The notes under the pieces were generated by a model. The model saw nothing but the letters and a program-made list of their open reading frames with translations, was not told where the DNA came from and made no database searches. DNA of 64,000 nt from assembly GCA_017441945.1 (NCBI GenBank), contig JAFSBG010000165.1:1214-65213 (forward strand). The letters are read 5' to 3'. Position numbers and translations under genes: made by a program. This document shows, piece after piece, positions 1-64,000 of the stretch. How positions within the stretch are numbered: the stretch's first letter is position 1; every line of letters starts with the position of its first letter. This DNA is from Clostridia bacterium (GTDB taxonomy: Bacteria; Bacillota; Clostridia; Oscillospirales; Butyricicoccaceae).

Positions 1-984
1 GAGCGACCAGTTGTTGTGTTTACCCGAACCGTTGACGCCTGCAAAAGGCTTTTCGTGGAGCAGGCACACCATGCCGCGGCGGAGCGCCACCTTTTTCATG
101 GTTTCCATTATGAGCTGATTATGGTCACAGGCTATATTGCAGGTGGCGTACACAGGGGCAAGCTCATGCTGACACGGAGCGGCCTCATTGTGCTCGGTCT
201 TGGCCGTGACACCAAGCTTCCAGAGCTGTTCGTCCAGCTCACGCATAAAGCCCATGACATTTTCCTTGATATTGCCGTAGTAATGGTCTCCCAGCTCCTG
301 ACCTTTCTGAGGCTTTGCGCCAAAAAGCGTACGTCCGCATATAAGGATATCACGGCGCTGGCGGGCATATTCCTTATCGACCAGAAAATATTCCTGCTCT
401 GCCCCTGCCATAGCCACAACACGCTCGCACTTTGCAATGCCGAGAGCGTTCACAACCCTTGTTGCCTGCTTTGAAAGCACTTCCATCGAGCGGAGAAGCG
501 GAGTTTTCTTATCAAGAACCTCGCCGTAGAAGGAACAGAAGCAGGTTGGTATATAGAGGGTATTTTCCTTTACAAAAACAGGAGATGTGCAATCCCACAT
601 GGTGTAGCCTCTCGCCTCGAATGTGACACGCAGACCTCCCGACGGGAAGGATGAGGCATCGGCTTCGCCCTTGATAAGCTCTTTGCCCGAAAAAGTCATT
701 ATTACATTGCCGTCATCTATGGGATTTATAAATGAATCGTGCTTTTCGGCTGTTGCACCAGTCATAGGCTGGAACCAGTGGGTGAAATGGGTAGCCCCCT
801 TGGAAAGCGCCCACTGTTTCATTCCCGTTGCAACGCTGTCGGCAATATTCGGATCGAGCTCATGCCCTAAATCTATGGCTTTTTTAAGCTGTTTATAGGT
901 ATCGCCCGGCAAATATTTCCGCATGGCGCTGTCATTGAATACATTTTCCGCAAAAATTTCAGCGATGTTGATGGCGTTTGTCAT
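1..984 (-). CDS. glnN: glutamine synthetase type III, N-terminal 328 codons (gene runs off the window start)
   Basis: Absent from the ORF track because it is truncated by the window edge. Hand translation of the minus strand from ATG 982-984 (AGGAGG RBS upstream) gives [17 protein letters not shown]...[23 protein letters not shown]...[19 protein letters not shown]...[18 protein letters not shown]. These are hallmark N-terminal blocks of GSIII. The frame is open to nt 1. Confidence 0.85.
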
Positions 985-1088
985 ATTACCTCCTGTTTTT
1001 TATATCGATTTTGCTCTTTTATATCGTTTAAAATACGTTTCCCTGAAACAGATCAAAAAACGTCCGGGGGTTTTGTCGACCGCTCAAG

Positions 1089-2354
1089 TTATTCGTAATC
1101 GTCGATGATTGAGTGTGGAATGCTTTCCTTGCCCTCCTTCATGACAAAGCCGCAGTCGAGCAGAGCCTTATCATCTGTCAGCAAATCACGCTTCCAGCCT
1201 GCGATGTCGGCATATTTGCCAGGCTCGATAGTGCCTATCTTATCGTCAAGTCCCATAATCTGCGCATTCACCGCTGTTGCCGCCTTGAGCGTGCGGAATG
1301 GGTCCATACCGTTACGGAGCCATGCGGAATATTCTCTGCCGCATTCGTAATTCTGGTAGCCTACAACAAGGTCCGTGCCGTAGCCGAGGCGAATCTTGCT
1401 GTTTTTGAGGATTTCACGGCTGTTTACGAGATTTTCTCTGTAATGACGAAGCTTTTTCTGGAATTCTGGGGATTTCTGAGCCAGTTTTTCCTCATCGAGA
1501 AGAACGATTTCATCGTAAGGGCAGAATGTAGGCACAACATAGACATCCTTTTCTTCGAGAAGGCGGGCAGTTTCCTCATTGATAAGGGAGGCGTGCTCGA
1601 TGCCGTCTATGCCCATATTTGCAAGAGTTGTACAAAGGTCGGTTGTATATGCGTGAGCCGTTACTGTTGTGTGGAGGGAATGAGCTGTATCGATGATGGC
1701 GCGGAGCTCATCGTCGGAAAGCTGTTTGTCCTCCGGAGAGTCGTTAGGTGTGAAGAAGCCGCCTGTCGCCATGATTTTGATGTAATCAGCGCCTATCTTA
1801 ACTTCGTGACGGACTGCATCGCGGAAAAACTCAGCGCCACTGCCCATTGTTGGGTACTGAGTTTCCATAAATCTTGAAAGGGCAGGATTTGTGGCAATTT
1901 TCTGCGTGGAGTCGCCGTGAGAGCCGGGCGCACAGATAAAGTGGGGAGCGGCAATCATGCGGGAGCCTTCGATATATCCCATATCGATAGCGCGTTTTAC
2001 ATCGAGAGAATAGTCCTCTCTGAACCAGCCGATGTGGCGGATTGTTGTGAAACCGCCTGCAAGAGCCTTTCTTGCACATTCAGCAGCCGCAAGAGCTCGC
2101 ATACCGTCGGAGTAGAAGATTGCGTCCTTGTCGATTTCACGCCAGTCGAAATAGCTTGCGTGGACGTGGGCATCGATCATACCCGGTGTGACTGTGAGAT
2201 GGGAAAGGTCGATGACCTTGCAGTTTTCAGGTGTTTCGAGATTTTCACCCACTGCTTCGATGTATTTGCCATTGATGAGAATTTCCTTGTTAAGCTGAAG
2301 CTCGTCCTTAATGCCGTCATAGAGCTTGCCGCAGATGATTTTTATGTAAGACAT
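1089..2354 (-). CDS. amidohydrolase family protein (metal-dependent hydrolase)
   Basis: 421-aa ORF with RBS. It has the HxH metal site IDAHVHAS, later HAYT / IEHAS blocks, and a C-terminal GTIEPGKYADI block typical of the amidohydrolase superfamily. Confidence 0.8.
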   Translation of the reverse strand: MSYIKIICGKLYDGIKDELQLNKEILINGKYIEAVGENLETPENCKVIDLSHLTVTPGMIDAHVHASYFDWREIDKDAIFYSDGMRALAAAECARKALAGGFTTIRHIGWFREDYSLDVKRAIDMGYIEGSRMIAAPHFICAPGSHGDSTQKIATNPALSRFMETQYPTMGSGAEFFRDAVRHEVKIGADYIKIMATGGFFTPNDSPEDKQLSDDELRAIIDTAHSLHTTVTAHAYTTDLCTTLANMGIDGIEHASLINEETARLLEEKDVYVVPTFCPYDEIVLLDEEKLAQKSPEFQKKLRHYRENLVNSREILKNSKIRLGYGTDLVVGYQNYECGREYSAWLRNGMDPFRTLKAATAVNAQIMGLDDKIGTIEPGKYADIAGWKRDLLTDDKALLDCGFVMKEGKESIPHSIIDDYE

Positions 2355-2403
2355 GATGTTTCCTTTCTGGTTGAATTTGGTGCGATATTTATTATCTTCC
2401 CGC

Positions 2404-2715
2404 GGACGTGCAATGCACGCCCCTACGGATTTTGATAAATGTAGTATGCCTGGGATGAGGATTAAATAAGGATTTACCTCTCCGTCACGCAGTAGCGTGC
2501 CACCTCTCCTGAAACAGGAGAGGCAAGTGAGATAGTACTAACCACAGGAGATCCATCACTGCGTTCAGGATGACATGGGCTTTTGTAGGGGCGGGTCTCT
2601 GCGCCCGCCCGCGGTCACGGCACGCCGTGACCCCACGGAGCTTGTGCGTTTGCGGAATGTCGAGGACGCCATTCCCTCAAAATCCCCCTTGCCTCCCTCT
2701 GAAGAGAGAGGCGAG
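2404..2715. repeat. intergenic hairpin mosaic A
   Basis: Contains a CCCTAC-tailed REP at 2404-2426 (GGACGTGCAATGCACGCCCCTAC) and a GTAG-headed REP at 2585-2612 (GTAGGGGCGGGTCTCTGCGCCCGCCCGC). Also a hairpin at 2613-2632, a degenerate REP at 2652-2678, and the CTCCGTCAC.. / CCTCTCCTGAAACAGGAGAGG / CCTCCCTCTGAAGAGAGAGG modules. All of these recur elsewhere in the window. Confidence 0.85.
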
Positions 2716-2784
2716 AAATGATTATATGTAGTCCGCAAAACAACAAAAGGACGGCGTTTTGATACGCTGTCCTCATGGTTTATC

Positions 2785-3345
2785 TTATTTTACGATTTCC
2801 TTCTTGTACTTTGCCTTGCCATCTCTGAAGATGTTGCCGCCGTGGCAGTCGATAGCGCAGATGAGAGGCATATCCTTAACTGTGAACTTCTTTACAGATT
2901 CGCAGCCGAGATCGTGATATGCTACAACTTCCAGTTCCTTAACTGCTTCAGCAACGACAGCCGCTGCACCGCCGATAGCGCAGAAGTATACAGAGCCGTT
3001 TCTGATGATAGCATCGACAGTAGCCTGATTTCTTTCGCCCTTACCGATCATTGCGCCGAGACCGAGGTCGAGAAGGCGTGGGGAGAATGGGTCCATACGG
3101 CTCGATGTTGTAGGACCGCAGGAGCCGACGACTTCGCCTGGCTTTGCTTCTGTTGGACCTGCATAGTAAATGATAGAGCCGTCGATAGGATATGGAGTCT
3201 GCTCGCCGTTGTCAAGAGCTGCCATAATGCGCTTATGAGCTGCGTCACGGGATGTGTAGATTGTACCTGTAAGCTCGATAGCGTCGCCTGCCTTGAGAGT
3301 CTTTGCTGCTTCTTTGATGTCCGCTGTGTTTATCTTGATAGCCAT
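2785..3345 (-). CDS. Fe-S type hydro-lyase beta subunit (class I fumarate hydratase / tartrate dehydratase beta-like)
   Basis: 186 aa with the blocks TGTIYTSRDAAHKRI, GPTTSSRMDPF and AIGGAAA, typical of the Fumerase_C/TtdB family. The start overlaps the upstream stop (TAATG). No alpha subunit is present in the window. Confidence 0.85.
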   Translation of the reverse strand: MAIKINTADIKEAAKTLKAGDAIELTGTIYTSRDAAHKRIMAALDNGEQTPYPIDGSIIYYAGPTEAKPGEVVGSCGPTTSSRMDPFSPRLLDLGLGAMIGKGERNQATVDAIIRNGSVYFCAIGGAAAVVAEAVKELEVVAYHDLGCESVKKFTVKDMPLICAIDCHGGNIFRDGKAKYKKEIVK

Positions 3346-4067
3346 TAGATCTTATCTCCTATTCTTTTTACTCTTTCTAATATATCTCTTATGGATATTT
3401 TTTTACTTTCATTTTCCCTTGTTTCCTCTGCTCTGACAGTATCCGCAAGATCATTGAAGTCTGTGGCAAGACCGTTTATCTTGTCCTTTAAGCTTTCCCA
3501 GACTTCTTCCGTGTTTTCCTCGATTTTTGACTGAGGAACAACAACAGTTTTTGTTTTTATCTGTGCCTCAAGCTGAGCATTTTTCGCTCTGAGACTTTCG
3601 ATTTCAGCCTGATATGAGCTGACGTCGATTTTGCCGATGCTCTTTTCACGCTCAAGGGCGAGGGCAAGGACTTTATTTTCATTTTCAAGCCCTTCAAACT
3701 TCTCTTTTACCGACTTTTCTTTTTCTATGTAGTCGTTGAGCTGAGCCTTTATGCTCTTGATGCTTTCAAAAAGCTCATTCTTCTCATTCTGAAGCTTTTC
3801 GTTAGCTTCGACAAGAGCGGCATTTTCATTCTTTATATCTTCATTCTGAGCGTTGATTTCATCCATTTCCGCCTGAAGGTCAGCCTTTGCCACTTCAACA
3901 GCGTTGTCTCGCTCATTTATAAGCTTTTCGTTTTCTTCCTGAAGCTGGGTATACTTTTCCTTTTCTTCCTCAAGGGCTGCCTTCTGCTTATCGACAAGAT
4001 TATCAATATAAGCGATGACCTGCTCCTTGCTGAAGCCCATCAGGGATTTTTTAAAAATCTTTCCCAA
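3345..4067 (-). CDS. DivIVA-like coiled-coil protein
   Basis: 240 aa, with a TTG start immediately after the upstream stop. The N-terminus GFSKEQVIAYIDNLVDKQ resembles the DivIVA N-domain. The rest is E/K/N/L-rich heptad coiled coil. Confidence 0.6.
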   Translation of the reverse strand: MGKIFKKSLMGFSKEQVIAYIDNLVDKQKAALEEEKEKYTQLQEENEKLINERDNAVEVAKADLQAEMDEINAQNEDIKNENAALVEANEKLQNEKNELFESIKSIKAQLNDYIEKEKSVKEKFEGLENENKVLALALEREKSIGKIDVSSYQAEIESLRAKNAQLEAQIKTKTVVVPQSKIEENTEEVWESLKDKINGLATDFNDLADTVRAEETRENESKKISIRDILERVKRIGDKI

Positions 4068-4403
4068 CTATATCACCTCATGCTTTCTGAGAATATCCAG
4101 CACTTCTTCCTCTGTTTTAAAACCGACAGAGCGTGTTTTTTCCACACCGTCAATATAGAGATTGATGCAAGGAATGCTGATGATATTGCTTTTTGCGGCA
4201 GCCAACGGGGTATCGTCAATATCGACACCGTATACCTTGACATTATCATAATACTGATGACCGATATTTTCAAGCCCCCACATCATATTTTTGCTGTTTT
4301 CGTCCCACTTTGCCATAAAAAACATGATGAACGGACGTTTTTCATTGCGGATTATGTAACCAAAATCATCGTTGGTCAGCATTTCAAGCCTTTTGTTATC
4401 CAT
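4068..4403 (-). CDS. thioredoxin-fold protein lacking the CxxC active site
   Basis: 111 aa, colinear with thioredoxin (FMFFMAKW...VKVYGVDIDDTPLAAAKSNIISIPCINLYIDG). WDENS stands where WCGPC is expected. Confidence 0.65.
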   Translation of the reverse strand: MDNKRLEMLTNDDFGYIIRNEKRPFIMFFMAKWDENSKNMMWGLENIGHQYYDNVKVYGVDIDDTPLAAAKSNIISIPCINLYIDGVEKTRSVGFKTEEEVLDILRKHEVI

Positions 4404-4596
4404 AGCGCACCTCTTTAAAACCTAAGTCGTTATGTTATATTTATATGTTTAACCTATCCCGGATGCTCATGCGCATAGGATTATCATTATATCTTACACT
4501 ATTATAACACATACTTGCAGAAAAACCAATGTTTTTTTCTTTACAATATCAAAAATTTTTGATATTATAATAAAGGTAAGTGGATTGATTTTTATT

Positions 4597-4906
4597 GCGC
4601 CGGGGACGGGATTTATTAAGCTTGATGCGGACCGTCGAGGACGCCGGTCCCTACATGGGCTTGTTCCATTGGGTATCCTCCGGGGTGAATATCAGAATGA
4701 CAGGCTATTTTAAGCCTCCTTCGGGTCGAGGGAGGTGTCACGCAGTGACGGAGGGAGCGAAATCTATACGATGCATCGCAGATACCGAAACTGTCAACTG
4801 TCCATTATCAACTTTCAACTGCTGACATCAGGTGTGGAAAGATTCTTCGGGTTTCACCCTCAGAATGACAGTAAGCAGACGGACGAGCAATGCTCGCCCC
4901 TACAAT
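4597..4906. repeat. intergenic hairpin mosaic B (upstream of tRNA-Arg)
   Basis: REP at 4627-4654 (GCGGACCGTCGAGGACGCCGGTCCCTAC) and REP at 4881-4903 (GGACGAGCAATGCTCGCCCCTAC). Also the GGGGTGAATATCAGAATGACAG module, the GAGGGAGGTGTCACGCAGTGACGGAGGGAG module, and GAAAGATTCTTCGGG..CAGAATGACAG at ~4838-4878. Confidence 0.85.
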
Positions 4907-4914
4907 TTAAATAT

Positions 4915-4991
4915 GTCTCCGTAGCTCAGCTGGATAGAGCGTCAGACTCCGACTCTGAAGGCCGTGCGTTCGAATCGCATCGGGGATGCCA
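4915..4991 (+). tRNA. tRNA-Arg (anticodon CCG)
   Basis: Hand-folded cloverleaf of 77 nt. Acceptor GTCTCCG/CGGGGAT, D arm GCTC-AGCTGGATA-GAGC, anticodon arm TCAGA-CTCCGAC-TCTGA (anticodon CCG), variable loop AGGCC, T arm GTGCG-TTCGAAT-CGCAT, discriminator G, encoded CCA. Confidence 0.9.
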
Positions 4992-4992
4992 G

Positions 4993-5024
4993 AAACCCAT
5001 TTCGTATGAAATGGGTTTTTTCTA
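4993..5024 (+). terminator. rho-independent terminator after tRNA-Arg
   Basis: AAACCCATTT-CGTATG-AAATGGGTTT hairpin followed by a T-run. Confidence 0.8.
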
Positions 5025-5242
5025 TAAAACCCACGCTATTTTATTGAGATTCGTAATATATTGTTGAATAGCCCCTTTTTCCATGCTACAATGACCGAAG
5101 AAATGCTGTTTTTCGCCGGCTGCAACCATTGGTTGACATATTTCAAGGTTCAGTTGGTAGCTTTTTTTCTGCATTTTTTATAAAATCAAATAGTAATCGG
5201 ACGGGCAAACATCATCTGTCTTTCCGATGAAAGGTCATTCTT

Positions 5243-6493
5243 ATGAATATACATCTTAAAATACAGGAGCTCCGCAAAAAGGCAGGGCTTTCTCAGGAGG
5301 GTTTTGCCGAGCGGCTTGGCGTTTCCCGTCAGGCTGTTTCCAAGTGGGAATCGGGCGCAAGCACTCCTGACATTGAAAAAATAATCGCCATTTCCAAAAT
5401 CTTTGAAATCTCCCTTTCCGAGCTTCTGACGGGCGAAAAGGATGAGGCACCTCTCTCCGCTGAGGCTCCGGCAGAAATCGCTGTAAACGATGAAAAATAC
5501 GAGGAGCTTTTGCAGGACCATCTCCTGCAGATAGATGAGATGCTCAAAAAGGGAAAGAAAAAGCGTCTTATATGGGGCATCGCCATTATTCTTGTTGCGG
5601 TCATTGTGATTTTCGGATATCTGATCCATCACAACAATGAGCTTCACGCTCTTGAAGCCAACATCAAAACACTGCAAAGCGATATGTCCGGCATTGCCAA
5701 TATACGCACCGACATAAACCACCAGATTTATTCCATCCGTCAGGAAATTTCCGACACTTTGAAGAAGGAATACGGCATGGTAAGCGATTTTGACATCGAA
5801 TACCGCGATATGAGTTTCCCTGACCGCACAGTTGTGCTTGATATTTACGCTTCACCAAGGCTGTGGAATAACGGCGACAGAATAAGCTTTATCATTGAAT
5901 CTGACGGAGAAAGGCTGACTGTCGACGGCATTTATGAAGACGGCACCGCAACGGCAACTGTGACTGTGCCGCTCACCGACAACATTCAGGTTTCCGCCTG
6001 CATTATAAGCGGCGGCACTACCGTGCAGGAAAGGCTTGACGACATTCGCTCGCTTCTCAGCCTTCATCTTTTAGATGTTGACGGACACGGCTCAATAAGC
6101 TCGACTCACACCGAAGGCAGCGACAGTTTTACCCTTGATGGCTCTGTCTCGGTTTTTGTAAGCACCAGGCTTTACGACGAAAACAAGTCGGCAAAATCCC
6201 AGATAAACTCCCTCACTCTTGAGTTTATCGAAAACGGAAAGGCAACTCAGACTGTCGATATGTTTGAGCTCAAGCCCGACTTCAATGCCGCCGAAATGTG
6301 CAATTTCAACTATTCGTTGGACACCATTGAGCGCTCGCTCAATGCGGGGGACACCTATGAATTCGTTGTCACTCTCACCGACCTTAACAATGTGACATAC
6401 CGCGGTGTGTTGGAGCGCATTGAAATAGGCGATAATCTCACCATCGGGCACGATAAGTCATACTACGGCAGTTTTGAGGCAATTCTGCCATAA
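5243..6493 (+). CDS. membrane-anchored XRE-family (HTH_3) transcriptional regulator, paralogue A
   Basis: N-terminal HTH LSQEGFAERLGVSRQAVSKWESG, one TM (LIWGIAIILVAVIVIFGYLI) and a ~270-aa extracytoplasmic C-domain. Colinear paralogue of 9178-10449. Confidence 0.8.
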   Translation: MNIHLKIQELRKKAGLSQEGFAERLGVSRQAVSKWESGASTPDIEKIIAISKIFEISLSELLTGEKDEAPLSAEAPAEIAVNDEKYEELLQDHLLQIDEMLKKGKKKRLIWGIAIILVAVIVIFGYLIHHNNELHALEANIKTLQSDMSGIANIRTDINHQIYSIRQEISDTLKKEYGMVSDFDIEYRDMSFPDRTVVLDIYASPRLWNNGDRISFIIESDGERLTVDGIYEDGTATATVTVPLTDNIQVSACIISGGTTVQERLDDIRSLLSLHLLDVDGHGSISSTHTEGSDSFTLDGSVSVFVSTRLYDENKSAKSQINSLTLEFIENGKATQTVDMFELKPDFNAAEMCNFNYSLDTIERSLNAGDTYEFVVTLTDLNNVTYRGVLERIEIGDNLTIGHDKSYYGSFEAILP

Positions 6494-6619
6494 AATACGG
6501 AACATACGGTTTCTCTCAACAGCGGATATCCCCGATAACAGCCATCGGGGATTTATCCCATTTTTAACCTGTGTTTCATTAAATACATTAAATAATATAC
6601 ATATTTCGGAGGCATCATT

Positions 6620-7003
6620 ATGAAACAAAAAATCACATCCATCGGTACACTAATTGTCGGTCTTCTGCTGGCATTTGGCCCACAGTTTATCTTCAAGCCA
6701 TGCCCGACAACAGAAAAGTTCATGAAGTGTTTCTGGAGCTGTAAGGCTCTCATCGTTGTCGGTGCTGTAGTTGCAATTATCGCTCTTCTTCAGCTTATGG
6801 CAAAGGAAAAGGAAAGCAAGAAGCTTCTCTCGGTAGCTGCTCTCGCTCTTCTCGTTTCTGCAATTCTCATTCCAACAGTCATCATCGGCGGATGTGCAAA
6901 GCCTGAAATGGCTTGTAAGATGCTCACATTCCCTGTGACACATTCCCTCTCCGTTGTCGGCATCGTGCTTCAGGGCATCGGTCTTGCAGGCAAAAACAAG
7001 TAA
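6620..7003 (+). CDS. small 4-TM membrane protein, DUF4418-like
   Basis: 127 aa with a Cys-rich first loop (FKPCPTTEKFMKCFWSCKA) and four hydrophobic helices. The family name is recalled from memory. Such proteins accompany FtsX-type ABC systems. Confidence 0.6.
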   Translation: MKQKITSIGTLIVGLLLAFGPQFIFKPCPTTEKFMKCFWSCKALIVVGAVVAIIALLQLMAKEKESKKLLSVAALALLVSAILIPTVIIGGCAKPEMACKMLTFPVTHSLSVVGIVLQGIGLAGKNK

Positions 7004-7091
7004 ACAACGCGCTTTTCGGGTATTTTCTGTTGCTAAATCGGGAATACCCATACTGCGTTTATGAAAATATAAAATATCAAAGGAATTAAAA

Positions 7092-8303
7092 ATGATTACC
7101 CAGACTATTGCGCTTAAAAATCTCGGCCGCAGACCTGTCCGTACATGGTGCATGATTTTCTTCGTTTTCATGCTGGCAGCTTCGCTTTTCCTCAGCTCTG
7201 TCCTTGTCGACAGTATGGAAAGCACAATCGAAAAGACAACAAACCGGATGGGCGCCGATGTTATCGTTGTGCCTAAGGAATTTGAACGCGAAATGGCAGA
7301 TTCTCTCTTCCTCGGCGAGCTTTGCAACTTCACATTTGACAAGAAGTGGGTTGAAAATATCTCAGCCGTTGAAGGCGTTGCAAAGGCTTCACCTCAGCTT
7401 TATATGGAAACTCTCGATGCAGCCTGCTGTGCCGCACCTGTTCAGCTTGTGGCTTATGACCCTGAAACAGACTTTATCATCACTTCCTGGCTTGAGGACG
7501 AAAATATCCCTGCGCCAAAGAAGGGCGAAGTTATCGTAGGCTCTCTTGTAACCGCTGATGCAGAAGGCGGCGACGGCATTCTTCTCTTCAATACATTATT
7601 CCCTGTAGTGGCACATCTTGAAAAGACAGACACAAACTACGATACCTGCGTATTTATGACATACGAAACAGCTCAGGAAATCATGAGCAGTGAAAAGTGG
7701 TATGAAACATTCCGCGAAGAGCCTGTTACAGACGAGCTTGCTTCGACAGTCATGATCAGAATTGAAAACGGTGTGGACAAGAAGGATGTTGCCCGCAACA
7801 TCAACTTCAAGATGGACAAGGAATCCCCTGTTTCCGCTTACACAACAAACACAATCATGAGTGAGGCTATGGACGCTTCCGAAAGCATGAAGGGCTATAC
7901 ATCTGTTCTTATCACACTTCTTCTCGTTCTCGTAATCGTTGCTCTTGTATGCGTATTCACAATTACAATCAATGAAAGAACAAAGGAATTCGGTATTCTC
8001 TCCTCTCTCGGCGCTTCCACAGGCAAGCTCTGCCAGATAGTGCTCGGCGAGGGCTTTATTATCGGCTTCACAGGCGGTCTTATCGGCTGCGCAGTTTCGG
8101 CTGTTGTTCTTATAATCTTCAAGGGCACTCTCACAGTCCTTCTTGAGCTTCCAAGACTCAATACAGGCTTTGGCTATCTTATGATGCTGGGTGCAAAGTG
8201 CCTCGGCATCGCTCTCATCGTTTCTGTTCTGGCTTCCCTTTATTCGGCATGGAAGGTCAGCCGCAGCGAGCTTCACACACTTATCAAAGGGGAGGAATTG
8301 TAA
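7092..8303 (+). CDS. ABC transporter permease, FtsX/MacB type
   Basis: 403 aa with an N-terminal TM, a ~250-aa extracytoplasmic domain and a C-terminal FtsX domain (INERTKEFGILSSLGAS plus 3 TM). The stop overlaps the ATPase start. Confidence 0.85.
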   Translation: MITQTIALKNLGRRPVRTWCMIFFVFMLAASLFLSSVLVDSMESTIEKTTNRMGADVIVVPKEFEREMADSLFLGELCNFTFDKKWVENISAVEGVAKASPQLYMETLDAACCAAPVQLVAYDPETDFIITSWLEDENIPAPKKGEVIVGSLVTADAEGGDGILLFNTLFPVVAHLEKTDTNYDTCVFMTYETAQEIMSSEKWYETFREEPVTDELASTVMIRIENGVDKKDVARNINFKMDKESPVSAYTTNTIMSEAMDASESMKGYTSVLITLLLVLVIVALVCVFTITINERTKEFGILSSLGASTGKLCQIVLGEGFIIGFTGGLIGCAVSAVVLIIFKGTLTVLLELPRLNTGFGYLMMLGAKCLGIALIVSVLASLYSAWKVSRSELHTLIKGEEL

Positions 8304-8965
8304 TGCTTATCACAAAACAGCTCACAAAGACATTTTCCCGCCAGAAGAATGACTTTGACGCAGTTCACGAAGTGGATTTTGAAATAAATCCGGGCGATTT
8401 CTGCGTGCTTACAGGTCCTTCCGGCTGCGGCAAGAGTACATTCTTCCATATGATATGCGGCATCACAAAGCCTGACTCAGGCGAGATTCTCTTTGACGGT
8501 CAGAACATTGAAAAGGACAGCGCTCAGAAATGGGCAGCCCGCAGAGCAACCGACATCAGCTATGTTCTTCAGGGCGACAGCCTGCTTGCCAACTTCACAG
8601 TTCTTGAAAACATCTGTCTGCCGCATCAGCTTTCTTCAAAGTCTGTCGACCTTAAAGATAAGGCTCTCGAAATCCTCCGCGAATTCGGTCTTGAAAATAT
8701 GGCTGACGAATACCCTGCAAATCTTTCGGGCGGTGAACGCAGACGTGTTGCCATTGCCCGCGCATTTGTTCACGACCCTAAGCTTGTTGTAGCCGACGAG
8801 CCTACAAGTGACCTTGACGAGGAAAACACAAAAATCATTCTCGATTATTTCACACGTCAGGCAAAAAACGGCAAGGCTATTCTCATCAGTACTCATGACC
8901 TTTCCTTTATCAACGATGAAATGAAGCATTATGTGATGAAGAAAGGCGTTATGACAAAAGTCTAA
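8303..8965 (+). CDS. ABC transporter ATP-binding protein
   Basis: Walker A GPSGCGKST, signature LSGGERRRV, Walker B LVVADEPTSDLD. ATG 8303 follows GGGGAGG and overlaps the permease stop (TAATG). The ORF-track start at 8198 lies inside the permease gene. Confidence 0.9.
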   Translation: MLITKQLTKTFSRQKNDFDAVHEVDFEINPGDFCVLTGPSGCGKSTFFHMICGITKPDSGEILFDGQNIEKDSAQKWAARRATDISYVLQGDSLLANFTVLENICLPHQLSSKSVDLKDKALEILREFGLENMADEYPANLSGGERRRVAIARAFVHDPKLVVADEPTSDLDEENTKIILDYFTRQAKNGKAILISTHDLSFINDEMKHYVMKKGVMTKV

Positions 8966-8980
8966 AATGCAATTTTGAAA

Positions 8981-9006
8981 GCACCTCGGATGAGGTGCTT
9001 TTTTAT
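8981..9006 (+). terminator. rho-independent terminator
   Basis: GCACCTC-GGAT-GAGGTGC followed by TTTTTTATT. Confidence 0.75.
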
Positions 9007-9177
9007 TGCCAGATGGCATAAAATATGCTAAAATTAAGAAAAATACCCCTCCGCAACCTGGGGTTGACAAAAATCGAGCGGAAGTTGGTGGTATTTTCAC
9101 CGGATTTTCACTAAAATCAAACCATAATAAATAAGGTTGTGCACACCTCACCATGTCCCAAGGAGGTAACTTTATCT

Positions 9178-10449
9178 ATGAATATTCATCTTAAAATACA
9201 GGAGCTTCGCAAGAATGCAGGGCTTTCTCAGGAGGCTCTTGCCGAGCAGCTTGGTGTTTCCCGTCAGGCGGTTTCCAAATGGGAGTCGGGCATAAATATT
9301 CCCGACATCGACAAGATCATCGCCATCTCAAAAATCTTCGGAGTTTCCCTTTCTGAGCTTCTCACGGGAGAAAAGGAGGAGACTTCGGCGGCTGAAACTG
9401 CACCTGAATCTGCCCCTGTCCCCGACGAAAAATATGAGGAGCTTTTGCAGCAGCATCTTATGCAGGTCGATGCCATGCTCAAAGAATCGGGCAGAAAAAA
9501 GCGCTCGGGCTGGAGCATTGCTTTCCGAATTATTGCGGCGGTCGTCGCCTGCTATCTGGTGCTTTTCTATGTCGACAAGCTTCAGCGTATGGAAAACAAT
9601 ATAAATAATCTCCAGAGCAATGTGGGCAATATCCGCACCGACATAAATCATCAGATTTATTCTATCCAGAAGGAGATTTCCGAAAGTTTAAAGAAGGAAT
9701 ACGGTCTTATCAGCGACTATACTCTCGACTACCGCGATATGGATTTCCCTCGCCGCACAGTTGTGCTTGATATTTCGGCTTCGCCGAGACTCTGGAATGA
9801 GGGGGACAGCATGGCTTTTATTGTTGAAACCGACGGCGAGCAGATTTCCTGCGAGGGAATTTACAACAACGGCACGGTTTATGCCGAGATTGAGGTGCCT
9901 CTCTCGGACAATATTCAGGTTTCGGCGCTTATCACCAATGGCGGCACTGTAAAGCAGGAGAAGATAGACGAACTTCACGAGCTTCTCAGTATGCATCTGC
10001 TTGAAGTGGACGGTCACGGCTCGATTCGCTCGTCACGCGTACTTGGTGATGACAAGCTGACGATGTCGGGCGATATTTCTGTTTATGTCCACAGCAGGCT
10101 TTATGACGAAAGTCAGCCTGTTTTGTCGCGCATAAAGTCGGCAACTTTTGAGCTTATTGAAAACGGCAAGGCGACACAGACTGTCGACCTGATGAAAGAT
10201 TGTCTAGACAATACTTTCGCCGGCGTTATTGACAATGTCCGCATTGATTTTGATTATACTGTAGGCACGATTGAACGCACCATGAAGGTGGGTGACACTT
10301 ATGAATTTGTGGCTACAATCGTCGACAGCAACGATGTCACTTACAAGGGCATTCTTGAAAGCATTATGGTGACAGATGACCTCTCTGTCGAGCACAACAA
10401 GCGCGACTACGGCGAATTTGAAGTGACTTTGCCGGAGAAAGTTGAGTAA
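9178..10449 (+). CDS. membrane-anchored XRE-family (HTH_3) transcriptional regulator, paralogue B
   Basis: ATG 9178 lies 8 nt after AAGGAGG. MNIHLKIQELRKNAGLSQEALAEQLGVSRQAVSKWESG, one TM and an extracytoplasmic domain colinear with 5243-6493. Confidence 0.8.
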   Translation: MNIHLKIQELRKNAGLSQEALAEQLGVSRQAVSKWESGINIPDIDKIIAISKIFGVSLSELLTGEKEETSAAETAPESAPVPDEKYEELLQQHLMQVDAMLKESGRKKRSGWSIAFRIIAAVVACYLVLFYVDKLQRMENNINNLQSNVGNIRTDINHQIYSIQKEISESLKKEYGLISDYTLDYRDMDFPRRTVVLDISASPRLWNEGDSMAFIVETDGEQISCEGIYNNGTVYAEIEVPLSDNIQVSALITNGGTVKQEKIDELHELLSMHLLEVDGHGSIRSSRVLGDDKLTMSGDISVYVHSRLYDESQPVLSRIKSATFELIENGKATQTVDLMKDCLDNTFAGVIDNVRIDFDYTVGTIERTMKVGDTYEFVATIVDSNDVTYKGILESIMVTDDLSVEHNKRDYGEFEVTLPEKVE

Positions 10450-10450
10450 T

Positions 10451-10945
10451 ATGACATTACCAAACCGAAAAAGCACAAGGCTGCCAGGATTTGATTACAG
10501 CAGCGCTAACACTTATTTCGTCACGCTGTGCACCAGAAACAAAGAAAAGATTTTATCTGAGATAACCGTAGGGAATGGCGTCCTCGACATTCCGCAGATA
10601 AAACTTTCTGCTTTCGGGAAAATTGCCGAAAAGTATATTTTACAGCTGAACGATTTTTATGGTCATATTTCGGTTGAAAATTATATTATAATGCCTAACC
10701 ATATTCATCTTCTTATACGGATAGATAATGCCTGCGGTGCGTCGGGGACGCCGCACCCTACAAATATGGAGCTTCCGAAGTTTATTTCCACATTCAAGCG
10801 TTTCTACAATAAAGAATATGGTTTTAATATCTGGCAGACTTCCTATCATGACCACATCGTCCGAAACGAAGATGATTACAATAAAATATGGCAATATATC
10901 GAAAATAATCATTTAAAATGGACTGACGATATTTATTTTGAATAG
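10451..10945 (+). CDS. REP-associated tyrosine transposase (RAYT; IS200-like Y1/HUH single-domain transposase)
   Basis: 164 aa: LPGFDYSSANTYFVTLCTRNK, HUH motif MPNHIHLLI, catalytic Tyr block WQTSYHDHIVRNEDDY. There is no TnpB or IS end. REP clusters follow immediately downstream. ATG 10451 is preferred over the overlapping TTG at 10442. Confidence 0.85.
   Translation: MTLPNRKSTRLPGFDYSSANTYFVTLCTRNKEKILSEITVGNGVLDIPQIKLSAFGKIAEKYILQLNDFYGHISVENYIIMPNHIHLLIRIDNACGASGTPHPTNMELPKFISTFKRFYNKEYGFNIWQTSYHDHIVRNEDDYNKIWQYIENNHLKWTDDIYFE
10568..10594 (+). repeat. REP hairpin embedded in frame in the RAYT CDS (GTAG head)
   Basis: GTAGGGAATGGCGTCCTCGACATTCCG, translated VGNGVLDIP. It differs at 1 position by eye from the intergenic copy at 44602-44628. 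Stem GGAATG/CATTCC, loop GCGTCCTCGA. Confidence 0.85.
10734..10761 (-). repeat. second, inverted REP hairpin embedded in frame in the RAYT CDS (CCCTAC tail)
   Basis: GCGGTGCGTCGGGGACGCCGCACCCTAC, translated (C)GASGTPHPT. It has the same loop TCGGGGACGC and CCCTAC tail as the copies at 57460 and 58471, but a private compensated stem GGTGCG/CGCACC. Confidence 0.85.
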
Positions 10946-10948
10946 CAA

Positions 10949-10978
10949 AAAGCACCCTGATGGGTGCTTTTTATTTTG
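10949..10978 (+). terminator. rho-independent terminator after RAYT
   Basis: AAGCACCC-TGAT-GGGTGCTT followed by TTTATTTT. Confidence 0.75.
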
Positions 10979-10984
10979 CGTTTG

Positions 10985-11245
10985 ATTTTGTGGGAGGGCA
11001 CAGAGACCCTCCCCTACGGATATTGACCACGAAAGAACAGTTGTAGGGGCGGTTGCTTTCCGCTCCCGTGAAATATCCCCCCTGTCCTGCGGACATCCCC
11101 CCTTTAGGCAAGGGGGGCTATTAAAGAGATGTCTCCGACGGATTAAATAGGAGTCACTCCCTCAGTCAGCCTTACGGCTGCCAGCTCCCTCGTCTGAGGG
11201 AGCCAAGCGTCTTGTACGTAGGGGCGAGCATTGCTCGTCTGCTTT
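10985..11245. repeat. intergenic hairpin mosaic C (REP cluster flanking RAYT)
   Basis: REP 10992-11017 (GGGAGGGCACAGAGACCCTCCCCTAC), linker TTGACCACGAAAGAACAGTT, then REP 11043-11069 (GTAGGGGCGGTTGCTTTCCGCTCCCG). Also the GTCTCCGACGGATTAAATAGG module, the CTCCCTCGTCTGAGGGAG module, and REP 11218-11240 (GTAGGGGCGAGCATTGCTCGTC). Confidence 0.85.
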
Positions 11246-11249
11246 TTTA

Positions 11250-11531
11250 TTACGCCAGTATGATTTCCTTTAGTTTCAGCAGGTTATTGCCGCTGATATT
11301 GAGGAAAAACGGGGTGTTTGCAGGGATTCCGCCGTCATAAGTGCCGCAATACTGGAGAAACTCCGCTGCCGAGCTTGTTTCATAGAACAAATCGGCGTCA
11401 GGCTCTGTAAACTGACGATTCCAGTCGACAAACTCGAAAACCGCACCCGAAACCTTGAGTGAAATGCTTTCCTCGGTTTCGTTGTGGATATAATATCCGC
11501 TCGGCAGGTCGAGCACAGGGTCGAGCTCAAG
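11250..11531 (-). pseudogene. 3' remnant of a resident gene truncated by island insertion
   Basis: The minus-strand frame is open from the stop at 11250 up to a TAA at ~11532-11534 with no ATG (the ORF track begins at a GTG). G+C is about 48%, like the core genome. G+C collapses immediately beyond 11531. Confidence 0.5.
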
Positions 11532-11569
11532 TTACCATATTTTTCATAAAAAGATCCATCATGATCTTC

Positions 11570-11598
11570 TTGACTTTTTTATATATTTGTGTTAATAT
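11570..11598 (+). promoter_or_regulatory. candidate sigma-70-type promoter of the radical SAM gene
   Basis: TTGACT-17 nt-TAATAT, about 50 nt upstream of ATG 11648. It is bracketed by the palindromes AAGATC-N6-GATCTT (11551-11568) and AAGAT-N7-ATCTT (~11605-11621). Confidence 0.45.
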
Positions 11599-11647
11599 CT
11601 AATCAAAAGATCGAACATATCTTCTAAATAAAAGTGGAGGTTTATTT

Positions 11648-12862
11648 ATGAAAATTGGTATTATCGATGCTGATCTTCTCGACAATGGCACCCGACATCC
11701 AAACTTGGCCTGTGAAAAAATCAGCGGCTTTTACAAGGATCAGGGTAATGATGTAAAACTTATTACAAACTATAATGAAGTAGATGATTACGATAAAGTC
11801 TTTATAAGTAAGGTATTTGATTTTACAAAAGTCCCTATTGATGTATTTGATAAAAAAAGATACCCTCATATAGAGCTTGGTGGTACAGGATTCTTTTGGA
11901 GAGATTCACCTGATCTTCCTTATGAAATCGAACATCATATGCCGGACTATCATTTATATGATGAGTTTATCGGACAAGAAATCGCTCGTGGCATTAAGCC
12001 ATTGAAGTTTAAAGATTACATAGATTATTCTATTGGATTTACAACTCGTGGCTGTTTCAGAAAATGCTCTTTCTGTGTAAACGAAAAGTTTGATCATGTT
12101 TTCAGACACGCACATGTTGAAGAATTTTTGGATAAAACACGTAAATGCATTTATCTTTGGGATGATAATGTTCTTGGATATGCAAAATGGCGTGAAGTTT
12201 TTGATGAACTTAACGAGACAGGAAAGCCTTTCCAGTTCAGACAAGGCTTGGATATGCGTTTAATGACAGAAGAAAAGGCAAAAGTTTTGTCTTCTTCAAA
12301 ATATCATGGCGACTATATTTTCGCTTTCGACCATATTGAAGAACGTGATATTATTGAAGAAAAACTTAAAATCTGGCAGAAACACAGTTCACAGATTGCA
12401 AAATTGTATGTTTTGTGTGGTTATGATTCACAGGACGAGGTAGATATCGCAAACACATTCGAACGTGTTAAGATCCTTATGAAACATCATTGTCTTCCAT
12501 ACATCATGCGTCACGAATACTATTTGAAATCCAAGTACCGTGGTATATATGTAACACTTGCAAGATGGTGCAATCAGCCAAGCTTCTTCAAGAAAAAATC
12601 TTTCCGTGAATACTGTGAAGCAAATCAGGAATATCATAAGAACCCTAACACATTGTGTGCAGCTCTTTCTACAATGCGTGAATTTGAACACGATCATCCG
12701 GATATTGCAGCTAAATATTTCGATATGAAATGGGATTATCTTGGCGAAACACCTACGCAGGAATCTGACGATTTTAATGATGAACGCGAATGGAAGGACG
12801 ATTGGCAGATGGACACACCTGCTAATAATTATATCCATAATGTTGAAGGTAAGGTAAAGTAA
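11648..12862 (+). CDS. radical SAM protein (COG1032-like, Rossmann/B12-binding-like N-domain)
   Basis: 404 aa with RBS GGAGG. The CxxxCxxC cluster motif is GFTTRGCFRKCSFCV (Cys136/140/143, nt 12053-12076). Downstream blocks LWDDNVLG, FRQGLDMRL and LCGYDSQDE. Low G+C. Confidence 0.75.
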   Translation: MKIGIIDADLLDNGTRHPNLACEKISGFYKDQGNDVKLITNYNEVDDYDKVFISKVFDFTKVPIDVFDKKRYPHIELGGTGFFWRDSPDLPYEIEHHMPDYHLYDEFIGQEIARGIKPLKFKDYIDYSIGFTTRGCFRKCSFCVNEKFDHVFRHAHVEEFLDKTRKCIYLWDDNVLGYAKWREVFDELNETGKPFQFRQGLDMRLMTEEKAKVLSSSKYHGDYIFAFDHIEERDIIEEKLKIWQKHSSQIAKLYVLCGYDSQDEVDIANTFERVKILMKHHCLPYIMRHEYYLKSKYRGIYVTLARWCNQPSFFKKKSFREYCEANQEYHKNPNTLCAALSTMREFEHDHPDIAAKYFDMKWDYLGETPTQESDDFNDEREWKDDWQMDTPANNYIHNVEGKVK

Positions 12863-12870
12863 AACAATTA

Positions 12871-12901
12871 AAAAGGACTTCCAATTAAGGAAGTCCTTTT
12901 T
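12871..12901. terminator. bidirectional terminator between convergent island genes
   Basis: AAAAGGACTTCC-AATTAA-GGAAGTCCTTTT, with an A-run on one side and a T-run on the other. Confidence 0.75.
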
Positions 12902-12902
12902 A

Positions 12903-14015
12903 CTATACATTTTTCAGAATCATTTGCAATTCTTCCTCTGTACAAATAGCACTGATATATGAAAATAGTTCTCTTAATGCACCTGCTTTCCTCTGTAATG
13001 TACTACGTGTTGCACCTGCACAATTAGCTACCAGAAATTCAAGCAAATCAAAGTCTGGATCTTCTATACTATGTCTCATTATAGATACAACAATAGACTT
13101 ATCAAAAAATACATCTTTTATAATTTTATTTCTATCCTCATTTTCCATTTTCAAATAAGTCTTACCCAATTTGCTTATTTTTATTAGTTTTCCACTATTA
13201 GAATCCTCAATACTAGCAAAATTAAGAAAAGCCGCAAACTTTCCTTTTTCCTCACCAAATTTACGATTTGCACCATCAGTTGTTGATTCGCTATTACTAA
13301 AAATTGTTCTCAGTTTTCTCCCTAAATCTAAATATGAAATTCCGTCCTCATATTCACTTATAATTTTCAAAGTAGAAGGCAAATGCACCAATGTACCAAC
13401 AGGAGGAATATCTTCTAGGCTGAATGTCTGTATTTTAGGAATATCACCCATTGTTTCATCGTCTGATCTTAATAAATAATTTAATAATCCGATTTCTTCA
13501 CAATCTGAGTTTTCATCCTGACTATCTTTAATTACACTTTCATCAAATATGGTTTTTTTACCAAATTTATATCTTTTTCTCGTAATTTTCTGCAAAGTGT
13601 CTTTATCTGAATATTCTGTCTCTATATAAGTTATGTATGCTAACTCTAATTCATCATAAAAATCTTCTAGATTCTCTCCTTGTTTCCAAATATGGGAAAA
13701 ATATTTAATAAATTGAGAGATTATATACGGGTCATTTGTAGAAATACCTCCCTCAAAGTTTTCTTTTCCAGAAATAACAAACATACCGTTATTAGTAAGA
13801 TTCCCACTTGTTATCAATAAATGTCTTTCATCAACAAGATATGCCTTCATATGAAGATTTGTAACTCTTTTAACATTGTTAATATCAAACTTCTTAATTG
13901 AAAGTAAGGAATCAAAAATGGAAATGTCCGAACTTTTTTGGTATGTAAACTCACCTACATTTCCTCTAATAAGAACTTTCAAGTCGAACTCGCTTCGCTC
14001 ATCAATATTGTACAA
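12903..14015 (-). CDS. single-HKD phospholipase D-family nuclease with C-terminal non-catalytic domain (BfiI/Nuc-like layout); N-terminus probably disrupted
   Basis: HKD motif HMKAYLVDERHLLITSGNLTNNG. The ORF-track start is a TTG. The same frame stays open and PLD-like (SLVICSPYVKKDALDKL) up to a TAA at 14118-14120. That TAA is preceded by an ATG-initiated 12-codon stub (see findings). Confidence 0.7.
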   Translation of the reverse strand: MYNIDERSEFDLKVLIRGNVGEFTYQKSSDISIFDSLLSIKKFDINNVKRVTNLHMKAYLVDERHLLITSGNLTNNGMFVISGKENFEGGISTNDPYIISQFIKYFSHIWKQGENLEDFYDELELAYITYIETEYSDKDTLQKITRKRYKFGKKTIFDESVIKDSQDENSDCEEIGLLNYLLRSDDETMGDIPKIQTFSLEDIPPVGTLVHLPSTLKIISEYEDGISYLDLGRKLRTIFSNSESTTDGANRKFGEEKGKFAAFLNFASIEDSNSGKLIKISKLGKTYLKMENEDRNKIIKDVFFDKSIVVSIMRHSIEDPDFDLLEFLVANCAGATRSTLQRKAGALRELFSYISAICTEEELQMILKNV

Positions 14016-14148
14016 AGAAATTAATTTATCAAGTGCATCTTTTTTTACATAAGGCGAACATATTACAAGACTTTTTTGAGGATAATGTTTCTTAAACCAA
14101 TTATCAAAAATTTGAGATTAAACAAATGTATAATTCAAATAAAAATAT

Positions 14149-14643
14149 TTATTCATGTACATATCCTAATTCTTTCAGTTGATCTGGAATTTTCTGTCCT
14201 GTTGCTATTGGGAACCAATTCAATCCCAATTCTATGTAGCAACGTTGTCTGAAAAGATTATTTGGGTCTTTAAGTACTCTCTTCTTATTTTCATCTTCAT
14301 CAAAAGTAAGTTCAATGCCATAACCTGACATCAAGAGTTTAGACTTCATATCATCTCTTATTTTTGGCCCTGCAAAGGCAATAATTGCAGGGATTGGCGC
14401 TGATATACAATCATCAAGTGCGTATGATAACTTTTCATACGCTGTACCATCAGTAAACTGTACTTTACATTCAACACCAATATATTTATTATTATCTTTA
14501 TTTCTAACTACTATATCAAGTCTGCGCGGAGTTCCCATAAATCTGGCTCCAACATTTACCTCTACCATAGCTTCAAGATTTTCACCCCAGCTATTTATGT
14601 AATTTACTATTTCGTTTTTGAAATCATCAGCTGCACCTGCCAT
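14149..14643 (-). CDS. PD-(D/E)XK-fold nuclease (restriction endonuclease-like)
   Basis: ATG 14643 lies 7 nt after AAGGAGG. The core is GTPRRLDIVVRNKDNNKYIGVECKVQ, giving D...E-x-K. 164 aa, low G+C, and upstream of and coupled to the PLD gene. Confidence 0.65.
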   Translation of the reverse strand: MAGAADDFKNEIVNYINSWGENLEAMVEVNVGARFMGTPRRLDIVVRNKDNNKYIGVECKVQFTDGTAYEKLSYALDDCISAPIPAIIAFAGPKIRDDMKSKLLMSGYGIELTFDEDENKKRVLKDPNNLFRQRCYIELGLNWFPIATGQKIPDQLKELGYVHE

Positions 14644-14722
14644 ATTTGAAACCTCCTTATAAACTATAATCACCTTATATCACAATGGTAGACATTTGTC
14701 AACTATATTTTCAGACAAAATT

Positions 14723-14750
14723 AAACCCCTGATTTTCTCAGGGGTTTTGT
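14723..14750 (-). terminator. terminator of the M24 peptidase operon
   Basis: AAACCCCTGA-TTTTC-TCAGGGGTTT. The T-run is on the minus strand. Confidence 0.7.
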
Positions 14751-14752
14751 TG

Positions 14753-15934
14753 TTATATAACGAGGATTTCTTTCTGTACAGGGCCATAGACCGCGAGTTT
14801 TTTGTCCTTTGTGATGTGGACGTCATATTCAAGGCGGACACCGATTTTTTCGGTATAGATTCCCGGCTCGACAGAGAACATCGTGCAAGGAAGAAGTGTG
14901 CGGACGTCGTGAGTTTCAAAATCGTCGAGATTTGCGCCGATGCCGTGACATTCGTGGCCGATATTGTGGCCTGTACGGTGCATAAGATACTTATCCACGC
15001 CTTTTTCAGCGAAAAACGCCTGCAGACACGCATCGACATCACAGCCGCGAATCGGCTTGTTTTCGTCAAGATGAGTCTGTATCATATCCCACGCAAGCTG
15101 GCGGGCTTCGTTGACCATATCGAATATGCGCTGATACTCAGGGTCGATTTCCTCGCCCACATTCATGCACCACGAAACATCGTAATAGACGGCATTTTCC
15201 TTTGGAAGTCTGCCCGAAATGTCGATAATAATGCGGCTGCCCTCTTTTATCTGATAAGAGCCATGCTCCTCAGGCTCATAGCCCGGGTCGCTTGCATGGT
15301 CGTCTACGCCGAAAAACGGAGGGTCCATGTGGATAGGCTCATTGGCGATAAGCTGATTCATCTTCTGAAGCATAGCCCATTCGTCGATATATTCGCCCTT
15401 GTCGACGCTTTCTCTTATCCACTTAAAGGTGTTGTCGAGGATGCGGTGAATGATAACGCCTGCCTGACGGTGGCTTTCTATCTGCTCGTCGGTGAGGACT
15501 GCGCCGAAATACTGCATAAGGTCTGCCGAGCAAATAAGCTCGACACCGAAAGATTTTATGTACTCGACGAGACCGCCGTCCATTGTGGAAACTGTCGGCA
15601 CATTGCCATTTGGCGAATACTGGCAAGCGATTTTCATGCCCGGTTTAAAGACCTGTGAAAGCACATTTTTCTGCCCTTTTATGCCTGTGTAGAGCAGTTT
15701 TTCCCCTGGAAGATGGTCTAAAAGAAGAGGCTCGATGGCCGAAAGGATTTTCTTCGGCTCGCCCTGCTTTGGAATGAGATAGAAAAGTCTGCGGGTGCAA
15801 GCTCTGCCGCGAAGGGCGAGAAAATCCTTGGTTATATGGTCGTGGCCGTGATAATCTGTGAAAAGCCAGCCGTCAAGGTCATACTCGGCGAGAAGCTGCT
15901 GTATTTTTGCGATTTTTTCTGTCATAATTGCCAC
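14753..15934 (-). CDS. M24 family metallopeptidase (Xaa-Pro aminopeptidase/dipeptidase-like)
   Basis: 393 aa with a creatinase-like N-domain and a pita-bread C-domain. Metal-ligand blocks: DISGR.., HRTGHNIGHECHG, FSVEPGIY, GVRLEYDV. Confidence 0.85.
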   Translation of the reverse strand: MAIMTEKIAKIQQLLAEYDLDGWLFTDYHGHDHITKDFLALRGRACTRRLFYLIPKQGEPKKILSAIEPLLLDHLPGEKLLYTGIKGQKNVLSQVFKPGMKIACQYSPNGNVPTVSTMDGGLVEYIKSFGVELICSADLMQYFGAVLTDEQIESHRQAGVIIHRILDNTFKWIRESVDKGEYIDEWAMLQKMNQLIANEPIHMDPPFFGVDDHASDPGYEPEEHGSYQIKEGSRIIIDISGRLPKENAVYYDVSWCMNVGEEIDPEYQRIFDMVNEARQLAWDMIQTHLDENKPIRGCDVDACLQAFFAEKGVDKYLMHRTGHNIGHECHGIGANLDDFETHDVRTLLPCTMFSVEPGIYTEKIGVRLEYDVHITKDKKLAVYGPVQKEILVI

Positions 15935-16498
15935 CTATTTTTTGATAATGCGGTGATAGGCATTCTTCACAGGCTTATAAAGCAGGGCGATGCCCACAAC
16001 TGTGAAGGCTGAATTGATGAATGTTGCAGGAATTGCTGTAAGCTCAGCCATGAATGCGGCGCCGAGAGCACTGCCCATGATTGTAAGCTCGATGGTATTC
16101 CACACAAAGTCGAGAAGTGTGTTGGCGATGCCGTAAATCACCGAGCAGATGATGGCGTAAATGTATTCCTTTTTTCTGTCGCCGTCTGCCTTTTTGCTGA
16201 GGGCGAGGAAGATATAGCCGACGAGAAGGCACTTGATTATAGTGCAGCAGAATACATTTGGAATTGCGTGTATGTAGCCGTTTGTAACGTCAAAAATCAC
16301 ATAGCCGATAACGCCTGCGATGGCTGCGCGGACGGGACCGAGGCACACGATTGCCAGCATTACGAAGATGTGTCCGAAGTGTACGAATGGTGTGCCCACA
16401 GCGGCAGGCAACGGGATTCGGAATGCCTGAATGCCCATGAATATGATTGCTGCAAAAAGAGCTGTTGCGGCGATGGATTTTGTGTTTGTCTGTTTCAT
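15935..16498 (-). CDS. ECF transporter S component-like membrane protein
   Basis: 187 aa with about 6 TM. The N-terminus (TKSIAATALFAAIIFMGIQAFRIPLP) is typical of ECF substrate-capture subunits. The substrate is not inferable. Abuts the peptidase gene. Confidence 0.6.
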   Translation of the reverse strand: MKQTNTKSIAATALFAAIIFMGIQAFRIPLPAAVGTPFVHFGHIFVMLAIVCLGPVRAAIAGVIGYVIFDVTNGYIHAIPNVFCCTIIKCLLVGYIFLALSKKADGDRKKEYIYAIICSVIYGIANTLLDFVWNTIELTIMGSALGAAFMAELTAIPATFINSAFTVVGIALLYKPVKNAYHRIIKK

Positions 16499-16610
16499 AG
16501 ATTCGCTCCTTTTTGGTGGTATAGTTTAATTATAGCCCTAAACTGATACCTTTTAAAGTGGCAGTTTTGAGGTTTTTGTGGGTATCAGTTTGTTTATGGG
16601 CAAAGTAAAA

Positions 16611-16648
16611 AGCCGCTTGCAAGGGGGAATGCAAACGGCTTTTTTGCA
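16611..16648 (-). terminator. clpB terminator
   Basis: AAGCCGCTTGCAAGGGGGAATGCAAACGGCTT hairpin flanked by A/T runs, 40 nt after the clpB stop. Confidence 0.7.
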
Positions 16649-16686
16649 GCTTACGCTGCTCTGTATAGTGTTTGAGAAAGGAAAGC

Positions 16687-19275
16687 TTAGTTGGATTTTA
16701 CGGCGAGGGCATCGTTTTCGACGACGACTTCGATGTGGCTGCCGTCTGTGACTGTGCCTTCGATGATTTTTCTGCCGATGAGGGTTTCGAGGTTGCTCTG
16801 GATATATCTCTTGAGTGGACGAGCGCCGTAAATCGGATCGTATGCGTTGTCGCAGATGTAATTTTTCGCCTCATCGGAGAGGGAAATTGTCATCTGTCTG
16901 CCTTCAAGGCGCTTACGCAGGCGGTTTACAAGGAGGTCGATAATCTGGTAAATCTCGCTCTTTGCCAGCGGCTTATAGAAGACGATTTCGTCCAATCTGT
17001 TGAGGAATTCAGGCTTGAAGGAACGCTTGAGAAGAGCTGTCATCTGTTCGCGTGTTTCCTCTTTTATCTCGCCGTTTTCACCGATACCGGAGAGGAGATA
17101 TTCCGAGCCCAAGTTAGATGTCAATATGATAATTGTATTCTTGAAGTCGACCGTCTTACCCTTGGAATCTGTGATTCTGCCGTCGTCAAGCACCTGAAGA
17201 AGTGTGTTGAAAACGTCAGGGTGAGCCTTTTCTATCTCATCGAAAAGAACGACGGAATAAGGCTTTGTGCGGACGGCTTCTGTAAGCTGACCGCCCTCCT
17301 CATAGCCCACATAGCCCGGAGGGGCGCCGATGAGACGGCTGACTGAAAACTTCTCCATATACTCCGACATATCAATGCGGACTATCGAATTTTCATCGTC
17401 GAAAAGCTGCTCGGCAAGAGCCTTTGCAAGCTCGGTTTTGCCCACGCCTGTCGGGCCTAAAAACAGGAAGGAGCCTATCGGGCGGTTAGGGTCGCCGATG
17501 CCTGCGCGGGAGCGGATTATGGCCTCTGTAACCTTATTTACAGCCTCATCCTGGCCGATTACACGGCTGTGGAGGGCTTTATCCAGATTCAGAAGCTTGT
17601 CACGCTCGGATTCAACAAGGCGTGTGACAGGGATGCCTGTCCAACGGCCGATGATTTTTGCAATCTCCTCCTCGGTGACATGGTCGCGGAGGATAGATGG
17701 AGAGGATGTGTCCTGGGCATCACGCAGTTTTTTCATAAGCTCAGGCAGCTTGCCATACTTGAGTTCAGCCAGCTTTGTAAGGTCATATTCACGCTCAAGG
17801 CGCTCGATTTCGGCGTTGACAGCCTCGATTTCCTCCTTGATTTTGTGGACAGAGCCGATATTTGCCTTTTCATTGTCCCATTTTGCCTTCATTTCGGCAT
17901 ATTCTTCCCGGAGGGAAGCCAGTTCCTTGCGGGTATTTTCAAGATTCTGCATCGCAACAGCATCGGTTTCACGCTTTAATGCCGCTTCTTCGATTTCATA
18001 CTGCATGATTTTGCGGGAGATTTCGTCAAGCTCACTTGGGAGGGAGTCGATCTCTGTGCGAATCATAGCACAGGCTTCATCTATAAGGTCGATTGCCTTG
18101 TCAGGAAGGAATCTGTCAGTTATATATCTATCAGACAAAGTTGCCGCCGCAATAATTGCGCTGTCTGTAATCTGCACACCGTGGAAAACCTCGTAACGCT
18201 CCTTAAGACCGCGGAGAATTGAGATTGTATCCTCGACAGTCGGCTCATCAGCCATGACAGGCTGGAAACGGCGCTCGAGGGCGGCATCCTTTTCGATGTA
18301 CTTGCGGTATTCGTCAATAGTTGTGGCGCCGATACAATGGAGCTCGCCTCTTGCAAGCATTGGCTTTAAAAGATTGCCTGCGTCCATTGCGCCGTCTGTC
18401 TTGCCTGCGCCGACGATGGTGTGAAGCTCGTCGATGAAGAGGATGATTCGTCCGTCCGACTCCTTGACTTCGGATAAAACAGCCTTGAGACGCTCTTCAA
18501 ATTCGCCGCGGTACTTGGCACCTGCGATGAGAGAGCCCATATCGAGGGCGAAAATAGTCTTATCTTTAAGTCCTTCCGGCACATCGCCCTTCATAATGCG
18601 GATTGCCAGACCTTCGACGATGGCTGTCTTGCCGACACCAGGCTCGCCGATGAGGACAGGATTGTTCTTGGTTTTGCGGGAAAGAATGCGGACAACGCTT
18701 CGGATTTCGCTGTCGCGGCCGATTACAGGGTCGATTTTCTGCTGACGAGCGCGCTCCACAAGGTCGTAGCCGTACTTTTTCAGCGCTTCGTAAGTTGCTT
18801 CAGGATTGTCGCTTGTGACACGGTTTGCGCTTCGCACTGTGCGGAGAGCATTTAAAAAGCCGTTTTTGTCAATGCCGAGACGGCGGAAAAAGTCCTTGAC
18901 ATTGGTTTCATTGGAGTCGATGAGAGTCATAAAGATATGCTCGACAGAAACATATTCGTCGTTCATATTTTTTGCGGCATCTTCCGAATCGGAGAGGATT
19001 TTTTCGGTTGTCGGGGAGATATAAATCTTGCCCTGCTCACGGGCTGTGCCCATTGCCTTAGGCAGTTTTGCCACATACTCGTCGGCCATTGTTTTGGCAA
19101 GATCGATATTGATGCCCATTTTTTCCAGGAGCGACGGAATAAGACCATTTTCCTGATGGACAAGGCTGCTCAGAATGTGGATAGGCTCTATCTGCGGATT
19201 GCCGTATTCGAGGACTTTTTTTTCGGCATTCTGAATTGCTTCGATGGATTTTTGTGTGAATTTCTGTGCGTTCAT
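16687..19275 (-). CDS. clpB: ATP-dependent chaperone ClpB
   Basis: 862 aa with a Clp_N domain, two AAA+ modules ([18 protein letters not shown]) and the long coiled-coil middle domain characteristic of ClpB. Confidence 0.95.
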
Positions 19276-19299
19276 TGTTTTTTACCTCCTTGAGGTTAT

Positions 19300-19505
19300 G
19301 TGGAAATGAATTGATGCTGTGCATCATGAATTGATTTAATCATGAATTGGCTGCGCCATGAATTGCATCAAAGATGCATTTAGGTGTGAGGCAAGCTCAC
19401 ATTTGATAGGCAACAACCCCTCCGTCTTGCTATCGCAAGCCACCTCCCCGATAATGGGGGTCCCCGCAAAGCCTGCTTTGTGGGGTGAATTCACAGGGGA
19501 GGCTT
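19300..19505. repeat. intergenic hairpin mosaic D
   Basis: ATGAATT-word array with four words at 19306, 19326, 19342 and 19358, each followed by a mini-hairpin. Then GTGTGAGGCAAGCTCACATTTGATAGG, CTCCGTCTTGCTATCGCAAGCCACCTCCCC, and GGGGTCCCCGCAAAGCCTGCTTTGTGGGGTGAATTCACAGGGGAGG. Confidence 0.85.
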
Positions 19506-19512
19506 TAAGGCG

Positions 19513-20172
19513 TTAGATTATATATTTATTCTTTTTAAGAGTATTGGCGTACATTTTCTGGAATTCGTCCGGGGACAAATCGTTGTAAAGATAGGTCTTT
19601 ATCGCGCTGTCAAAGCCGTTGATATACTCGCCGAGGGCTACAGAAAGGACGGAGCCGTCACTTAAATCGGTGTTGTTGCCAACAGGGAAGCTGCGCTTGA
19701 ATTTGCCTTCGCCTATCTCATATTCTATGGCATCCTTGCGGAAATATTTATGGATGTAATGGGCTTCCATCAGCATCCACAGACGGAAGAAACCGTCTAA
19801 TTTATCCAGCAATTCGCGGCTCTGGGTGCGGAAAACCACACGCAATTCGCCGAAATTGCCTTCCGGTGTGCGGTAAAGCTCGACAGAGTATTTGATAGTC
19901 GGGCGGTATTTATAGTTGAGGGGACTCTTTAAGGAGAGCATGAAGTCGGACGGCTCTTTCGAGACTGTCAGACCCTCCGAGCGGGAAAGCTCACGGATGA
20001 GACGGTCGAAAATGCCGCTTATCTTCTGCTCGGGAGTTTCAACGCCGAGATGCTCTGCAAGAATCTGATTTATAAGATTTGAACGGTTTGTGCCGTTTAG
20101 ATATGCCGCTCTGTCGACAGCTTCGACGACAGAGTCCATAAGCATTATGCTGTACATTGATTTTTTATCCAT
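19513..20172 (-). CDS. hypothetical protein with N-terminal ribbon-helix-helix (CopG/Arc-like) motif
   Basis: 219 aa. IMLMDSVVEAVDRAAYLNGTNRSNLINQILAEHLG fits the RHH beta-alpha-alpha pattern. I do not recognise the remainder. Confidence 0.5.
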   Translation of the reverse strand: MDKKSMYSIMLMDSVVEAVDRAAYLNGTNRSNLINQILAEHLGVETPEQKISGIFDRLIRELSRSEGLTVSKEPSDFMLSLKSPLNYKYRPTIKYSVELYRTPEGNFGELRVVFRTQSRELLDKLDGFFRLWMLMEAHYIHKYFRKDAIEYEIGEGKFKRSFPVGNNTDLSDGSVLSVALGEYINGFDSAIKTYLYNDLSPDEFQKMYANTLKKNKYII

Positions 20173-20263
20173 GATGAGATTCCTTTCGGAGTGTATTGGT
20201 GTTTTTGATGTGTTTTATTCTGTTTGTTTTACAGAGTAAAGTCTTTATAAAATCAAAAGCTTT

Positions 20264-20805
20264 CTCGCCACGCGCAAGGCGTGGAACGTCTTCGACGAGT
20301 TCTTTATGCTTGCACAAAAGAACCAAAATGCCCAAACTGATCCACGCAGTTTGATCACGGGACCAGAGGGCACTCTGGACTCCTTGTGTGTTCGTTCCTC
20401 ACATATGGACAGGTTGGGGTGGGTTACATTTCTGAGAAAACTTCAATTAAACCGTAAGGTTTCCGATTTTTTGTAGGGGCGAGCATTGCTCGTCAGCCTA
20501 TTCGATCCGTGACAAAGTCACACATTATATCCGCACAGCGGAATGTAATCACACGCAGTGTGTATGTAATCGCATGGCGTATGGCATCACCAAGAGTGTA
20601 TGTAATCGGTGCCTGCGGCGCATTTAATAGGGCGGGACGTCGAGGGCGCCGTCCCCTACAAGGATTGTGCAAAGTGCGGGAATAAGTTTTATGATTATAT
20701 TACAACCCCTCCACCACCATTCGGTGGTCCCCCTCCCCTTACACAGGGGAGGCTATGGAGGGAATAAGTTTCGTTGCGGGGCGGCGTTGCTTTCCGCCCC
20801 ATGGA
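20264..20805. repeat. intergenic hairpin mosaic E
   Basis: A ~100-nt element at 20264-20361 is a diverged reverse copy of 38075-38172. Also REP 20473-20494, the GTGACAAAGTCACAC module, a GTATGTAATC-word array at ~20525-20625, REP 20632-20659, the CCACCATTCGGTGG/CCTCCCCTTACACAGGGGAGG modules, and a degenerate REP at 20776-20800. Confidence 0.85.
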
Positions 20806-21062
20806 GGAATGAGGTATTTGCGATCTATTTCAATTTTGTCGTATGTCTTAACTTCGAGATTATTGTAGCGCATTTTATTAAACTTGTCAAGAGGTTTACA
20901 TAAATATTTTATACAAGTTTCATTTTGCCCACAATAAGAAAAATATGACAAAATCTTAAAATTTTGCATTTTGTAACCGTTTTGTGGTTGATATTATTAT
21001 TTATATAGTATATAATAAAGTGAAGTGGAAATTTTATATATTTTATTGATCAGGAGAATAAT

Positions 21063-22790
21063 ATGACACAAAACAATCAGACAACACCACGCTCCTCTTC
21101 TTCAAGAAAGGGCAAGCGTGTGAAAGCGCGCAGAAGACAGGCTTTGCTTGGCATCTCTGCCCTCGCGCTCATTGCGGTTTTATGTGCCGTTTATGTTTTC
21201 ACCACAGTAATCATGCCTAAGGGCATCTTCAAGGGCGTCACATTTATGGACAAGGACCTTGCTATGATGAGCCAGACTCAGGCCGAAGAAACTATCCGTC
21301 AGGCTGTAAACTCTCTCGGCATTTCGGAAAATATCGAGCTCAACCTCGGCAACGACAAGTTTGATATTTCTACAACTCTCAACGCGGCAAACATCGATGC
21401 AAAGGCTCTTGCTGAAGATGCTTACAACTACGGCAGAGAAGGCTCCTTCTCCGAACGTATGAAGGCTATCAAGGCTGCGAAGAAGGACGGCTACAAGCTT
21501 TCCTGCGATATCGCGCCTGACAGAGAAGCTCTTCTTTCCCAGATTGACGAAGCTATCAAGGCTGCAAGCGCAAACTCGGGCAACGAGCTTTATGAGCTTA
21601 AGGGCGAAGAGATTATTGTAAATCTTGACCACGGCATGAGCTTTGACAGAGAAAAGATTGCTGACCTTCTCGTTGAGAAGATTACAGCTCTCGATTTTGC
21701 TCCGATTTCCTATGAGCCTGACGAAGGCGAAATCAGCGCGGCAACTCTCAAGAGCATGGTAGACGTTGAAATGGCTGAGCCTACTATCGACGTCAATGAC
21801 CCTACATGCCAGACAATCATTCCTGGCGTTGTCGGCTACACACTCGATGCAAAGCAGGCTGAATATCTCATCGAAAATGCAGAAAGCGACACAGTTGCTA
21901 TCCCTGTTACAGTCACAAAGCCTACTTACACAGACGAACAGTACAAGTCGATGATTTTCCGTGATGTGCTTTCCAGCCAGTCCACATCCTTTAACGGCAA
22001 CCAGATCCAGCGTACAGCAAACATCCGCATTGCGGCAAGTGACTGCGAAACTGTCATTATGCCTGGCGAAGAGTTCTCCTACACAGAACAGGTAGGCAGA
22101 ATCACACGTGAAAAGGGCTATCAGGATGCTTTAGTCTTCAGCCAGGGCGAAGTTGTTGACGGTCTCGGCGGCGGCGTTTGCCAGGTTTCTTCCACAATTT
22201 ACATGGCTGCTATGTATGCTGACATGGAAATCACAGTAAGACGTAACCACAGCTTTGTTGTTTCCTACACACCTGTCGGTCAGGACGCTACATTCGTTTA
22301 CGGCGGTCAGGACTTCAAGTTCAGAAACAACACAAACTTCCCAATCAAGATAGACTGCTCTGTTGGCAAGAACTCCATCACAGTAAAAATTATCGGTACT
22401 CAGGAAACACTGGGCAAATCTGTCAAGGTTATTACTGAAATCCTTTCTACAAATCCGTTTGAAGAACAGCACGTTTATGACCCCACACTTGCGCCTGACG
22501 AAGTAAAGGTAAAGAATGTGGGCTACACAGGCTACAAGGCTAACACATACCGTATTATTTACATCGACGGCAAGGAAGTTTCCAGAAACTTTGAAGCTTC
22601 CAGCACATACAAGCGCCTTGACAAGGTGACACTTTACGGCACAGACCCTAATGCTCCTGTAGTCGAGCCTGTAGTGCCGCCAACAGAAGCTCCGACCGAA
22701 GCACCAACAGAGGCACCGACAACTGCACCTACAGAAGCTCCGACTGAAGCTCCTACAGAGGCAACCGAAGGCACAACTGCGGCGGAATAG
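21063..22790 (+). CDS. VanW family protein with N-terminal TM and C-terminal P/T/E/A repeat tail
   Basis: 575 aa with the VanW core GYQDALVFSQGEVVDGLGGGVCQVSSTIYMAA. A signal-anchor lies at residues ~27-50. The tail is PTEAPTEAPTEAPTTAPTEAPTEAPTEA. Confidence 0.85.
   Translation: MTQNNQTTPRSSSSRKGKRVKARRRQALLGISALALIAVLCAVYVFTTVIMPKGIFKGVTFMDKDLAMMSQTQAEETIRQAVNSLGISENIELNLGNDKFDISTTLNAANIDAKALAEDAYNYGREGSFSERMKAIKAAKKDGYKLSCDIAPDREALLSQIDEAIKAASANSGNELYELKGEEIIVNLDHGMSFDREKIADLLVEKITALDFAPISYEPDEGEISAATLKSMVDVEMAEPTIDVNDPTCQTIIPGVVGYTLDAKQAEYLIENAESDTVAIPVTVTKPTYTDEQYKSMIFRDVLSSQSTSFNGNQIQRTANIRIAASDCETVIMPGEEFSYTEQVGRITREKGYQDALVFSQGEVVDGLGGGVCQVSSTIYMAAMYADMEITVRRNHSFVVSYTPVGQDATFVYGGQDFKFRNNTNFPIKIDCSVGKNSITVKIIGTQETLGKSVKVITEILSTNPFEEQHVYDPTLAPDEVKVKNVGYTGYKANTYRIIYIDGKEVSRNFEASSTYKRLDKVTLYGTDPNAPVVEPVVPPTEAPTEAPTEAPTTAPTEAPTEAPTEATEGTTAAE
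22678..22768 (+). repeat. in-frame 12-nt tandem repeat encoding (PTEA)n
   Basis: About 7 imperfect copies of CCNACNGARGCN at the 3' end of the VanW gene. Confidence 0.8.
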
Positions 22791-22795
22791 CAGGT

Positions 22796-23045
22796 ATCAC
22801 CTGCGGTGATGCGATATGCACTTCGTGCGCGATATAATGCTTCGCATTGCGATATTCGCTTTTTACCCCACAATTGCGAGCGATATGTTTGCTTTGCAAA
22901 CGTTGTGGTGTGACAAGTCACATTGGATAAGTTCACTCCCTCCGTCACACTTCGTGTGCCACCTCCCTCGTCTGAGGGAGGCAAGAAAGCTTCGATTTAA
23001 TCAAAGCTTTTCATTACGGAACGTCGAGAACGCCGTTCCCTGCAT
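22796..23045. repeat. intergenic hairpin mosaic F (GCGATAT array copy 1)
   Basis: ATCACCTGCGGTGAT starts 6 nt after the stop, followed by GCGATAT + mini-hairpin units to 22910. Then GTGTGACAAGTCACATTGGATAAG, CTCCCTCCGTCACACTTCGTGTGCCACCTCCCTCGTCTGAGGGAGGCAAGA, and a degenerate REP at 23017-23043. Confidence 0.9.
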
Positions 23046-23092
23046 TCTTTTCTACACCATGCACATTCAACTAAAACTCCACAGAGGAAAAC

Positions 23093-24010
23093 ATGAAAAA
23101 TTTCAACACATCTTACATCAAAAAATCGGCAAAATCATTTATCAACGCCAACAAGGGCGAGGTGAGAAAGGCGGCTCTGCTCAGCCTTGTCATCGCTCTT
23201 ATCATTCATTTTGCTCTCAGCCTTATAGGCAGCAGCTCACTTTCCATCATTGGCATCGTGCTGCTCATCATCCTTCCTGCTCCTGCGCAGATTGGCTATC
23301 TCAATATGTGCCACCGCATGAACAAGGGCATGGACGCATCTTTCAAAAATGTTCTTGACTTCTATAAAAACGGTAAAAAGCTCAAGGACAGCCTTCTCAC
23401 TCAACTTTACTACTGGGGCAACCTTGCAATCTGGTTTATCGCCTATGTATTCTGCCCTATGGGTATTATGTATCTTATCTGGGGCGACACACTTGCAGGC
23501 GGCGACGCTCTTCTCAAGATGTCTGTTGCCTATGTGCTTTTCGGCGGCACACTTATCATTGCCGCTGTGCCTTATCTTTTCCATATGCTCAGATATTCGG
23601 GCGGTCTTTTCTACGCAGGCGAGGAAACACATCTCGGCATCAAGATGCGTTTCGACATCGGCAAGGATTTCATCAAGCCGCATATCTACCGCTATCTCAT
23701 TCTTTCGATTTCCTACGCTCCAAGCTGGATAATCTCTGTTGTGCCTGTTCTTGCGGCTATGCTTTTCGCAACATCGCTTCCTGCTGTTGTCACATACGCT
23801 CTCGGTATTTTCGGCTATACATATTATATTATGGTGTTTATGCCTCAGTTCAACATGGCTTCTATGCTTATGTTTGAGCGTATGCAGAAGCCTGACGAGG
23901 AAATGCCTTATAATATTAACGGCGAAATGGTTGAGTTTCATGTTGGCAGAAAGCAGAAGGACAAGAAGCCTATCTATCACGCAAAGCGTAAGGGTTCGGG
24001 TAAGAAGTAG
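23093..24010 (+). CDS. DUF975-like polytopic membrane protein, paralogue 1
   Basis: 305 aa with about 6 TM and a K-rich tail. It shares the (L/F)RY.G.L(F/Y) motif (LRYSGGLFYAGEE) and overall layout with 24375-25142 and 25180-26181. The family name is from memory. Confidence 0.6.
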   Translation: MKNFNTSYIKKSAKSFINANKGEVRKAALLSLVIALIIHFALSLIGSSSLSIIGIVLLIILPAPAQIGYLNMCHRMNKGMDASFKNVLDFYKNGKKLKDSLLTQLYYWGNLAIWFIAYVFCPMGIMYLIWGDTLAGGDALLKMSVAYVLFGGTLIIAAVPYLFHMLRYSGGLFYAGEETHLGIKMRFDIGKDFIKPHIYRYLILSISYAPSWIISVVPVLAAMLFATSLPAVVTYALGIFGYTYYIMVFMPQFNMASMLMFERMQKPDEEMPYNINGEMVEFHVGRKQKDKKPIYHAKRKGSGKK

Positions 24011-24015
24011 CACAT

Positions 24016-24335
24016 ATCACCTGCGGTGATGCGATATACACTTCGTTCGCGATATAATGCTTCGCATTGCGATATTCGCTTTTTACCCCAGGCGGCAGGC
24101 CACCCGGGGACCCCACAATTGCGAGCGATATGTTTGCTTTGCAAACGTTGTGGTGCCTGCGGCGCGTTTGATAAAACGAGCTACGCTCTGTGGGAGGGCA
24201 CAGAGACCCTCCCCTACATCTTCCTTGTTAAGAACAAGTTTGTAGGGGCGGCGGTTCCATCCCCGCCCGCTTATCAAATCCGTGCGAAGCACACCGCAGT
24301 TCTTCACTTTTAACTATTACTTATAACTTTGCAAT
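24016..24335. repeat. intergenic hairpin mosaic G (GCGATAT array copy 2)
   Basis: The array at 24016-24155 is near-identical to 22796-22910 apart from a 25-nt indel (24091-24115) and 2 substitutions. Also REP 24192-24217, hairpin CTTGTTAAGAACAAG, REP 24242-24270, and TTCACTTTTAACTATTACTTATAACTTT words. Confidence 0.9.
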
Positions 24336-24374
24336 CACACACCTGTACGCCCCCGTTTAATAAGGAGGTATAAT

Positions 24375-25142
24375 ATGGCATTAAACCCTAAAACCAACGT
24401 CTACACACAGCGCGCATCGGCAATTTACAAGGAAAATATAAAAATAATTTTCCTTCTGGCTGCTCTTACCGCAGTATTGGAAATCGTTTTCGATGCACTT
24501 GGCAATAACAGCGACGGCATTGTCGGTCTTATCATTATGATAGTACGCATAATTGTAACAGCTCCGCTGCTTATCTGCACATACCATGTATATACCCGCG
24601 CTATCAACGGCAAATCAACATCGGCGGATTTTGTTTTCACATGGCTTACCAATATAAGCCGTATTAAAAACGGCGCCGAAGCCGAAATCAGAATCACAAT
24701 CAAGGCTATCGGCTGGTATATCGTTTATGCAGTTATCGTTGTTTTCAGCGCATTTTTAGGTCCTCTTTCCTTTATCGGAATTGCAGGCGGCTTTATTTTC
24801 CTCACATATATGCTCCTCAGATACAACGGCGCACTTTATGAATGCGCCGCAAACCCTGACTGTGATGTAAAGCAGATGGTAGAATTCGGCATTGATAAGT
24901 TGAAGGTCTGCATGGGCGAATATGTAAACCTCTGGCTCGCTTCCGCTCTCCCTGCTATTCTTATCATCACAGTGCTTGAAATGTTTCTTGCACAGTCATG
25001 GATTGTCCATATTATCCGTATTTTAAGCTTTATAGTTATCGACCTTTTCATTCTTCCACGATTCCATATTGCAGGCATTATGCTCTATAATGACGGCTAT
25101 ATGGTGCCTGTCACACAGGCTCGTGAAGATTTTGAAATGTAA
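24375..25142 (+). CDS. DUF975-like polytopic membrane protein, paralogue 2
   Basis: 255 aa with RBS AAGGAGG and motif LRYNGALYECAANPD. Same topology as its neighbours. Confidence 0.6.
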   Translation: MALNPKTNVYTQRASAIYKENIKIIFLLAALTAVLEIVFDALGNNSDGIVGLIIMIVRIIVTAPLLICTYHVYTRAINGKSTSADFVFTWLTNISRIKNGAEAEIRITIKAIGWYIVYAVIVVFSAFLGPLSFIGIAGGFIFLTYMLLRYNGALYECAANPDCDVKQMVEFGIDKLKVCMGEYVNLWLASALPAILIITVLEMFLAQSWIVHIIRILSFIVIDLFILPRFHIAGIMLYNDGYMVPVTQAREDFEM

Positions 25143-25179
25143 TTTCCCCTTTATCTCACCCGAAAGGAGTGAATGTTAT

Positions 25180-26181
25180 ATGAAAAACAAAGAAATACGC
25201 AAAAAGGCGCTTCGCCTTTTTAACGATAACCTTTCCCTTATCGCCTTTATGGCGCTTATGCTGTCGCTTTTTCAGGTGGCGGTTTCTGTGGCGAGCGTTA
25301 TCACATTTGAAGCTGTCGGAGCAAACACAATCGTCAGCATGCTGAGCATGTTTGTGACAGCTCCTATCACAATCTGTATGTACAATGTCTACAGCCTGCT
25401 TATAAGGGGCGGTGTCAAGGTACACAAGGGCTACCTTTTTGAATGGCTTGGCGATTTCAAGCTTATCTGGCACAGCGTAAAGGTGCAGCTTATGTTTGCT
25501 TTCAAGCTTATTCCATGGGCTATGCTCGTTTCCATCGCTGGGAGCTTTGTTATGACAATGCTGACAGGCTATGCTGAAATCCTTGTTCTTCCCGAAACTG
25601 TGCAGATTATCGTAATGGCGGTTTTCTTCGTTATCGCCATGCTTTTCCTGCTTTATCAGTCTTTCAGATATCAGGGCGGTCTTTTTGAATGTGCCGCTGT
25701 GCCGATGAAGATTATCACCCCGATTTTCCACATCGGTATGGTCAAAATGAAGTACAACCTCAAGGATTACATCAAGCTTATGATGTCATATCTGCCGATT
25801 ATCATTCTTTTCTCGGCTCCTGTGCTGGCTTATGAGATAATCAAGGGCGAATATGATGCGATTTATTACGCTCTGCTGGTTTTTGAAACTGTGGGCACAA
25901 GCTTTGTTGTAAATCCGCTTATCGGCATTTCGGGTATGATCCGCTATAATGTAGGCGGCAAGATTCCGCCTGAGCATTTCTTCCAGTCTTTCGGCATGAA
26001 ACGCCCTAAGGAATACGGCGGCGAAGTGAACACAAGCGGCGAGGCTGAAAAGCCTGAAATCACAGACCCTGAGCCAATGCCAAGGGAAGAAAATCCTTCT
26101 CAGCCGGGCAATATCGGCGATATTCCTTTTGACAATGCGCCTTCTTCCGAGGATAATGCAGACGAGGAAGAACAGGAGTAA
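25180..26181 (+). CDS. DUF975-like polytopic membrane protein, paralogue 3
   Basis: ATG 25180 follows AAAGGAG. The ORF-track start at 25069 overlaps the previous gene. Motif FRYQGGLFECAAVP, with an acidic P/E-rich tail. Confidence 0.6.
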   Translation: MKNKEIRKKALRLFNDNLSLIAFMALMLSLFQVAVSVASVITFEAVGANTIVSMLSMFVTAPITICMYNVYSLLIRGGVKVHKGYLFEWLGDFKLIWHSVKVQLMFAFKLIPWAMLVSIAGSFVMTMLTGYAEILVLPETVQIIVMAVFFVIAMLFLLYQSFRYQGGLFECAAVPMKIITPIFHIGMVKMKYNLKDYIKLMMSYLPIIILFSAPVLAYEIIKGEYDAIYYALLVFETVGTSFVVNPLIGISGMIRYNVGGKIPPEHFFQSFGMKRPKEYGGEVNTSGEAEKPEITDPEPMPREENPSQPGNIGDIPFDNAPSSEDNADEEEQE

Positions 26182-26184
26182 ATG

Positions 26185-26560
26185 TATCACCTATGGTGAT
26201 GCGATATGCACTTTGTGCGCGATATGCACTTTGTGCGCGATATGCACTTTGTGCGCGATATGCGCTTCGCGCGCGATATTTTTGCTATGCAAAAGCGATA
26301 TGTTCCTTTGGAACGTAAAGGTGCCTGCGGCGCATCCGATAATTTTCTCTCCCTCCGTCACTTCGTGACACCTCCCTCGTCAGAGGGAGGCAAGAAAATT
26401 TGTCATTCTGAGGGTTAACCCCGAAGAATCTCCTTCGATTTGCACAATCACGGGATGCCTGGGCGTCATCCCTTACAATTAAATAGACGGGCTACGCCCT
26501 ACACCCCTCCGACGGCTTACTCCGCCACCTCCCCTTAACAATGGGAGGCAATAATCAGTC
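26185..26560. repeat. intergenic hairpin mosaic H (GCGATAT array copy 3)
   Basis: TATCACCTATGGTGAT, then six GCGATAT units to ~26314, then GTGCCTGCGGCGC. Next come CTCCCTCCGTCACTTCGTGACACCTCCCTCGTCAGAGGGAGGCAAGA (26347-26397), reversed GTCATTCTGAGGG..GAAGAATC, REP-like 26448-26476, ATTAAATAGACGGGCTACGCCCTAC, and CCTCCCCTTAACAATGGGAGG. Confidence 0.9.
26201..26272 (+). repeat. 18-nt perfect tandem repeat x3 plus one variant
   Basis: GCGATATGCACTTTGTGC occurs at 26201, 26219 and 26237, then GCGATATGCGCTTCGCGC at 26255. Each unit is the word GCGATAT plus an 11-nt hairpin. Confidence 0.9.
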
Positions 26561-26638
26561 TTTCCCACGGTTGGTAAAGCATCAATCAGTTAAAAATACA
26601 CATCAAATATATCAAAACAAGAAAGGAAAATAATAATC

Positions 26639-28225
26639 ATGGAAAACAAGAAAGGCGCTCCTTATTATATTTCCACAGCTATTGCCTACACATCCGGCCG
26701 CCCACACATCGGCAACTCCTATGAAATAGTTCTTGCCGACGCTATCGCACGTTTCAGACGCGAACAGGGCTACGATGTTTATTTCCAGACAGGTACTGAC
26801 GAACACGGTCAGAAGATTCAGGAAAAGGCAGAAGCAAGAGGCATTACACCTCAGCAGTTCGTTGACGAAACTGCAGCTAAGATAAAGGCTAACTGGGACT
26901 GCCTCAACACATCTTACGACAAGTTCATCAGAACAAGTGACCCAATGCACAAGGAAAAGGTCGCTAAAATCTTCAAGAAGCTCTATGACCAGGGCGACAT
27001 CTACAAGAGCGAATACGAAGGCCTTTACTGCGTGCCTTGCGAAAGCTTCTTTACAGAATCTCAGCTCGTTGACGGCAAGTGCCCTGACTGCGGCGCTGAA
27101 GTTCGTCCGATGAAGGAAGCTGCATACTTCCTCAAGCTCTCCAACTACGCTAAGCGTCTCGAAGAACATATCGAAAATAACCCAGACTTCATTCAGCCTC
27201 CTGCAAGAAAGAACGAAATGCTCAACAACTTCATCCGTCCAGGTCTCACAGACCTCTGCGTTTCCAGAAGCTCTTTCTCCTGGGGTGTTCCTGTTGAATT
27301 TGACCCGGGCAACGTAATCTATGTATGGATCGACGCTCTTTCCAACTATATCACATTCGCTGGCTACGACCCAGAAGGCAATCACGACGAACACTACAAG
27401 AAGTACTGGCCTGCTGATGTACATCTCATCGGTAAGGACATTCTCCGTTTCCACACAATTTACTGGCCAATCATTCTTATGGCTATCGGTGAACCACTTC
27501 CAAAGCAGGTATTCGGCCATCCTTGGCTCCTTATGGGCGACGGCAAGATGAGTAAGAGTAAGGGCAACGTAATTTACGCAGAAGACCTTATCGAGCTTTT
27601 CGGCGTTGACGCTGTTCGTTACTACCTCCTCCACGAAATGCCTTTTGCACAGGACGGCACACTGACATACGAACTTCTTATGGAACGTATCAATTCCGAC
27701 CTTGCAAACATCCTCGGCAACCTTGTAAACAGAACTATCGCTATGGTGCACAAGTACAACGGCGGCGTTATCTCCAAGGGCTTTGCTGACGGCGCTGTCG
27801 ACCATGAGCTCATCAACCTTGCTCTCGCAACTCCTGACATCGTTGAAAAGAAGATGGACGAGCTCCGCGTTGCTGACGCACTCGATGCTATCTGGGATCT
27901 TCTCAGACGCGCTAACAAGTACATCGACGAAACAACTCCATGGGCTCTTGCAAAGGACGAAGGCATGAAGTGGCGCCTTAACCGCGTACTCTATGTTCTC
28001 CTTGAAACAATCCGTTATGCTGCTGTTCTTCTCAAGCCTTTCCTCCCTGAAACTGCTGAAAAGATTTTCGCACAGCTTAACACAGACATCAAGGATTTCG
28101 ATTCTCTCAAGGAATTTGCTCAGCTCAAGGAAGGCGTTGAAGTAGGCAAGGCAGAGCCTCTCTTCGCTCGTATCGACATTCCAAAGAAGCTCGAAGAAAT
28201 CGCAAAGAAGAATGAACAGAATTAA
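26639..28225 (+). CDS. metG: methionine--tRNA ligase (short form)
   Basis: 528 aa with the HIGH-type motif (RPHIGNSYE), Zn knuckles CVPCESFF / CPDCG, and KMSKSKGN. Confidence 0.95.
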   Translation: MENKKGAPYYISTAIAYTSGRPHIGNSYEIVLADAIARFRREQGYDVYFQTGTDEHGQKIQEKAEARGITPQQFVDETAAKIKANWDCLNTSYDKFIRTSDPMHKEKVAKIFKKLYDQGDIYKSEYEGLYCVPCESFFTESQLVDGKCPDCGAEVRPMKEAAYFLKLSNYAKRLEEHIENNPDFIQPPARKNEMLNNFIRPGLTDLCVSRSSFSWGVPVEFDPGNVIYVWIDALSNYITFAGYDPEGNHDEHYKKYWPADVHLIGKDILRFHTIYWPIILMAIGEPLPKQVFGHPWLLMGDGKMSKSKGNVIYAEDLIELFGVDAVRYYLLHEMPFAQDGTLTYELLMERINSDLANILGNLVNRTIAMVHKYNGGVISKGFADGAVDHELINLALATPDIVEKKMDELRVADALDAIWDLLRRANKYIDETTPWALAKDEGMKWRLNRVLYVLLETIRYAAVLLKPFLPETAEKIFAQLNTDIKDFDSLKEFAQLKEGVEVGKAEPLFARIDIPKKLEEIAKKNEQN

Positions 28226-29006
28226 GCTTTTTGATACACACACCCACCTTCACGACGAATGGTTTGACGAAGACCGTGAACAGGTGATAGCTGACGCCCA
28301 CAATTCGGGCGTCGAGCTTATGGTGGACATCGGCACAGATTTGCAGTCATCGAGAGATGCTCTTGCCCTTGCCGAAAAATATGACTTTATCTATGCCGCT
28401 GTCGGCTTCCACCCTCACGATGCTTCCGATTACAATGAGGAGGCAGAAAAGGAGCTTATAAAGCTGTGGAATCATCCGAAAAATCTTGCCATCGGCGAAA
28501 TCGGCCTTGATTATCACTATGATTACTCTCCGAGAGAGGTGCAGAAAGCGGTTTTCATCCGCCAGATGGAGCTGGCTCGTCAGCTTGGCAAAAAGGTCAT
28601 TATCCATTCCCGTGAGGCGACTGAGGACACTTTAAACATTCTCAAAATGTTCCCTGATGTAAAGGGTGTGCTCCATTGTTACAGCGGAAGCCTTGAGACG
28701 GCTAAAATCTTAATCAAAATGGGCTATCATCTGTCTTTCACAGGGGTGGTAACCTATAAAAATGCGGCGAAATCCATCGAAGTTGTCGATTGGATGCCGA
28801 TTGAGATGCTTATGGCGGAGACAGACTCGCCGTATCTCACTCCTGTGCCATTCAGAGGCAAGCGCAACGACAGCAGTAAGGTAAATCTTGTTGTGGAAAA
28901 GCTTGCTGAAATCAAGGGATTATCCTATGAAGAAATGGCAAAAATAACTTTTGACAACGCAGTTAAATTTTTCGGTCTTGACAAGGAAATTACAGATGAG
29001 GAATAA
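28212..29006 (+). CDS. tatD: TatD family hydrolase (metal-dependent DNase)
   Basis: 264 aa with LFDTHTHLHD, IGEIGLDYHY, VIIHSREA and ETDSPYLTP. Overlaps metG by 14 nt. Confidence 0.9.
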   Translation: MNRIKLFDTHTHLHDEWFDEDREQVIADAHNSGVELMVDIGTDLQSSRDALALAEKYDFIYAAVGFHPHDASDYNEEAEKELIKLWNHPKNLAIGEIGLDYHYDYSPREVQKAVFIRQMELARQLGKKVIIHSREATEDTLNILKMFPDVKGVLHCYSGSLETAKILIKMGYHLSFTGVVTYKNAAKSIEVVDWMPIEMLMAETDSPYLTPVPFRGKRNDSSKVNLVVEKLAEIKGLSYEEMAKITFDNAVKFFGLDKEITDEE

Positions 29007-29820
29007 TTCGACACAACTGAAAATAGCGGCAGTTATTATTGTTTTGGTGGCTGTCATTGTTTCCTTTGTCAAAATCGGCTCAAGCTACAATCCGGTCAGC
29101 ACTGTCATCGGCACAGTGCTGACTCCTATACAGTCTTTTGTCAACTCGGCATCCGATTCTGTAAAGGGATTTTTCAGCTATTTCTATGAGTTTGACTCAC
29201 TCAAGGCGGAAAATGAACAGCTCAAGGACAGGATAGCCGAGCTGGAAAAGCTGGAGAGCAAGTACAACAAGGCGATTTCCGAAAACCAGTATCTCCGTGT
29301 GCTTGCCCGTCTTTCGATAGAAAATCCGACCTATGAATATGAGTTTGCTTCGGTCACCGCCATTGAAACAGGCGATTACCATAAAATCGTCACCATTGAC
29401 AAGGGGCAGGCTCACGGTATCGAGCTTTATGACTGCGCCATAGTCCGCGAGGGCTTGGTTGGTTATGTTTCCAAGGTCGGCCCTAATTTTGCTGAAATCA
29501 CAACTGTGCTCGACCCTTCCATGAAAATCGGCGCTCTTATTTCCCGCACACAGGAAATCGGCGTTGCCGAAGGTATGGCTGAGTACATCCACGAAAACAA
29601 GCTCAAACTGTCCTATCTGGACAATGAGACGACAGCGAAGTACAACGATGTCGTTGAGACTTCCGGCTACGGAGATATTTATCCGAAGGGGCTTGTCATC
29701 GGCTATGTGGACGATGTCGTCCCTGAAGGTCACGGACTTTCGACTTACGCTACAGTCCGTCCTGCCGTTGAATTGTCACAGCTCAAGAAATTATATATTA
29801 TCAAGGAATTTTCGGAATAG
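28996..29820 (+). CDS. mreC: rod shape-determining protein MreC
   Basis: ATG 28996 follows AAGGAAA. N-terminal TM, coiled coil (LKAENEQLKDRIAELEKLE) and beta-rich C-domain (GLVGYVSKVGPNFAEITTVLD). Overlaps the tatD end. Confidence 0.85.
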   Translation: MRNNSTQLKIAAVIIVLVAVIVSFVKIGSSYNPVSTVIGTVLTPIQSFVNSASDSVKGFFSYFYEFDSLKAENEQLKDRIAELEKLESKYNKAISENQYLRVLARLSIENPTYEYEFASVTAIETGDYHKIVTIDKGQAHGIELYDCAIVREGLVGYVSKVGPNFAEITTVLDPSMKIGALISRTQEIGVAEGMAEYIHENKLKLSYLDNETTAKYNDVVETSGYGDIYPKGLVIGYVDDVVPEGHGLSTYATVRPAVELSQLKKLYIIKEFSE

Positions 29821-29824
29821 ACTT

Positions 29825-30055
29825 CGGATTTTTGCGGGCGGGCACAGAGGCACCGCCCCTACAGCTATTCTTTCGTAGTAACCCCTCGTAGGGGAGGGTC
29901 TCCGCGCCCTCCCGCCCTATCAAATGCGCCGCAGGCATCGCAATTTTCAACTTTCAACTTTCAATTTTCAACTTATAACTTTCCTTATTGGAGCGGAAAG
30001 CATCTCCAGTACACCATCTCGACATCGGACGAGCAATGCTCGCCCCTGCACTATT
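29825..30055. repeat. intergenic hairpin mosaic I
   Basis: REP 29834-29862 (CCCTAC tail), reversed linker CTATTCTTTCGTAGT, REP 29888-29915 (GTAG head), GCGCCGCAGGCATCGC, TTTCAACTTTCAACTTTCAATTTTCAACTTATAACTTT words, and REP 30027-30050. Confidence 0.85.
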
Positions 30056-30060
30056 TAACT

Positions 30061-31206
30061 ATGGAATTTAACAAGAAAAATATAAAAGCTGTCATGTTCC
30101 TCACGGTTTTTGCCGGTGTGGTGCTGACATTATCCCAGAATATCGAAGGAATTATTGCTGTATTTGGAAACATATGCGGTATGTTCACCCCTGTCTTTAT
30201 CGGCCTTGCCCTTGCCTTTGTTCTGAATATTTTCATGAAAATATTCGAAGAAAGGCTTTTTGTAAATTTAAAGAAAGCTAAAAACAAAAAGCTTCACACT
30301 CTTGTGCGCCCTCTTTCTCTCATCGCAACGATCGCTCTCGTGCCGCTTATCATTTCGATAGTAGCACTCGTTATCGTGCCTGAAATCGGCAAGCTTTTCA
30401 TGATGCTGAAAGATTCCCTCCCTGGCTGGCTCAACTATGTTTTCAACAAGGTTGAAATGCTGCTTATTCAGTACAATATCGACATTTCCATTATCGAAAA
30501 CTTCGATATCGACTGGAAGAGCACCATCGACAAAGTGTTCTCCTCTGCTATGAAGGGCTCGGAAACTGTTCTCAACACAGCCATAACCACCATGGGCGGC
30601 GTTATCAGCTTCGGCAGCAATCTGCTCATCGGCTTTGTCATCGCAATTTATGTGCTGGCTCAGAAGGAAAAGATATGCGCATTTTTCGTCAGCCTTACAA
30701 AGGCTGTTTTCCCTAAGAAAATCTATGAGGAGGCTCTGCGAATCACACGCCTTGCTTCCAGCATTTTCTCCAAATACATTCTCGGTCAGCTTACAGAGGC
30801 CATCGTACTTTCCACATTGTGCTTTGTCGGTATGCTGATTTTCGGTTTCCCTCAGCCGCTGGTCATTTCTGTGCTTGTTGCAGTTACAGCTTTAGTCCCT
30901 ATCGTGGGCGCATTCCTTGCGGCATTCATAGGCGCTGTGCTCATTTTCATTGAAGAAGGGCTTATCAAAGGCTTGCTTTTCGCCCTTTTCCTCACAGTGC
31001 TTCAGCAGATTGAGGGCAACCTTATTTATCCTAAGGTGGTCGGCAAAACTGTCGGCCTGCCGAGCATTCTCGTGCTTGTCGCCATCGTCGTGGGCGGCAA
31101 TATGAGTGGTGTACTTGGCATTCTCCTTGCTGTGCCTGTGGCGGCGCTGGCTTACACACTCATCAAGGAATTCATTGCAAAACGCAATAAGTGGAAGAAG
31201 AATTAG
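30061..31206 (+). CDS. AI-2E family transporter (PerM/UPF0118)
   Basis: 381 aa with about 8 TM and the signature LQQIEGNLIYPKVVGKTVGLP. Confidence 0.85.
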   Translation: MEFNKKNIKAVMFLTVFAGVVLTLSQNIEGIIAVFGNICGMFTPVFIGLALAFVLNIFMKIFEERLFVNLKKAKNKKLHTLVRPLSLIATIALVPLIISIVALVIVPEIGKLFMMLKDSLPGWLNYVFNKVEMLLIQYNIDISIIENFDIDWKSTIDKVFSSAMKGSETVLNTAITTMGGVISFGSNLLIGFVIAIYVLAQKEKICAFFVSLTKAVFPKKIYEEALRITRLASSIFSKYILGQLTEAIVLSTLCFVGMLIFGFPQPLVISVLVAVTALVPIVGAFLAAFIGAVLIFIEEGLIKGLLFALFLTVLQQIEGNLIYPKVVGKTVGLPSILVLVAIVVGGNMSGVLGILLAVPVAALAYTLIKEFIAKRNKWKKN

Positions 31207-31440
31207 AAATGAATTGCACAAAATGTGCGTGAATTGATGCAAGCATCATGAATTGCGCTACGCGCATGAATTGAATTGCTTTGCAATTCATTGCGGTGCC
31301 TGCGGCGCTATCAGATAAAACGCCCTTTGGGCTACACCTCATCCACCGCAAGCGGTCCCCCTTCCCCTCAAGGGGAAGGCATTGAGATTGTTCGTAGGGA
31401 CCGGCGTCCCCGACGGTCCGCTTATTCAATCGTGCACAGC
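31207..31440. repeat. intergenic hairpin mosaic J
   Basis: ATGAATT-word array (31207-~31290) ending in GGTGCCTGCGGCGC. Then CACCTCATCCACCGCAAGCGGTCCCCCTTCCCCTCAAGGGGAAGG and REP 31394-31421 (GTAGGGACCGGCGTCCCCGACGGTCCGC). Confidence 0.85.
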
Positions 31441-31474
31441 ACACATCAATTTTACCCCCCTAAAAGGAAAAACT

Positions 31475-31981
31475 ATGCAGAGAAAAACGGTATTTTTCAA
31501 ATATGCGGCCTATGTGCTTTTAGCTTTAGGCCTTTTTGTTCTGCAGTTTTCACGCGGTGTTTCGGTCAGCCTTTTCGGCTTCCGCTGCGACTATTTTATA
31601 ATGTACACCGTGGCTGTCGCCATGTTTGAGGGAATGACGGCAGGCACATTTGCAGGCTTTATAGCCGCCTTCTGTGTCTGCACCGCAAAGGGCGGTTTCC
31701 CTCTGGGATATCTGCTTTTCTATCCGTTTTTAGGCATGATTACAGGCTTTATCGTCGATATCGACTTCCGTAAGCACCTGCTGACAGCCCTTTTGTTCAC
31801 GATAGCAGGCTCTCTTATCTACGACATCACCGCCCATCTTCTGAACGGTGTTTTCATCGGTATTCCGTGGGGCGAATTTGTCAAAGACCTGTTTTTATCC
31901 CTGCCTGTGACGATAATTTTTTCAACTTTAGTTTACTATGCAGTCCTTCTCGTCAGAAAAATCTACGATTCCGTTGATTAA
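31475..31981 (+). CDS. mreD: rod shape-determining protein MreD
   Basis: 168 aa with 5 TM, positioned immediately upstream of PBP2. ATG 31475 follows AAAAGGAAAA. The ORF-track N-terminal extension (31382) translates repeat sequence. Confidence 0.7.
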   Translation: MQRKTVFFKYAAYVLLALGLFVLQFSRGVSVSLFGFRCDYFIMYTVAVAMFEGMTAGTFAGFIAAFCVCTAKGGFPLGYLLFYPFLGMITGFIVDIDFRKHLLTALLFTIAGSLIYDITAHLLNGVFIGIPWGEFVKDLFLSLPVTIIFSTLVYYAVLLVRKIYDSVD

Positions 31982-32003
31982 CGGCTGCTCAAGAGGATAA
32001 TTT

Positions 32004-34031
32004 ATGATAAATAAGTTCACCAAGTTTAAAATTTTTCTCATCTTCCTCGTTTTCGTCGTATGCATTTACGGCATCTGCGTCCGTCTTTATAATTATCAGA
32101 TTGTGGAGCACGAGGAAATCGTTGAGTCATCCATGCGTAAAACCATGCTGACCTACACCCAGAATGCCTCACGCGGTACGATTTACGACCGCAACGGCGT
32201 GCCGCTTGTCTCCAATGAAATGTCCTTTCAGGTGGTTTTTGACTATTATTTCTGGGAAAAAGACCGCCAGAATGAAGTGATTCTTCAGCTTTGCGCCATT
32301 ATGGCGGAGACCGAGCACAGCTTCACAGACACTCTGCCGATTACTCTCACTGCGCCTTACTCTTTCACGGTGGCTGATGCCAACAACAAGTATTACAGCC
32401 AGCTTATGGACTTTGTAAGCGAGCAGAAGGATTGGGGCGAAAACTTAAATGCCAATGAGATTATGAAGAAGCTCATCGAAAAGTACGACATTGCCGACAC
32501 TTATACCAACGCTGAAAAACGCACCATCGTCGGCGTGCGTTACGATATGGAAAACAAGGGTTTTTCCAGCTATTCACCTTACATTTTTGCCGAGAATGTT
32601 CCGATTGAGACGATCAGCAAGATAAGTGAGGCAAGTATGTTCTTCCCCGGCGTGACGATAAATGAAGTCGAAACAAGAGCATACCGCACCATTCACGCCG
32701 CCCATATTTTAGGACGTGTTGGCTCTATCTGGAAGGAAGAATGGGACGAATACAAGGAAAAAGGCTATTCGATGAACGATATTGTCGGCAAGGACGGAGC
32801 TGAAAAGGCTTTTGAAGAGTATCTTCGTCCAATTGACGGTACTTTGGGCATCGAAACCGATATTGACGGCTTTTCCACAGGTATGACAACTCTCGATGAC
32901 CCTCAGCCGGGCAAGGATGTCTATCTCACAATCGACATCGGTATGCAGGCTGTTGCCGAAAAGGCACTTGTCGACGTCACCGAGCAGATAAAAGAAAAAT
33001 CCAAATTCAATAAAAACGGCGCAGGTCACGATGCGGCAGGCGGCGCCTGTGTTGTAATCGACATTGACACAGGCGAGGTTTTAGCGATGGCATCCTCACC
33101 GACATATAATCTTGAAACCTTCAATGCCGACTATAACGACCTTTACAACGACCCTCTCACCCCTATGCTCAACCGCACGATAGGCGGTCTTTATCCGCCG
33201 GGATCGATTTTCAAGATGGTTTCGGCGCTTGCCTCTCTCGAAGAGGGCATAGTAAGTCCGTACACTGAAATCAAGGACGAGGGCGTTTACCGCTACTATG
33301 CTCCGAGCTACACCCCTGCCTGCTGGGTATGGAATGACTACCGCCGCACCCACGGCTCTATCAATGTTTCGGAAGCTATCAAATATTCCTGCAACTACTT
33401 TTTCTATGAAACAAGCCGAATTATGGGCATTGACACCCTTAATTCCTATGCTAAAAAGCTGGGCTTAGGTCAGAAAACCAACATTGAGCTTTCGGGCGAG
33501 CTGAAAGGACGTCTTGCCGGCCCTGAAAACCGTGATGAATCCAACCCATGGCAGCCTGGTGAAACAATTCAGGCGGCTATCGGTCAGTCTGAGCATCAGT
33601 TTACACCGATTCAGCTTGCAAGCTACATTTCAACCCTTATCAACGGCGGCACACGCTATCAGACTCATCTTCTGAAGAGCGTAAAGAGCTATGACGGTAA
33701 GGAAACCTATGTTGACAACAACGTTTCTGTCATCGACACTGTTGAAGTCAGCGAGGAAAGCTTGGAGGCCATCAAGCGCGGTATGCTTGGCGCGACGACC
33801 GATGACGGTACTGCATCTTCTGTTTTCGCCGATTATCCTATCAAGGTGGGCGGCAAGACAGGCTCGGCGCAGACAAAGCGCGGCTCTTCGGCTCACGGCA
33901 CATTCCTTTCTTTCGCACCTTATGACGACCCTGAAATCGCTGTCTGCGTTATTATTGAGCATGCAGGCTCGGGCGGTGCTGTTGCCCCTGTTGTAAGGGA
34001 AGTTTACGATTATTACTTTGGTCTGGAGTAA
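32004..34031 (+). CDS. mrdA: penicillin-binding protein 2 (elongation transpeptidase)
   Basis: 675 aa with an N-terminal TM and a PBP dimerisation domain. Transpeptidase motifs SIFK (SxxK), SCN (SxN) and KTGSA (KTG). Confidence 0.9.
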   Translation: MINKFTKFKIFLIFLVFVVCIYGICVRLYNYQIVEHEEIVESSMRKTMLTYTQNASRGTIYDRNGVPLVSNEMSFQVVFDYYFWEKDRQNEVILQLCAIMAETEHSFTDTLPITLTAPYSFTVADANNKYYSQLMDFVSEQKDWGENLNANEIMKKLIEKYDIADTYTNAEKRTIVGVRYDMENKGFSSYSPYIFAENVPIETISKISEASMFFPGVTINEVETRAYRTIHAAHILGRVGSIWKEEWDEYKEKGYSMNDIVGKDGAEKAFEEYLRPIDGTLGIETDIDGFSTGMTTLDDPQPGKDVYLTIDIGMQAVAEKALVDVTEQIKEKSKFNKNGAGHDAAGGACVVIDIDTGEVLAMASSPTYNLETFNADYNDLYNDPLTPMLNRTIGGLYPPGSIFKMVSALASLEEGIVSPYTEIKDEGVYRYYAPSYTPACWVWNDYRRTHGSINVSEAIKYSCNYFFYETSRIMGIDTLNSYAKKLGLGQKTNIELSGELKGRLAGPENRDESNPWQPGETIQAAIGQSEHQFTPIQLASYISTLINGGTRYQTHLLKSVKSYDGKETYVDNNVSVIDTVEVSEESLEAIKRGMLGATTDDGTASSVFADYPIKVGGKTGSAQTKRGSSAHGTFLSFAPYDDPEIAVCVIIEHAGSGGAVAPVVREVYDYYFGLE

Positions 34032-34037
34032 AAAACT

Positions 34038-34847
34038 ATGGGATTTATCTGTCCTAAATGCAAAAAACCGCTGAAAATTGTGGATAATTCCATGAAATGC
34101 GGCGAAAATCATTCCTATGATATATCGAAATTCGGCTATGTGAATCTGCTTCTTTCGCAGAAATCCTCGAAAAAGCGTCACGGTGACGACAAGCTGATGG
34201 CGAGAAGCCGCAGAGATTTTCTCGACAAGGGCTATTATTCCCATCTGCTTGAAAAGCTCAAAGAGCTTTCGCTGAAATACGGCGCAAAAGGCGGCGATTT
34301 TCTCGATTTAGGCTGTGGCGAGTGCTATTATTCATCAAATATTCAGCATTTTCTCAAGGAAAAGGGCATCGAAATGGGCTTTTACGGCATTGATATTTCA
34401 AAGGACATTCTTGCTGTCGGCTCAAAGCGAGGCGGCATAAATCTTGCCGTTGCCAGCGCATCTGAATTGCCATTTGCCGACGAAAGCCTTGACATTGTGA
34501 TGAGCGTTTTCGCGCCGAGCTTTGATGATACTGTAAGAGTTCTGAAAAAAGGCGGCACTTACATCAAGGTAATTCCTCTTGAGCGCCATCTTATCGAGCT
34601 GAAAGAGGCGGTTTACGATGAGGTTTACCTCAACAAGGGCGAAAACGAGGCTCTTTCGGGGCTTGAGCTTACCGAAAAGTATGACCTTGAGCAAATGATT
34701 CATCTTGAAAACAACGCCGACATCGACGCGCTTTTCAAAATGACACCTTATTATTATAAAACGTCGCAGAGAGACCAGGAAAAACTGACTAAGCTGGATA
34801 CACTTGATGTGCTGACACAATTCAGAGTGCTGGTTTATAAGAAATAA
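34038..34847 (+). CDS. rlmA: 23S rRNA (guanine-N1)-methyltransferase RlmA-like (Zn-ribbon + class I SAM MTase)
   Basis: 269 aa with CPKCKKPL....CGENHSYDISKFGYVNLL at the N-terminus and the SAM motif FLDLGCGECYY. Confidence 0.8.
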   Translation: MGFICPKCKKPLKIVDNSMKCGENHSYDISKFGYVNLLLSQKSSKKRHGDDKLMARSRRDFLDKGYYSHLLEKLKELSLKYGAKGGDFLDLGCGECYYSSNIQHFLKEKGIEMGFYGIDISKDILAVGSKRGGINLAVASASELPFADESLDIVMSVFAPSFDDTVRVLKKGGTYIKVIPLERHLIELKEAVYDEVYLNKGENEALSGLELTEKYDLEQMIHLENNADIDALFKMTPYYYKTSQRDQEKLTKLDTLDVLTQFRVLVYKK

Positions 34848-34850
34848 AAA

Positions 34851-35125
34851 TATCACCTGCGGTGATGCGATATAACGCTTTGCGTTGCGATATATAAATG
34901 CGATATGTCCTTTGGACGCGATATATTTGCTTCGCAAATGATGCGGTGCCTGCGGCGCCATTAAATACTTATCAGGTCGGCTCTGAGCGGGAGTCAAGCA
35001 GTAAATCTGTCATTCCGAAGCGCAGCGAGGAATCTCCTCCCCTTACGCACACTCTGCAGGGTGCATTCACGAATGCACCTCGGGATGCCGGGGCGTCGTC
35101 TCCTACAATACACCCGCCCTGCACA
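34851..35125. repeat. intergenic hairpin mosaic K (GCGATAT array copy 4)
   Basis: TATCACCTGCGGTGAT starts 4 nt after the stop, followed by GCGATAT units to 34958 (..GGTGCCTGCGGCGCC). Then reversed GTCATTCCGAAG..GAGGAATC, hairpin GGTGCATTCACGAATGCACC, and REP-like 35081-35106. Confidence 0.9.
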
Positions 35126-35159
35126 TCAACAAACATCAACTTAAAAGGAGTATAAAATT

Positions 35160-35345
35160 ATGACACAGGAAAGAATTGACAGAATCAACGAGCTCGCTCG
35201 TCTTGCAAAGCAGAGAGCTCTCACAGAAGAAGAAATCAAGGAACGCGATATTCTCAGAAGAGAATACATTGACTCTGTTACAGCAAGTCTCAAGGCTAAC
35301 CTTGACAGAATCGAATTTGTCGACGTAGACAAGAAGAAGCAGTAA
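35160..35345 (+). CDS. DUF896 (UPF0291, YnzC-like) small protein
   Basis: 61 aa: ERIDRINELARLAKQRALTEEEIKERDILRREYIDSV, typical of this family. Confidence 0.8.
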   Translation: MTQERIDRINELARLAKQRALTEEEIKERDILRREYIDSVTASLKANLDRIEFVDVDKKKQ

Positions 35346-35348
35346 ACT

Positions 35349-36788
35349 ATGGAAGGTAACAGCAGCCTTAAAATCGGCAAAAAAGCCTTTATAACCTCGG
35401 TCGTTATCCTTGCTGTCCTTATGGCGCTGGCAGGCGTGCTGGTGTACACAATTCCATCCGGGCAGTATGACCGAGTCATCGAAAACGGACGCGAAGTTCT
35501 CGTGCCCGACTCATTCACCCTCATCGACAAGCCTGATTACCCTGTCTGGCGCGTGCTTACTGCGCCGTTTGAGGTGCTTGTGTCCGATGATGCCGCAACT
35601 GTAATCGTTATCATCGCCTTCATAATCATCGTGGGCGGTGTGTTTGCTCTGCTCGAAAAAAGCGGCATCTTAAATCAGCTTCTCACCAATATCGTCGGAC
35701 GCTTTGCAGGCAGAAAATACAAGCTGCTCGCCATGATAACGGCGGTTTTCATGGTTTTCGGCTCATCTTTCGGGCTTTTTGAAGAGCTTGTTGTGCTTGT
35801 GCCTCTCGCTATTGCGCTGGCTTACAGCCTTAAATGGGACAGCTTTGTTGGTCTCGGCTGCACAGTGCTTGCCGCCTGCTTCGGCTTTTCGGCGACAACT
35901 CTCAACCCATTCACCCTTGCCACAGCCCAGAGCATTGCAGTTCTGCCGCTCTATTCGGGCTTGTGGTTCAGAGCCATCGTGCTTGTGCTGTCCTACCTCA
36001 TCCTCATCACATTCCTTACAAAATACGCGAAAAAGATTGAAAACGAGCCGAAAAAGTCCCTCTGTTTCGGCATTGACGGCGATTTGCGCCTGAAATATGA
36101 CAGCATTCTCAACCTCGATTTAGAGGCGACAAACGAGCGCGCGATGCTGGCTTTTTACATCACCCTCGGCATAATGGGCGGCTTTATCGTCCTTTCCATG
36201 TTTATTTCGGCGCTTTCGGGCGTGCTGCTGCCTGTTATTGCTGTAATTTTCCTCATCGGCAGTGTTGTGGCGGCTATTCTTTCACAGAAATTAAAGAATG
36301 TAGGCAAGACTCTCGTAAACGGTATGACAAGCACTCTGCCCGGCTCGATTCTCATTCTTATGGCAATGAGTGTTAAACTTATCATCGAAAACGGACAGGT
36401 GATGGACACTATTTTAAACTATGCGGCGGGGTATATTTCCCAGAGCTCGCCTTTTGTTTCGGTGCTTCTCATTTACGCGCTGGTGCTTGTACTCAACTTT
36501 TTCATCGGCTCAGGCTCGGCGAAGGCATTCCTCATTATGCCGCTTCTTGCGCCTCTCTGCGACCTTATCGGCATCACACGCCAGACGGCTGTAACAGCTT
36601 TCTGCCTCGGTGACGGGCTGACAAATGTGCTTTATCCGACCAACGCAATGCTGATGATTACGCTGGGACTTACTGTGATTTCTTATCCCAAATGGTTTAA
36701 ATTCACAATAAAATTACAGATAGTATACGCAATTTTCTCTTGCGCTGTGCTTCTTGCGGCGCAGTATATAGGATTAGGGCCGTTTTAG
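35349..36788 (+). CDS. YfcC-family transporter (DcuC/C4-dicarboxylate anaerobic carrier superfamily)
   Basis: 479 aa with about 12 TM. N-terminus KIGKKAFITSVVILAVLMALAGVLVYTIPSGQYDRV. Confidence 0.75.
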   Translation: MEGNSSLKIGKKAFITSVVILAVLMALAGVLVYTIPSGQYDRVIENGREVLVPDSFTLIDKPDYPVWRVLTAPFEVLVSDDAATVIVIIAFIIIVGGVFALLEKSGILNQLLTNIVGRFAGRKYKLLAMITAVFMVFGSSFGLFEELVVLVPLAIALAYSLKWDSFVGLGCTVLAACFGFSATTLNPFTLATAQSIAVLPLYSGLWFRAIVLVLSYLILITFLTKYAKKIENEPKKSLCFGIDGDLRLKYDSILNLDLEATNERAMLAFYITLGIMGGFIVLSMFISALSGVLLPVIAVIFLIGSVVAAILSQKLKNVGKTLVNGMTSTLPGSILILMAMSVKLIIENGQVMDTILNYAAGYISQSSPFVSVLLIYALVLVLNFFIGSGSAKAFLIMPLLAPLCDLIGITRQTAVTAFCLGDGLTNVLYPTNAMLMITLGLTVISYPKWFKFTIKLQIVYAIFSCAVLLAAQYIGLGPF

Positions 36789-37012
36789 ATGAAGTTTCAC
36801 TTCATCAGCTAAATTCGCTCCGCGAGTTAAATTGCCTTCGGCAGTTAAATTCATTACGAGCTAAATTGCACTATATGCAGATAAAGTATCTGCGATGCAT
36901 TTAATAAAAGTTCTCTCCCCCCGCCCTTTGGGCACTCCCCTCGTCAGAGGGAGGCAAGAAAAGATTGTGCCATTGGGCTTGAAAGATTCTTCGGCGTTTC
37001 CTCAGAATGACA
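36789..37012. repeat. intergenic hairpin mosaic L
   Basis: GATGAAGTTTCACTTCATC, then a TAAATT-word array with mini-hairpins (CGCTCCGCG, GCCTTCGGC, ...). Then CTGCGATGCATTTAATAA, CTCCCCTCGTCAGAGGGAGGCAAGA, and GGGCTTGAAAGATTCTTCGGCG..CAGAATGACAG. Confidence 0.85.
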
Positions 37013-37059
37013 GCATATTACGGCATTGATTTTATTGAAATAACACAAGGAGTGTTTTT

Positions 37060-37914
37060 ATGTTTATCAACAAAGGACTTGTTCTTGAAGGCGGCGGAAT
37101 GCGCGGGCTTTACACCTGCGGTGTTCTCGACAGACTTCTCGAAGAAGATTTTGAATTCCGCTCGGTTTACGGTGTTTCGGCAGGCGCCTGCCATGCCTGC
37201 AGCTATGTTTCCAAGCAGCACGGCAGAGCTTTCCGCGCCGGCACCAAATACCTGAACGAAAAGGATTACTGCAGTATCCATTCGCTCATCACAACGGGTG
37301 ACCTTTTCGGCGTGGATATGCTTTACAATAAAATCCCAAATGAGCTTGAGCCTTTCGATTTTGAAACTTTTGACAAGCGAAAGGGCAAGCTCTGGGTTGT
37401 TGTTCAGAATGTGGAAACAGGCAAGGCTGAGTACAAGGAGCTTACCGAGATGCGCAGGGACATTATCTGGGTGCGCGCTTCGGCTTCCCTGCCTTTGCTT
37501 TCCCGAATGGTGGAGGCTGACGGCAAGAAATATCTTGACGGCGGCACGGCAGACTCCATTCCTCTTGCTCAGTCCATCAAGGAGGGCAACGGGAAAAATC
37601 TTGTGATACTCACCCAGCACCGCCAGTACAGAAAGCAGCCAAGCTCAAGCTACAAGCTTGCCAGGTTAAAATACCGCAAGTATCCACACCTTGTGGAAGC
37701 TTTGCGTGACCGTCATATTATGTATAACGCTCAGCTTGATTTTGTGGCTGAAGAGGAGGAAAAGGGCAACTGCCTTGTCATCGCTCCGAAGGAGCCTATG
37801 GTGGTAAAACGCATCGAAAAGGATGTAGAAAAGCTGACAAAGCTTTATGAGCAAGGATATGCCGACTGCGATGAAATGATGGGCGAGATCAAGAAGTTTC
37901 TTATGAACGATTAA
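37060..37914 (+). CDS. patatin-like phospholipase family protein
   Basis: 284 aa with the oxyanion GGGMRG, the nucleophile elbow GVSAGA, and a DGG catalytic Asp block (YLDGGTAD). Confidence 0.9.
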   Translation: MFINKGLVLEGGGMRGLYTCGVLDRLLEEDFEFRSVYGVSAGACHACSYVSKQHGRAFRAGTKYLNEKDYCSIHSLITTGDLFGVDMLYNKIPNELEPFDFETFDKRKGKLWVVVQNVETGKAEYKELTEMRRDIIWVRASASLPLLSRMVEADGKKYLDGGTADSIPLAQSIKEGNGKNLVILTQHRQYRKQPSSSYKLARLKYRKYPHLVEALRDRHIMYNAQLDFVAEEEEKGNCLVIAPKEPMVVKRIEKDVEKLTKLYEQGYADCDEMMGEIKKFLMND

Positions 37915-37954
37915 ATTATCAACAGAGTGTGCAGGAAACGCCTGTGAATTAAGG

Positions 37955-38232
37955 AGACTATTTAATCCGTCGGAGACACCTCGATTGCTTTAAAGCAATC
38001 ACCCGCTCACAGAGCGAATATTGAATGTGACTTGTCACACACAAGGGGTCCAGGGGGCTCCGCCCCTTGGTCATCGTGATCAAACTGCGTGACCAGTTTG
38101 CAGTTTTTGCAACTTTTGGGCGGCCAAAAGTTGACGTCGTAGACGTACCGAGCTTTGCGCTCGGCGTGGGAGCTGTTGTTTTAACCAAAGCCTTGATTTA
38201 TGCGGACTGTCGAGGACGCCAGTCCCTACCTG
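37955..38232. repeat. intergenic hairpin mosaic M
   Basis: TATTTAATCCGTCGGAGAC, GATTGCTTTAAAGCAATC, GTGACTTGTCACAC, a ~100-nt element at 38075-38172 (a relative of 20264-20361), and REP 38202-38229. Confidence 0.85.
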
Positions 38233-38270
38233 ATTATGCGTATAGAAATACTCTTTTGAAAGGAGTTTTT

Positions 38271-39107
38271 ATGAATCTGGAAAAATTTTCGAAAAAATCG
38301 GGGAAAGCTATTGCCAAAAGCTACCTTAATGTAGTAAAATTTTCTAAAGCTTTCCGCATTTTTGTGCTGGCATTTCTCATGCTCATGTGCTGGTGGATTT
38401 TCACAACTTCCATAAAGGCAACAACTGTGCTTGCTGTCTGCGTCATTCTCATCGTCTGCAACCATCTTGTTGTGCAGAATCAGGTGCGTCAGTACAACAA
38501 ACTGCCATATATCCTCACCGCGCTTCTCGATGCCGAAAAATATCTTGAGCTTTGCCAGATGCTCAATGAAAAAATCAAGCGTACGAGCGGTATGTCCGCC
38601 CTCAACCTTGCCAACGCCTATTACTGGACCGGTCACTTTGACAAGGCGAAGGAGACTCTTGAAAAGGCTGTCATCAACGGCAACAAGCAGGCGACTACTG
38701 TTATGGATGTCCAGTATGACATGGTAAACTTCAATATTCTGGCTGAACTTGGGGACATTACCTCCTGCGAAATGCTGATTGCCCGTATGGAAAAGCGAAT
38801 TTACGACAATCAGAACAAGCCTAAGTTTACCGAGGTCTTGGAGCAGTTTCTGCTCAATATGAAGGCGGGGCTTGCCTTTGCAAAGGGCGATTTTGAGGAG
38901 TACATAAGTTTAGATGCCCAGCATCCCGAGGCTCCCAGCAAGCTCAAGCACATCAGCCGCCAGTATCGTCTTGCCCTGTGTTATGAAGCTCTCGGCAGCA
39001 GAAACATGGCGGAGACCTATCTTGAAAACACACTGTCGGAAAACGGCAGTCTGTATATACAAAAACTTGCAAAAGACAAATTAAATAAGTTAAAAGGAGA
39101 AAAATAA
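38271..39107 (+). CDS. membrane protein with TPR-like C-terminal repeats
   Basis: ATG 38271 follows AAAGGAG. Two TM segments, then helical repeats (NLANAYYWTGHFDKAKETLEKAV; RLALCYEALGSRNMAETYLENTL). The ORF-track extension to 38067 translates repeats. Confidence 0.55.
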   Translation: MNLEKFSKKSGKAIAKSYLNVVKFSKAFRIFVLAFLMLMCWWIFTTSIKATTVLAVCVILIVCNHLVVQNQVRQYNKLPYILTALLDAEKYLELCQMLNEKIKRTSGMSALNLANAYYWTGHFDKAKETLEKAVINGNKQATTVMDVQYDMVNFNILAELGDITSCEMLIARMEKRIYDNQNKPKFTEVLEQFLLNMKAGLAFAKGDFEEYISLDAQHPEAPSKLKHISRQYRLALCYEALGSRNMAETYLENTLSENGSLYIQKLAKDKLNKLKGEK

Positions 39108-39109
39108 TT

Positions 39110-39406
39110 ATGAATCACATCGATAATAATAAGGTTATCAAGGGCTTTATTGCCGGCGCTTTAGTGTTTTTCATTCTCATTCCTATCATTATGATCGCTA
39201 TCAGCTATCTTCCAAACTGGATGATCGAATCTGAGCTTACAGGCTCTGAATATTTCAAGGCTAACGTGCTCAACGATTTCGGCATCAAGCTTATCATTTC
39301 CACCTTCGTTTCGCCGATTTTCACAGTTCTTGTCATCTTCGTTGTATTCAAGATCATGGATATGAAGGAAGGCAAGAAGGAAGAAAAGGACGAGTGGAGA
39401 AGATAG
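39110..39406 (+). CDS. small 2-TM membrane protein
   Basis: 98 aa with a strong RBS, two hydrophobic helices and a K/E-rich tail. Starts 3 nt after the previous gene. Confidence 0.5.
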   Translation: MNHIDNNKVIKGFIAGALVFFILIPIIMIAISYLPNWMIESELTGSEYFKANVLNDFGIKLIISTFVSPIFTVLVIFVVFKIMDMKEGKKEEKDEWRR

Positions 39407-39439
39407 CCGAGCTGCATCTGCGATACAAATATTGATGCG

Positions 39440-39770
39440 ATGCCATTATATGTGGCAAGAGGGCTATTTGGTAGGGACAATTCACGAATTGTCCGATTAA
39501 ATATGCCTTTGGCACCACCTCATCCACCATTCTCCGAATGGTCCCCCTTCCCCTCAAGTGGAAGGCAAGAGGACTGTGCGTAGGGGCGAGCATTGCTCGT
39601 CCGCGTTATTTAATCCGTTGCGGAGCAACACCGTATATCTGCACAGCAGTATGTAATCACCGCAGGTGTATGTAATCGTCTTGCTTATGGTATCAACTTT
39701 GTTGTATGCAATCAATGCATGCGGCGCATTGAATAGAGAACTTCCCCTCAAGGGGAAGGCAAGAGATTTT
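39440..39770. repeat. intergenic hairpin mosaic N
   Basis: REP 39471-39495 (GTAGGGACAATTCACGAATTGTCCG), the CACCTCATCCACCATTCTCCGAATGGTCCCCCTTCCCCTCAAGTGGAAGG module, REP 39570-39592, TTATTTAATCCGTTGCGGAG, a GTATGTAATC-word array at ~39625-39735, and CTTCCCCTCAAGGGGAAGGCAAGAG. Confidence 0.85.
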
Positions 39771-39795
39771 TAATTCCCCAATACAGGAGAACTAT

Positions 39796-41055
39796 ATGAC
39801 AACACGTCTGTCACAACTTAAACCACGACAGCATATTTTCAATCTTTTCATTTTTACAATAGCGGGACTTTTGCTGACCGCTTTTATAACCGCTTCGCCG
39901 ATGGAGATAATAAACGGCATGATCGCCATTATTGAAACCCGCGATGTGCTCATAACCGACTACATGAGTGTGGGCGGTGTGGGCGCTGCCCTTTTCAATT
40001 CGGCTCTCGTTATGTCCATGTCGCTTTTCATCGTTATGCGGCTCAAGCTCAACTTTACAGGCACGACGATTGCCGCGATTTTCATAACGGCAGGCTTTGC
40101 CCTTTTCGGCAAAAATCCTCTCAACATTCTGCCGATTCTTTTCGGCTCATGGCTCTATTCAAAGGCGCAGGGCGTGGCTTTTTCCCGTTATGTTTACATT
40201 GCCCTTTTCGCAACAGGACTTTCGCCTTTAGTTACCGAAATGAGCAGACTTCTGCCATTTTCAAACTTTGTAAATCTGCTTTGCGCCGTGCTTATCGGCG
40301 TTATCGCAGGCTTTGTTATCCCTGCTCTGGCTGCTCACACAGTTTCCATGCATCAGGGTTATTCACTCTTTAACGTAGGCTTTGCGGCAGGTATTATTGC
40401 CCTGTGTATCGTTTCCTTCCTCCGCTCTCTCGGCTATACAATAAGCACAACTCTTGTCTGGCACGGAGCGCGCAGCAGGATGTGGTTTTTCACTCTGACG
40501 CTCTATTTCGTCATAGTATTCATCTACGGATATATCATCAGCGGCTGCAAAATCAAGCCGTTTATCCATCTTTTCCGCCATCCGGGCCGTGCGGTTGCCG
40601 ACTTTATCATCATGGACGGCGTTGGCCCTACATTTATGAATATGGGCGCCTGCGGTCTTCTCTGCCTTGTATACATATACCTCATCGGCGGACAGCTTTC
40701 CGGACCTGTAATCGGGGCAATACTGACGATTTTCGGCTTTGCTTCCTTTGGTATCCACTGCATTAACTTTCCGCCTGTGGTGCTCGGTGTGTATCTTTTC
40801 ACGCTTATGGGCTCATTCCGCGCTTCCGACCCTTCAATGCAGCTTGCAGCTATATTCTCCGCCTGTCTGGCTCCGATTTCCGGTCAGTACACGGCGATTG
40901 CAGGCATTGTGGCGGGCATTCTTCACGGCTCTGTTGTTGCCTACATCGGCAGTATCTACGGCGGTATGAATCTTTACAACAACGGCTTTGCGGCAGGCTT
41001 TGTTGCCATTATTATGGTGCCTGTCATCGAAAGCTTTATCAAACGATATAAATAG
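39796..41055 (+). CDS. polytopic membrane protein (DUF1576-like)
   Basis: 419 aa with about 11 TM. The block VLITDYMSVGGVGAALFNSALV matches my recollection of DUF1576 proteins. The family assignment is tentative. Confidence 0.5.
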   Translation: MTTRLSQLKPRQHIFNLFIFTIAGLLLTAFITASPMEIINGMIAIIETRDVLITDYMSVGGVGAALFNSALVMSMSLFIVMRLKLNFTGTTIAAIFITAGFALFGKNPLNILPILFGSWLYSKAQGVAFSRYVYIALFATGLSPLVTEMSRLLPFSNFVNLLCAVLIGVIAGFVIPALAAHTVSMHQGYSLFNVGFAAGIIALCIVSFLRSLGYTISTTLVWHGARSRMWFFTLTLYFVIVFIYGYIISGCKIKPFIHLFRHPGRAVADFIIMDGVGPTFMNMGACGLLCLVYIYLIGGQLSGPVIGAILTIFGFASFGIHCINFPPVVLGVYLFTLMGSFRASDPSMQLAAIFSACLAPISGQYTAIAGIVAGILHGSVVAYIGSIYGGMNLYNNGFAAGFVAIIMVPVIESFIKRYK

Positions 41056-41066
41056 GGGTATGTTTT

Positions 41067-41423
41067 ATGACACACGAAAGAAAGAAGTTATCTAAAATCA
41101 CTGAAGAGCTGATGCTTTTCTTCTACGGCATCGGCGGCAACGACATTACTTTCAATGTCAAGCTCAAGGGGGACGACGCTGTTATCACATTTGAAAGTAA
41201 TTTTGACCCGAAGCACAGACATGCTGTTGAGGATATGGACAGACTTCTCCACAGCGGCCATGACTACGGTGTTGAGGACATTTACTGGGAGCTTATGGGC
41301 TCCGGTGAGCCTGGCGAAACAAGCCAGCTTCTTCTCGTCGGTATGCTTGTCGACAAGGTCGATGTGACGGTAAACGACGACAGAGTAAAGGTCGTTATGT
41401 ATAAGAAGGATCTGCATAAATAA
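41067..41423 (+). CDS. hypothetical cytoplasmic protein
   Basis: 118-aa ORF starting 12 nt after the membrane protein gene. No motif recognised. Confidence 0.45.
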   Translation: MTHERKKLSKITEELMLFFYGIGGNDITFNVKLKGDDAVITFESNFDPKHRHAVEDMDRLLHSGHDYGVEDIYWELMGSGEPGETSQLLLVGMLVDKVDVTVNDDRVKVVMYKKDLHK

Positions 41424-41477
41424 TCGCTTCGCTCTCCCCATTGAGCAGGAAGTGCTATTATATAGAAAACAAAAATA

Positions 41478-41506
41478 AAGCCTCGTCGTGCGACGGGGCT
41501 TTTGTT
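41478..41506. terminator. bidirectional terminator
   Basis: AGCCTCGTCG-TG-CGACGGGGCT, with an A-run before and a T-run after, between convergent genes. Confidence 0.7.
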
Positions 41507-41512
41507 GTGGGA

Positions 41513-42037
41513 TTATTTAAGTTCGTTCAGCTTTTTCAGTATTTTTGAAAGTTTTTCTGTAAGCAAGGCATCATCACAGTTACGTTCAAATTTCAATTGC
41601 CGCATGGTATGCAGAGCGCCGCCTATGGCGAATGTCAACACGATATCCTCTTCATCGGTCAGTTCTTTACGGCTATAACAACATTTGAGCCGTTTTTCCA
41701 GTATAACGAACAACTTATCAAAATTATCGTGAAAGAGTGGGTAGAGCATCCCGTGGTTTGCATTGAGAGCCTTTGGCAGTTCGGTAATAAACCGTGAAGG
41801 ATTGGTGAATATTTCTCCCTTTGCCGTCAAATTGGCTATAACCATATCAACGACCTCTTTCTCAAGCTCATCAGAAAGGGCATATATATCTTCGTAATGC
41901 TTGTAAAAGGTCGTCTTATTTATCATTGCCAGCGCACAGATGTCTTTCACCTTCACCTTATCGAGTGTACTATTTCTCCTGAGACTAAAAAACGCCTCTC
42001 TTATCGCCTTTTTCGTTTTTATAATACGCAGATCCAT
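41513..42037 (-). CDS. TetR/AcrR family transcriptional regulator
   Basis: HTH KVKDICALAMINKTTFYKHYEDIYAL. ATG 42037 (MDLRIIKTKK) follows GGAGA. The ORF-track TTG at 42055 is less likely. Confidence 0.85.
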   Translation of the reverse strand: MDLRIIKTKKAIREAFFSLRRNSTLDKVKVKDICALAMINKTTFYKHYEDIYALSDELEKEVVDMVIANLTAKGEIFTNPSRFITELPKALNANHGMLYPLFHDNFDKLFVILEKRLKCCYSRKELTDEEDIVLTFAIGGALHTMRQLKFERNCDDALLTEKLSKILKKLNELK

Positions 42038-42178
42038 ATTTTCTCCATTATTCAACCAATTATAGTTTGCGTTGCTTATGCTACCTATTGAGCAGATTGC
42101 TGATTGAAAATAAACAACTATAGTTGTATAATATTATATAACAAGATCCAATCTGAGTCAATATTTCGGAGGTATGCA

Positions 42179-42607
42179 ATGAAAGCTTCTGTAAAAAAGT
42201 TTATTTTTGCCGGTTTTGCCGCTACTATCACAGTCCTCGCCATCACTATAGCGACTTATGCGGCATTTTTCCATGAATTCCTCGGTCAGTTTCTTGAGCT
42301 TTCGCCTGAAATAATTGAAATAATCTCACGCAATCCTGTAAACGTATGCACTATGCTGATGGCAAATCTTGCTCACGGCTTTCTCATGGCAACCGTCATA
42401 AAATGGGGCGGGTTTTACAAGCCGTCAGATGGAGCAAAAGCTGCTGCGATTATCGCCTTTCTCACCGAGATATATTTCTGCTTCTCCCAGTACTCCATCA
42501 TGAAAACAATGTCGCTTGTGTCGGCTATCGTCGATACGATTATGTGGACAGTGATAAATTTGGCAGTCGGCGCTGTTACAGCAAAGATTTTAGGCAGTGA
42601 AAAGTAA
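42179..42607 (+). CDS. 4-TM membrane protein, divergent from TetR gene
   Basis: ATG 42179 follows CGGAGG. 142 aa and hydrophobic throughout. Confidence 0.5.
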   Translation: MKASVKKFIFAGFAATITVLAITIATYAAFFHEFLGQFLELSPEIIEIISRNPVNVCTMLMANLAHGFLMATVIKWGGFYKPSDGAKAAAIIAFLTEIYFCFSQYSIMKTMSLVSAIVDTIMWTVINLAVGAVTAKILGSEK

Positions 42608-42618
42608 TTACATAAACA

Positions 42619-42647
42619 AAAAAGCCATCCGTGTGGATGGCTTTTGA
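42619..42647. terminator. bidirectional terminator
   Basis: AAAAGCCATCC-GTGT-GGATGGCTTTT. Confidence 0.8.
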
Positions 42648-42657
42648 TTTGCTTGAA

Positions 42658-42930
42658 TTAGTCCTTGAATACGCTGATGTCTTCTGGCATAAGAACATAG
42701 ATGTCCTTATCGTCAACTACGAAGCATGGGATGCCCATGTGTTCTCTTGCGATTTCAGACTGGAACTTATCCTGGTTAGCGTCTCTGAGAGTGATGAACT
42801 TCTTGAGGTGTGGAAGACCTGCGAGAACGTCTACATAGCCGTATCTGATGCCTTCTGCGTCGAGAACTGCCTTAGCTGCTACACAGTCCTTACAATTTTC
42901 ATTGCCGTACATAATGATTTTCTTTGCCAT
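42658..42930 (-). CDS. glutaredoxin-like protein (NrdH/YruB-like)
   Basis: 90 aa from ATG 42930. KIIMYGNENCKDCVAAKAVLDAEGIRYGYVDV carries the CxxC motif, and GIPCFVV follows later. Confidence 0.75.
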   Translation of the reverse strand: MAKKIIMYGNENCKDCVAAKAVLDAEGIRYGYVDVLAGLPHLKKFITLRDANQDKFQSEIAREHMGIPCFVVDDKDIYVLMPEDISVFKD

Positions 42931-43042
42931 AATTATACACGCTCCTTGTTTTTTCTTAATTATACAACAATGGGGATGCATTTGTCAATTATTGTCAAAG
43001 TTTTTCGATAGACTATCGCAATTTTATCACAGAAAAACAATA

Positions 43043-43068
43043 AACCCGAACACTTTCGTGCTCGGGTT
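43043..43068 (-). terminator. rpsU terminator
   Basis: AACCCGAACAC-TTTC-GTGCTCGGGTT, with an A-run upstream on the plus strand (a T-run on the minus strand). Confidence 0.65.
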
Positions 43069-43087
43069 AGTTTGTAATTCTGATGAC

Positions 43088-43270
43088 TTATCTGTACATC
43101 TTCTTCTTAGCTCTTGCAGCTTCGGACTTCTTACGACGCTTTACGCTTGGGCTTTCGTAGTGTTCACGCTTACGGAGCTCGGAAAGAACACCTGACTTTG
43201 CACAGGAACGCTTAAAGCGACGAAGTGCGCTATCAAGAGATTCGTTTTCCTTGATACGGATTTCTGACAT
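43088..43270 (-). CDS. rpsU: 30S ribosomal protein S21
   Basis: 60 aa: [48 protein letters not shown]. The ORF-track upstream extension was not used. Confidence 0.95.
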
Positions 43271-43399
43271 TTTATTCACCCCTCTCCGTACTTGTCTCGG
43301 GCATAATTTATGCCTCATGTAAAAGATATTATATACTATTACATTGCTTTTGTCAATAGATTTTTTACAAAAAATGTGTTTTTTTTATGGGGTATTTAT

Positions 43400-43580
43400 C
43401 GATGCGGGCGGGCATGGAAACCCGCCCCTACAAGAGATAGCCAAAGGCTTCTCCTTGAGGAGAGGCTCCGCATAAGCGGTGGTGAGGTGGTGCCGCAAGG
43501 CATATTAAATAAACGCTGCAAAGCAGCTACACCTCATCCGTCAGCTTCGCTGACACCTGTCTCGCTGCGGCTCGGGTGCA
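43400..43580. repeat. intergenic hairpin mosaic O
   Basis: REP 43404-43431 (GCGGGCGGGCATGGAAACCCGCCCCTAC), the reversed CTCCTTGAGGAGAGG..GCGGTGGTGAGGTGG module, ATTAAATAAACGCTGCAAAGCAGC, and CACCTCATCCGTCAGCTTCGCTGACACC. Confidence 0.8.
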
Positions 43581-43583
43581 TGC

Positions 43584-44411
43584 TTACTTGGTATTTACTA
43601 CTGCGATGCCGACTGCGCCCGGGCCTGCGTGTGTGCCGACGACAGAGCCGATGAAATATCGGCTGCCCGTCCGTGACATCTGCGCCATAAGGATTTCCAT
43701 GCCGCTTTCATTGTTGGAATGGCCGTATGTGATAGGAAAATCGTTTTCCAGATAGTCTGTATTTTTCTCAACAAGGGCTTTCATTTTAGCGACAGCCTTC
43801 GCCATGCCCCGCTCTTTGGATACATTTTCAATGACGCCGTCTTTGACTCTGAGAATAGGCTTGATGCCGAGAAGTGAGCCGACTGCCCCCGATGCCTTGC
43901 CCAATCTGCCGCCTTTGACCAGATATTTAAGGGTATCGACAGCGGCATAAAGCTCGATTTTCGGCGCGATTTCACTGAGTTTTGCACCGATATCAGCGGC
44001 TTTTTCACCATTTTCAATCATTTTTGCCGCATATTCGACGAGAATACCTGCGCCGAGAGAAACGCTGCAGCTATCGATGATGTGGATATTATTTCGCCCT
44101 GTTTCTTCCTTTGCAATGACTGCCGACTGATATGTGCCGCTCAGCTTTGAGGAAACTGTGATGCAGATGATGTCATCGTCAGGGTGTTCATCGAATTTGT
44201 CAATAAAATCATGAGGGCTGGCGAGAGTTGTGACAGGGATATCCTCTGCTTTAGCCATTTTTTCGTAAAACTCCTCATTTGTAAGCTCAAACTTATCAAG
44301 ATAAGTCTTGCCGTCTATCGTGACCTTGAGTGGAATGAGCTCGACGCCCATTCTCTCGCAGTCTTTTATTGTGATGTCGCATGTACTGTCTGCTATAAGT
44401 CTGATTGCCAT
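43584..44411 (-). CDS. DegV family fatty-acid-binding protein
   Basis: 275 aa with IRLIADSTCDI at the N-terminus, SSKLSGTYQSA, and GPGAVGIAV at the C-terminus. Confidence 0.9.
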   Translation of the reverse strand: MAIRLIADSTCDITIKDCERMGVELIPLKVTIDGKTYLDKFELTNEEFYEKMAKAEDIPVTTLASPHDFIDKFDEHPDDDIICITVSSKLSGTYQSAVIAKEETGRNNIHIIDSCSVSLGAGILVEYAAKMIENGEKAADIGAKLSEIAPKIELYAAVDTLKYLVKGGRLGKASGAVGSLLGIKPILRVKDGVIENVSKERGMAKAVAKMKALVEKNTDYLENDFPITYGHSNNESGMEILMAQMSRTGSRYFIGSVVGTHAGPGAVGIAVVNTK

Positions 44412-44439
44412 GATTTTCTCCTGAAATGTGTGTTGTATT

Positions 44440-44895
44440 TTTGATGTGTTGGGTGAAGGTGTGGTGAGTGCGCATCAGATGAGTAACGCCTACGGCTACA
44501 CCTCATCCACCGCAAGCGGTCCCCCTTCCCCTCAAGGGGAAGGCTTATGGCTTTGCAAAATCCATAGGCTCCCTTAACAAGGGGAGGCAAGAGACTTTCT
44601 TGTAGGGAATGGCGCCCTCGACATTCCGTTTATTAAATATGATGAAGTCACACCACACCTTTTCACTATTCACTTTTATCTATTACTTTGTCTGCGGGAC
44701 GCCGAGGGCGTCGTCCCCTACAATTGAATAGACGGGCTACGCAATCCACCCTCTCCGTCACATTACACCCCAAGCAGCAAGCTGCTCGGGGACCCCACAA
44801 AATTAAATAGGTGCGGTGGCACTCGCCACCGGTCGCGCACTTGCGCTCCTCTGACACCTCCCCTTAACAAGGGGAGGCAAGAATATGATTTTGCC
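44440..44895. repeat. intergenic hairpin mosaic P
   Basis: CACCTCATCCACCGCAAGCGGTCCCCCTTCCCCTCAAGGGGAAGG, CTCCCTTAACAAGGGGAGGCAAGAG, REP 44602-44628 (GTAGGGAATGGCGCCCTCGACATTCCG), TTTTCACTATTCACTTTTATCTATTAC words, REP 44694-44721, AATTGAATAGACGGGCTACGC.., GGGGACCCCACAAAATTAAATAGG.., and CCTCCCCTTAACAAGGGGAGGCAAGA. Confidence 0.85.
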
Positions 44896-45284
44896 ATTGG
44901 GCGGAAAATAATTCTCGTTTACTGTCCTATGTATGGGATATTTAATTTGATGTTCAAAGTATTTTACTGTCACAGTATATCACATATTTCTTTGAATGTC
45001 AAACTATTTTTGCCGCAAATATGGGAAAAAATAGTTACTGGGCGATAAATAGGACATGAATATCAATGCAGGAGATTTTATAAATATACATTTTATTCAC
45101 CTTTTTAAACGGAATGTGAACTTATATACTTTTTCGTGTTAGACAGGTATTTTACAGCTTTAGCCCTGCATTTCCGTTGGGATTTTCATTTATCACTATC
45201 GTTATTCCGAATTAACTATATGAATAGTTATTCACATTTTACAGATGGTATGCATAGATTTTTTACATTTTTTCACTTTTTTCA

Positions 45285-45313
45285 TTGACATGAATATCAA
45301 AATATGATATCAT
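45285..45313 (+). promoter_or_regulatory. candidate promoter of the GntR gene
   Basis: TTGACA-17 nt-TATCAT. It overlaps the palindrome TATGATATCATA. The word GACATGAATATCAA also occurs at ~45053. Confidence 0.4.
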
Positions 45314-45369
45314 AATAATATTAAAGGTCATATTGACTACAAAGAACAATAAAGTGGAGGATAATAGTT

Positions 45370-46101
45370 ATGATTAACAAAAATTCATCCGTCCCAATGT
45401 ATGAGCAGATTGTTCAGATACTTAAGAAGGAGATCTTGGAACACAAGTATCCTGAGGGCGGTTCTATCGGCACACATGAAGATTTGGTCAAGAGATTTGG
45501 TGTAAGCCTTATTACCGTTCGTCGCGCTGTTTTGATCTTGCAGAAAGAAGGTCTTGTCGTGATCCGTCAGGGCAAGGGTACCTTTGTCAAAACTAAGGCA
45601 GTAAGTGATGACCTTTCCACCCTCACAGTAGTTAACAATATTCTCAAGCATAAGGACCCTGCACCAAAGGTCGTTGTCAAGAGCATCGGTCTCATCAAGA
45701 CACCTCCTTATTTTGATGCTTCTCTCAAGAAGGAACTTGGCGACGAATGTGTACGCATCGTTCGCGCTCACATGCTGGATGGCGTTGTCTACGGCTACGC
45801 TAAGATGTATCTCCCTGAAGAATACGGCAGCCTTATCACACAGTCCGACGTTGAAAATCATTCCATTTATGAGATCTACCAGAACAAGTTCGGCGTAAAG
45901 CTGGGCAAGGGCATCCAGAAGATCTCTGCTGACAAGGCTACAAAGACTCTTGCTGACGCTATGGATATCGCTCCTAACACACCTGTTATGTGCATTGAAC
46001 GTAAGTCCTACAGCGCTGACAAGGAACTCATCGAATACATGGAACTTTACTATGAACATTCACAGTATTACTTCCAGGTCGAAATGGACCTCACTGTTTA
46101 A
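45370..46101 (+). CDS. GntR family transcriptional regulator (HutC/UTRA subfamily)
   Basis: 243 aa with the wHTH SIGTHEDLVKRFGVSLITVRRAVLILQKEGLVVIRQGKGTFV and a UTRA-like C-domain. Confidence 0.9.
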   Translation: MINKNSSVPMYEQIVQILKKEILEHKYPEGGSIGTHEDLVKRFGVSLITVRRAVLILQKEGLVVIRQGKGTFVKTKAVSDDLSTLTVVNNILKHKDPAPKVVVKSIGLIKTPPYFDASLKKELGDECVRIVRAHMLDGVVYGYAKMYLPEEYGSLITQSDVENHSIYEIYQNKFGVKLGKGIQKISADKATKTLADAMDIAPNTPVMCIERKSYSADKELIEYMELYYEHSQYYFQVEMDLTV

Positions 46102-46112
46102 TCTATACAATC

Positions 46113-46140
46113 AAAGCCGCTTGTAATAAGCGGCTTTTTT
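46113..46140 (+). terminator. rho-independent terminator of GntR gene (first of two identical copies)
   Basis: AAAGCCGCTT-GTAATA-AGCGGCTTTTTT. The same 28 nt recur at 46377-46407. Confidence 0.8.
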
Positions 46141-46560
46141 GTGTGTCGAAAAAGTATTTTCGACACTTCAAACGAGGCAGGCCTCGTTTGAGTTTGCATC
46201 GGTCTGCGCGCACGCCTTGCGTACACTTGCCCGATAGAGGTGCAAAAATCCATGCGCATGTCCCGGATTTTTGCGGATTAAATAGGTTTTGCGCCTGCGG
46301 GCGCTGAAAACATATATTTACAGACATTCGTATAACTTTATATCCCAATATTCAGTTTTACGTTTTTCAACAGTCTAAAAGCCGCTTGTAATAAGCGGCT
46401 TTTTTTGGTGATTGGGGTGCAACAAGACGGAAGGCAAGGGATATGTGTAGGGGCGGTGCTTCCACGCCCGCCCGCAGGAGTAATGAATAATTAAGGTGTG
46501 ACAAGTCACATTTGATAGGGCGGACCGCCGGGGACGTCGGTCCCTACAAATGGATTGTGT
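46141..46560. repeat. intergenic hairpin mosaic Q
   Basis: Hairpins GTGTCGAAAAAGTATTTTCGACAC, CAAACGAGGCAGGCCTCGTTTG, TTTGCA..TGCAAA and AAATCC..GGATTT. Also GCGCCTGCGGGCGC, AT-rich TATAACTTT/TTTTCAAC words, a duplicated terminator at 46377-46407, REP 46447-46475, GTGTGACAAGTCACATTTGATAGG, and REP 46520-46547. Confidence 0.85.
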
Positions 46561-46601
46561 GTAAGTGTGATTGTCATTCCCGATTAAATACCTTTTTCCG
46601 G

Positions 46602-46630
46602 TTGCAATGGCAGAGTATTTGTGCTATAAT
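46602..46630 (+). promoter_or_regulatory. sigma-70-type promoter of the riboswitch-controlled gene
   Basis: TTGCAA (46602-46607), 17 nt, then TATAAT (46625-46630). Confidence 0.6.
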
Positions 46631-46639
46631 ATAGTCACA

Positions 46640-46885
46640 AAAGAATGAACGCAGGTCATTATGATTTATCGTAATTGTCGGTATTTTATCGGCAGATGAG
46701 GGAATGCGGTGCAAGTCCGCAGCAACAGCCATTACCGTGATTCTGAAATTTTCAGTTAAGTCGGGATGCTCATCGGTCTGTGACACATAAAAGTCTCTTG
46801 GGCGGCGGTATTTATACCGCATGAGGGGATGTGTGTTCATAGCGAATGCAGTACCCTCAATGAAGGGTACTTTTATTTTTGGTTT
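46640..46885 (+). promoter_or_regulatory. cobalamin (B12) riboswitch with terminator expression platform
   Basis: The core GAGGGAATGCGGTGCAAGTCCGCAGCAACAGCC...ACCGTGA and the B12-box-like AAGTCGGGATGCTCATCGG lie at 46697-46780. The terminator AGTACCCTC-AATGA-AGGGTACT plus T-run lies at 46849-46882. The downstream gene is a typical B12-regulon member. Confidence 0.7.
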
Positions 46886-46953
46886 TTTGACCGGACAGCG
46901 GCCTTTTTGTTTCACTGCTGTCTGGGAAAATAAAAAACGAAAGGAAAATCACT

Positions 46954-47382
46954 ATGAAACAGGCAAAAACACTTCTCTCAATAATTCTTATCCTCGCTAT
47001 GGCATTTATGCTTTGCGGCTGTGCCAACGAGGAAAAGTCCGACCTCTGGGCTGACGCTCTCCACACAAAGGATGCCGAATTCGGCGAAGGGGCAAAGACT
47101 TTCGTCATCGAAGTCAAGGCTGAGGAAAAATCTGTCAAGTTCACACTCCACACCGATGCAGAAACTGTGGGCGATGCCCTTATCGAAAATAAGCTTCTTG
47201 AAGGCGAGCCGGGCAGCATGGGTATCTACATCACTTCCATCAACGGAATCGTGGCTGATTACGATGAAAATATGAGCTACTGGGCATTCTATATCGACGG
47301 TGAGTACGCAAACACAGGTGTTGACAGCACACCGATCGACGAAAATGCCGCCTATAAAATGGAATACACAATTATGGAATAG
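46954..47382 (+). CDS. DUF4430 (transcobalamin-like) lipoprotein, probable surface cobalamin-binding protein
   Basis: 142 aa with the lipobox LILAMAFMLCGC. The C-terminal block ADYDENMSYWAFYIDGEYANTGVD is typical of DUF4430. Confidence 0.75.
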   Translation: MKQAKTLLSIILILAMAFMLCGCANEEKSDLWADALHTKDAEFGEGAKTFVIEVKAEEKSVKFTLHTDAETVGDALIENKLLEGEPGSMGIYITSINGIVADYDENMSYWAFYIDGEYANTGVDSTPIDENAAYKMEYTIME

Positions 47383-47396
47383 GCGTATAAAGATAA

Positions 47397-47425
47397 AAGA
47401 CCATCCGAAAGGGTGGTCTTTTGTT
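47397..47425 (+). terminator. rho-independent terminator
   Basis: AGACCATCC-GAAA-GGGTGGTCT followed by TTTGTTG. Confidence 0.7.
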
Positions 47426-47429
47426 GTGT

Positions 47430-47560
47430 AATAAATAAGAGTGAAAAGTGAAAAAGTGCGGTGTGATAAATCACATTTGATAGGTTTACAACCTCTCCAC
47501 CATTCTGTGAATGGTCCCCCTCCCCTTGCACAGGGGAGGCAAGAATAAGACTGTACTGTT
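47430..47560. repeat. intergenic hairpin mosaic R
   Basis: Reversed GTAATAAATAAGAGTGAAAAGTGAAAAAG words, GTGTGATAAATCACATTTGATAGG, and CTCTCCACCATTCTGTGAATGGTCCCCCTCCCCTTGCACAGGGGAGGCAAGA. Confidence 0.85.
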
Positions 47561-47591
47561 TGGGGTATGAACTACTGGAAAAGGCTTAATA

Positions 47592-48482
47592 CTATTCCTC
47601 CTGCAGGGATACGAAGCGTTTGCCGTCTGGGGCATATACCGAAAGCATACGGGATACTTCCACGAAGGAATTCGGCGAATGCTCAGCAAGATATCTTCTT
47701 ATGATTGCCGACTGGGTAGGCGAGCAGATGCAGGAAAGCTTGATGCGCTTTTCGTTGGTGTATGCACCTGTGACCGAATAAATCGTCACGCCGCGGCCAA
47801 GCTCTTTCATAATATATTCGCTGATTTTTTCATGGTCATCGGTGATGATTTCCACCTTATAAAGCTTGTAGCCCATGCTGTACATAATATAATCCATGAT
47901 GCTGTTGCTGACAAAATGGTTTATAAAGGCATAGATTGCAACGCTTCTCTCGAAAGTAATTGCCGAGCCGAGGAGAATGAGGGCATCGACACCCATCATA
48001 ACCTTGACCATATTCATATTTTTGAAGATTTTCTTCTGCAGAATAGCGGAAATTGTGTCTGTGCCGCCGAATGTGAAGCCGCAGCGAAGCACAAGACCGA
48101 TGCCTATGCCATAGAAAACGCAGAAGCATACTGCGGCGAGAAAATCATCGCCCTGTATAAGTACAAAGTTGCTGTTTTCGAAGAAAAGCAGAATATTAGG
48201 GTATAAAAGTGTGACAAAAACCGTCTTTACAACAGCCTGCTTGCCCAGAATGAAGAAGGCGAGGACGAGAATACCGACGCTCATTCCATAATAGAGATAG
48301 GAATAACTGAGCCCCGTAAGCTGCTCGATGATTTTTGAAACACCAAGCAGACCGCTTGTCGTCATGCCGTTTGGCGTGAGAATGCAGGCTACCGAAAAGG
48401 CTGTGCAGATACAGCCTGCAAGAAGCATTACGATATCCAAGAAAAGTCGTTTTGTTTTAGGGTTTTTAAAAAGCTGTGCCAT
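47592..48482 (-). CDS. YitT family membrane protein (DUF2179 C-domain)
   Basis: 296 aa with 5 TM, then the C-terminal domain GVTIYSVTGAYTNEKRIKLSCICSPTQ. Confidence 0.85.
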   Translation of the reverse strand: MAQLFKNPKTKRLFLDIVMLLAGCICTAFSVACILTPNGMTTSGLLGVSKIIEQLTGLSYSYLYYGMSVGILVLAFFILGKQAVVKTVFVTLLYPNILLFFENSNFVLIQGDDFLAAVCFCVFYGIGIGLVLRCGFTFGGTDTISAILQKKIFKNMNMVKVMMGVDALILLGSAITFERSVAIYAFINHFVSNSIMDYIMYSMGYKLYKVEIITDDHEKISEYIMKELGRGVTIYSVTGAYTNEKRIKLSCICSPTQSAIIRRYLAEHSPNSFVEVSRMLSVYAPDGKRFVSLQEE

Positions 48483-48733
48483 CGGCTCCTCCTTGATTAT
48501 ATGAACTCTTTAAGGGACAGTAATTTTGTCCCCTGCGAGCGATATTATAGCACAAGTTTTCCCCTTTTGCAATATGTATTTTAAATAAATTATTGTTAGT
48601 TATAAATCAAACAAGTATATGATTTTCAGATGATATGCATAGCTGTTATTGTATTTATCTATAAAGCTTGATTTGACAAAACTAATCAATTATAATTATA
48701 ATATCAAAAAATGCGAAAAAGGAGATAATTATT

Positions 48734-49384
48734 ATGTATATGTGTTCCAAGTGCGGCCAGGTAGGCTGCTCCAAGCGTGACCTTGAAAAGACACTTCCTG
48801 ACTGCCCATCCAAGAATGAAGAGCTGGTTGCGAAGGCTAAGGCTGTTTACGAAAATGACGAAGAAGTACGCATGATTGCCAATGCTGCTGCATGCACAGA
48901 GCACGGCGGTTACTGCGTTGACACACGCCTTGTTGAAATTATGAAGTTTGCAAAGCACTGCGGCTACAAGAAGCTGGGTCTTGCTTTCTGCGGCGGCTTT
49001 ATGAACGAAGCACGCACAGTTGTTGACATTCTTGAATACAATGGTTTTGAAGTTGCTTCCGTTATGTGCAAGAATGGCGCTATGCCAAAGGCAACTATCG
49101 GTGTTACTGATGAGCACACAATGAGAGGCGATGCTTCCACAGAAGTTATGTGCAATCCTGTCGGTCAGGCTATGGCTCTCAACGAACAGGATGTTGATTT
49201 CTGCATCGTTATGGGGCTTTGCGTCGGTCACGACACATTGTTCCTCAAGCACATCGAAAAGCCTGCTACAATTCTTGCTGTTAAGGACAGAGTTACAGCT
49301 CACAACCCAATGGCTGCTATTTACTGCGCCAAGAGCTACTACAAGAAGAAGTTCTATCCGGAAGGCGGCATCCAGATCGACTAA
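48734..49384 (+). CDS. DUF1847-like Cys-rich metal-binding protein
   Basis: 216 aa with the N-terminal Cys cluster CSKCGQVGC...DCP, then GLAFCGG, CKNG and GLCVGHD blocks. The family name is from memory. Confidence 0.55.
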   Translation: MYMCSKCGQVGCSKRDLEKTLPDCPSKNEELVAKAKAVYENDEEVRMIANAAACTEHGGYCVDTRLVEIMKFAKHCGYKKLGLAFCGGFMNEARTVVDILEYNGFEVASVMCKNGAMPKATIGVTDEHTMRGDASTEVMCNPVGQAMALNEQDVDFCIVMGLCVGHDTLFLKHIEKPATILAVKDRVTAHNPMAAIYCAKSYYKKKFYPEGGIQID

Positions 49385-49394
49385 TGATACTCCA

Positions 49395-49426
49395 AAATCC
49401 TCGTCAGATGGCGGGGATTTTTTGTT
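49395..49426 (+). terminator. rho-independent terminator
   Basis: AATCCTCG-TCAGATGG-CGGGGATT followed by TTTTGTTG. Confidence 0.6.
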
Positions 49427-50110
49427 GCGGGGGATGTGGAGGACGATTAAATAGACGGGCCGCGCCCTACACCTCTCCGTCACACTATCGTGTGCCACCT
49501 CCCCTTAACAAGGGGAGGCTTTTTTGTTGTGTCTCCGACGGATTAAATAAGGCAGGCGGGGATGGAACCACCGCCCCTACAGAAAATCTCTCGCCTCCCT
49601 CTGACGAGGGGGGTGTCACGAAGTGACGGGGGGAGAGACCTCCATTTAATCCGCCCATGACGCCGATTACATACATTTTCAATGATGCCATACGCTATGC
49701 GATTACATACACCTGCGGTGACTACATACCGCTGCGCGGATATAAGGTATGACTTCGTCACGATTGAATAACTTCTCTCCCTCAGTCTCGCATATGCTCG
49801 ACAGCTCCGCCGGGGTCCCCGCAAAGCCTGCTTTGTGGGGTGGCTCTAAGAGGGAGCCATGGGATTGTGCTATCATTAGCCTCCCCTGTACAAGGGGAGG
49901 CTTTTTTGTTGTGTCTCCGACGGATTAAATAAGGCGGTACGTCGTTGAATCCCTCCACCATCGTTCCGATGGTCCCCCTCCCGATAAACGGGGTCCCCGC
50001 AAAGCCTGCTTTGTGGGGTAAATTCACAAGGGAGGCAGCCGTACCCTACATTGATTGTGCTATTGGGTTGGAAAGATTCTTCATATTCGTTCAGAATGAC
50101 AGGGTTGGGG
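49427..50110. repeat. intergenic hairpin mosaic S (largest, ~0.7 kb)
   Basis: ATTAAATAGACGGGCCGCGCCCTAC, CTCTCCGTCACACTATCGTGTGCCACCTCCCC, CCTCCCCTTAACAAGGGGAGG + T-run (49498-49526), GTCTCCGACGGATTAAATAAGG x2 (49530, 49911), and REP 49555-49580. Also reversed CCTCCCTCTGACGAGGGGGG/GTCACGAAGTGAC, a reversed GTATGTAATC array at ~49655-49760, GGGGTCCCCGCAAAGCCTGCTTTGTGGGG x2, and GAAAGATTCTTC..CAGAATGACAG. Confidence 0.85.
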
Positions 50111-50226
50111 TTTATGCAAATGGGGCTTCTTTTGCCATTTTAATACAATTTTAAGATTTTGACCATTGATTTTTTGTGCCATATAAACTATAATATTTTT
50201 TACACCCTACAGAAAGGAGTTTTGGC

Positions 50227-51000
50227 ATGAACGAGAAAAAAACTTCTGTGATTTATCGCATTCTCAAATGGATTTTATGGCTTTTCTATCCGAAACTGAA
50301 GGTTGTGGGCGCAGAAAACATTCCTGACGAAGGCACTGTCATCGTCGGCAACCACACCCAGATGAACGGACCTATTGCCGCAGAATTATACTGCCCCGGC
50401 AGACATTACACATGGTGCGCAGGTCAGATGATGCACCTTAAAGATGTCCCCGAATATGCCTTTCAGGATTTCTGGTCGCAAAAACCAAAGTGGACACATC
50501 CATTCTATAAAGTTTTGTCCTATATAATTGCGCCTTTGTCTGTCTTTGTATTCAATAATGCCAACACCATTGGCGTATACCACGATGCGCGCATATTATC
50601 CACTTTCAAGGAAACCATCAGGCTTCTCAAAGAGGGAAATCATGTTGTTATTTTCCCCGAGCACGATGTGAAATACAACCACATTCTCTACGATTTTCAT
50701 GATCGCTTTATCGATGTGGCAAAGTTCCACTACAAGAAAACCGGCGTTGCCCTTTCCTTTGTTCCGCTGTATATTGCGCCTAATCTGAAGGCAATGTATT
50801 TCGGCAAGCCTGTCCGTTTCAATCCCGATGCGCCTATTGATGAGGAACGCAGACGCATCTGCCAGTATCTTATGGACGAAATCACAGACATTGCCTGCAA
50901 TTTGCCTGAGCACACCGTTGTGCCATACCGCAACATTCCGAAAAAACTCTACCCCAGCAATAAAATAAAGGAGGGCTCACATGAAAACTCCAAAAGTTGA
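50227..51000 (+). CDS. lysophospholipid (PlsC-like) acyltransferase family protein
   Basis: 257 aa with an N-terminal TM, VGNHTQMNGP in place of the HX4D block (no Asp at +5), and VIFPEHDV in place of the FPEGT block. Confidence 0.6.
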   Translation: MNEKKTSVIYRILKWILWLFYPKLKVVGAENIPDEGTVIVGNHTQMNGPIAAELYCPGRHYTWCAGQMMHLKDVPEYAFQDFWSQKPKWTHPFYKVLSYIIAPLSVFVFNNANTIGVYHDARILSTFKETIRLLKEGNHVVIFPEHDVKYNHILYDFHDRFIDVAKFHYKKTGVALSFVPLYIAPNLKAMYFGKPVRFNPDAPIDEERRRICQYLMDEITDIACNLPEHTVVPYRNIPKKLYPSNKIKEGSHENSKS

Positions 51001-51649
51001 TTACCGCAAGCTGACACTTTCCAACATCACATCTCCCCAATACAGGCATCTTCTGCTTCTTGGCGGCTGGATAGTCTATTTTGCCATGTATTTCCTGACG
51101 GAAAACCTCATTCCAATCGAAAAATGCCATCTTATCCACATAAGGCTTGACGATATTGTGCCTTTCTGCGAATGGTTTGTCATACCTTATGTGAGCTGGT
51201 ATCTGCTTATTATCGGCTCTCTGCTGTATTTTCTGCTCTACAATGTCAAAGGGTTTAAAAATTTGCAGACCTATATCATAATCACCCAGGTCATCGCCAT
51301 GATTGTGTATATCGTGTACCCCAATTATCAGGACCTGCGCCCCGATGTTTTTCCCCGCGAGAATATTGCCACATGGATTCTCGGGCTTATCTATGCCTTT
51401 GACACCTGCACAGGGGTTTTCCCTTCCCTGCACGTGGGCTATTCTCTCGGCATTGCCTCTACATGGCTCCGCGAAAAAAGCGTGCCTTTATGGGTGCGGC
51501 TGGCTATCGCCCTCTGGTGCGGTGTGATTTGTATTTCGGTTGCTTTCGTCAAGCAGCATTCGGTGGCAGATATTTTCGGGGCAATTCCGATGTGTCTTTT
51601 TGCCGAATGGTTTGTATTTTTCCGTAAGAAAAAGGAGGAAAAAATATGA
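50981..51649 (+). CDS. PAP2-superfamily membrane protein (sphingomyelin-synthase/PAP2_C-like)
   Basis: 222 aa with about 6 TM and motifs FPSLHVGYS (C2-like) and KQHSVADIF (HxxxD, C3). Overlaps the previous gene by 20 nt. Confidence 0.65.
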   Translation: MKTPKVDYRKLTLSNITSPQYRHLLLLGGWIVYFAMYFLTENLIPIEKCHLIHIRLDDIVPFCEWFVIPYVSWYLLIIGSLLYFLLYNVKGFKNLQTYIIITQVIAMIVYIVYPNYQDLRPDVFPRENIATWILGLIYAFDTCTGVFPSLHVGYSLGIASTWLREKSVPLWVRLAIALWCGVICISVAFVKQHSVADIFGAIPMCLFAEWFVFFRKKKEEKI

Positions 51650-52965
51650 AACGGGAACATCTCTATGTAAATAAAAACCACCCTTGCCTGTGGCTTATGC
51701 TTCTGTGCATGACGGCATCGGCGGTGTCATCTGTAATTTACCATGCAGGCTTCGGCATTTTATGGGGCACCATACTCCCCTGCGTATCTGCAATTTTGTT
51801 TGGGCTGACGGCGCTTGCGGCCGGAAGCGAAATGCTTTACCGCACTTCCCTTGCCGTATGGCTGTGGGGGCTTGGCTTTGCAGTAAGGTCTGGCTCGGTC
51901 ATAATCTGGGCAGGCTGTATACTGTTCTGCATTTTATACACCCTCATAATCGACGGCAAAATCAAAAAAATATGGCTGTCTGCCCTGTGCATTTTTGGGC
52001 TTGCTGTCTGTATTTATATGAAAAGCGTGGCAGACTGCCTTTTCCTCGGCGGAATTATCCTGCTTTTCTTTGGCATAAAGGTACATAACGACGGCAAGTG
52101 GCATCCTTTCAGGGGTGACCGCATTGACGGGCGCAGAGTGCGTACCGCACAGGTTATGGAGCAGATAACGGCTTATTTTATGCCCGACCGCACGGGGGCG
52201 AGCAATCTTTTTTCCGAAGCCGTTGAAATCACCGAGCTTGAGCGCTATATCCGCAGAAAACGCAAGGAGGGGCTGAGCGGATTTGGCATAACCCATGTTG
52301 TGCCTGCGGTTTATGCCCGTACTGTTGCAAAATATCCTGCCATCAACCGCTTTATTGCGGGGCAGAAGATTTATTCTCACGGCGACGACATCGTCACCTG
52401 CATGACTATCAAAAAGGAGCTGACGGCAGAGTCGCCCGACTCTCTTATCAAGGTGCATCTCAGCCCTCGCGACACGGCGGAAGATGTATACCGCAAGTTC
52501 AACCAGAAGGTTGAGGAGGCAAAAAATGAAATGGAAACTACGGCTGATGCCGCCGTTTCCGGCTTTATGATGATTCCGGGGCTGATTCTGAAGTTTGCCA
52601 TCTGGCTTCTGAAATGTATGGATTATTTCGGTCTGGTGCCTGCATTTTTACTGGAAATAAGTCCATTCCACGGCAGTATTTATTTTACAAATCTCGGCTC
52701 GCTGGGCATAAAGCCTGTTTTCCACCATCTTTACGATTTCGGCACTGTGCCTAATTTCTGCGCCTTTGGCAGAAAGCGCAGGGAGGAAGAGCTGAAGAAT
52801 GGCGAAATCGTCGAGCGAAAGTATCTTGACATCACTTTCAATCTTGACGAGCGCATCTGCGACGGCTTTTACTATGCCAGCGCTATCAAGTATTTTGTAC
52901 GACTTTTCAAAAATCCTGAGCTTCTCGATGAACCGCCTGAGGTTATCGGACAGGATATTCCGTAG
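51646..52965 (+). CDS. membrane-anchored 2-oxoacid dehydrogenase E2/CAT-fold acyltransferase-like protein
   Basis: 439 aa with about 5 N-terminal TM. The C-domain ends in FNLDERICDGFYYASAIKYF, aligned by eye to the DHRxxDG / HHAVCDG active-site block. The start overlaps the previous stop (ATGA). Confidence 0.6.
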   Translation: MKREHLYVNKNHPCLWLMLLCMTASAVSSVIYHAGFGILWGTILPCVSAILFGLTALAAGSEMLYRTSLAVWLWGLGFAVRSGSVIIWAGCILFCILYTLIIDGKIKKIWLSALCIFGLAVCIYMKSVADCLFLGGIILLFFGIKVHNDGKWHPFRGDRIDGRRVRTAQVMEQITAYFMPDRTGASNLFSEAVEITELERYIRRKRKEGLSGFGITHVVPAVYARTVAKYPAINRFIAGQKIYSHGDDIVTCMTIKKELTAESPDSLIKVHLSPRDTAEDVYRKFNQKVEEAKNEMETTADAAVSGFMMIPGLILKFAIWLLKCMDYFGLVPAFLLEISPFHGSIYFTNLGSLGIKPVFHHLYDFGTVPNFCAFGRKRREEELKNGEIVERKYLDITFNLDERICDGFYYASAIKYFVRLFKNPELLDEPPEVIGQDIP

Positions 52966-52980
52966 TTTTATGATATTTTT

Positions 52981-53400
52981 AAAGCCTTCCCTGCATAAGG
53001 GGAGGCTTTTTTGTTGTGCGGGGTGTGGAGGACGATTACATACATTTTCAATGATGCCATACGCTTCACAATTACATACACCTGCGGTGATTACATACCG
53101 CTGTGCGGATATAAGGTGTTGCTATGCAACTGATTTATTAAGCGGGCGGGCATGGAAACCCGCCCCTACGGATTGACTACGAAAGAACGGTTGTAGGGGC
53201 GGTGGTTCCATCCCCGTCCGCAGGAGATGTAATAAGTAAAAGTGAATAGTGAAGAAGTGCGGTGTGATACCCCAAGGGCACTTACGCAAGTCACATTTGG
53301 TAGGTTTCTCTCCCTCCGTCACTTCGTGACACCTCCCCGATAATGGGGTCCCCGCAAAGCCTGCTTTGTGGGGTGAATTCACAGGGGAGGCAAGAGTATG
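52981..53400. repeat. intergenic hairpin mosaic T
   Basis: AGCCTTCCCTGCATAAGGGGAGGCT + T-run, a reversed GTATGTAATC array at ~53033-53135, and REP 53142-53169, linker, REP 53193-53221. Also reversed TTCACT words, GTGTGATA..GTCACATTTGGTAGG, CTCCCTCCGTCACTTCGTGACACCTCCCC, and GGGGTCCCCGCAAAGCCTGCTTTGTGGGGTGAATTCACAGGGGAGGCAAGAG. Confidence 0.85.
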
Positions 53401-53403
53401 CAA

Positions 53404-53432
53404 AAAGCCCTCGGAACGAGTCCGAGGGCTTT
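53404..53432 (-). terminator. nifJ terminator
   Basis: AAGCCCTCGGA-ACGA-GTCCGAGGGCTT, with an A-run on the plus strand upstream (a T-run on the minus strand). Confidence 0.75.
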
Positions 53433-53462
53433 CTTTATTTAAGTTTAAGTATTACTTAACTA

Positions 53463-56400
53463 TTAAACACCGTGTTCAGCGCGGCGCTTCATGAGTTCAT
53501 ACTTTTCCTTAGCTGCCTTTTCAGCCTTAGCGAAGAGAACTTCAGCACGTTCTGGGAACTGACGTACGAGACCTGTGTAACGTACTTCGTTCATGAGGAA
53601 CTTTCTGTAGTTTTCAAGAGTTGGTTCCTTAGAGTCGAGCTGGAAGCCGTTCTTGCCTTCAGCAACAAGACGTGGGTCGTAGCGGAAGAGGTGCCAGTAA
53701 CCGGATTCAACAGCGAACTTGATTTCGGACTGGGAGTTTGTCATACCGCCCTTAAGGCCGTGCATTTCACATGGAGCATAACCAACGATGAGGGATGGGC
53801 CGTTGTAGCTTTCAGCTTCAACGAGAGCCTTAACTGTCTGAGGCATGTTAGCGCCCATACCAACCTGTGCTACGTATACGTAGTGGTAAGCCATAGCGAT
53901 ACCTGTGAGGTCCTTCTTAGCGATTGCCTTACCTGCTGCAGCGAACTGAGCTGTCTGGCCGATCTGTGTGGACTTGGAAGCCTGACCACCTGTGTTGGAG
54001 TAAACTTCTGTGTCGAATACGAAGATGTTGATGTCTTCGCCGGATGCGATTACATGGTCGAGACCGCCGTAACCGATATCGTATGCCCAACCGTCACCAC
54101 CGAAGATCCAGATAGACTTCTTGGAGAGGAAGTCCTTATATTCGAGGATATCCTTAGCAGCCTGTGTATCGAGCTTTTCGAGGAGAGCTACGAGAGCTTC
54201 TGTTGCCTTGCCGTTCTTCTGGCCGTCTGTCATTGTATCGAGCCAGTTCTGGCAGATAGCCTTGCATTCGTCGCATTCAAGAGTATCCTTGAGGTCTGCG
54301 ATCTTAGCAGCCATTCTTTCACGGATCTGACGAACACCTGTTGCCATACCGAGACCAAATTCAGCATTGTCTTCGAAGAGGGAGTTAGCCCATGCTGGAC
54401 CCTTGCCGAGCTTGTTTACTGTGTATGGAGTTGTAGGTGCGGAACCGCCCCAGATGGAGGAACAGCCTGTTGCGTTAGCAATGTACATTCTGTCGCCGAA
54501 GAGCTGAGTTACGAGACGAGCATAAGCTGTTTCTACGCAACCTGCGCAAGCGCCGGAGAATTCGAGCATTGGCTGACGGAACTGGGAGCCCTTAACTGTG
54601 GAAGCTGGGAATGCTGGGAATTCCTTGTATTCTACGTTTTCAACTGCGTAATCGAATACAGCCTGCTGATCGTGCTGAGATGCCTGTGGCTTCATTTCGA
54701 TAGCCTTTACTGGGCAGATCTTTTCGCAGAGGCCGCAGCCCATACAGTCGAGAACGGAAACTGCCATTGTGAACTGGTATTCACCGAGGTCCTTACCGAT
54801 CATTGCCTTGGACTTGATGGAAGCTGGAGCAGCAGCCATTTCATCCTTGTTGAGAGCGAATGGACGGATAGCAGCGTGGGAACAAACCATTGCACACTGG
54901 TTACACTGGATACACTTCTGAGCGTCCCAAGCTGGAACGTCAACAGCAACGCCGCGCTTTTCATAAGCAGCTGCGCCAACTGGGAATGTACCGTCAGGCA
55001 TAGATGTGAATGTGGAAACTGGGAGCTTGTCGCCCTGCTGTGCGGATACTGGGTTGAGGATTTCCTTAACGAACTTTACGAGTTCTGGACGGTTGCCCTT
55101 AACTTCTGCTTCAACAGAGTCGTCAACGAGGTTAGCCCAGTCAGCTGGTACTTCGATCTTGTTGAGAGCCTTGTAACCAGCGTCGATAGCTGCGTAGTTC
55201 ATGTTAACGATATCTTCACCCTTCTTACCGTAGGACTTGAGAGCAGCTGCCTTCATGTATTCAACAGCTTCTTCGATTGGAAGAATGCCGGAGAGTGCGA
55301 AGAATGCAGACTGGAGAATTGTGTTAGTTCTCTTGCCCATACCGATTTCGCGAGCGAGGTCGATAGCGTTTACTGTATAGAAGTTGATGTTGTTCTTAGC
55401 GATGAATGCCTTAACCTTGTTAGGGAGGTATTCAGCGATTTCTTCTGGCTTCCACTGGCAGTTGAGAAGGAATGTGCCGCCTGGCTTTACGTCCTGAACC
55501 ATGTCATACTTTGTGATGTAGGATGGGTTGTGGCAAGCAACGAAGTCAGCCTTTGTTACGAAGTATGTGGAACGGATTGGGGAATCACCGAAGCGGAGGT
55601 GGGAAACTGTGATACCACCTGTCTTCTTGGAGTCGTATGCGAAGTAAGCCTGTGCATACTTATCTGTGTGGTCACCGATGATCTTGATGGAGTTCTTGTT
55701 AGCACCAACAGTACCGTCGCCGCCGAGACCCCAGAACTTGCAGGAAACTGTGCCAGCAGCTGTTGTGTCTGGGCAGTTTGGATCGAGATCGAGGGAGAGG
55801 TTTGTAACGTCGTCTGTGATACCAAGTGTGAACTGACGCTTTGGCTCAGCAGCCTTCATGTTTTCGTATGTAGCGAAGATAACTGCTGGTGGAACGTCCT
55901 TGGAGCCGAGACCGTAACGGCCGCCTGTTACGTTAGCCTGGATGCCTTCGTGAGCAAGAGCTGTTACAACGTCGAGGTAAAGTGGTTCGCCGATTGCGCC
56001 TGGTTCCTTTGTTCTGTCGAGAACAGCGATGTTCTTAACTGTCTTAGGAAGAACTGCAGCGAACTTTTCTGTTACGAATGGACGGTAAAGGCGAACCTTA
56101 ACGAGACCAACCTTTTCGCCCTGAGCGAGCTTATAGTCGATAACTTCTTCGATTGTGTCACAAACGGAACCCATAGCAACGATAACATCTGTTGCATCTT
56201 CAGCACCGTAGTAGTTGAAGAGGCCGTAGTTTGTGCCGATCTTTTCGTTAACCTTGCCCATGTATTCTTCAACAACTGCTGGAAGAGCGTTGTAGAATGG
56301 GTTGGAAGCTTCACGAGCCTGGAAGAAGATATCTGGGTTCTGAGCTGTACCGCGGAGAACTGGGTGTTCTGGGTTGAGGGCACGAGCACGGAATTCCTTG

Positions 56401-57002
56401 ATAGCGTCAAAGTCTACCATTTCCTTAAGATCTTCGTAATCCCAAACAGCGATCTTCTGGATTTCGTGGGATGTACGGAAACCATCGAAGAAGTGAAGGA
56501 ATGGAACACGACCCTTGATAGCTGCGAGATGAGCTACAGCACCGAGGTCCATAACTTCCTGCTGGTTGGAAGAAGCGAGCATTGCGAAACCTGTCTGACG
56601 GCAAGCCATAACGTCGGAATGATCGCCGAAGATGGAGAGAGCATGAGAAGCAAGAGCACGAGCGGAACAGTGGATAACACCTGGGAGAAGTTCGCCTGCG
56701 ATCTTGTACATGTTAGGGATCATGAGGAGAAGGCCCTGAGATGCAGTGTAAGTTGTTGTCAAAGCACCAGCTGTGAGGGAGCCGTGAACAGCACCAGCAG
56801 CACCAGCTTCGGACTGCATTTCGATAACCTTAACTTCCTGACCAAAAATGTTCTTCTGGCCTACAGCACTCCAGGAGTCTGTAAGTTCTGCCATAACGGA
56901 AGATGGAGTAATAGGGAAGATACCCGCAACTTCTGTGAAAGCATAGGACACATGAGCGGCAGCGTTGTTACCGTCCATGGTCTTCATTTTTCTTGTTACC
57001 AT
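53463..57002 (-). CDS. nifJ: pyruvate:ferredoxin (flavodoxin) oxidoreductase
   Basis: 1179 aa, single-chain PFOR. Two 4Fe-4S ferredoxin motifs (CIQCNQCAMVCSHAA; CMGCGLCEKICP), a TPP-binding block (GGDGWAYDIGYGGLDH) and a strong RBS. Confidence 0.97.
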   Translation of the reverse strand: MVTRKMKTMDGNNAAAHVSYAFTEVAGIFPITPSSVMAELTDSWSAVGQKNIFGQEVKVIEMQSEAGAAGAVHGSLTAGALTTTYTASQGLLLMIPNMYKIAGELLPGVIHCSARALASHALSIFGDHSDVMACRQTGFAMLASSNQQEVMDLGAVAHLAAIKGRVPFLHFFDGFRTSHEIQKIAVWDYEDLKEMVDFDAIKEFRARALNPEHPVLRGTAQNPDIFFQAREASNPFYNALPAVVEEYMGKVNEKIGTNYGLFNYYGAEDATDVIVAMGSVCDTIEEVIDYKLAQGEKVGLVKVRLYRPFVTEKFAAVLPKTVKNIAVLDRTKEPGAIGEPLYLDVVTALAHEGIQANVTGGRYGLGSKDVPPAVIFATYENMKAAEPKRQFTLGITDDVTNLSLDLDPNCPDTTAAGTVSCKFWGLGGDGTVGANKNSIKIIGDHTDKYAQAYFAYDSKKTGGITVSHLRFGDSPIRSTYFVTKADFVACHNPSYITKYDMVQDVKPGGTFLLNCQWKPEEIAEYLPNKVKAFIAKNNINFYTVNAIDLAREIGMGKRTNTILQSAFFALSGILPIEEAVEYMKAAALKSYGKKGEDIVNMNYAAIDAGYKALNKIEVPADWANLVDDSVEAEVKGNRPELVKFVKEILNPVSAQQGDKLPVSTFTSMPDGTFPVGAAAYEKRGVAVDVPAWDAQKCIQCNQCAMVCSHAAIRPFALNKDEMAAAPASIKSKAMIGKDLGEYQFTMAVSVLDCMGCGLCEKICPVKAIEMKPQASQHDQQAVFDYAVENVEYKEFPAFPASTVKGSQFRQPMLEFSGACAGCVETAYARLVTQLFGDRMYIANATGCSSIWGGSAPTTPYTVNKLGKGPAWANSLFEDNAEFGLGMATGVRQIRERMAAKIADLKDTLECDECKAICQNWLDTMTDGQKNGKATEALVALLEKLDTQAAKDILEYKDFLSKKSIWIFGGDGWAYDIGYGGLDHVIASGEDINIFVFDTEVYSNTGGQASKSTQIGQTAQFAAAGKAIAKKDLTGIAMAYHYVYVAQVGMGANMPQTVKALVEAESYNGPSLIVGYAPCEMHGLKGGMTNSQSEIKFAVESGYWHLFRYDPRLVAEGKNGFQLDSKEPTLENYRKFLMNEVRYTGLVRQFPERAEVLFAKAEKAAKEKYELMKRRAEHGV

Positions 57003-57167
57003 TTGAGTTTTCCTCCATAATTTATTTTATAGGGTTTTTCTTATTATCTCACCTTATATGATAACAAATAAACTGAAAATAATCAAGCCCTTTTTCATTG
57101 AAAATATTAAATTTACTTTTATAACAGGGATAAATAATTGGATATTTTGGATGAGAATGGTGGAGGA

Positions 57168-57718
57168 TATGTCACCATAGGTGACGCGATATGTGTGTTG
57201 CACACGATATGTTCCTGCGGAACGCGATATTCGGCTTCGCCGAGCGATATGTTTTCCTGCGGAAAACATTAAGATATCTGCGGCGCGATTTAATAAGCGG
57301 GAGGGCGCACAGAGACCCTCCCCTACGCACAATCCCCTTGCCTCTCCTGTTTCAGGAGAGGTGGCACACGAAGTGTGACGGAGAGGTAAATCTTATTCAA
57401 TCCGTGACGGAGTCACACCGTACTTTTTCACTTTTCACTTTTACTTATTACTTTCTATTGCGGACCGTCGGGGACGCCGGTCCCTACAATATCTCTTGCC
57501 TCCCCTGCATACACTCCCCTTGCCTCCCTCAGACGAGGGAGGTGGCTGAGCATAGCGAAGTCGGAGGGAGTGAATCTTATTGAATGTGATTTATCACACC
57601 GTACTTCTTCAATATTGAACGGCGAGAGCAAGCCCCCGCCCTACGTTCTCTGCGGGACGCCCTCAGCACCGTCCCTTGCATAATTTAAATGGGCGGGTTT
57701 CCATGCCCGCCCGCAATT
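57168..57718. repeat. intergenic hairpin mosaic U (GCGATAT array copy 5)
   Basis: The array GTCACCATAGGTGAC + GCGATAT units spans 57171-57287. REPs lie at 57297-57326, 57460-57487 and 57652-57679, with a headless REP at 57691-57714. Also reversed CTCCGTCAC../CCTCTCCTGTTTCAGGAGAGG, TTTTCACTTTTCACTTTTACTTATTAC words, CCTCCCTCAGACGAGGGAGG, GTGATTTATCACAC, and a 47-nt unit at 57604-57650. Confidence 0.9.
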
Positions 57719-58213
57719 TTACATCTTTCTCATTTTCGCCAGCTCTCTGGCTTCCTTGCCGGAGATATGCTCAGGTGTGATTTCCACGATACAGAGGGCA
57801 GGCATTTCCTTATTCACCTCGGCGTTATGACTTTCAATGCTCATATCAGGGCAGTATTTCCGGGAAATGGCATATATTGCTCTGAGCATAAGCTCCTTGT
57901 CTGTGACTATTTTCGCCCTGCCGAAAACAACGGCGCTGCGGAAATATGTTGTAAACTCATCCTGCACGATTTCGTCCTTATCGACCACTGTGAAACAGGC
58001 CTTGTCGCAGTTTGTAATGGCGTCGATTTTATGTCCCATTTTGGCGCAATGGAAATAGATTTTGCCATCAAGCATTGCATAGCTGACAGGCACGCTGTAA
58101 GGGTAGCCGTCGTCGCCGATGACCGAAAGAATGCCGTTTGAGCCTCTTTCAAGCACTTCATTTGTGATATTTTCAGGCAAAACCTGATTTTTTCTTCTCA
58201 TTTCTCTGAACAT
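57719..58213 (-). CDS. pyridoxamine 5'-phosphate oxidase-family (flavin-binding split-barrel, NimA-like) protein
   Basis: 164 aa from ATG 58213. MRRKNQVLPENITNEVLERGSNGILSVIGDDGYPYSVPVSYAMLDGKIYFHCAKMGHK is typical of this family. Confidence 0.8.
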   Translation of the reverse strand: MFREMRRKNQVLPENITNEVLERGSNGILSVIGDDGYPYSVPVSYAMLDGKIYFHCAKMGHKIDAITNCDKACFTVVDKDEIVQDEFTTYFRSAVVFGRAKIVTDKELMLRAIYAISRKYCPDMSIESHNAEVNKEMPALCIVEITPEHISGKEARELAKMRKM

Positions 58214-58273
58214 TGTTGTACTCTTTTTTTGAATGAATTGTCCCGATGGGACATTGTGGTATCTGCGATGCAT

Positions 58274-58545
58274 TTAATAAATGGGAGGGCGCAGAGACCC
58301 TCCCCTACGGAATTTTTTTGCAGACTATTTTGTAGGGGCGGGTTTCCATGCCCGCCCGCCTTATTCAATCCGTGACGAAGTCACACCGCACTTCTTCAAT
58401 ATTGAACGGCGAGAGCAAGCCCCCGCCCTACGTTCTCCACGGGAGCAGCAAGCGGCTCCCCTACAATTTTCGGACCGTCGGGGACGCCGGTCCCTACATT
58501 TTTCGGGAGGGCACAGAGACCCTCCCCTACGGCTGTTTGTGAGTG
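58274..58545. repeat. intergenic hairpin mosaic V
   Basis: CTGCGATGCATTTAATAA, REPs 58283-58308 and 58332-58359, GTGACGAAGTCACAC, a 47-nt unit at 58391-58437, and REPs 58441-58464, 58471-58497 and 58505-58530. Confidence 0.9.
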
Positions 58546-58554
58546 TTGATTACC

Positions 58555-59106
58555 CTATCTATAAACCTTTTTCACCCATTCTTTCCTGATTTCCCATATA
58601 TTGCCGTAGTAATTTTTATTTCCTGTGATGGTGATATCATCATCGAAAAGCCGCTGCCAGCTTTGCTCGATTTCCCGCTTTATCTGGGGGTAAAAGGCTG
58701 TCGAAAAGGCTTTTATATCGTTTGTGCCGTATTCACTGAGCATTTCGCCATGGCGTTTTTTGTCCTTTTCGTCAAGGGGGATATAGCTGTAATTTGTGAT
58801 GGAGGTCCACTTTTCGATATTGATTTTCGTGATGATTTCCTGGTCGATTTCAAGCTCAAGCATTACAAAGCCGGGCTGAAGCATCATCGTGGCTTCCTTC
58901 TCCATCGAAACCCAGACAGGATAGTCGGCATCCCGAGGCTTATCGGGAAGATATTTTACCAGCCAGTCGTAGCATTTCAGTACAAGACCTTCGTGGTCGT
59001 CGGCAGTTTTTGCAATAATGTGCCGTTTTGCCGTGTATCTGCCCTCTTTTTCAATTATTTCAGCCACATTTTCGTTCTGTTTTGTCCAGACTGTGATTTT
59101 TGACAT
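58555..59106 (-). CDS. DUF3841-like hypothetical protein
   Basis: 183 aa from ATG 59106 (RBS AAGAGG), beginning MSKITVWTKQNENVAEIIEKEGRYTAKRHII. The family name is tentative. The ORF-track extension translates the repeat array. Confidence 0.5.
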   Translation of the reverse strand: MSKITVWTKQNENVAEIIEKEGRYTAKRHIIAKTADDHEGLVLKCYDWLVKYLPDKPRDADYPVWVSMEKEATMMLQPGFVMLELEIDQEIITKINIEKWTSITNYSYIPLDEKDKKRHGEMLSEYGTNDIKAFSTAFYPQIKREIEQSWQRLFDDDITITGNKNYYGNIWEIRKEWVKKVYR

Positions 59107-59120
59107 GATTGTTGTACCTC

Positions 59121-59445
59121 TTTTATCACCTGCGGTGATGCGATATGCGCATAGCGCGCGATATATAAATGCGATATATCCTGCAGATGCGATATGTTTT
59201 CCGTGAAAACACAAATGTATCTGCGATGCGATTTAATAAGCGGGACGTCGGGGGCGCCGTCCCCTACAAGAAAGTTCTATAGCCTCCCCTGTGCAAGGGG
59301 AGGGGGACCGTTGGAACAACGGTGGAGGGGTTGTTACCTATAAAAATGTGATTTATCACACATTGCTTTTTCAATATTGAGCGGCGAGAGCAAGCCCCCG
59401 CCCTACGTTCTCCACGGGAGGGCGCAGAGACCCTCCCCTACGATG
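59121..59445. repeat. intergenic hairpin mosaic W (GCGATAT array copy 6)
   Basis: Array at 59124-59230, REP 59240-59267, CCTCCCCTGTGCAAGGGGAGG + reversed CCACCGTTGTTCCAACGGTCCCCC, GTGATTTATCACAC, a 47-nt unit at 59365-59411, and REP 59416-59441 ending 6 nt before the pnuC stop. Confidence 0.9.
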
Positions 59446-59447
59446 GA

Positions 59448-60143
59448 TTATTCTCCGATTATTTCTCTTACGCGTTTTTTCTGCATTTTCATCATGCGTT
59501 TCCAGCTTACGAAGCCATAGATATCGTTGGCGAGAAAGACCATAAAGCAGACCGCCATCGGGATATATCCCGGATTTGTTACGCTTGCCATAAGCCACAT
59601 TATTATAAGCACCACATCATTCGATGCGTAGGCAAGGGCATAGTAGGGCGAGCGGAGGACAGACAAGCCTGCGGCGAAAAAGCTTGTTGTGACCGAAATC
59701 GTGCTTATGATGAGATTTGCTGTGTTGAAATATTTCAGTATGAAATAAAATACCGCTGTGACGATGGCTGTCAGTATGCCGAGACCGATGATTTTCACAG
59801 GTGTCAGCTTTGCGACGGCGACCTGTGATTTGCCCTGCTCAAAGGGGTGACGAATCCATTCGATGGCGGCTATGGCGGCTGTCGGCGCTGTCATGCCGAC
59901 ATAGGTCAGCATTTCGCCGTAATAGGCAAAGCCGAAGGAGATATAGCCGTAAACAAGGCTGAAAATTATCATTAAAACCTGGCCGATTACTTCCCCTCTT
60001 GCAATGAAAATCAGCGATGTGACGCCGATTAGGGAGGCTATCAGGGTCAGAGGATTTTTGTCTGTGCCGAAGAAAAAGCTGACGGTTATCAGCAGTGACG
60101 AGGTCAGCCAGAGTGCTTTTTCGAATTTTGTGAGATTTTTCAT
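59448..60143 (-). CDS. pnuC: nicotinamide riboside transporter PnuC
   Basis: 231 aa from ATG 60143 with 7-8 TM. WLTSSLLITVSFFFG...LIASLIGVTSLIFIARGEVIGQVLMIIFSLVYGYISF and a C-terminal SWKRM block are typical of PnuC. Confidence 0.75.
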   Translation of the reverse strand: MKNLTKFEKALWLTSSLLITVSFFFGTDKNPLTLIASLIGVTSLIFIARGEVIGQVLMIIFSLVYGYISFGFAYYGEMLTYVGMTAPTAAIAAIEWIRHPFEQGKSQVAVAKLTPVKIIGLGILTAIVTAVFYFILKYFNTANLIISTISVTTSFFAAGLSVLRSPYYALAYASNDVVLIIMWLMASVTNPGYIPMAVCFMVFLANDIYGFVSWKRMMKMQKKRVREIIGE

Positions 60144-60429
60144 TGTGCGCGTCCTTATTTTTATTTGCGCAGGCGGCAAAACGGTGATCACGCTCCGCAT
60201 CACAGCCTGCGCATCAAGAAAGAATAGGCGTATGAATAAAAAAAGGCATCCACACGCTCATCTTCAAAGACCTAACGATGAACACATGAATGCTTCCATT
60301 CGTTGCCCGGTGGCAACACTTTATTATGCTTTGCTATGATATTATAGCATATTTTTTGGCGAAAATCAAGAGCTTTCATGGCAAAAGAACAGTCTATAAC
60401 CAATATTTCATTCTGAACGAAGTGGTGTC

Positions 60430-61010
60430 TGCGATGCATTGGATAGGGCGGGAGCGGCAAGCGGCTCCCCCACGCACACATCCTTTGCCTCTCCTGTGAA
60501 TTCACCCCACAAAGCAGGCTTTGCGGGGACCCCATTATCGGGGAGGTGCCCCAACGGGGCGGAGGGGTTGTTCCCTATTTAATTGCCTAATATGCCGTAG
60601 GCACACCTTGTAAAATGGGGTTTCCAAAGGGGCGTAATTTACCCCAAACGACAGGTCGTTCGGGGACCCCGCAAAATTAAATAAATGCGGCGACACTCGT
60701 CGCCGGTCGCACCCCGGTGCTCCTGTGGTCAGGTGGTCAAACTGCCTGACTTTCACCCCAGACAGCAGGCTGTCTGGGGTGTGAATCAAGGGGATGCTTT
60801 ATTCGGGAGGGCGCGGAGACCCTCCCCTACGATTTGACCACGAAAGAATAGTTGTAGGGGCGGGTTTCCATGCCCGCCCGCGGGACGTCGGGGGCGCCGT
60901 CTCCTACAATGGGATTGTGCCATTGGGGTGGAAAGATTCTTCGCGAGCAACGGGGTCCCCGGGCGACCTGTCGTCTGGGGTGAATATCAGAATGACATTG
61001 CATTGCGCGG
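60430..61010. repeat. intergenic hairpin mosaic X
   Basis: CTGCGATGCATTGGATAGG, REP 60450-60473, reversed GGGGTCCCC..TGAATTCACAGGAGAGG, GGGGACCCCGCAAAATTAAATAAATGCGGCGACACTCGTCGCC.., GGTCAAACTGCCTGAC, and CACCCCAGACAGCAGGCTGTCTGGGGTG. Then REP 60805-60830, linker, REP 60854-60881, REP 60882-60907, and GAAAGATTCTTCGCG. Confidence 0.85.
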
Positions 61011-61139
61011 CAATTCATTATATAACATTATACACCATATTTCTTTCTCTGTGAATAGCATTTTGCTTATTTCCCTCTTGTAATTGCATTCGTTTCGCGG
61101 TATAATTTAAACATAACAAATACATAAAGGAGAAACACT

Positions 61140-62147
61140 ATGGAAAAAGTACGTCTCGGCCGCACAGAGATTATCGTCGGCAAAAACTCTTTCGGCGCTC
61201 TCCCTATCCAGCGAATTTCCAAGGAAGATGCTGCTAAATTACTCCGCAAGGCTTATGAAAGCGGTTTCAACTATTTTGATACAGCAAGAATGTACACAGA
61301 CTCGGAAGAAAAAATCGGCTATGCCCTTTCCGATGTCCGTGACAACATCATTATTTCCACAAAGACAGGCGCAAAGACTGTTGAAGGCTTCTGGGCTGAC
61401 CTTAACAAGAGCTTAGAGCTTCTCAAGACAGATCACATCGACATTTATCAGTTCCACAACCCTGATTTCTGCCCAAAGCCAGGTGACGGCTCCGGTCTTT
61501 ACGAAGCTATGGTAGAAGCTAAGGAAAAAGGTCTTATCAAGCACATCGGTATCACAAACCACCGTCTTGCTATCGCTGAAGAAGCTGTCAAGAGCGGTCT
61601 TTACGAAACACTTCAGTTCCCATTCTCCTATCTTGCAAGTGAGAAGGACGTTGCTCTCGTAAAGCTCTGCGAAGAACACGATGTTGGCTTCATCTGCATG
61701 AAGGCGCTTTCCGGCGGTCTTATCACACATTCCGACGTTGCTTACGCATATCTTGCACAGTTCCCTGTTGCTCCTATCTGGGGTATTCAGCGTGAAAGCG
61801 AGCTTGATGAGTTTATCTCCTACATCGACAACCCACCTGCAATGACTCCTGAACGCGAAGAGTTCATCAAGAAGGAAAAGGTTGAGCTTGCAGGCGAATT
61901 CTGCCGTGGCTGCGGATACTGTATGCCTTGCCCAATGGGTATCCAGATCAACACCTGCGCAAGAATGTCTCTCCTTCTCCGCCGTTCTCCAACAGCAGGT
62001 CATCTCTCTGAAAAGGGTCAGGCTATGATGAAGAAGATCGACGACTGCATTAACTGCGGCAAGTGTAAGGCTGCTTGTCCATACGGTCTCGACACACCAA
62101 ACCTCCTCAAGAGAAACTACGAGGACTATAAGACATTTTTAAAGTAA
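61140..62147 (+). CDS. aldo/keto reductase with C-terminal 4Fe-4S ferredoxin-type domain
   Basis: 335 aa with the AKR N-terminus (LGRTEIIVGKNSFGALPIQR..AYESGFNYFDTARMY) and C-terminal Cys clusters CRGCGYCMPCP and CINCGKCKAACP. Confidence 0.85.
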   Translation: MEKVRLGRTEIIVGKNSFGALPIQRISKEDAAKLLRKAYESGFNYFDTARMYTDSEEKIGYALSDVRDNIIISTKTGAKTVEGFWADLNKSLELLKTDHIDIYQFHNPDFCPKPGDGSGLYEAMVEAKEKGLIKHIGITNHRLAIAEEAVKSGLYETLQFPFSYLASEKDVALVKLCEEHDVGFICMKALSGGLITHSDVAYAYLAQFPVAPIWGIQRESELDEFISYIDNPPAMTPEREEFIKKEKVELAGEFCRGCGYCMPCPMGIQINTCARMSLLLRRSPTAGHLSEKGQAMMKKIDDCINCGKCKAACPYGLDTPNLLKRNYEDYKTFLK

Positions 62148-62157
62148 GATAATATGA

Positions 62158-62190
62158 GAAAGACCGTCCCTCCGTGGGCGGTCTTTTTTG
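62158..62190 (+). terminator. rho-independent terminator
   Basis: AGACCGTCCC-TCCGT-GGGCGGTCT followed by TTTTTTG. Confidence 0.7.
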
Positions 62191-62194
62191 TTTG

Positions 62195-62470
62195 CACTTT
62201 GTGCAAGTGAAGTGTTTGCATGACAAACGATAATGTGTGACAAGTCACATTGAATAGGCTCTCTCCCCCCGTCACTGCGTGACACCCCCCTCCTCAGAGG
62301 GAGGCAAGAGGCTTGTGCATTTGCGGGACGTCGAAGGCGCCGTCCCCTACAAAACGGTTTTTCGTGGATTGTTTTGTAGGGGCGGGTTTCCATGCCCGCC
62401 CGCGGGATGTTGATAAGCACACCCCATAAAAAGGGGTTGCCCCCGACAGCAGGGTACGGCTGTCGGGGGC
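62195..62470. repeat. intergenic hairpin mosaic Y
   Basis: Mini-hairpins TTGCACTTTGTGCAA and GTTTGCATGACAAAC, then GTGTGACAAGTCACATTGAATAGG and CTCCCCCCGTCACTGCGTGACACCCCCCTCCTCAGAGGGAGGCAAGAG. Also REP 62323-62350, REP 62376-62403, and hairpin GCCCCCGACAGC-AGGGTACG-GCTGTCGGGGGC. Confidence 0.85.
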
Positions 62471-62574
62471 ATCTGAAGAAAAAATTATGTTATGAAAGGA
62501 GTTACCTTTGGAAACGTAATTTTCAGTTTATATTTTTAGAGGTCAATGAAAAGATTTATCTTATTTACAATAAT

Positions 62575-63321
62575 TTATGTGTGTGCCATGCCGTCGACAC
62601 TGAGCACAACGCCTGTGATATAGGATGCATCGTCGGATGCTAAGAATACGAAAGCGTTTGCGATGTCCTCTGGCTGGCCGAGTCTGCGGAGAGGAATATT
62701 TTTGATGAGAGGCTCGATGACTTCCTTTGGCACAGCCTTCATCATATCTGTTTCGATGATGCCCGGAGCAACTGCGTTGACGCGGATGCCCTTTGGACCG
62801 AGCTCACGAGCGAGAGAAACTGTGAGACCGTTTACTGCAAACTTGGAAACAGGGTATGCAAGACCGGATGGCTGACCGTGCTTGCTGACCATTGAAGATG
62901 TGGAAAGAATAACGCCTGTGCCGCGTGCCAGCATACATTCGGAAGCTGCGCGGATAGAATTGAAAACGCCCTTTACATTGAGGTCCATGACCTTATCGAA
63001 CATTTCCTCTGTATATTCTGTAAACGGTGTGCTTTCCGAAACGCCTGCGTTATTGACGAGAATGTCAACACAGCCGAAAGTTTTGCGGATATGGCTGAAA
63101 GCCTGGCGTACAGATTCAAGACTTGCAAGGTCAGGCGCGATGCCTGCGATTTTGCTTTCAGGATATTTTTCACGAAGCTGATTTACCGCCTTATCTGCCG
63201 AAGCCTGTGAACTTGCTGCGATGATTACCGTTGCGCCTTCACGAAGGAATGCGTCTGCTGTTGCATAGCCGATACCACGGCTGCCGCCTGTTATGAGAGC
63301 TATCTTACCCTTGAGTTTCAT
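62575..63321 (-). CDS. SDR family oxidoreductase (FabG-like)
   Basis: 248 aa with TGGSRGIG cofactor motif, NNAG, and a catalytic YPVSK (YxxxK). Confidence 0.9.
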   Translation of the reverse strand: MKLKGKIALITGGSRGIGYATADAFLREGATVIIAASSQASADKAVNQLREKYPESKIAGIAPDLASLESVRQAFSHIRKTFGCVDILVNNAGVSESTPFTEYTEEMFDKVMDLNVKGVFNSIRAASECMLARGTGVILSTSSMVSKHGQPSGLAYPVSKFAVNGLTVSLARELGPKGIRVNAVAPGIIETDMMKAVPKEVIEPLIKNIPLRRLGQPEDIANAFVFLASDDASYITGVVLSVDGMAHT

Positions 63322-63424
63322 AATTTTTCCTCCTGTATAACTTTAATTTTATCTTGGCTAAAGTATACCATAATAGTGTACTATTGTCAATAGGCAAATT
63401 ACACTTTTTTAGTAAAAATTAAAA

Positions 63425-63830
63425 TATTTTTTTACCTCCCGGAAAAAGGGGCCCCGCAAAGCTTGCTTTGTGGGGTGGCTCTAAGAGGGAGGCGGGAAAA
63501 GATGTACCTGCGATGCATCAGATAAGGCGTGACGAGTAATGCTCGCCCCTACAAGAAAGCCAATGTAGGGGAGGCGTTCCGCCTCCCCTACATGGGATTG
63601 TGCGTAGGGTACGGCTGCCTCCCTTGCCTAAAGGGAGGGGGACCATCGGAACGATGGTGGAGGGATTCATGACGTACCGCTTGTCACACATTATATCCGC
63701 ATCACACGCAGTGTGTATATAATCGGTGTCTGCGACGCATTAAATAAAATTCTCTCCCTCCGTCTTGCTACGCAAGCCACCTCCCTCCTCAGAGGGAGGC
63801 AAGAATAAGATTGTGCAAACGGGACGGATT
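63425..63830. repeat. intergenic hairpin mosaic Z
   Basis: GGGGCCCCGCAAAGCTTGCTTTGTGGGG.., CTGCGATGCATCAGATAAGG, REP 63531-63552, and the double-headed palindromic REP 63565-63591 (GTAGGGGAGGCGTTCCGCCTCCCCTAC). Also GTAGGGTACGGCTGCCTCCC, reversed GGGGGACCATCGGAACGATGGTGGAGGG, a GTGTATATAATC array remnant, and CTCCCTCCGTCTTGCTACGCAAGCCACCTCCCTCCTCAGAGGGAGGCAAGA. Confidence 0.85.
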
Positions 63831-64000
63831 TTACACCAACTGATAAAACAGTCCGTGGTTTGTGCAGTACCAGACAAGCTTGCCGTGGCCACGCTTCTGT
63901 ATGCGGACATTCATATCCCATTCGGGATAGGTTTTCACCATGACGAGCTTCTCCCCCGTTGCGAAAGCGACGAAAGAAATATAGTGCTCCTTTGTCATCG
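63831..64000 (-). CDS. desulfoferrodoxin/superoxide reductase-like protein, C-terminal 55 codons (gene continues past the window end)
   Basis: Hand translation gives ..MTKEHYISFVAFATGEKLVMVKTYPEWDMNVRIQKRGHGKLVWYCTNHGLFYQLV*. The EHYI..F and YCN.HGL blocks resemble SOR C-termini. It is truncated by the window, so the call is tentative. Confidence 0.45.
   Translation of the reverse strand, partial: MTKEHYISFVAFATGEKLVMVKTYPEWDMNVRIQKRGHGKLVWYCTNHGLFYQLV

Follow-up and report, generated by a model that had tools for sequence, protein, structure and literature searches.

The window examined here (64,000 nt of a Clostridia contig) carries, between its genes, runs of small hairpins separated by one recurring heptamer, and the question is what kind of element such an array is: a dispersed DNA repeat, a part of the transcripts, a set of protein-binding sites or a by-product of mutation. 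All six GCGATAT arrays of the original prediction were recovered where it had placed them, on the + strand (Table 1). The unit is a 7-nt word followed by a flush hairpin of 3–7 bp with a C-G closing pair (81% of units) and a T-first loop of 3–4 nt. An array starts with a longer hairpin, behind which come 3–7 word and hairpin units; a terminal hairpin, then a degenerate word and an AT-rich tail conclude it. Each array keeps to a single word, the units are all head-to-tail and the word-to-word spacing ranges from 16 to 31 nt. The loops had been described as UUCG-like; they are instead 3–4 nt long and T-first (TTC, TGC, TTT, TGAC, TTGC), and none is a true UUCG tetraloop, as the UUCG register breaks the stems.

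GCGATAT occurs 37 times in the window (9.1 ± 2.8 expected), a count attained by none of 100 shuffles, and 27 of these copies lie inside the six arrays. Outside the arrays, the 10 copies (7 on the + strand, 3 on the - strand) are not over-represented (9 expected), and a role of the word as a Chi site was rejected. The common opening hairpin TATCACCTGCGGTGAT is exact in four of the six arrays (22795, 24015, 34851 and 59124) and has 2 mismatches at 26185, while array 57171 opens with another hairpin; at ≤3 mismatches, it has 8 matches in the window for 0.5 expected. The closing hairpin GGTGCCTGCGGCGC (14 matches at ≤3 mismatches in the window, 4.2 expected) does recur and also closes arrays of other words; the closing module is not the single one that had been proposed, as it takes the forms GTGCC..GGCGC, GTATC..GATGC and GTGTGAC..GTCACA. 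The GTAG REP thought to follow each array is found behind three of the six GCGATAT arrays, the remaining ones being without it. As for the same design built on other words, it holds for the ATGAATT and TAAATT-type arrays; each GTATGTAATC element is a homologous copy of a single element of about 100 nt, whose hairpins do not vary freely. What looked like different words are forms of a single degenerate heptamer, approximately G-Y-K-A-W-W-T, of which GCGATAT is the commonest, and GTGAATT, ATGAATT, GCTAAAT and GTGAAGT recur in other species. The likenesses of some words to Xer/dif sites and omega heptads (GTTAAAT, TATGTAAT, ATCAC) are presumably coincidental. Genuine GTAG REPs also adjoin some arrays of the window.

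Table 1. Positions of the arrays and related elements in the window (nt; position 1 is the first nucleotide of the window)
Feature	Position	Strand	Description
Array 26185, opening hairpin	26185–26200	+	TATCACC-TAT-GGTGAT; begins 3 nt past the TAA stop of ORF 25069–26181
Array 26185, words	26201–26319	+	Six GCGATAT words at 26201, 26219, 26237, 26255, 26273 and 26295, each with a flush hairpin 3'
Array 26185, hairpin order	26201–26319	+	GCAC-TTT-GTGC (three times), GCGC-TTC-GCGC, TTTTGC-TAT-GCAAAA, GTTCC-TTT-GGAAC; then degenerate word GTAAA
Array 26185, end	26320–26346	+	Closing hairpin (G)GTGCC-TGC-GGCGC with conserved T.G wobble, then AT-rich tail ATCCGATAATTTT
GCGATAT array	22795–22931	+	After VanW-like gene; opening hairpin, 4 words, closing hairpin GTGTGAC-AA-GTCACA and TTGGATAAG
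GCGATAT array	24015–24177	+	ACCCC..GGGG module of about 24 nt inserted in the loop of unit 3
GCGATAT array	34851–34968	+	3 nt past the stop of RlmA-like methyltransferase gene; one hairpin-less spacer ATAAAT
GCGATAT array	57171–57298	+	Opening hairpin GTCACC-ATA-GGTGAC; antisense between - strand PNPOx-like (57719–58273) and PFOR (53463–57002)
GCGATAT array	59124–59241	+	Antisense between - strand DUF3841 (start 59106) and NMN transporter (stop 59448); GTAG REP 3'
ATGAATT-word array	19306–19410	+	Four word-hairpin units, closing hairpin, TTTGATAGG; upstream of - strand ClpB start
ATGAATT/GTGAATT-word array	31209–31321	+	Directly 3' of AI-2E-like gene stop; closing hairpin GGTGCCTGCGGCGC
GYTAAAT-word array	36789–36910	+	Immediately 3' of DcuC stop; opening ATGAAGT-TTC-ACTTCAT; closing GTATCTGCGATGC and ATTTAATA
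Word-only array	29926–29983	-	7-nt period, (AAAGTTG/AAAATTG) six times; joined to closing hairpin GATGCCTGCGGCGC, ATTTGATA and REP
TATGTAAT(C)-word element	20525–20632	+	
Homologous copy of 20525 element	39625–39735	+	
Homologous copy of 20525 element	63690–63745	+	
Homologous copy of 20525 element	49655–49760	-	
Homologous copy of 20525 element	53033–53135	-	

The original prediction proposed to compare the pairing of the inter-word segments with that of shuffled controls, and the enrichment is clear. Considering the segments of 7–24 nt between two exact words and counting as paired those that hold a flush perfect stem of ≥3 bp, 14 of the 15 scored segments of the window are paired; over the 70 array-bearing loci, 249 of 282 segments (88%) are flush-paired against about 7 of 282 (2.4%) in shuffles, and these 282 segments comprise 234 distinct sequences. 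A strict finder that is blind to the identity of the word, and demands a minimum of 3 identical words separated by flush hairpins, detects 3 arrays in the window; 20 randomisations yield none. Whole arrays fold only moderately better than their shuffles do (z between -0.75 and -4.4), with a minimum-free-energy structure in which units frequently pair with one another; such global folding is uninformative, because repeated palindromes pair among themselves. The 3-bp hairpins with three-nucleotide loops are thermodynamically marginal in isolation.

Comparison with close relatives gives access to the dynamics of the arrays. The loci L276–L283 share about 92% nucleotide identity with the window. 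The perfect triplication of one unit noticed in array 26185 is real (Tandem Repeats Finder, TRF: 26201–26279, period 18, 4.4 copies, 95% matches), and L276 has a single copy of this unit. Its closing hairpin there, GTATC-TGC-GATGC, retains the wobble and differs by two compensatory pair changes; in total, the 113 alignable nt of the array show these two compensatory pair changes and 1 unpaired change, whereas in MetRS the window and L276 differ at 9.7% of four-fold degenerate sites. At site 22795, L276 has 1 unit against the 4 of the window, with the closing hairpin swapped to GTGCCTGCGGCGC. Unit number, which the original prediction proposed to compare between strains, is polymorphic between these relatives. 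At site 24015, L276 carries an array with the word TGAAG, and at site 34851 an ATGAATT array, while array 31209 is identical in both. In L124 (about 86–89% identity), two REPs stand in place of array 26185. Within the window, arrays 22795 and 24015 are paralogous, with the units AATGCTTCGCATT, TCGC..GCGA and GTTTGCTTTGCAAAC in common. More distant relatives (67–70% nucleotide identity) share the gene order and have tiny intergenic gaps with neither arrays nor GTAG REPs.

In the lineage of the window, the arrays are one part of a lineage-specific filling, with hairpin modules, of intergenic gaps that were once 20–70 nt long, the other components being GTAG REPs and several further palindromic modules. 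Whole cassettes are gained, lost and replaced between close relatives, array length changes by whole units, at the word, and retained arrays change more slowly than synonymous sites, through compensatory pair changes. Mobility of the arrays is suggested because of this presence or absence and of paralogy. No transposase, RAYT or recombinase is found among the ORFs of the window and none recurs beside the arrays of 72 loci; neither a target-site duplication nor a precise empty-versus-filled pair was seen for any single array in the loci compared. The idea that the word itself is the target-site duplication of tiny fold-back insertions was discarded, as it is at odds with a word conserved across about 70 genomes.

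The original prediction would have failed if arrays had been absent from other genomes; a search of genome contigs gave at least 118 matches. The fetched loci include 69 of hairpin type (70 with the window), L002–L081 being nearly all Clostridia MAGs (L058 is from an Actinomycete). The family is found widely in MAGs of Oscillospiraceae, Acutalibacteraceae and Ruminococcus. Over about 70 species-level genomes, stem sequences are free to vary, but the word stays all but unchanged. Arrays also occur in three viral contigs; in one of them (L177), three copies lie between ORFs that are portal-, Prp-, scaffold- and capsid-like (names read from N-terminal sequences). Every phage copy runs in the same direction as the structural genes. 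A phage origin of the window was rejected, since megablast against phage records gave no match and the window carries chromosomal housekeeping genes. A double array (see below), searched by BLAST in collections of annotated phages and plasmids, was without match, and a metagenome scan with the opening sequence specific to the window returned two chance matches only. At gathering thresholds, Rfam 15 has no match to the arrays and detects tRNA alone in the window, and tRNA and the ZTP riboswitch elsewhere in 18 array-bearing loci. A limited literature search on GCGATAT hairpins, tandem hairpins and PF05635 found nothing similar, the nearest being a paper on REPs as GTAG/CGTC-tagged palindromes. 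The arrays are an Oscillospirales (Clostridia) repeat family outside Rfam 15 and without any description found in that limited search, in agreement with the initial impression of an unrecognised class.

In other species, a conserved double array of about 175–210 nt is made of a host hairpin, four GCGATAT units and three to four ATATCGC units, each half having four words and a degenerate fifth. As regards the terminal inverted repeats and target-site duplication of a MITE (miniature inverted-repeat transposable element), it starts with GCGATAT and ends with ATATCGC, with no target-site duplication seen, and the arrays of the window are one-sided. The double array lies directly 5' of genes encoding PF05635 four-helix-bundle proteins: all five complete loci examined, and two truncated ones, have it 5' of the PF05635 gene, whose RBS is 1–8 nt past the last word. 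The neighbours that recur most among the 72 loci are PF05635 (6 loci), an ABC-type ATPase family (also 6 loci, taken to be coincidental) and RumA. In L087 and L294, the arrangement is F-R-gene-F. No PF05635 gene is found in the 64-kb window or in the about 19 kb of L276. The PF05635 family includes Avd, a pentameric factor of DGRs. Given its position, the PF05635 protein is a candidate partner of the array. About 16 of the best 120 PF05635 matches are ORFs mis-started inside an array.

When 19 double arrays of different species are aligned, the proportion of cells that pair is 95.3%; shuffles give 70.2%, and none of 500 reaches the observed value. Sixteen of the 18 pairs are changed on both sides, and controls with slid partners pair at 24–51%. 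Each hairpin position has 14–19 distinct sequences, hairpin types follow a fixed order and the hp1 arms covary three-way with a distal copy. Tandem G.A pairs and G.T wobbles are found on one strand only. A word:word ladder is predicted by RNAalifold, with one variant pair, GAGATAT and ATATCTT in L084, being compensated; word variants of the reverse half are mostly uncompensated. Sigma-70-like promoters (TTGAAA-17-TATAAT, read by eye) lie just upstream of the double arrays of L082, L094 and L027. This covariation, together with divergence below the synonymous rate, constitutes strong evidence for selection on a folded single strand.

Taken as a whole, these data are read, with a likelihood approaching an even chance, as a new class of modular repeats constrained by structure and akin to REP/BIME/BOX, i.e. 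non-autonomous DNA. The process could be viewed as follows: the folded single strand would be recognised and copied, as in REP/BIME, BOX and integron attC; the word would be a sequence tag and the hairpin would be read by its shape, not its sequence; the number of units would be set by slippage or unequal exchange between words. The double array would be the probable archetype, foldable into a ladder in which words pair into helices and hairpins form the branches, and the one-sided arrays of the window would be amplified half-elements. RNA effects, such as a roadblock, would be secondary. Against such a non-autonomous repeat stand the marginal stability of isolated 3-bp hairpins and the lack of a target-site duplication and of a mobilising enzyme in the window or recurrent in the 72 loci; moreover, change slower than synonymous at retained sites is no less compatible with a host function than with a selfish element, and one-strand G.A/G.T pairs and promoters upstream of three double arrays suit RNA. 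It is somewhat unlikely, though a serious contender, that the arrays act instead in the transcript, the double array being a 5' leader or small RNA; in variants of this proposal, clusters of hairpins, devoid of U-tracts, would stop exonucleases or insulate one cistron from the next, or the double array would fold into a four-way-junction ladder that controls, or is bound by, the downstream PF05635 product. The covariation of the double arrays, the sub-synonymous divergence, the strand-specific pairs, the predicted ladder with its compensated pair in L084, the RBS position and the co-orientation of the phage copies all speak for it. The three promoters do so too, but they would initiate inside hp0; the reverse-half word variants are mostly uncompensated, and one-sided arrays could not form the ladder in cis. 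As for position relative to genes, four GCGATAT arrays begin 3–4 nt 3' of a stop codon, within the 3–10 nt first noticed, and 8 of the roughly 15 arrays of the window (all words) begin 0–10 nt past a sense stop, but about 7 (57171 and 59124 among them) are antisense or divergent, and elsewhere arrays share the direction of the gene 5' of them at a ratio of only about 2:1. Since about half of the window arrays are not in sense behind a gene, the dedicated role in 3' UTRs or mRNA-end protection first suggested is unsupported; the same operon lacks arrays in genus-level relatives, and arrays of different words interchange at one site. Several arrays have no U-tracts and occupy positions that in relatives are internal to an operon; these are probably transcribed and tolerated. 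Intrinsic terminators were rejected, as the terminator scan gives weak matches alone at the arrays and their hairpins are without a T-run 3' of them.

Two further explanations concern the word and the pairing, respectively. The heptamers might be sites for an oligomeric protein, which hairpins would bring side by side; the best candidate would be the PF05635 protein and dispersed arrays would be its site set. An invariant word between varying stems fits such a sequence-read register, and words forming one degenerate family, the word-only tract of 7-nt period joined to a shared closing hairpin, the four words and degenerate fifth per half, the double array 5' of the PF05635 gene in the five complete and two truncated loci and the pentameric state of Avd point the same way. 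This is nonetheless decidedly unlikely: the window and the stretch of L276 lack a PF05635 gene, the words occur in both orientations, which suits poorly a single-stranded RNA-binding site, and spacing of 16 to 31 nt implies no helical phasing on duplex DNA. As a very improbable alternative, the arrays could be devoid of any role and result from tandem duplication of a short palindromic unit, pairing being kept by template-switch (quasipalindrome) correction, an established mutational mechanism. The recent triplication in array 26185 would be expected from it, as would the two paralogous hp0 copies of phage L177, which differ by a compensated C/A-G/T change alone, and neighbouring units that differ by paired changes (GCAC..GTGC and GCGC..GCGC in the window, GTTAC..GTAAC and GTTGC..GCAAC in L087), an anecdote from a small, filter-biased sample. 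However, correction explains neither the invariant word across about 70 genomes, nor the rules for loops and closing pairs, nor the fixed order of hairpin types and the three-way hp1 covariation, nor the sub-synonymous divergence, and it should erase the conserved T.G wobble and the tandem G.A pairs. Finally, it is conceivable, albeit unlikely, that the array is the cis element of a new small genetic module: the four GCGATAT words of the double array would pair with its three to four ATATCGC words, and the resulting ladder of 7-bp helices with perfect four-way junctions would be bound, as RNA or ssDNA, by the downstream PF05635 '23S rRNA intervening-sequence' protein, the whole would move as a cassette (F-R-gene-F in L087 and L294), and solo half-arrays would be left or seeded and amplified intergenically in some lineages. 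If this were true, PF05635 outside DGRs, long unexplained, would gain a nucleic-acid partner and a mechanism.

If confirmed as a repeat class, a constant heptamer with hairpins defined by shape alone would join the bacterial repeats REP/BIME, BOX, ERIC, Correia and CRISPR. Its hosts are Oscillospirales, an abundant gut and rumen clade known mostly from MAGs, in which such repeats break assemblies and inflate ORF calls. The PF05635 linkage yields a testable hypothesis for this family outside DGRs, and polymorphism of unit number and cassettes between close relatives would suit typing markers.

Among known systems, the nearest are REP/BIME with RAYT, i.e. GTAG- or CGTC-tagged palindromic repeats (PMC3733652, PMC2817692). 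Both are short extragenic hairpins with a constant tag beside a palindrome, form mosaic and strain-variable intergenic clusters and are thought to be handled as folded single strands. The arrays, although extragenic and multi-copy, differ by their tag, a 7-nt word between all hairpins instead of GTAG at one end (GTAG being confined to separate REPs beside arrays), by stems that vary from unit to unit instead of a fixed family stem, by their size (stems of 3–7 bp and units of 9–20 nt against palindromes of 20–40 nt) and by their head-to-tail units, whereas BIMEs alternate orientation with defined linkers. The 2013 survey of tagged palindromes reports GTAG repeats from Proteobacteria, Cyanobacteria, Chloroflexi and the PVC group; neither Firmicutes nor Clostridia are named in it.

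CRISPRs also alternate a constant repeat with variable segments and are polymorphic in unit number; the repeat of the arrays has 7 nt against 23–55 nt, and their segments (9–20 nt) are self-complementary and hence are not captured foreign DNA. The window encodes no cas domains and CRISPR was rejected. The BOX elements of Streptococcus pneumoniae have the structure boxA-boxB(n)-boxC. In architecture alone, they resemble the arrays, with opening, variable-number middle and closing modules, and are likewise intergenic, predicted to fold and variable in copy number; boxB is a conserved sequence of about 45 nt, whereas the middle unit of the arrays is a 7-nt word with a hairpin of free sequence. 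In integron attC sites, structure is kept while sequence varies and a folded single strand is recognised; a small promoterless gene lies at the site, and F-R-gene-F resembles a cassette between sites. The words are nevertheless direct repeats while the R''/R' core sites of attC are inverted, and array units are far smaller, with no IntI gene nearby; attC was rejected, the words flanking hairpins being direct and not RYYYAAC/GTTRRRY and the window encoding no integrase. ToxI is a tandem array of identical 36-nt repeats, processed by ToxN and located beside its partner gene. Like ToxI and the CsrB/RsmZ sponges, the arrays display a short constant motif many times between or on hairpins; this motif is not the GGA of CsrB/RsmZ, and, unlike either system, the arrays occur in both orientations and at many loci.

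The six predicted GCGATAT arrays were recovered at exactly the positions proposed for them, all on the + strand (arrays are named here by their start in the window, e.g. 26185). GCGATAT occurs 37 times in the window versus 9.1 ± 2.8 expected (0 of 100 shuffles reach 37), and 27 of these occurrences fall within the six arrays. The opening hairpin TATCACCTGCGGTGAT and the closing hairpin GGTGCCTGCGGCGC are both strongly over-represented in the window, the latter being shared with arrays built on other words. The inter-word segments are hairpins whose first base is paired with the last, and they are hence flush with the words (14 of the 15 scored in the window). Of 282 segments from 70 array-bearing loci, 249 (234 distinct sequences) form a perfect stem of 3 bp or more that abuts the words, versus about 7 of 282 in shuffles. 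The initial description can be completed by several rules: the closing pair of unit hairpins is C-G in 81%, the loops are T-first and 3–4 nt long (TTC, TGC, TTT, TGAC, TTGC) and the first stem base is never C. The loops, initially described as often UUCG- or UUYG-like, are not UUCG tetraloops, as a UUCG register would break the stems; the perfectly triplicated unit is real. Minimum free energy folding of whole arrays is only moderately better than that of shuffles, units often pairing with one another, so that the support for the mini-hairpins is comparative and not thermodynamic.

The words form one family. A word-agnostic finder run over 2.3 Mb of fetched loci identified, in other species, arrays built on GTGAATT, ATGAATT, GCTAAAT and GTGAAGT, each an alternative word known from the window or a near variant of one, and on GTGATAT, GTTATAT, TCGATAT and ACGATAT. 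The word is constant inside any one array, and across species all words fit approximately G-Y-K-A-W-W-T. One window array (29941-29983) consists only of words with a 7-nt period, joined to the usual closing hairpin. Hairpin-less tracts of the same period, which may be related to it, sit just 5' of ribosome-binding sites in the window (24295-24335, 57422-57455 and 53235-53275(-); CACTTTT/ACTTATT) and in L276, a relative of about 92% identity (18480-18540; TTTCAAC/TATCAAC).

The window is chromosomal Clostridia DNA whose identifiable genes include ClpB, a VanW-like protein, MetRS, a PBP transpeptidase, an RlmA-like methyltransferase, DcuC and PFOR; it shows no similarity to phage records, and its sole Rfam match is one tRNA-Arg. 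The named members of the 90% cluster of its MetRS are MAGs labelled Oscillospiraceae, Ruminococcaceae or Clostridia bacterium. A low-GC island (12001-14000; 33% versus about 46%) contains a PLD-like/DUF4948 gene (12903-14015, - strand) and an unannotated ORF of 404 aa (11648-12862), and is possibly a horizontally acquired defence-like locus. Two paralogous proteins of about 420 aa (5243-6493 and 9139-10449), with an N-terminal XRE/HTH_3 domain and a C-terminal part without recognised domain, flank an FtsX-like permease gene. Just ahead of array 22795, a repeat with a 12/24-nt period (22680-22768) within the 3' end of VanW/G5 encodes a tail rich in (T/P)EAP.

Contigs carrying MetRS orthologues were graded by nucleotide identity. 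At 67–70% (L120, L123, L125), gene order is largely that of the window: VanW, MetRS, TatD, MreC and PBP are common to all three, RlmA being found in L120 only, and the gaps between shared genes, mostly 20–70 nt, hold neither arrays nor GTAG REPs. At about 86–89% (L124), the gap before MetRS measures 120 nt and contains two REPs that start at the exact nucleotide of the window array start. At about 92%, six samples (L276-L281, L278 differing in its downstream modules) carry array 26185 with one copy of the unit triplicated in the window, one single-base change and, in the closing hairpin, two compensatory pair changes with the T.G wobble kept. In these samples, the array following VanW has 1 unit versus 4, with a different closing hairpin and the same flanks, whereas the ATGAATT array 31209 is identical. 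Sites 24015 and 34851 hold GCGATAT arrays in the window versus TGAAG and ATGAATT arrays in the relative, and window arrays 22795 and 24015 are mutual paralogues. The arrays are therefore lineage-specific additions that are swapped as cassettes and that gain or lose whole units; the unit-number polymorphism expected by the original prediction is borne out by 1 versus 3 copies in 26185 and 1 versus 4 units after VanW. Between the window and L276, divergence at the four-fold degenerate sites of MetRS is 9.7%, whereas array 26185 shows one unpaired change and two compensated pairs in 113 alignable bases and array 31209 none. Retained arrays are thus more conserved than silent sites.

When 185,579 species genomes were scanned for three words at 8–16 nt spacing, at least 118 loci were returned, with 69 hairpin-type arrays among the matches listed (70 counting the window), the remainder being ordinary tandem repeats or chance. 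Nearly all array loci with record titles shown (L002-L081) belong to Clostridia MAGs of animal guts, the one exception being an Actinomycete (L058). Arrays are also present in three viral contigs, one of which (L177) carries three copies, with adjoining GTAG REPs, between portal, Prp-like, scaffold-like and capsid-like ORFs, as named from their N-terminal sequences. The annotated phage and plasmid collections gave no array match, and the arrays match no Rfam family.

Arrays 57171 and 59124 are antisense, between - strand genes. Considering all words, some 15 arrays lie in the window: about 8 in sense, just past a stop codon, and about 7 in antisense or in a divergent region. In other genomes, arrays are co-oriented with the gene upstream in a ratio of about 2:1 by a crude ORF criterion. 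No U-tracts were found at the arrays. The arrays that follow VanW and the two genes after it fall within the tightly packed gene string of the relatives and are very probably transcribed by read-through.

In 26 genome-scan loci among the matches listed, nearly all labelled Clostridia MAGs, a reverse array (ATATCGC units) directly follows the forward one; further cases are the viral contig L136 and loci reached via a neighbouring protein. The components of this double array are given in the table (hp, hairpin). Each hairpin position shows 14–19 distinct sequences among 19 double arrays. Pairing was assessed on the three bases at either end of the six inter-word segments, a choice made by position irrespective of pairing: 95.3% of cells paired versus 70.2% in shuffles (0 of 500 reach 95.3%) and 24–51% in slid-partner controls, and both sides had changed in 16 of the 18 pairs. 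Three-way covariation between species links the two arms of hp1 with the distal copy. RNAalifold predicts that the words W1:W8', W2:W7', W3:W6' and W4:W5' pair into 7-bp helices, which would form a ladder from which the hairpins branch; the words are nearly invariant, with one compensated variant (GAGATAT with ATATCTT in L084) and several uncompensated ones. Reverse-half hairpins often hold tandem G.A/A.G pairs in the context CGA...GAG. On the strand shown, mismatched pairs are either purine-purine or G.T, and this strand is therefore the one that folds. Near-consensus sigma-70 promoters, read by eye about 40 nt 5' of the first GCGATAT in L082, L094 and L027 (TTGAAA-17-TATAAT, TTGTAA-17-TATAAT and TTGTGT-17-TATAAT with extended -10), end exactly at the start of hp0, so that transcription would begin within its 5' arm.

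Repeat modules of the window and components of the double array
Feature	Position	Form
GTAG-type REPs	24186-24268, 20475-20500, 20632-20660, 29845-29915, 59241-59268, 60800-60910, many more	
CACCCCACAAAGCAGGCTTTGCGGGGACCCC-type module	24083-24115	within unit 3 of array 24015
CACCCCACAAAGCAGGCTTTGCGGGGACCCC-type module, further copies	19455-19500, 49985-50025(-), 53340-53390(-), 60505-60545, 63440-63480	
hp0		6-19 bp hairpin, base usually TG(A)...(T)CA
Forward half		four GCGATAT units
hp1		AAATYCC..GGRATTT
hp2, hp3		3-5 bp stems
hp4		GTSCC..GGSAC
Degenerate fifth word, then distal copy of hp1 3' arm + ATATC	after forward half	
Reverse half	end of double array	three to four ATATCGC units

Host sequence often makes up hp0: the last RumA codons and their reverse complement, the TAA stop of the ORF coming from GCGATA/TAA; a canonical A-run/stem/T-run terminator; or a hairpin in which galK or a phage gene has its stop codon. 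The arrays thus lie flush with the 3' side of a long hairpin. An hp0 made from the end of the upstream gene occurs in L007, L046, L084 and L284 (rumA 3' ends: HVE-T/C-V/I/C-A..) and in L087 (2160-2200); its arm sequences vary by species, complementarity is kept and the ORF reads through.

A gene encoding a PF05635 (23S_rRNA_IVP) four-helix bundle starts 13–15 nt past the last word, ribosome-binding site included, in L007, L027, L084, L087 and L095; truncated copies follow the double array in L046 and L057, and the L284 and L294 sets, reached via the PF05635 protein alone, have the same array upstream. About 16 of the best 120 protein matches are ORFs mis-started at AT followed by GTCCCTTCGGGAC, i.e. 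at the ATG made by the fourth word and hp4, the array being therefore translated in silico. These public gene calls (P0150, P0151, P0155, P0205, P0251 and about 11 more) start with MSLRDE..., and calls for this PF05635 subfamily often have about 40 aa in excess. The layout of L087 and L294 is forward array, reverse array, gene, forward array: the gene has a full double array on one side and a second forward half-array on the other (L087 2180-2870, L294 2830-3640), the upstream terminator being duplicated too in L294. This arrangement resembles a cassette that recombination has inserted at a forward array. All-against-all ORF clustering of 72 array loci retrieved as recurrent neighbours PF05635 (6 loci), RumA (5 loci) and an ABC-type ATPase family (6 loci) taken to be coincidental; no transposase or recombinase recurred except in one 3-locus set with a large serine recombinase. 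None of these neighbours is found in the window. That the double array and the PF05635 gene constitute a distinct new module seems unlikely.

GTAG-type REPs (GTAGGGG followed by a variable-stem palindrome, or the complement ..CCCCTAC) are dense in most intergenic regions of this genome and are also carried by phage contig L177; a 2013 survey of GTAG/CGTC repeats does not mention Firmicutes (PMC3733652). The separate module CACCCCACAAAGCAGGCTTTGCGGGGACCCC and its variants are nested in the loops of other hairpins, i.e. an array unit and CCTCCCC..GGGGAGG hairpins, which suggests loop-targeted insertion.

Taken as a whole, the arrays are a real, widespread and structure-constrained repeat family with a defined grammar and, in the lineage of the window, recent intergenic additions turning over as cassettes. 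The reading ranked first, at somewhat short of an even chance, is that they are repeats spread by some enzyme: a folded single strand would be recognised by its shape, the word would serve as a sequence tag, and the one-sided arrays of the window would be amplified halves of the double array. It ranks first because it explains presence/absence, paralogy, the occurrence of arrays in both orientations and next to REPs, and the copies in phages. A function as RNA is less likely but possible, in view of the sub-synonymous conservation of the arrays, the strand specificity of the non-canonical pairs, the resemblance to promoters of sequences preceding some double arrays, and the short distance from the double array to the PF05635 start. 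The protein-binding register originally proposed now has a concrete candidate partner and appears quite unlikely. Still less probable is neutral maintenance by template switching, which leaves the invariant word, the loop rules and the conserved wobbles unaccounted for.

Among known elements, the nearest kinds to these repeats are REP/BIME and BOX elements. Of the defining features of REPs, three were assessed, and the arrays have none of them: their units do not carry the GTAG tag, their stems are not family-specific and their orientation does not alternate. The likeness to BOX elements is one of architecture. The arrays are filed as a new variant among interspersed structured repeats.
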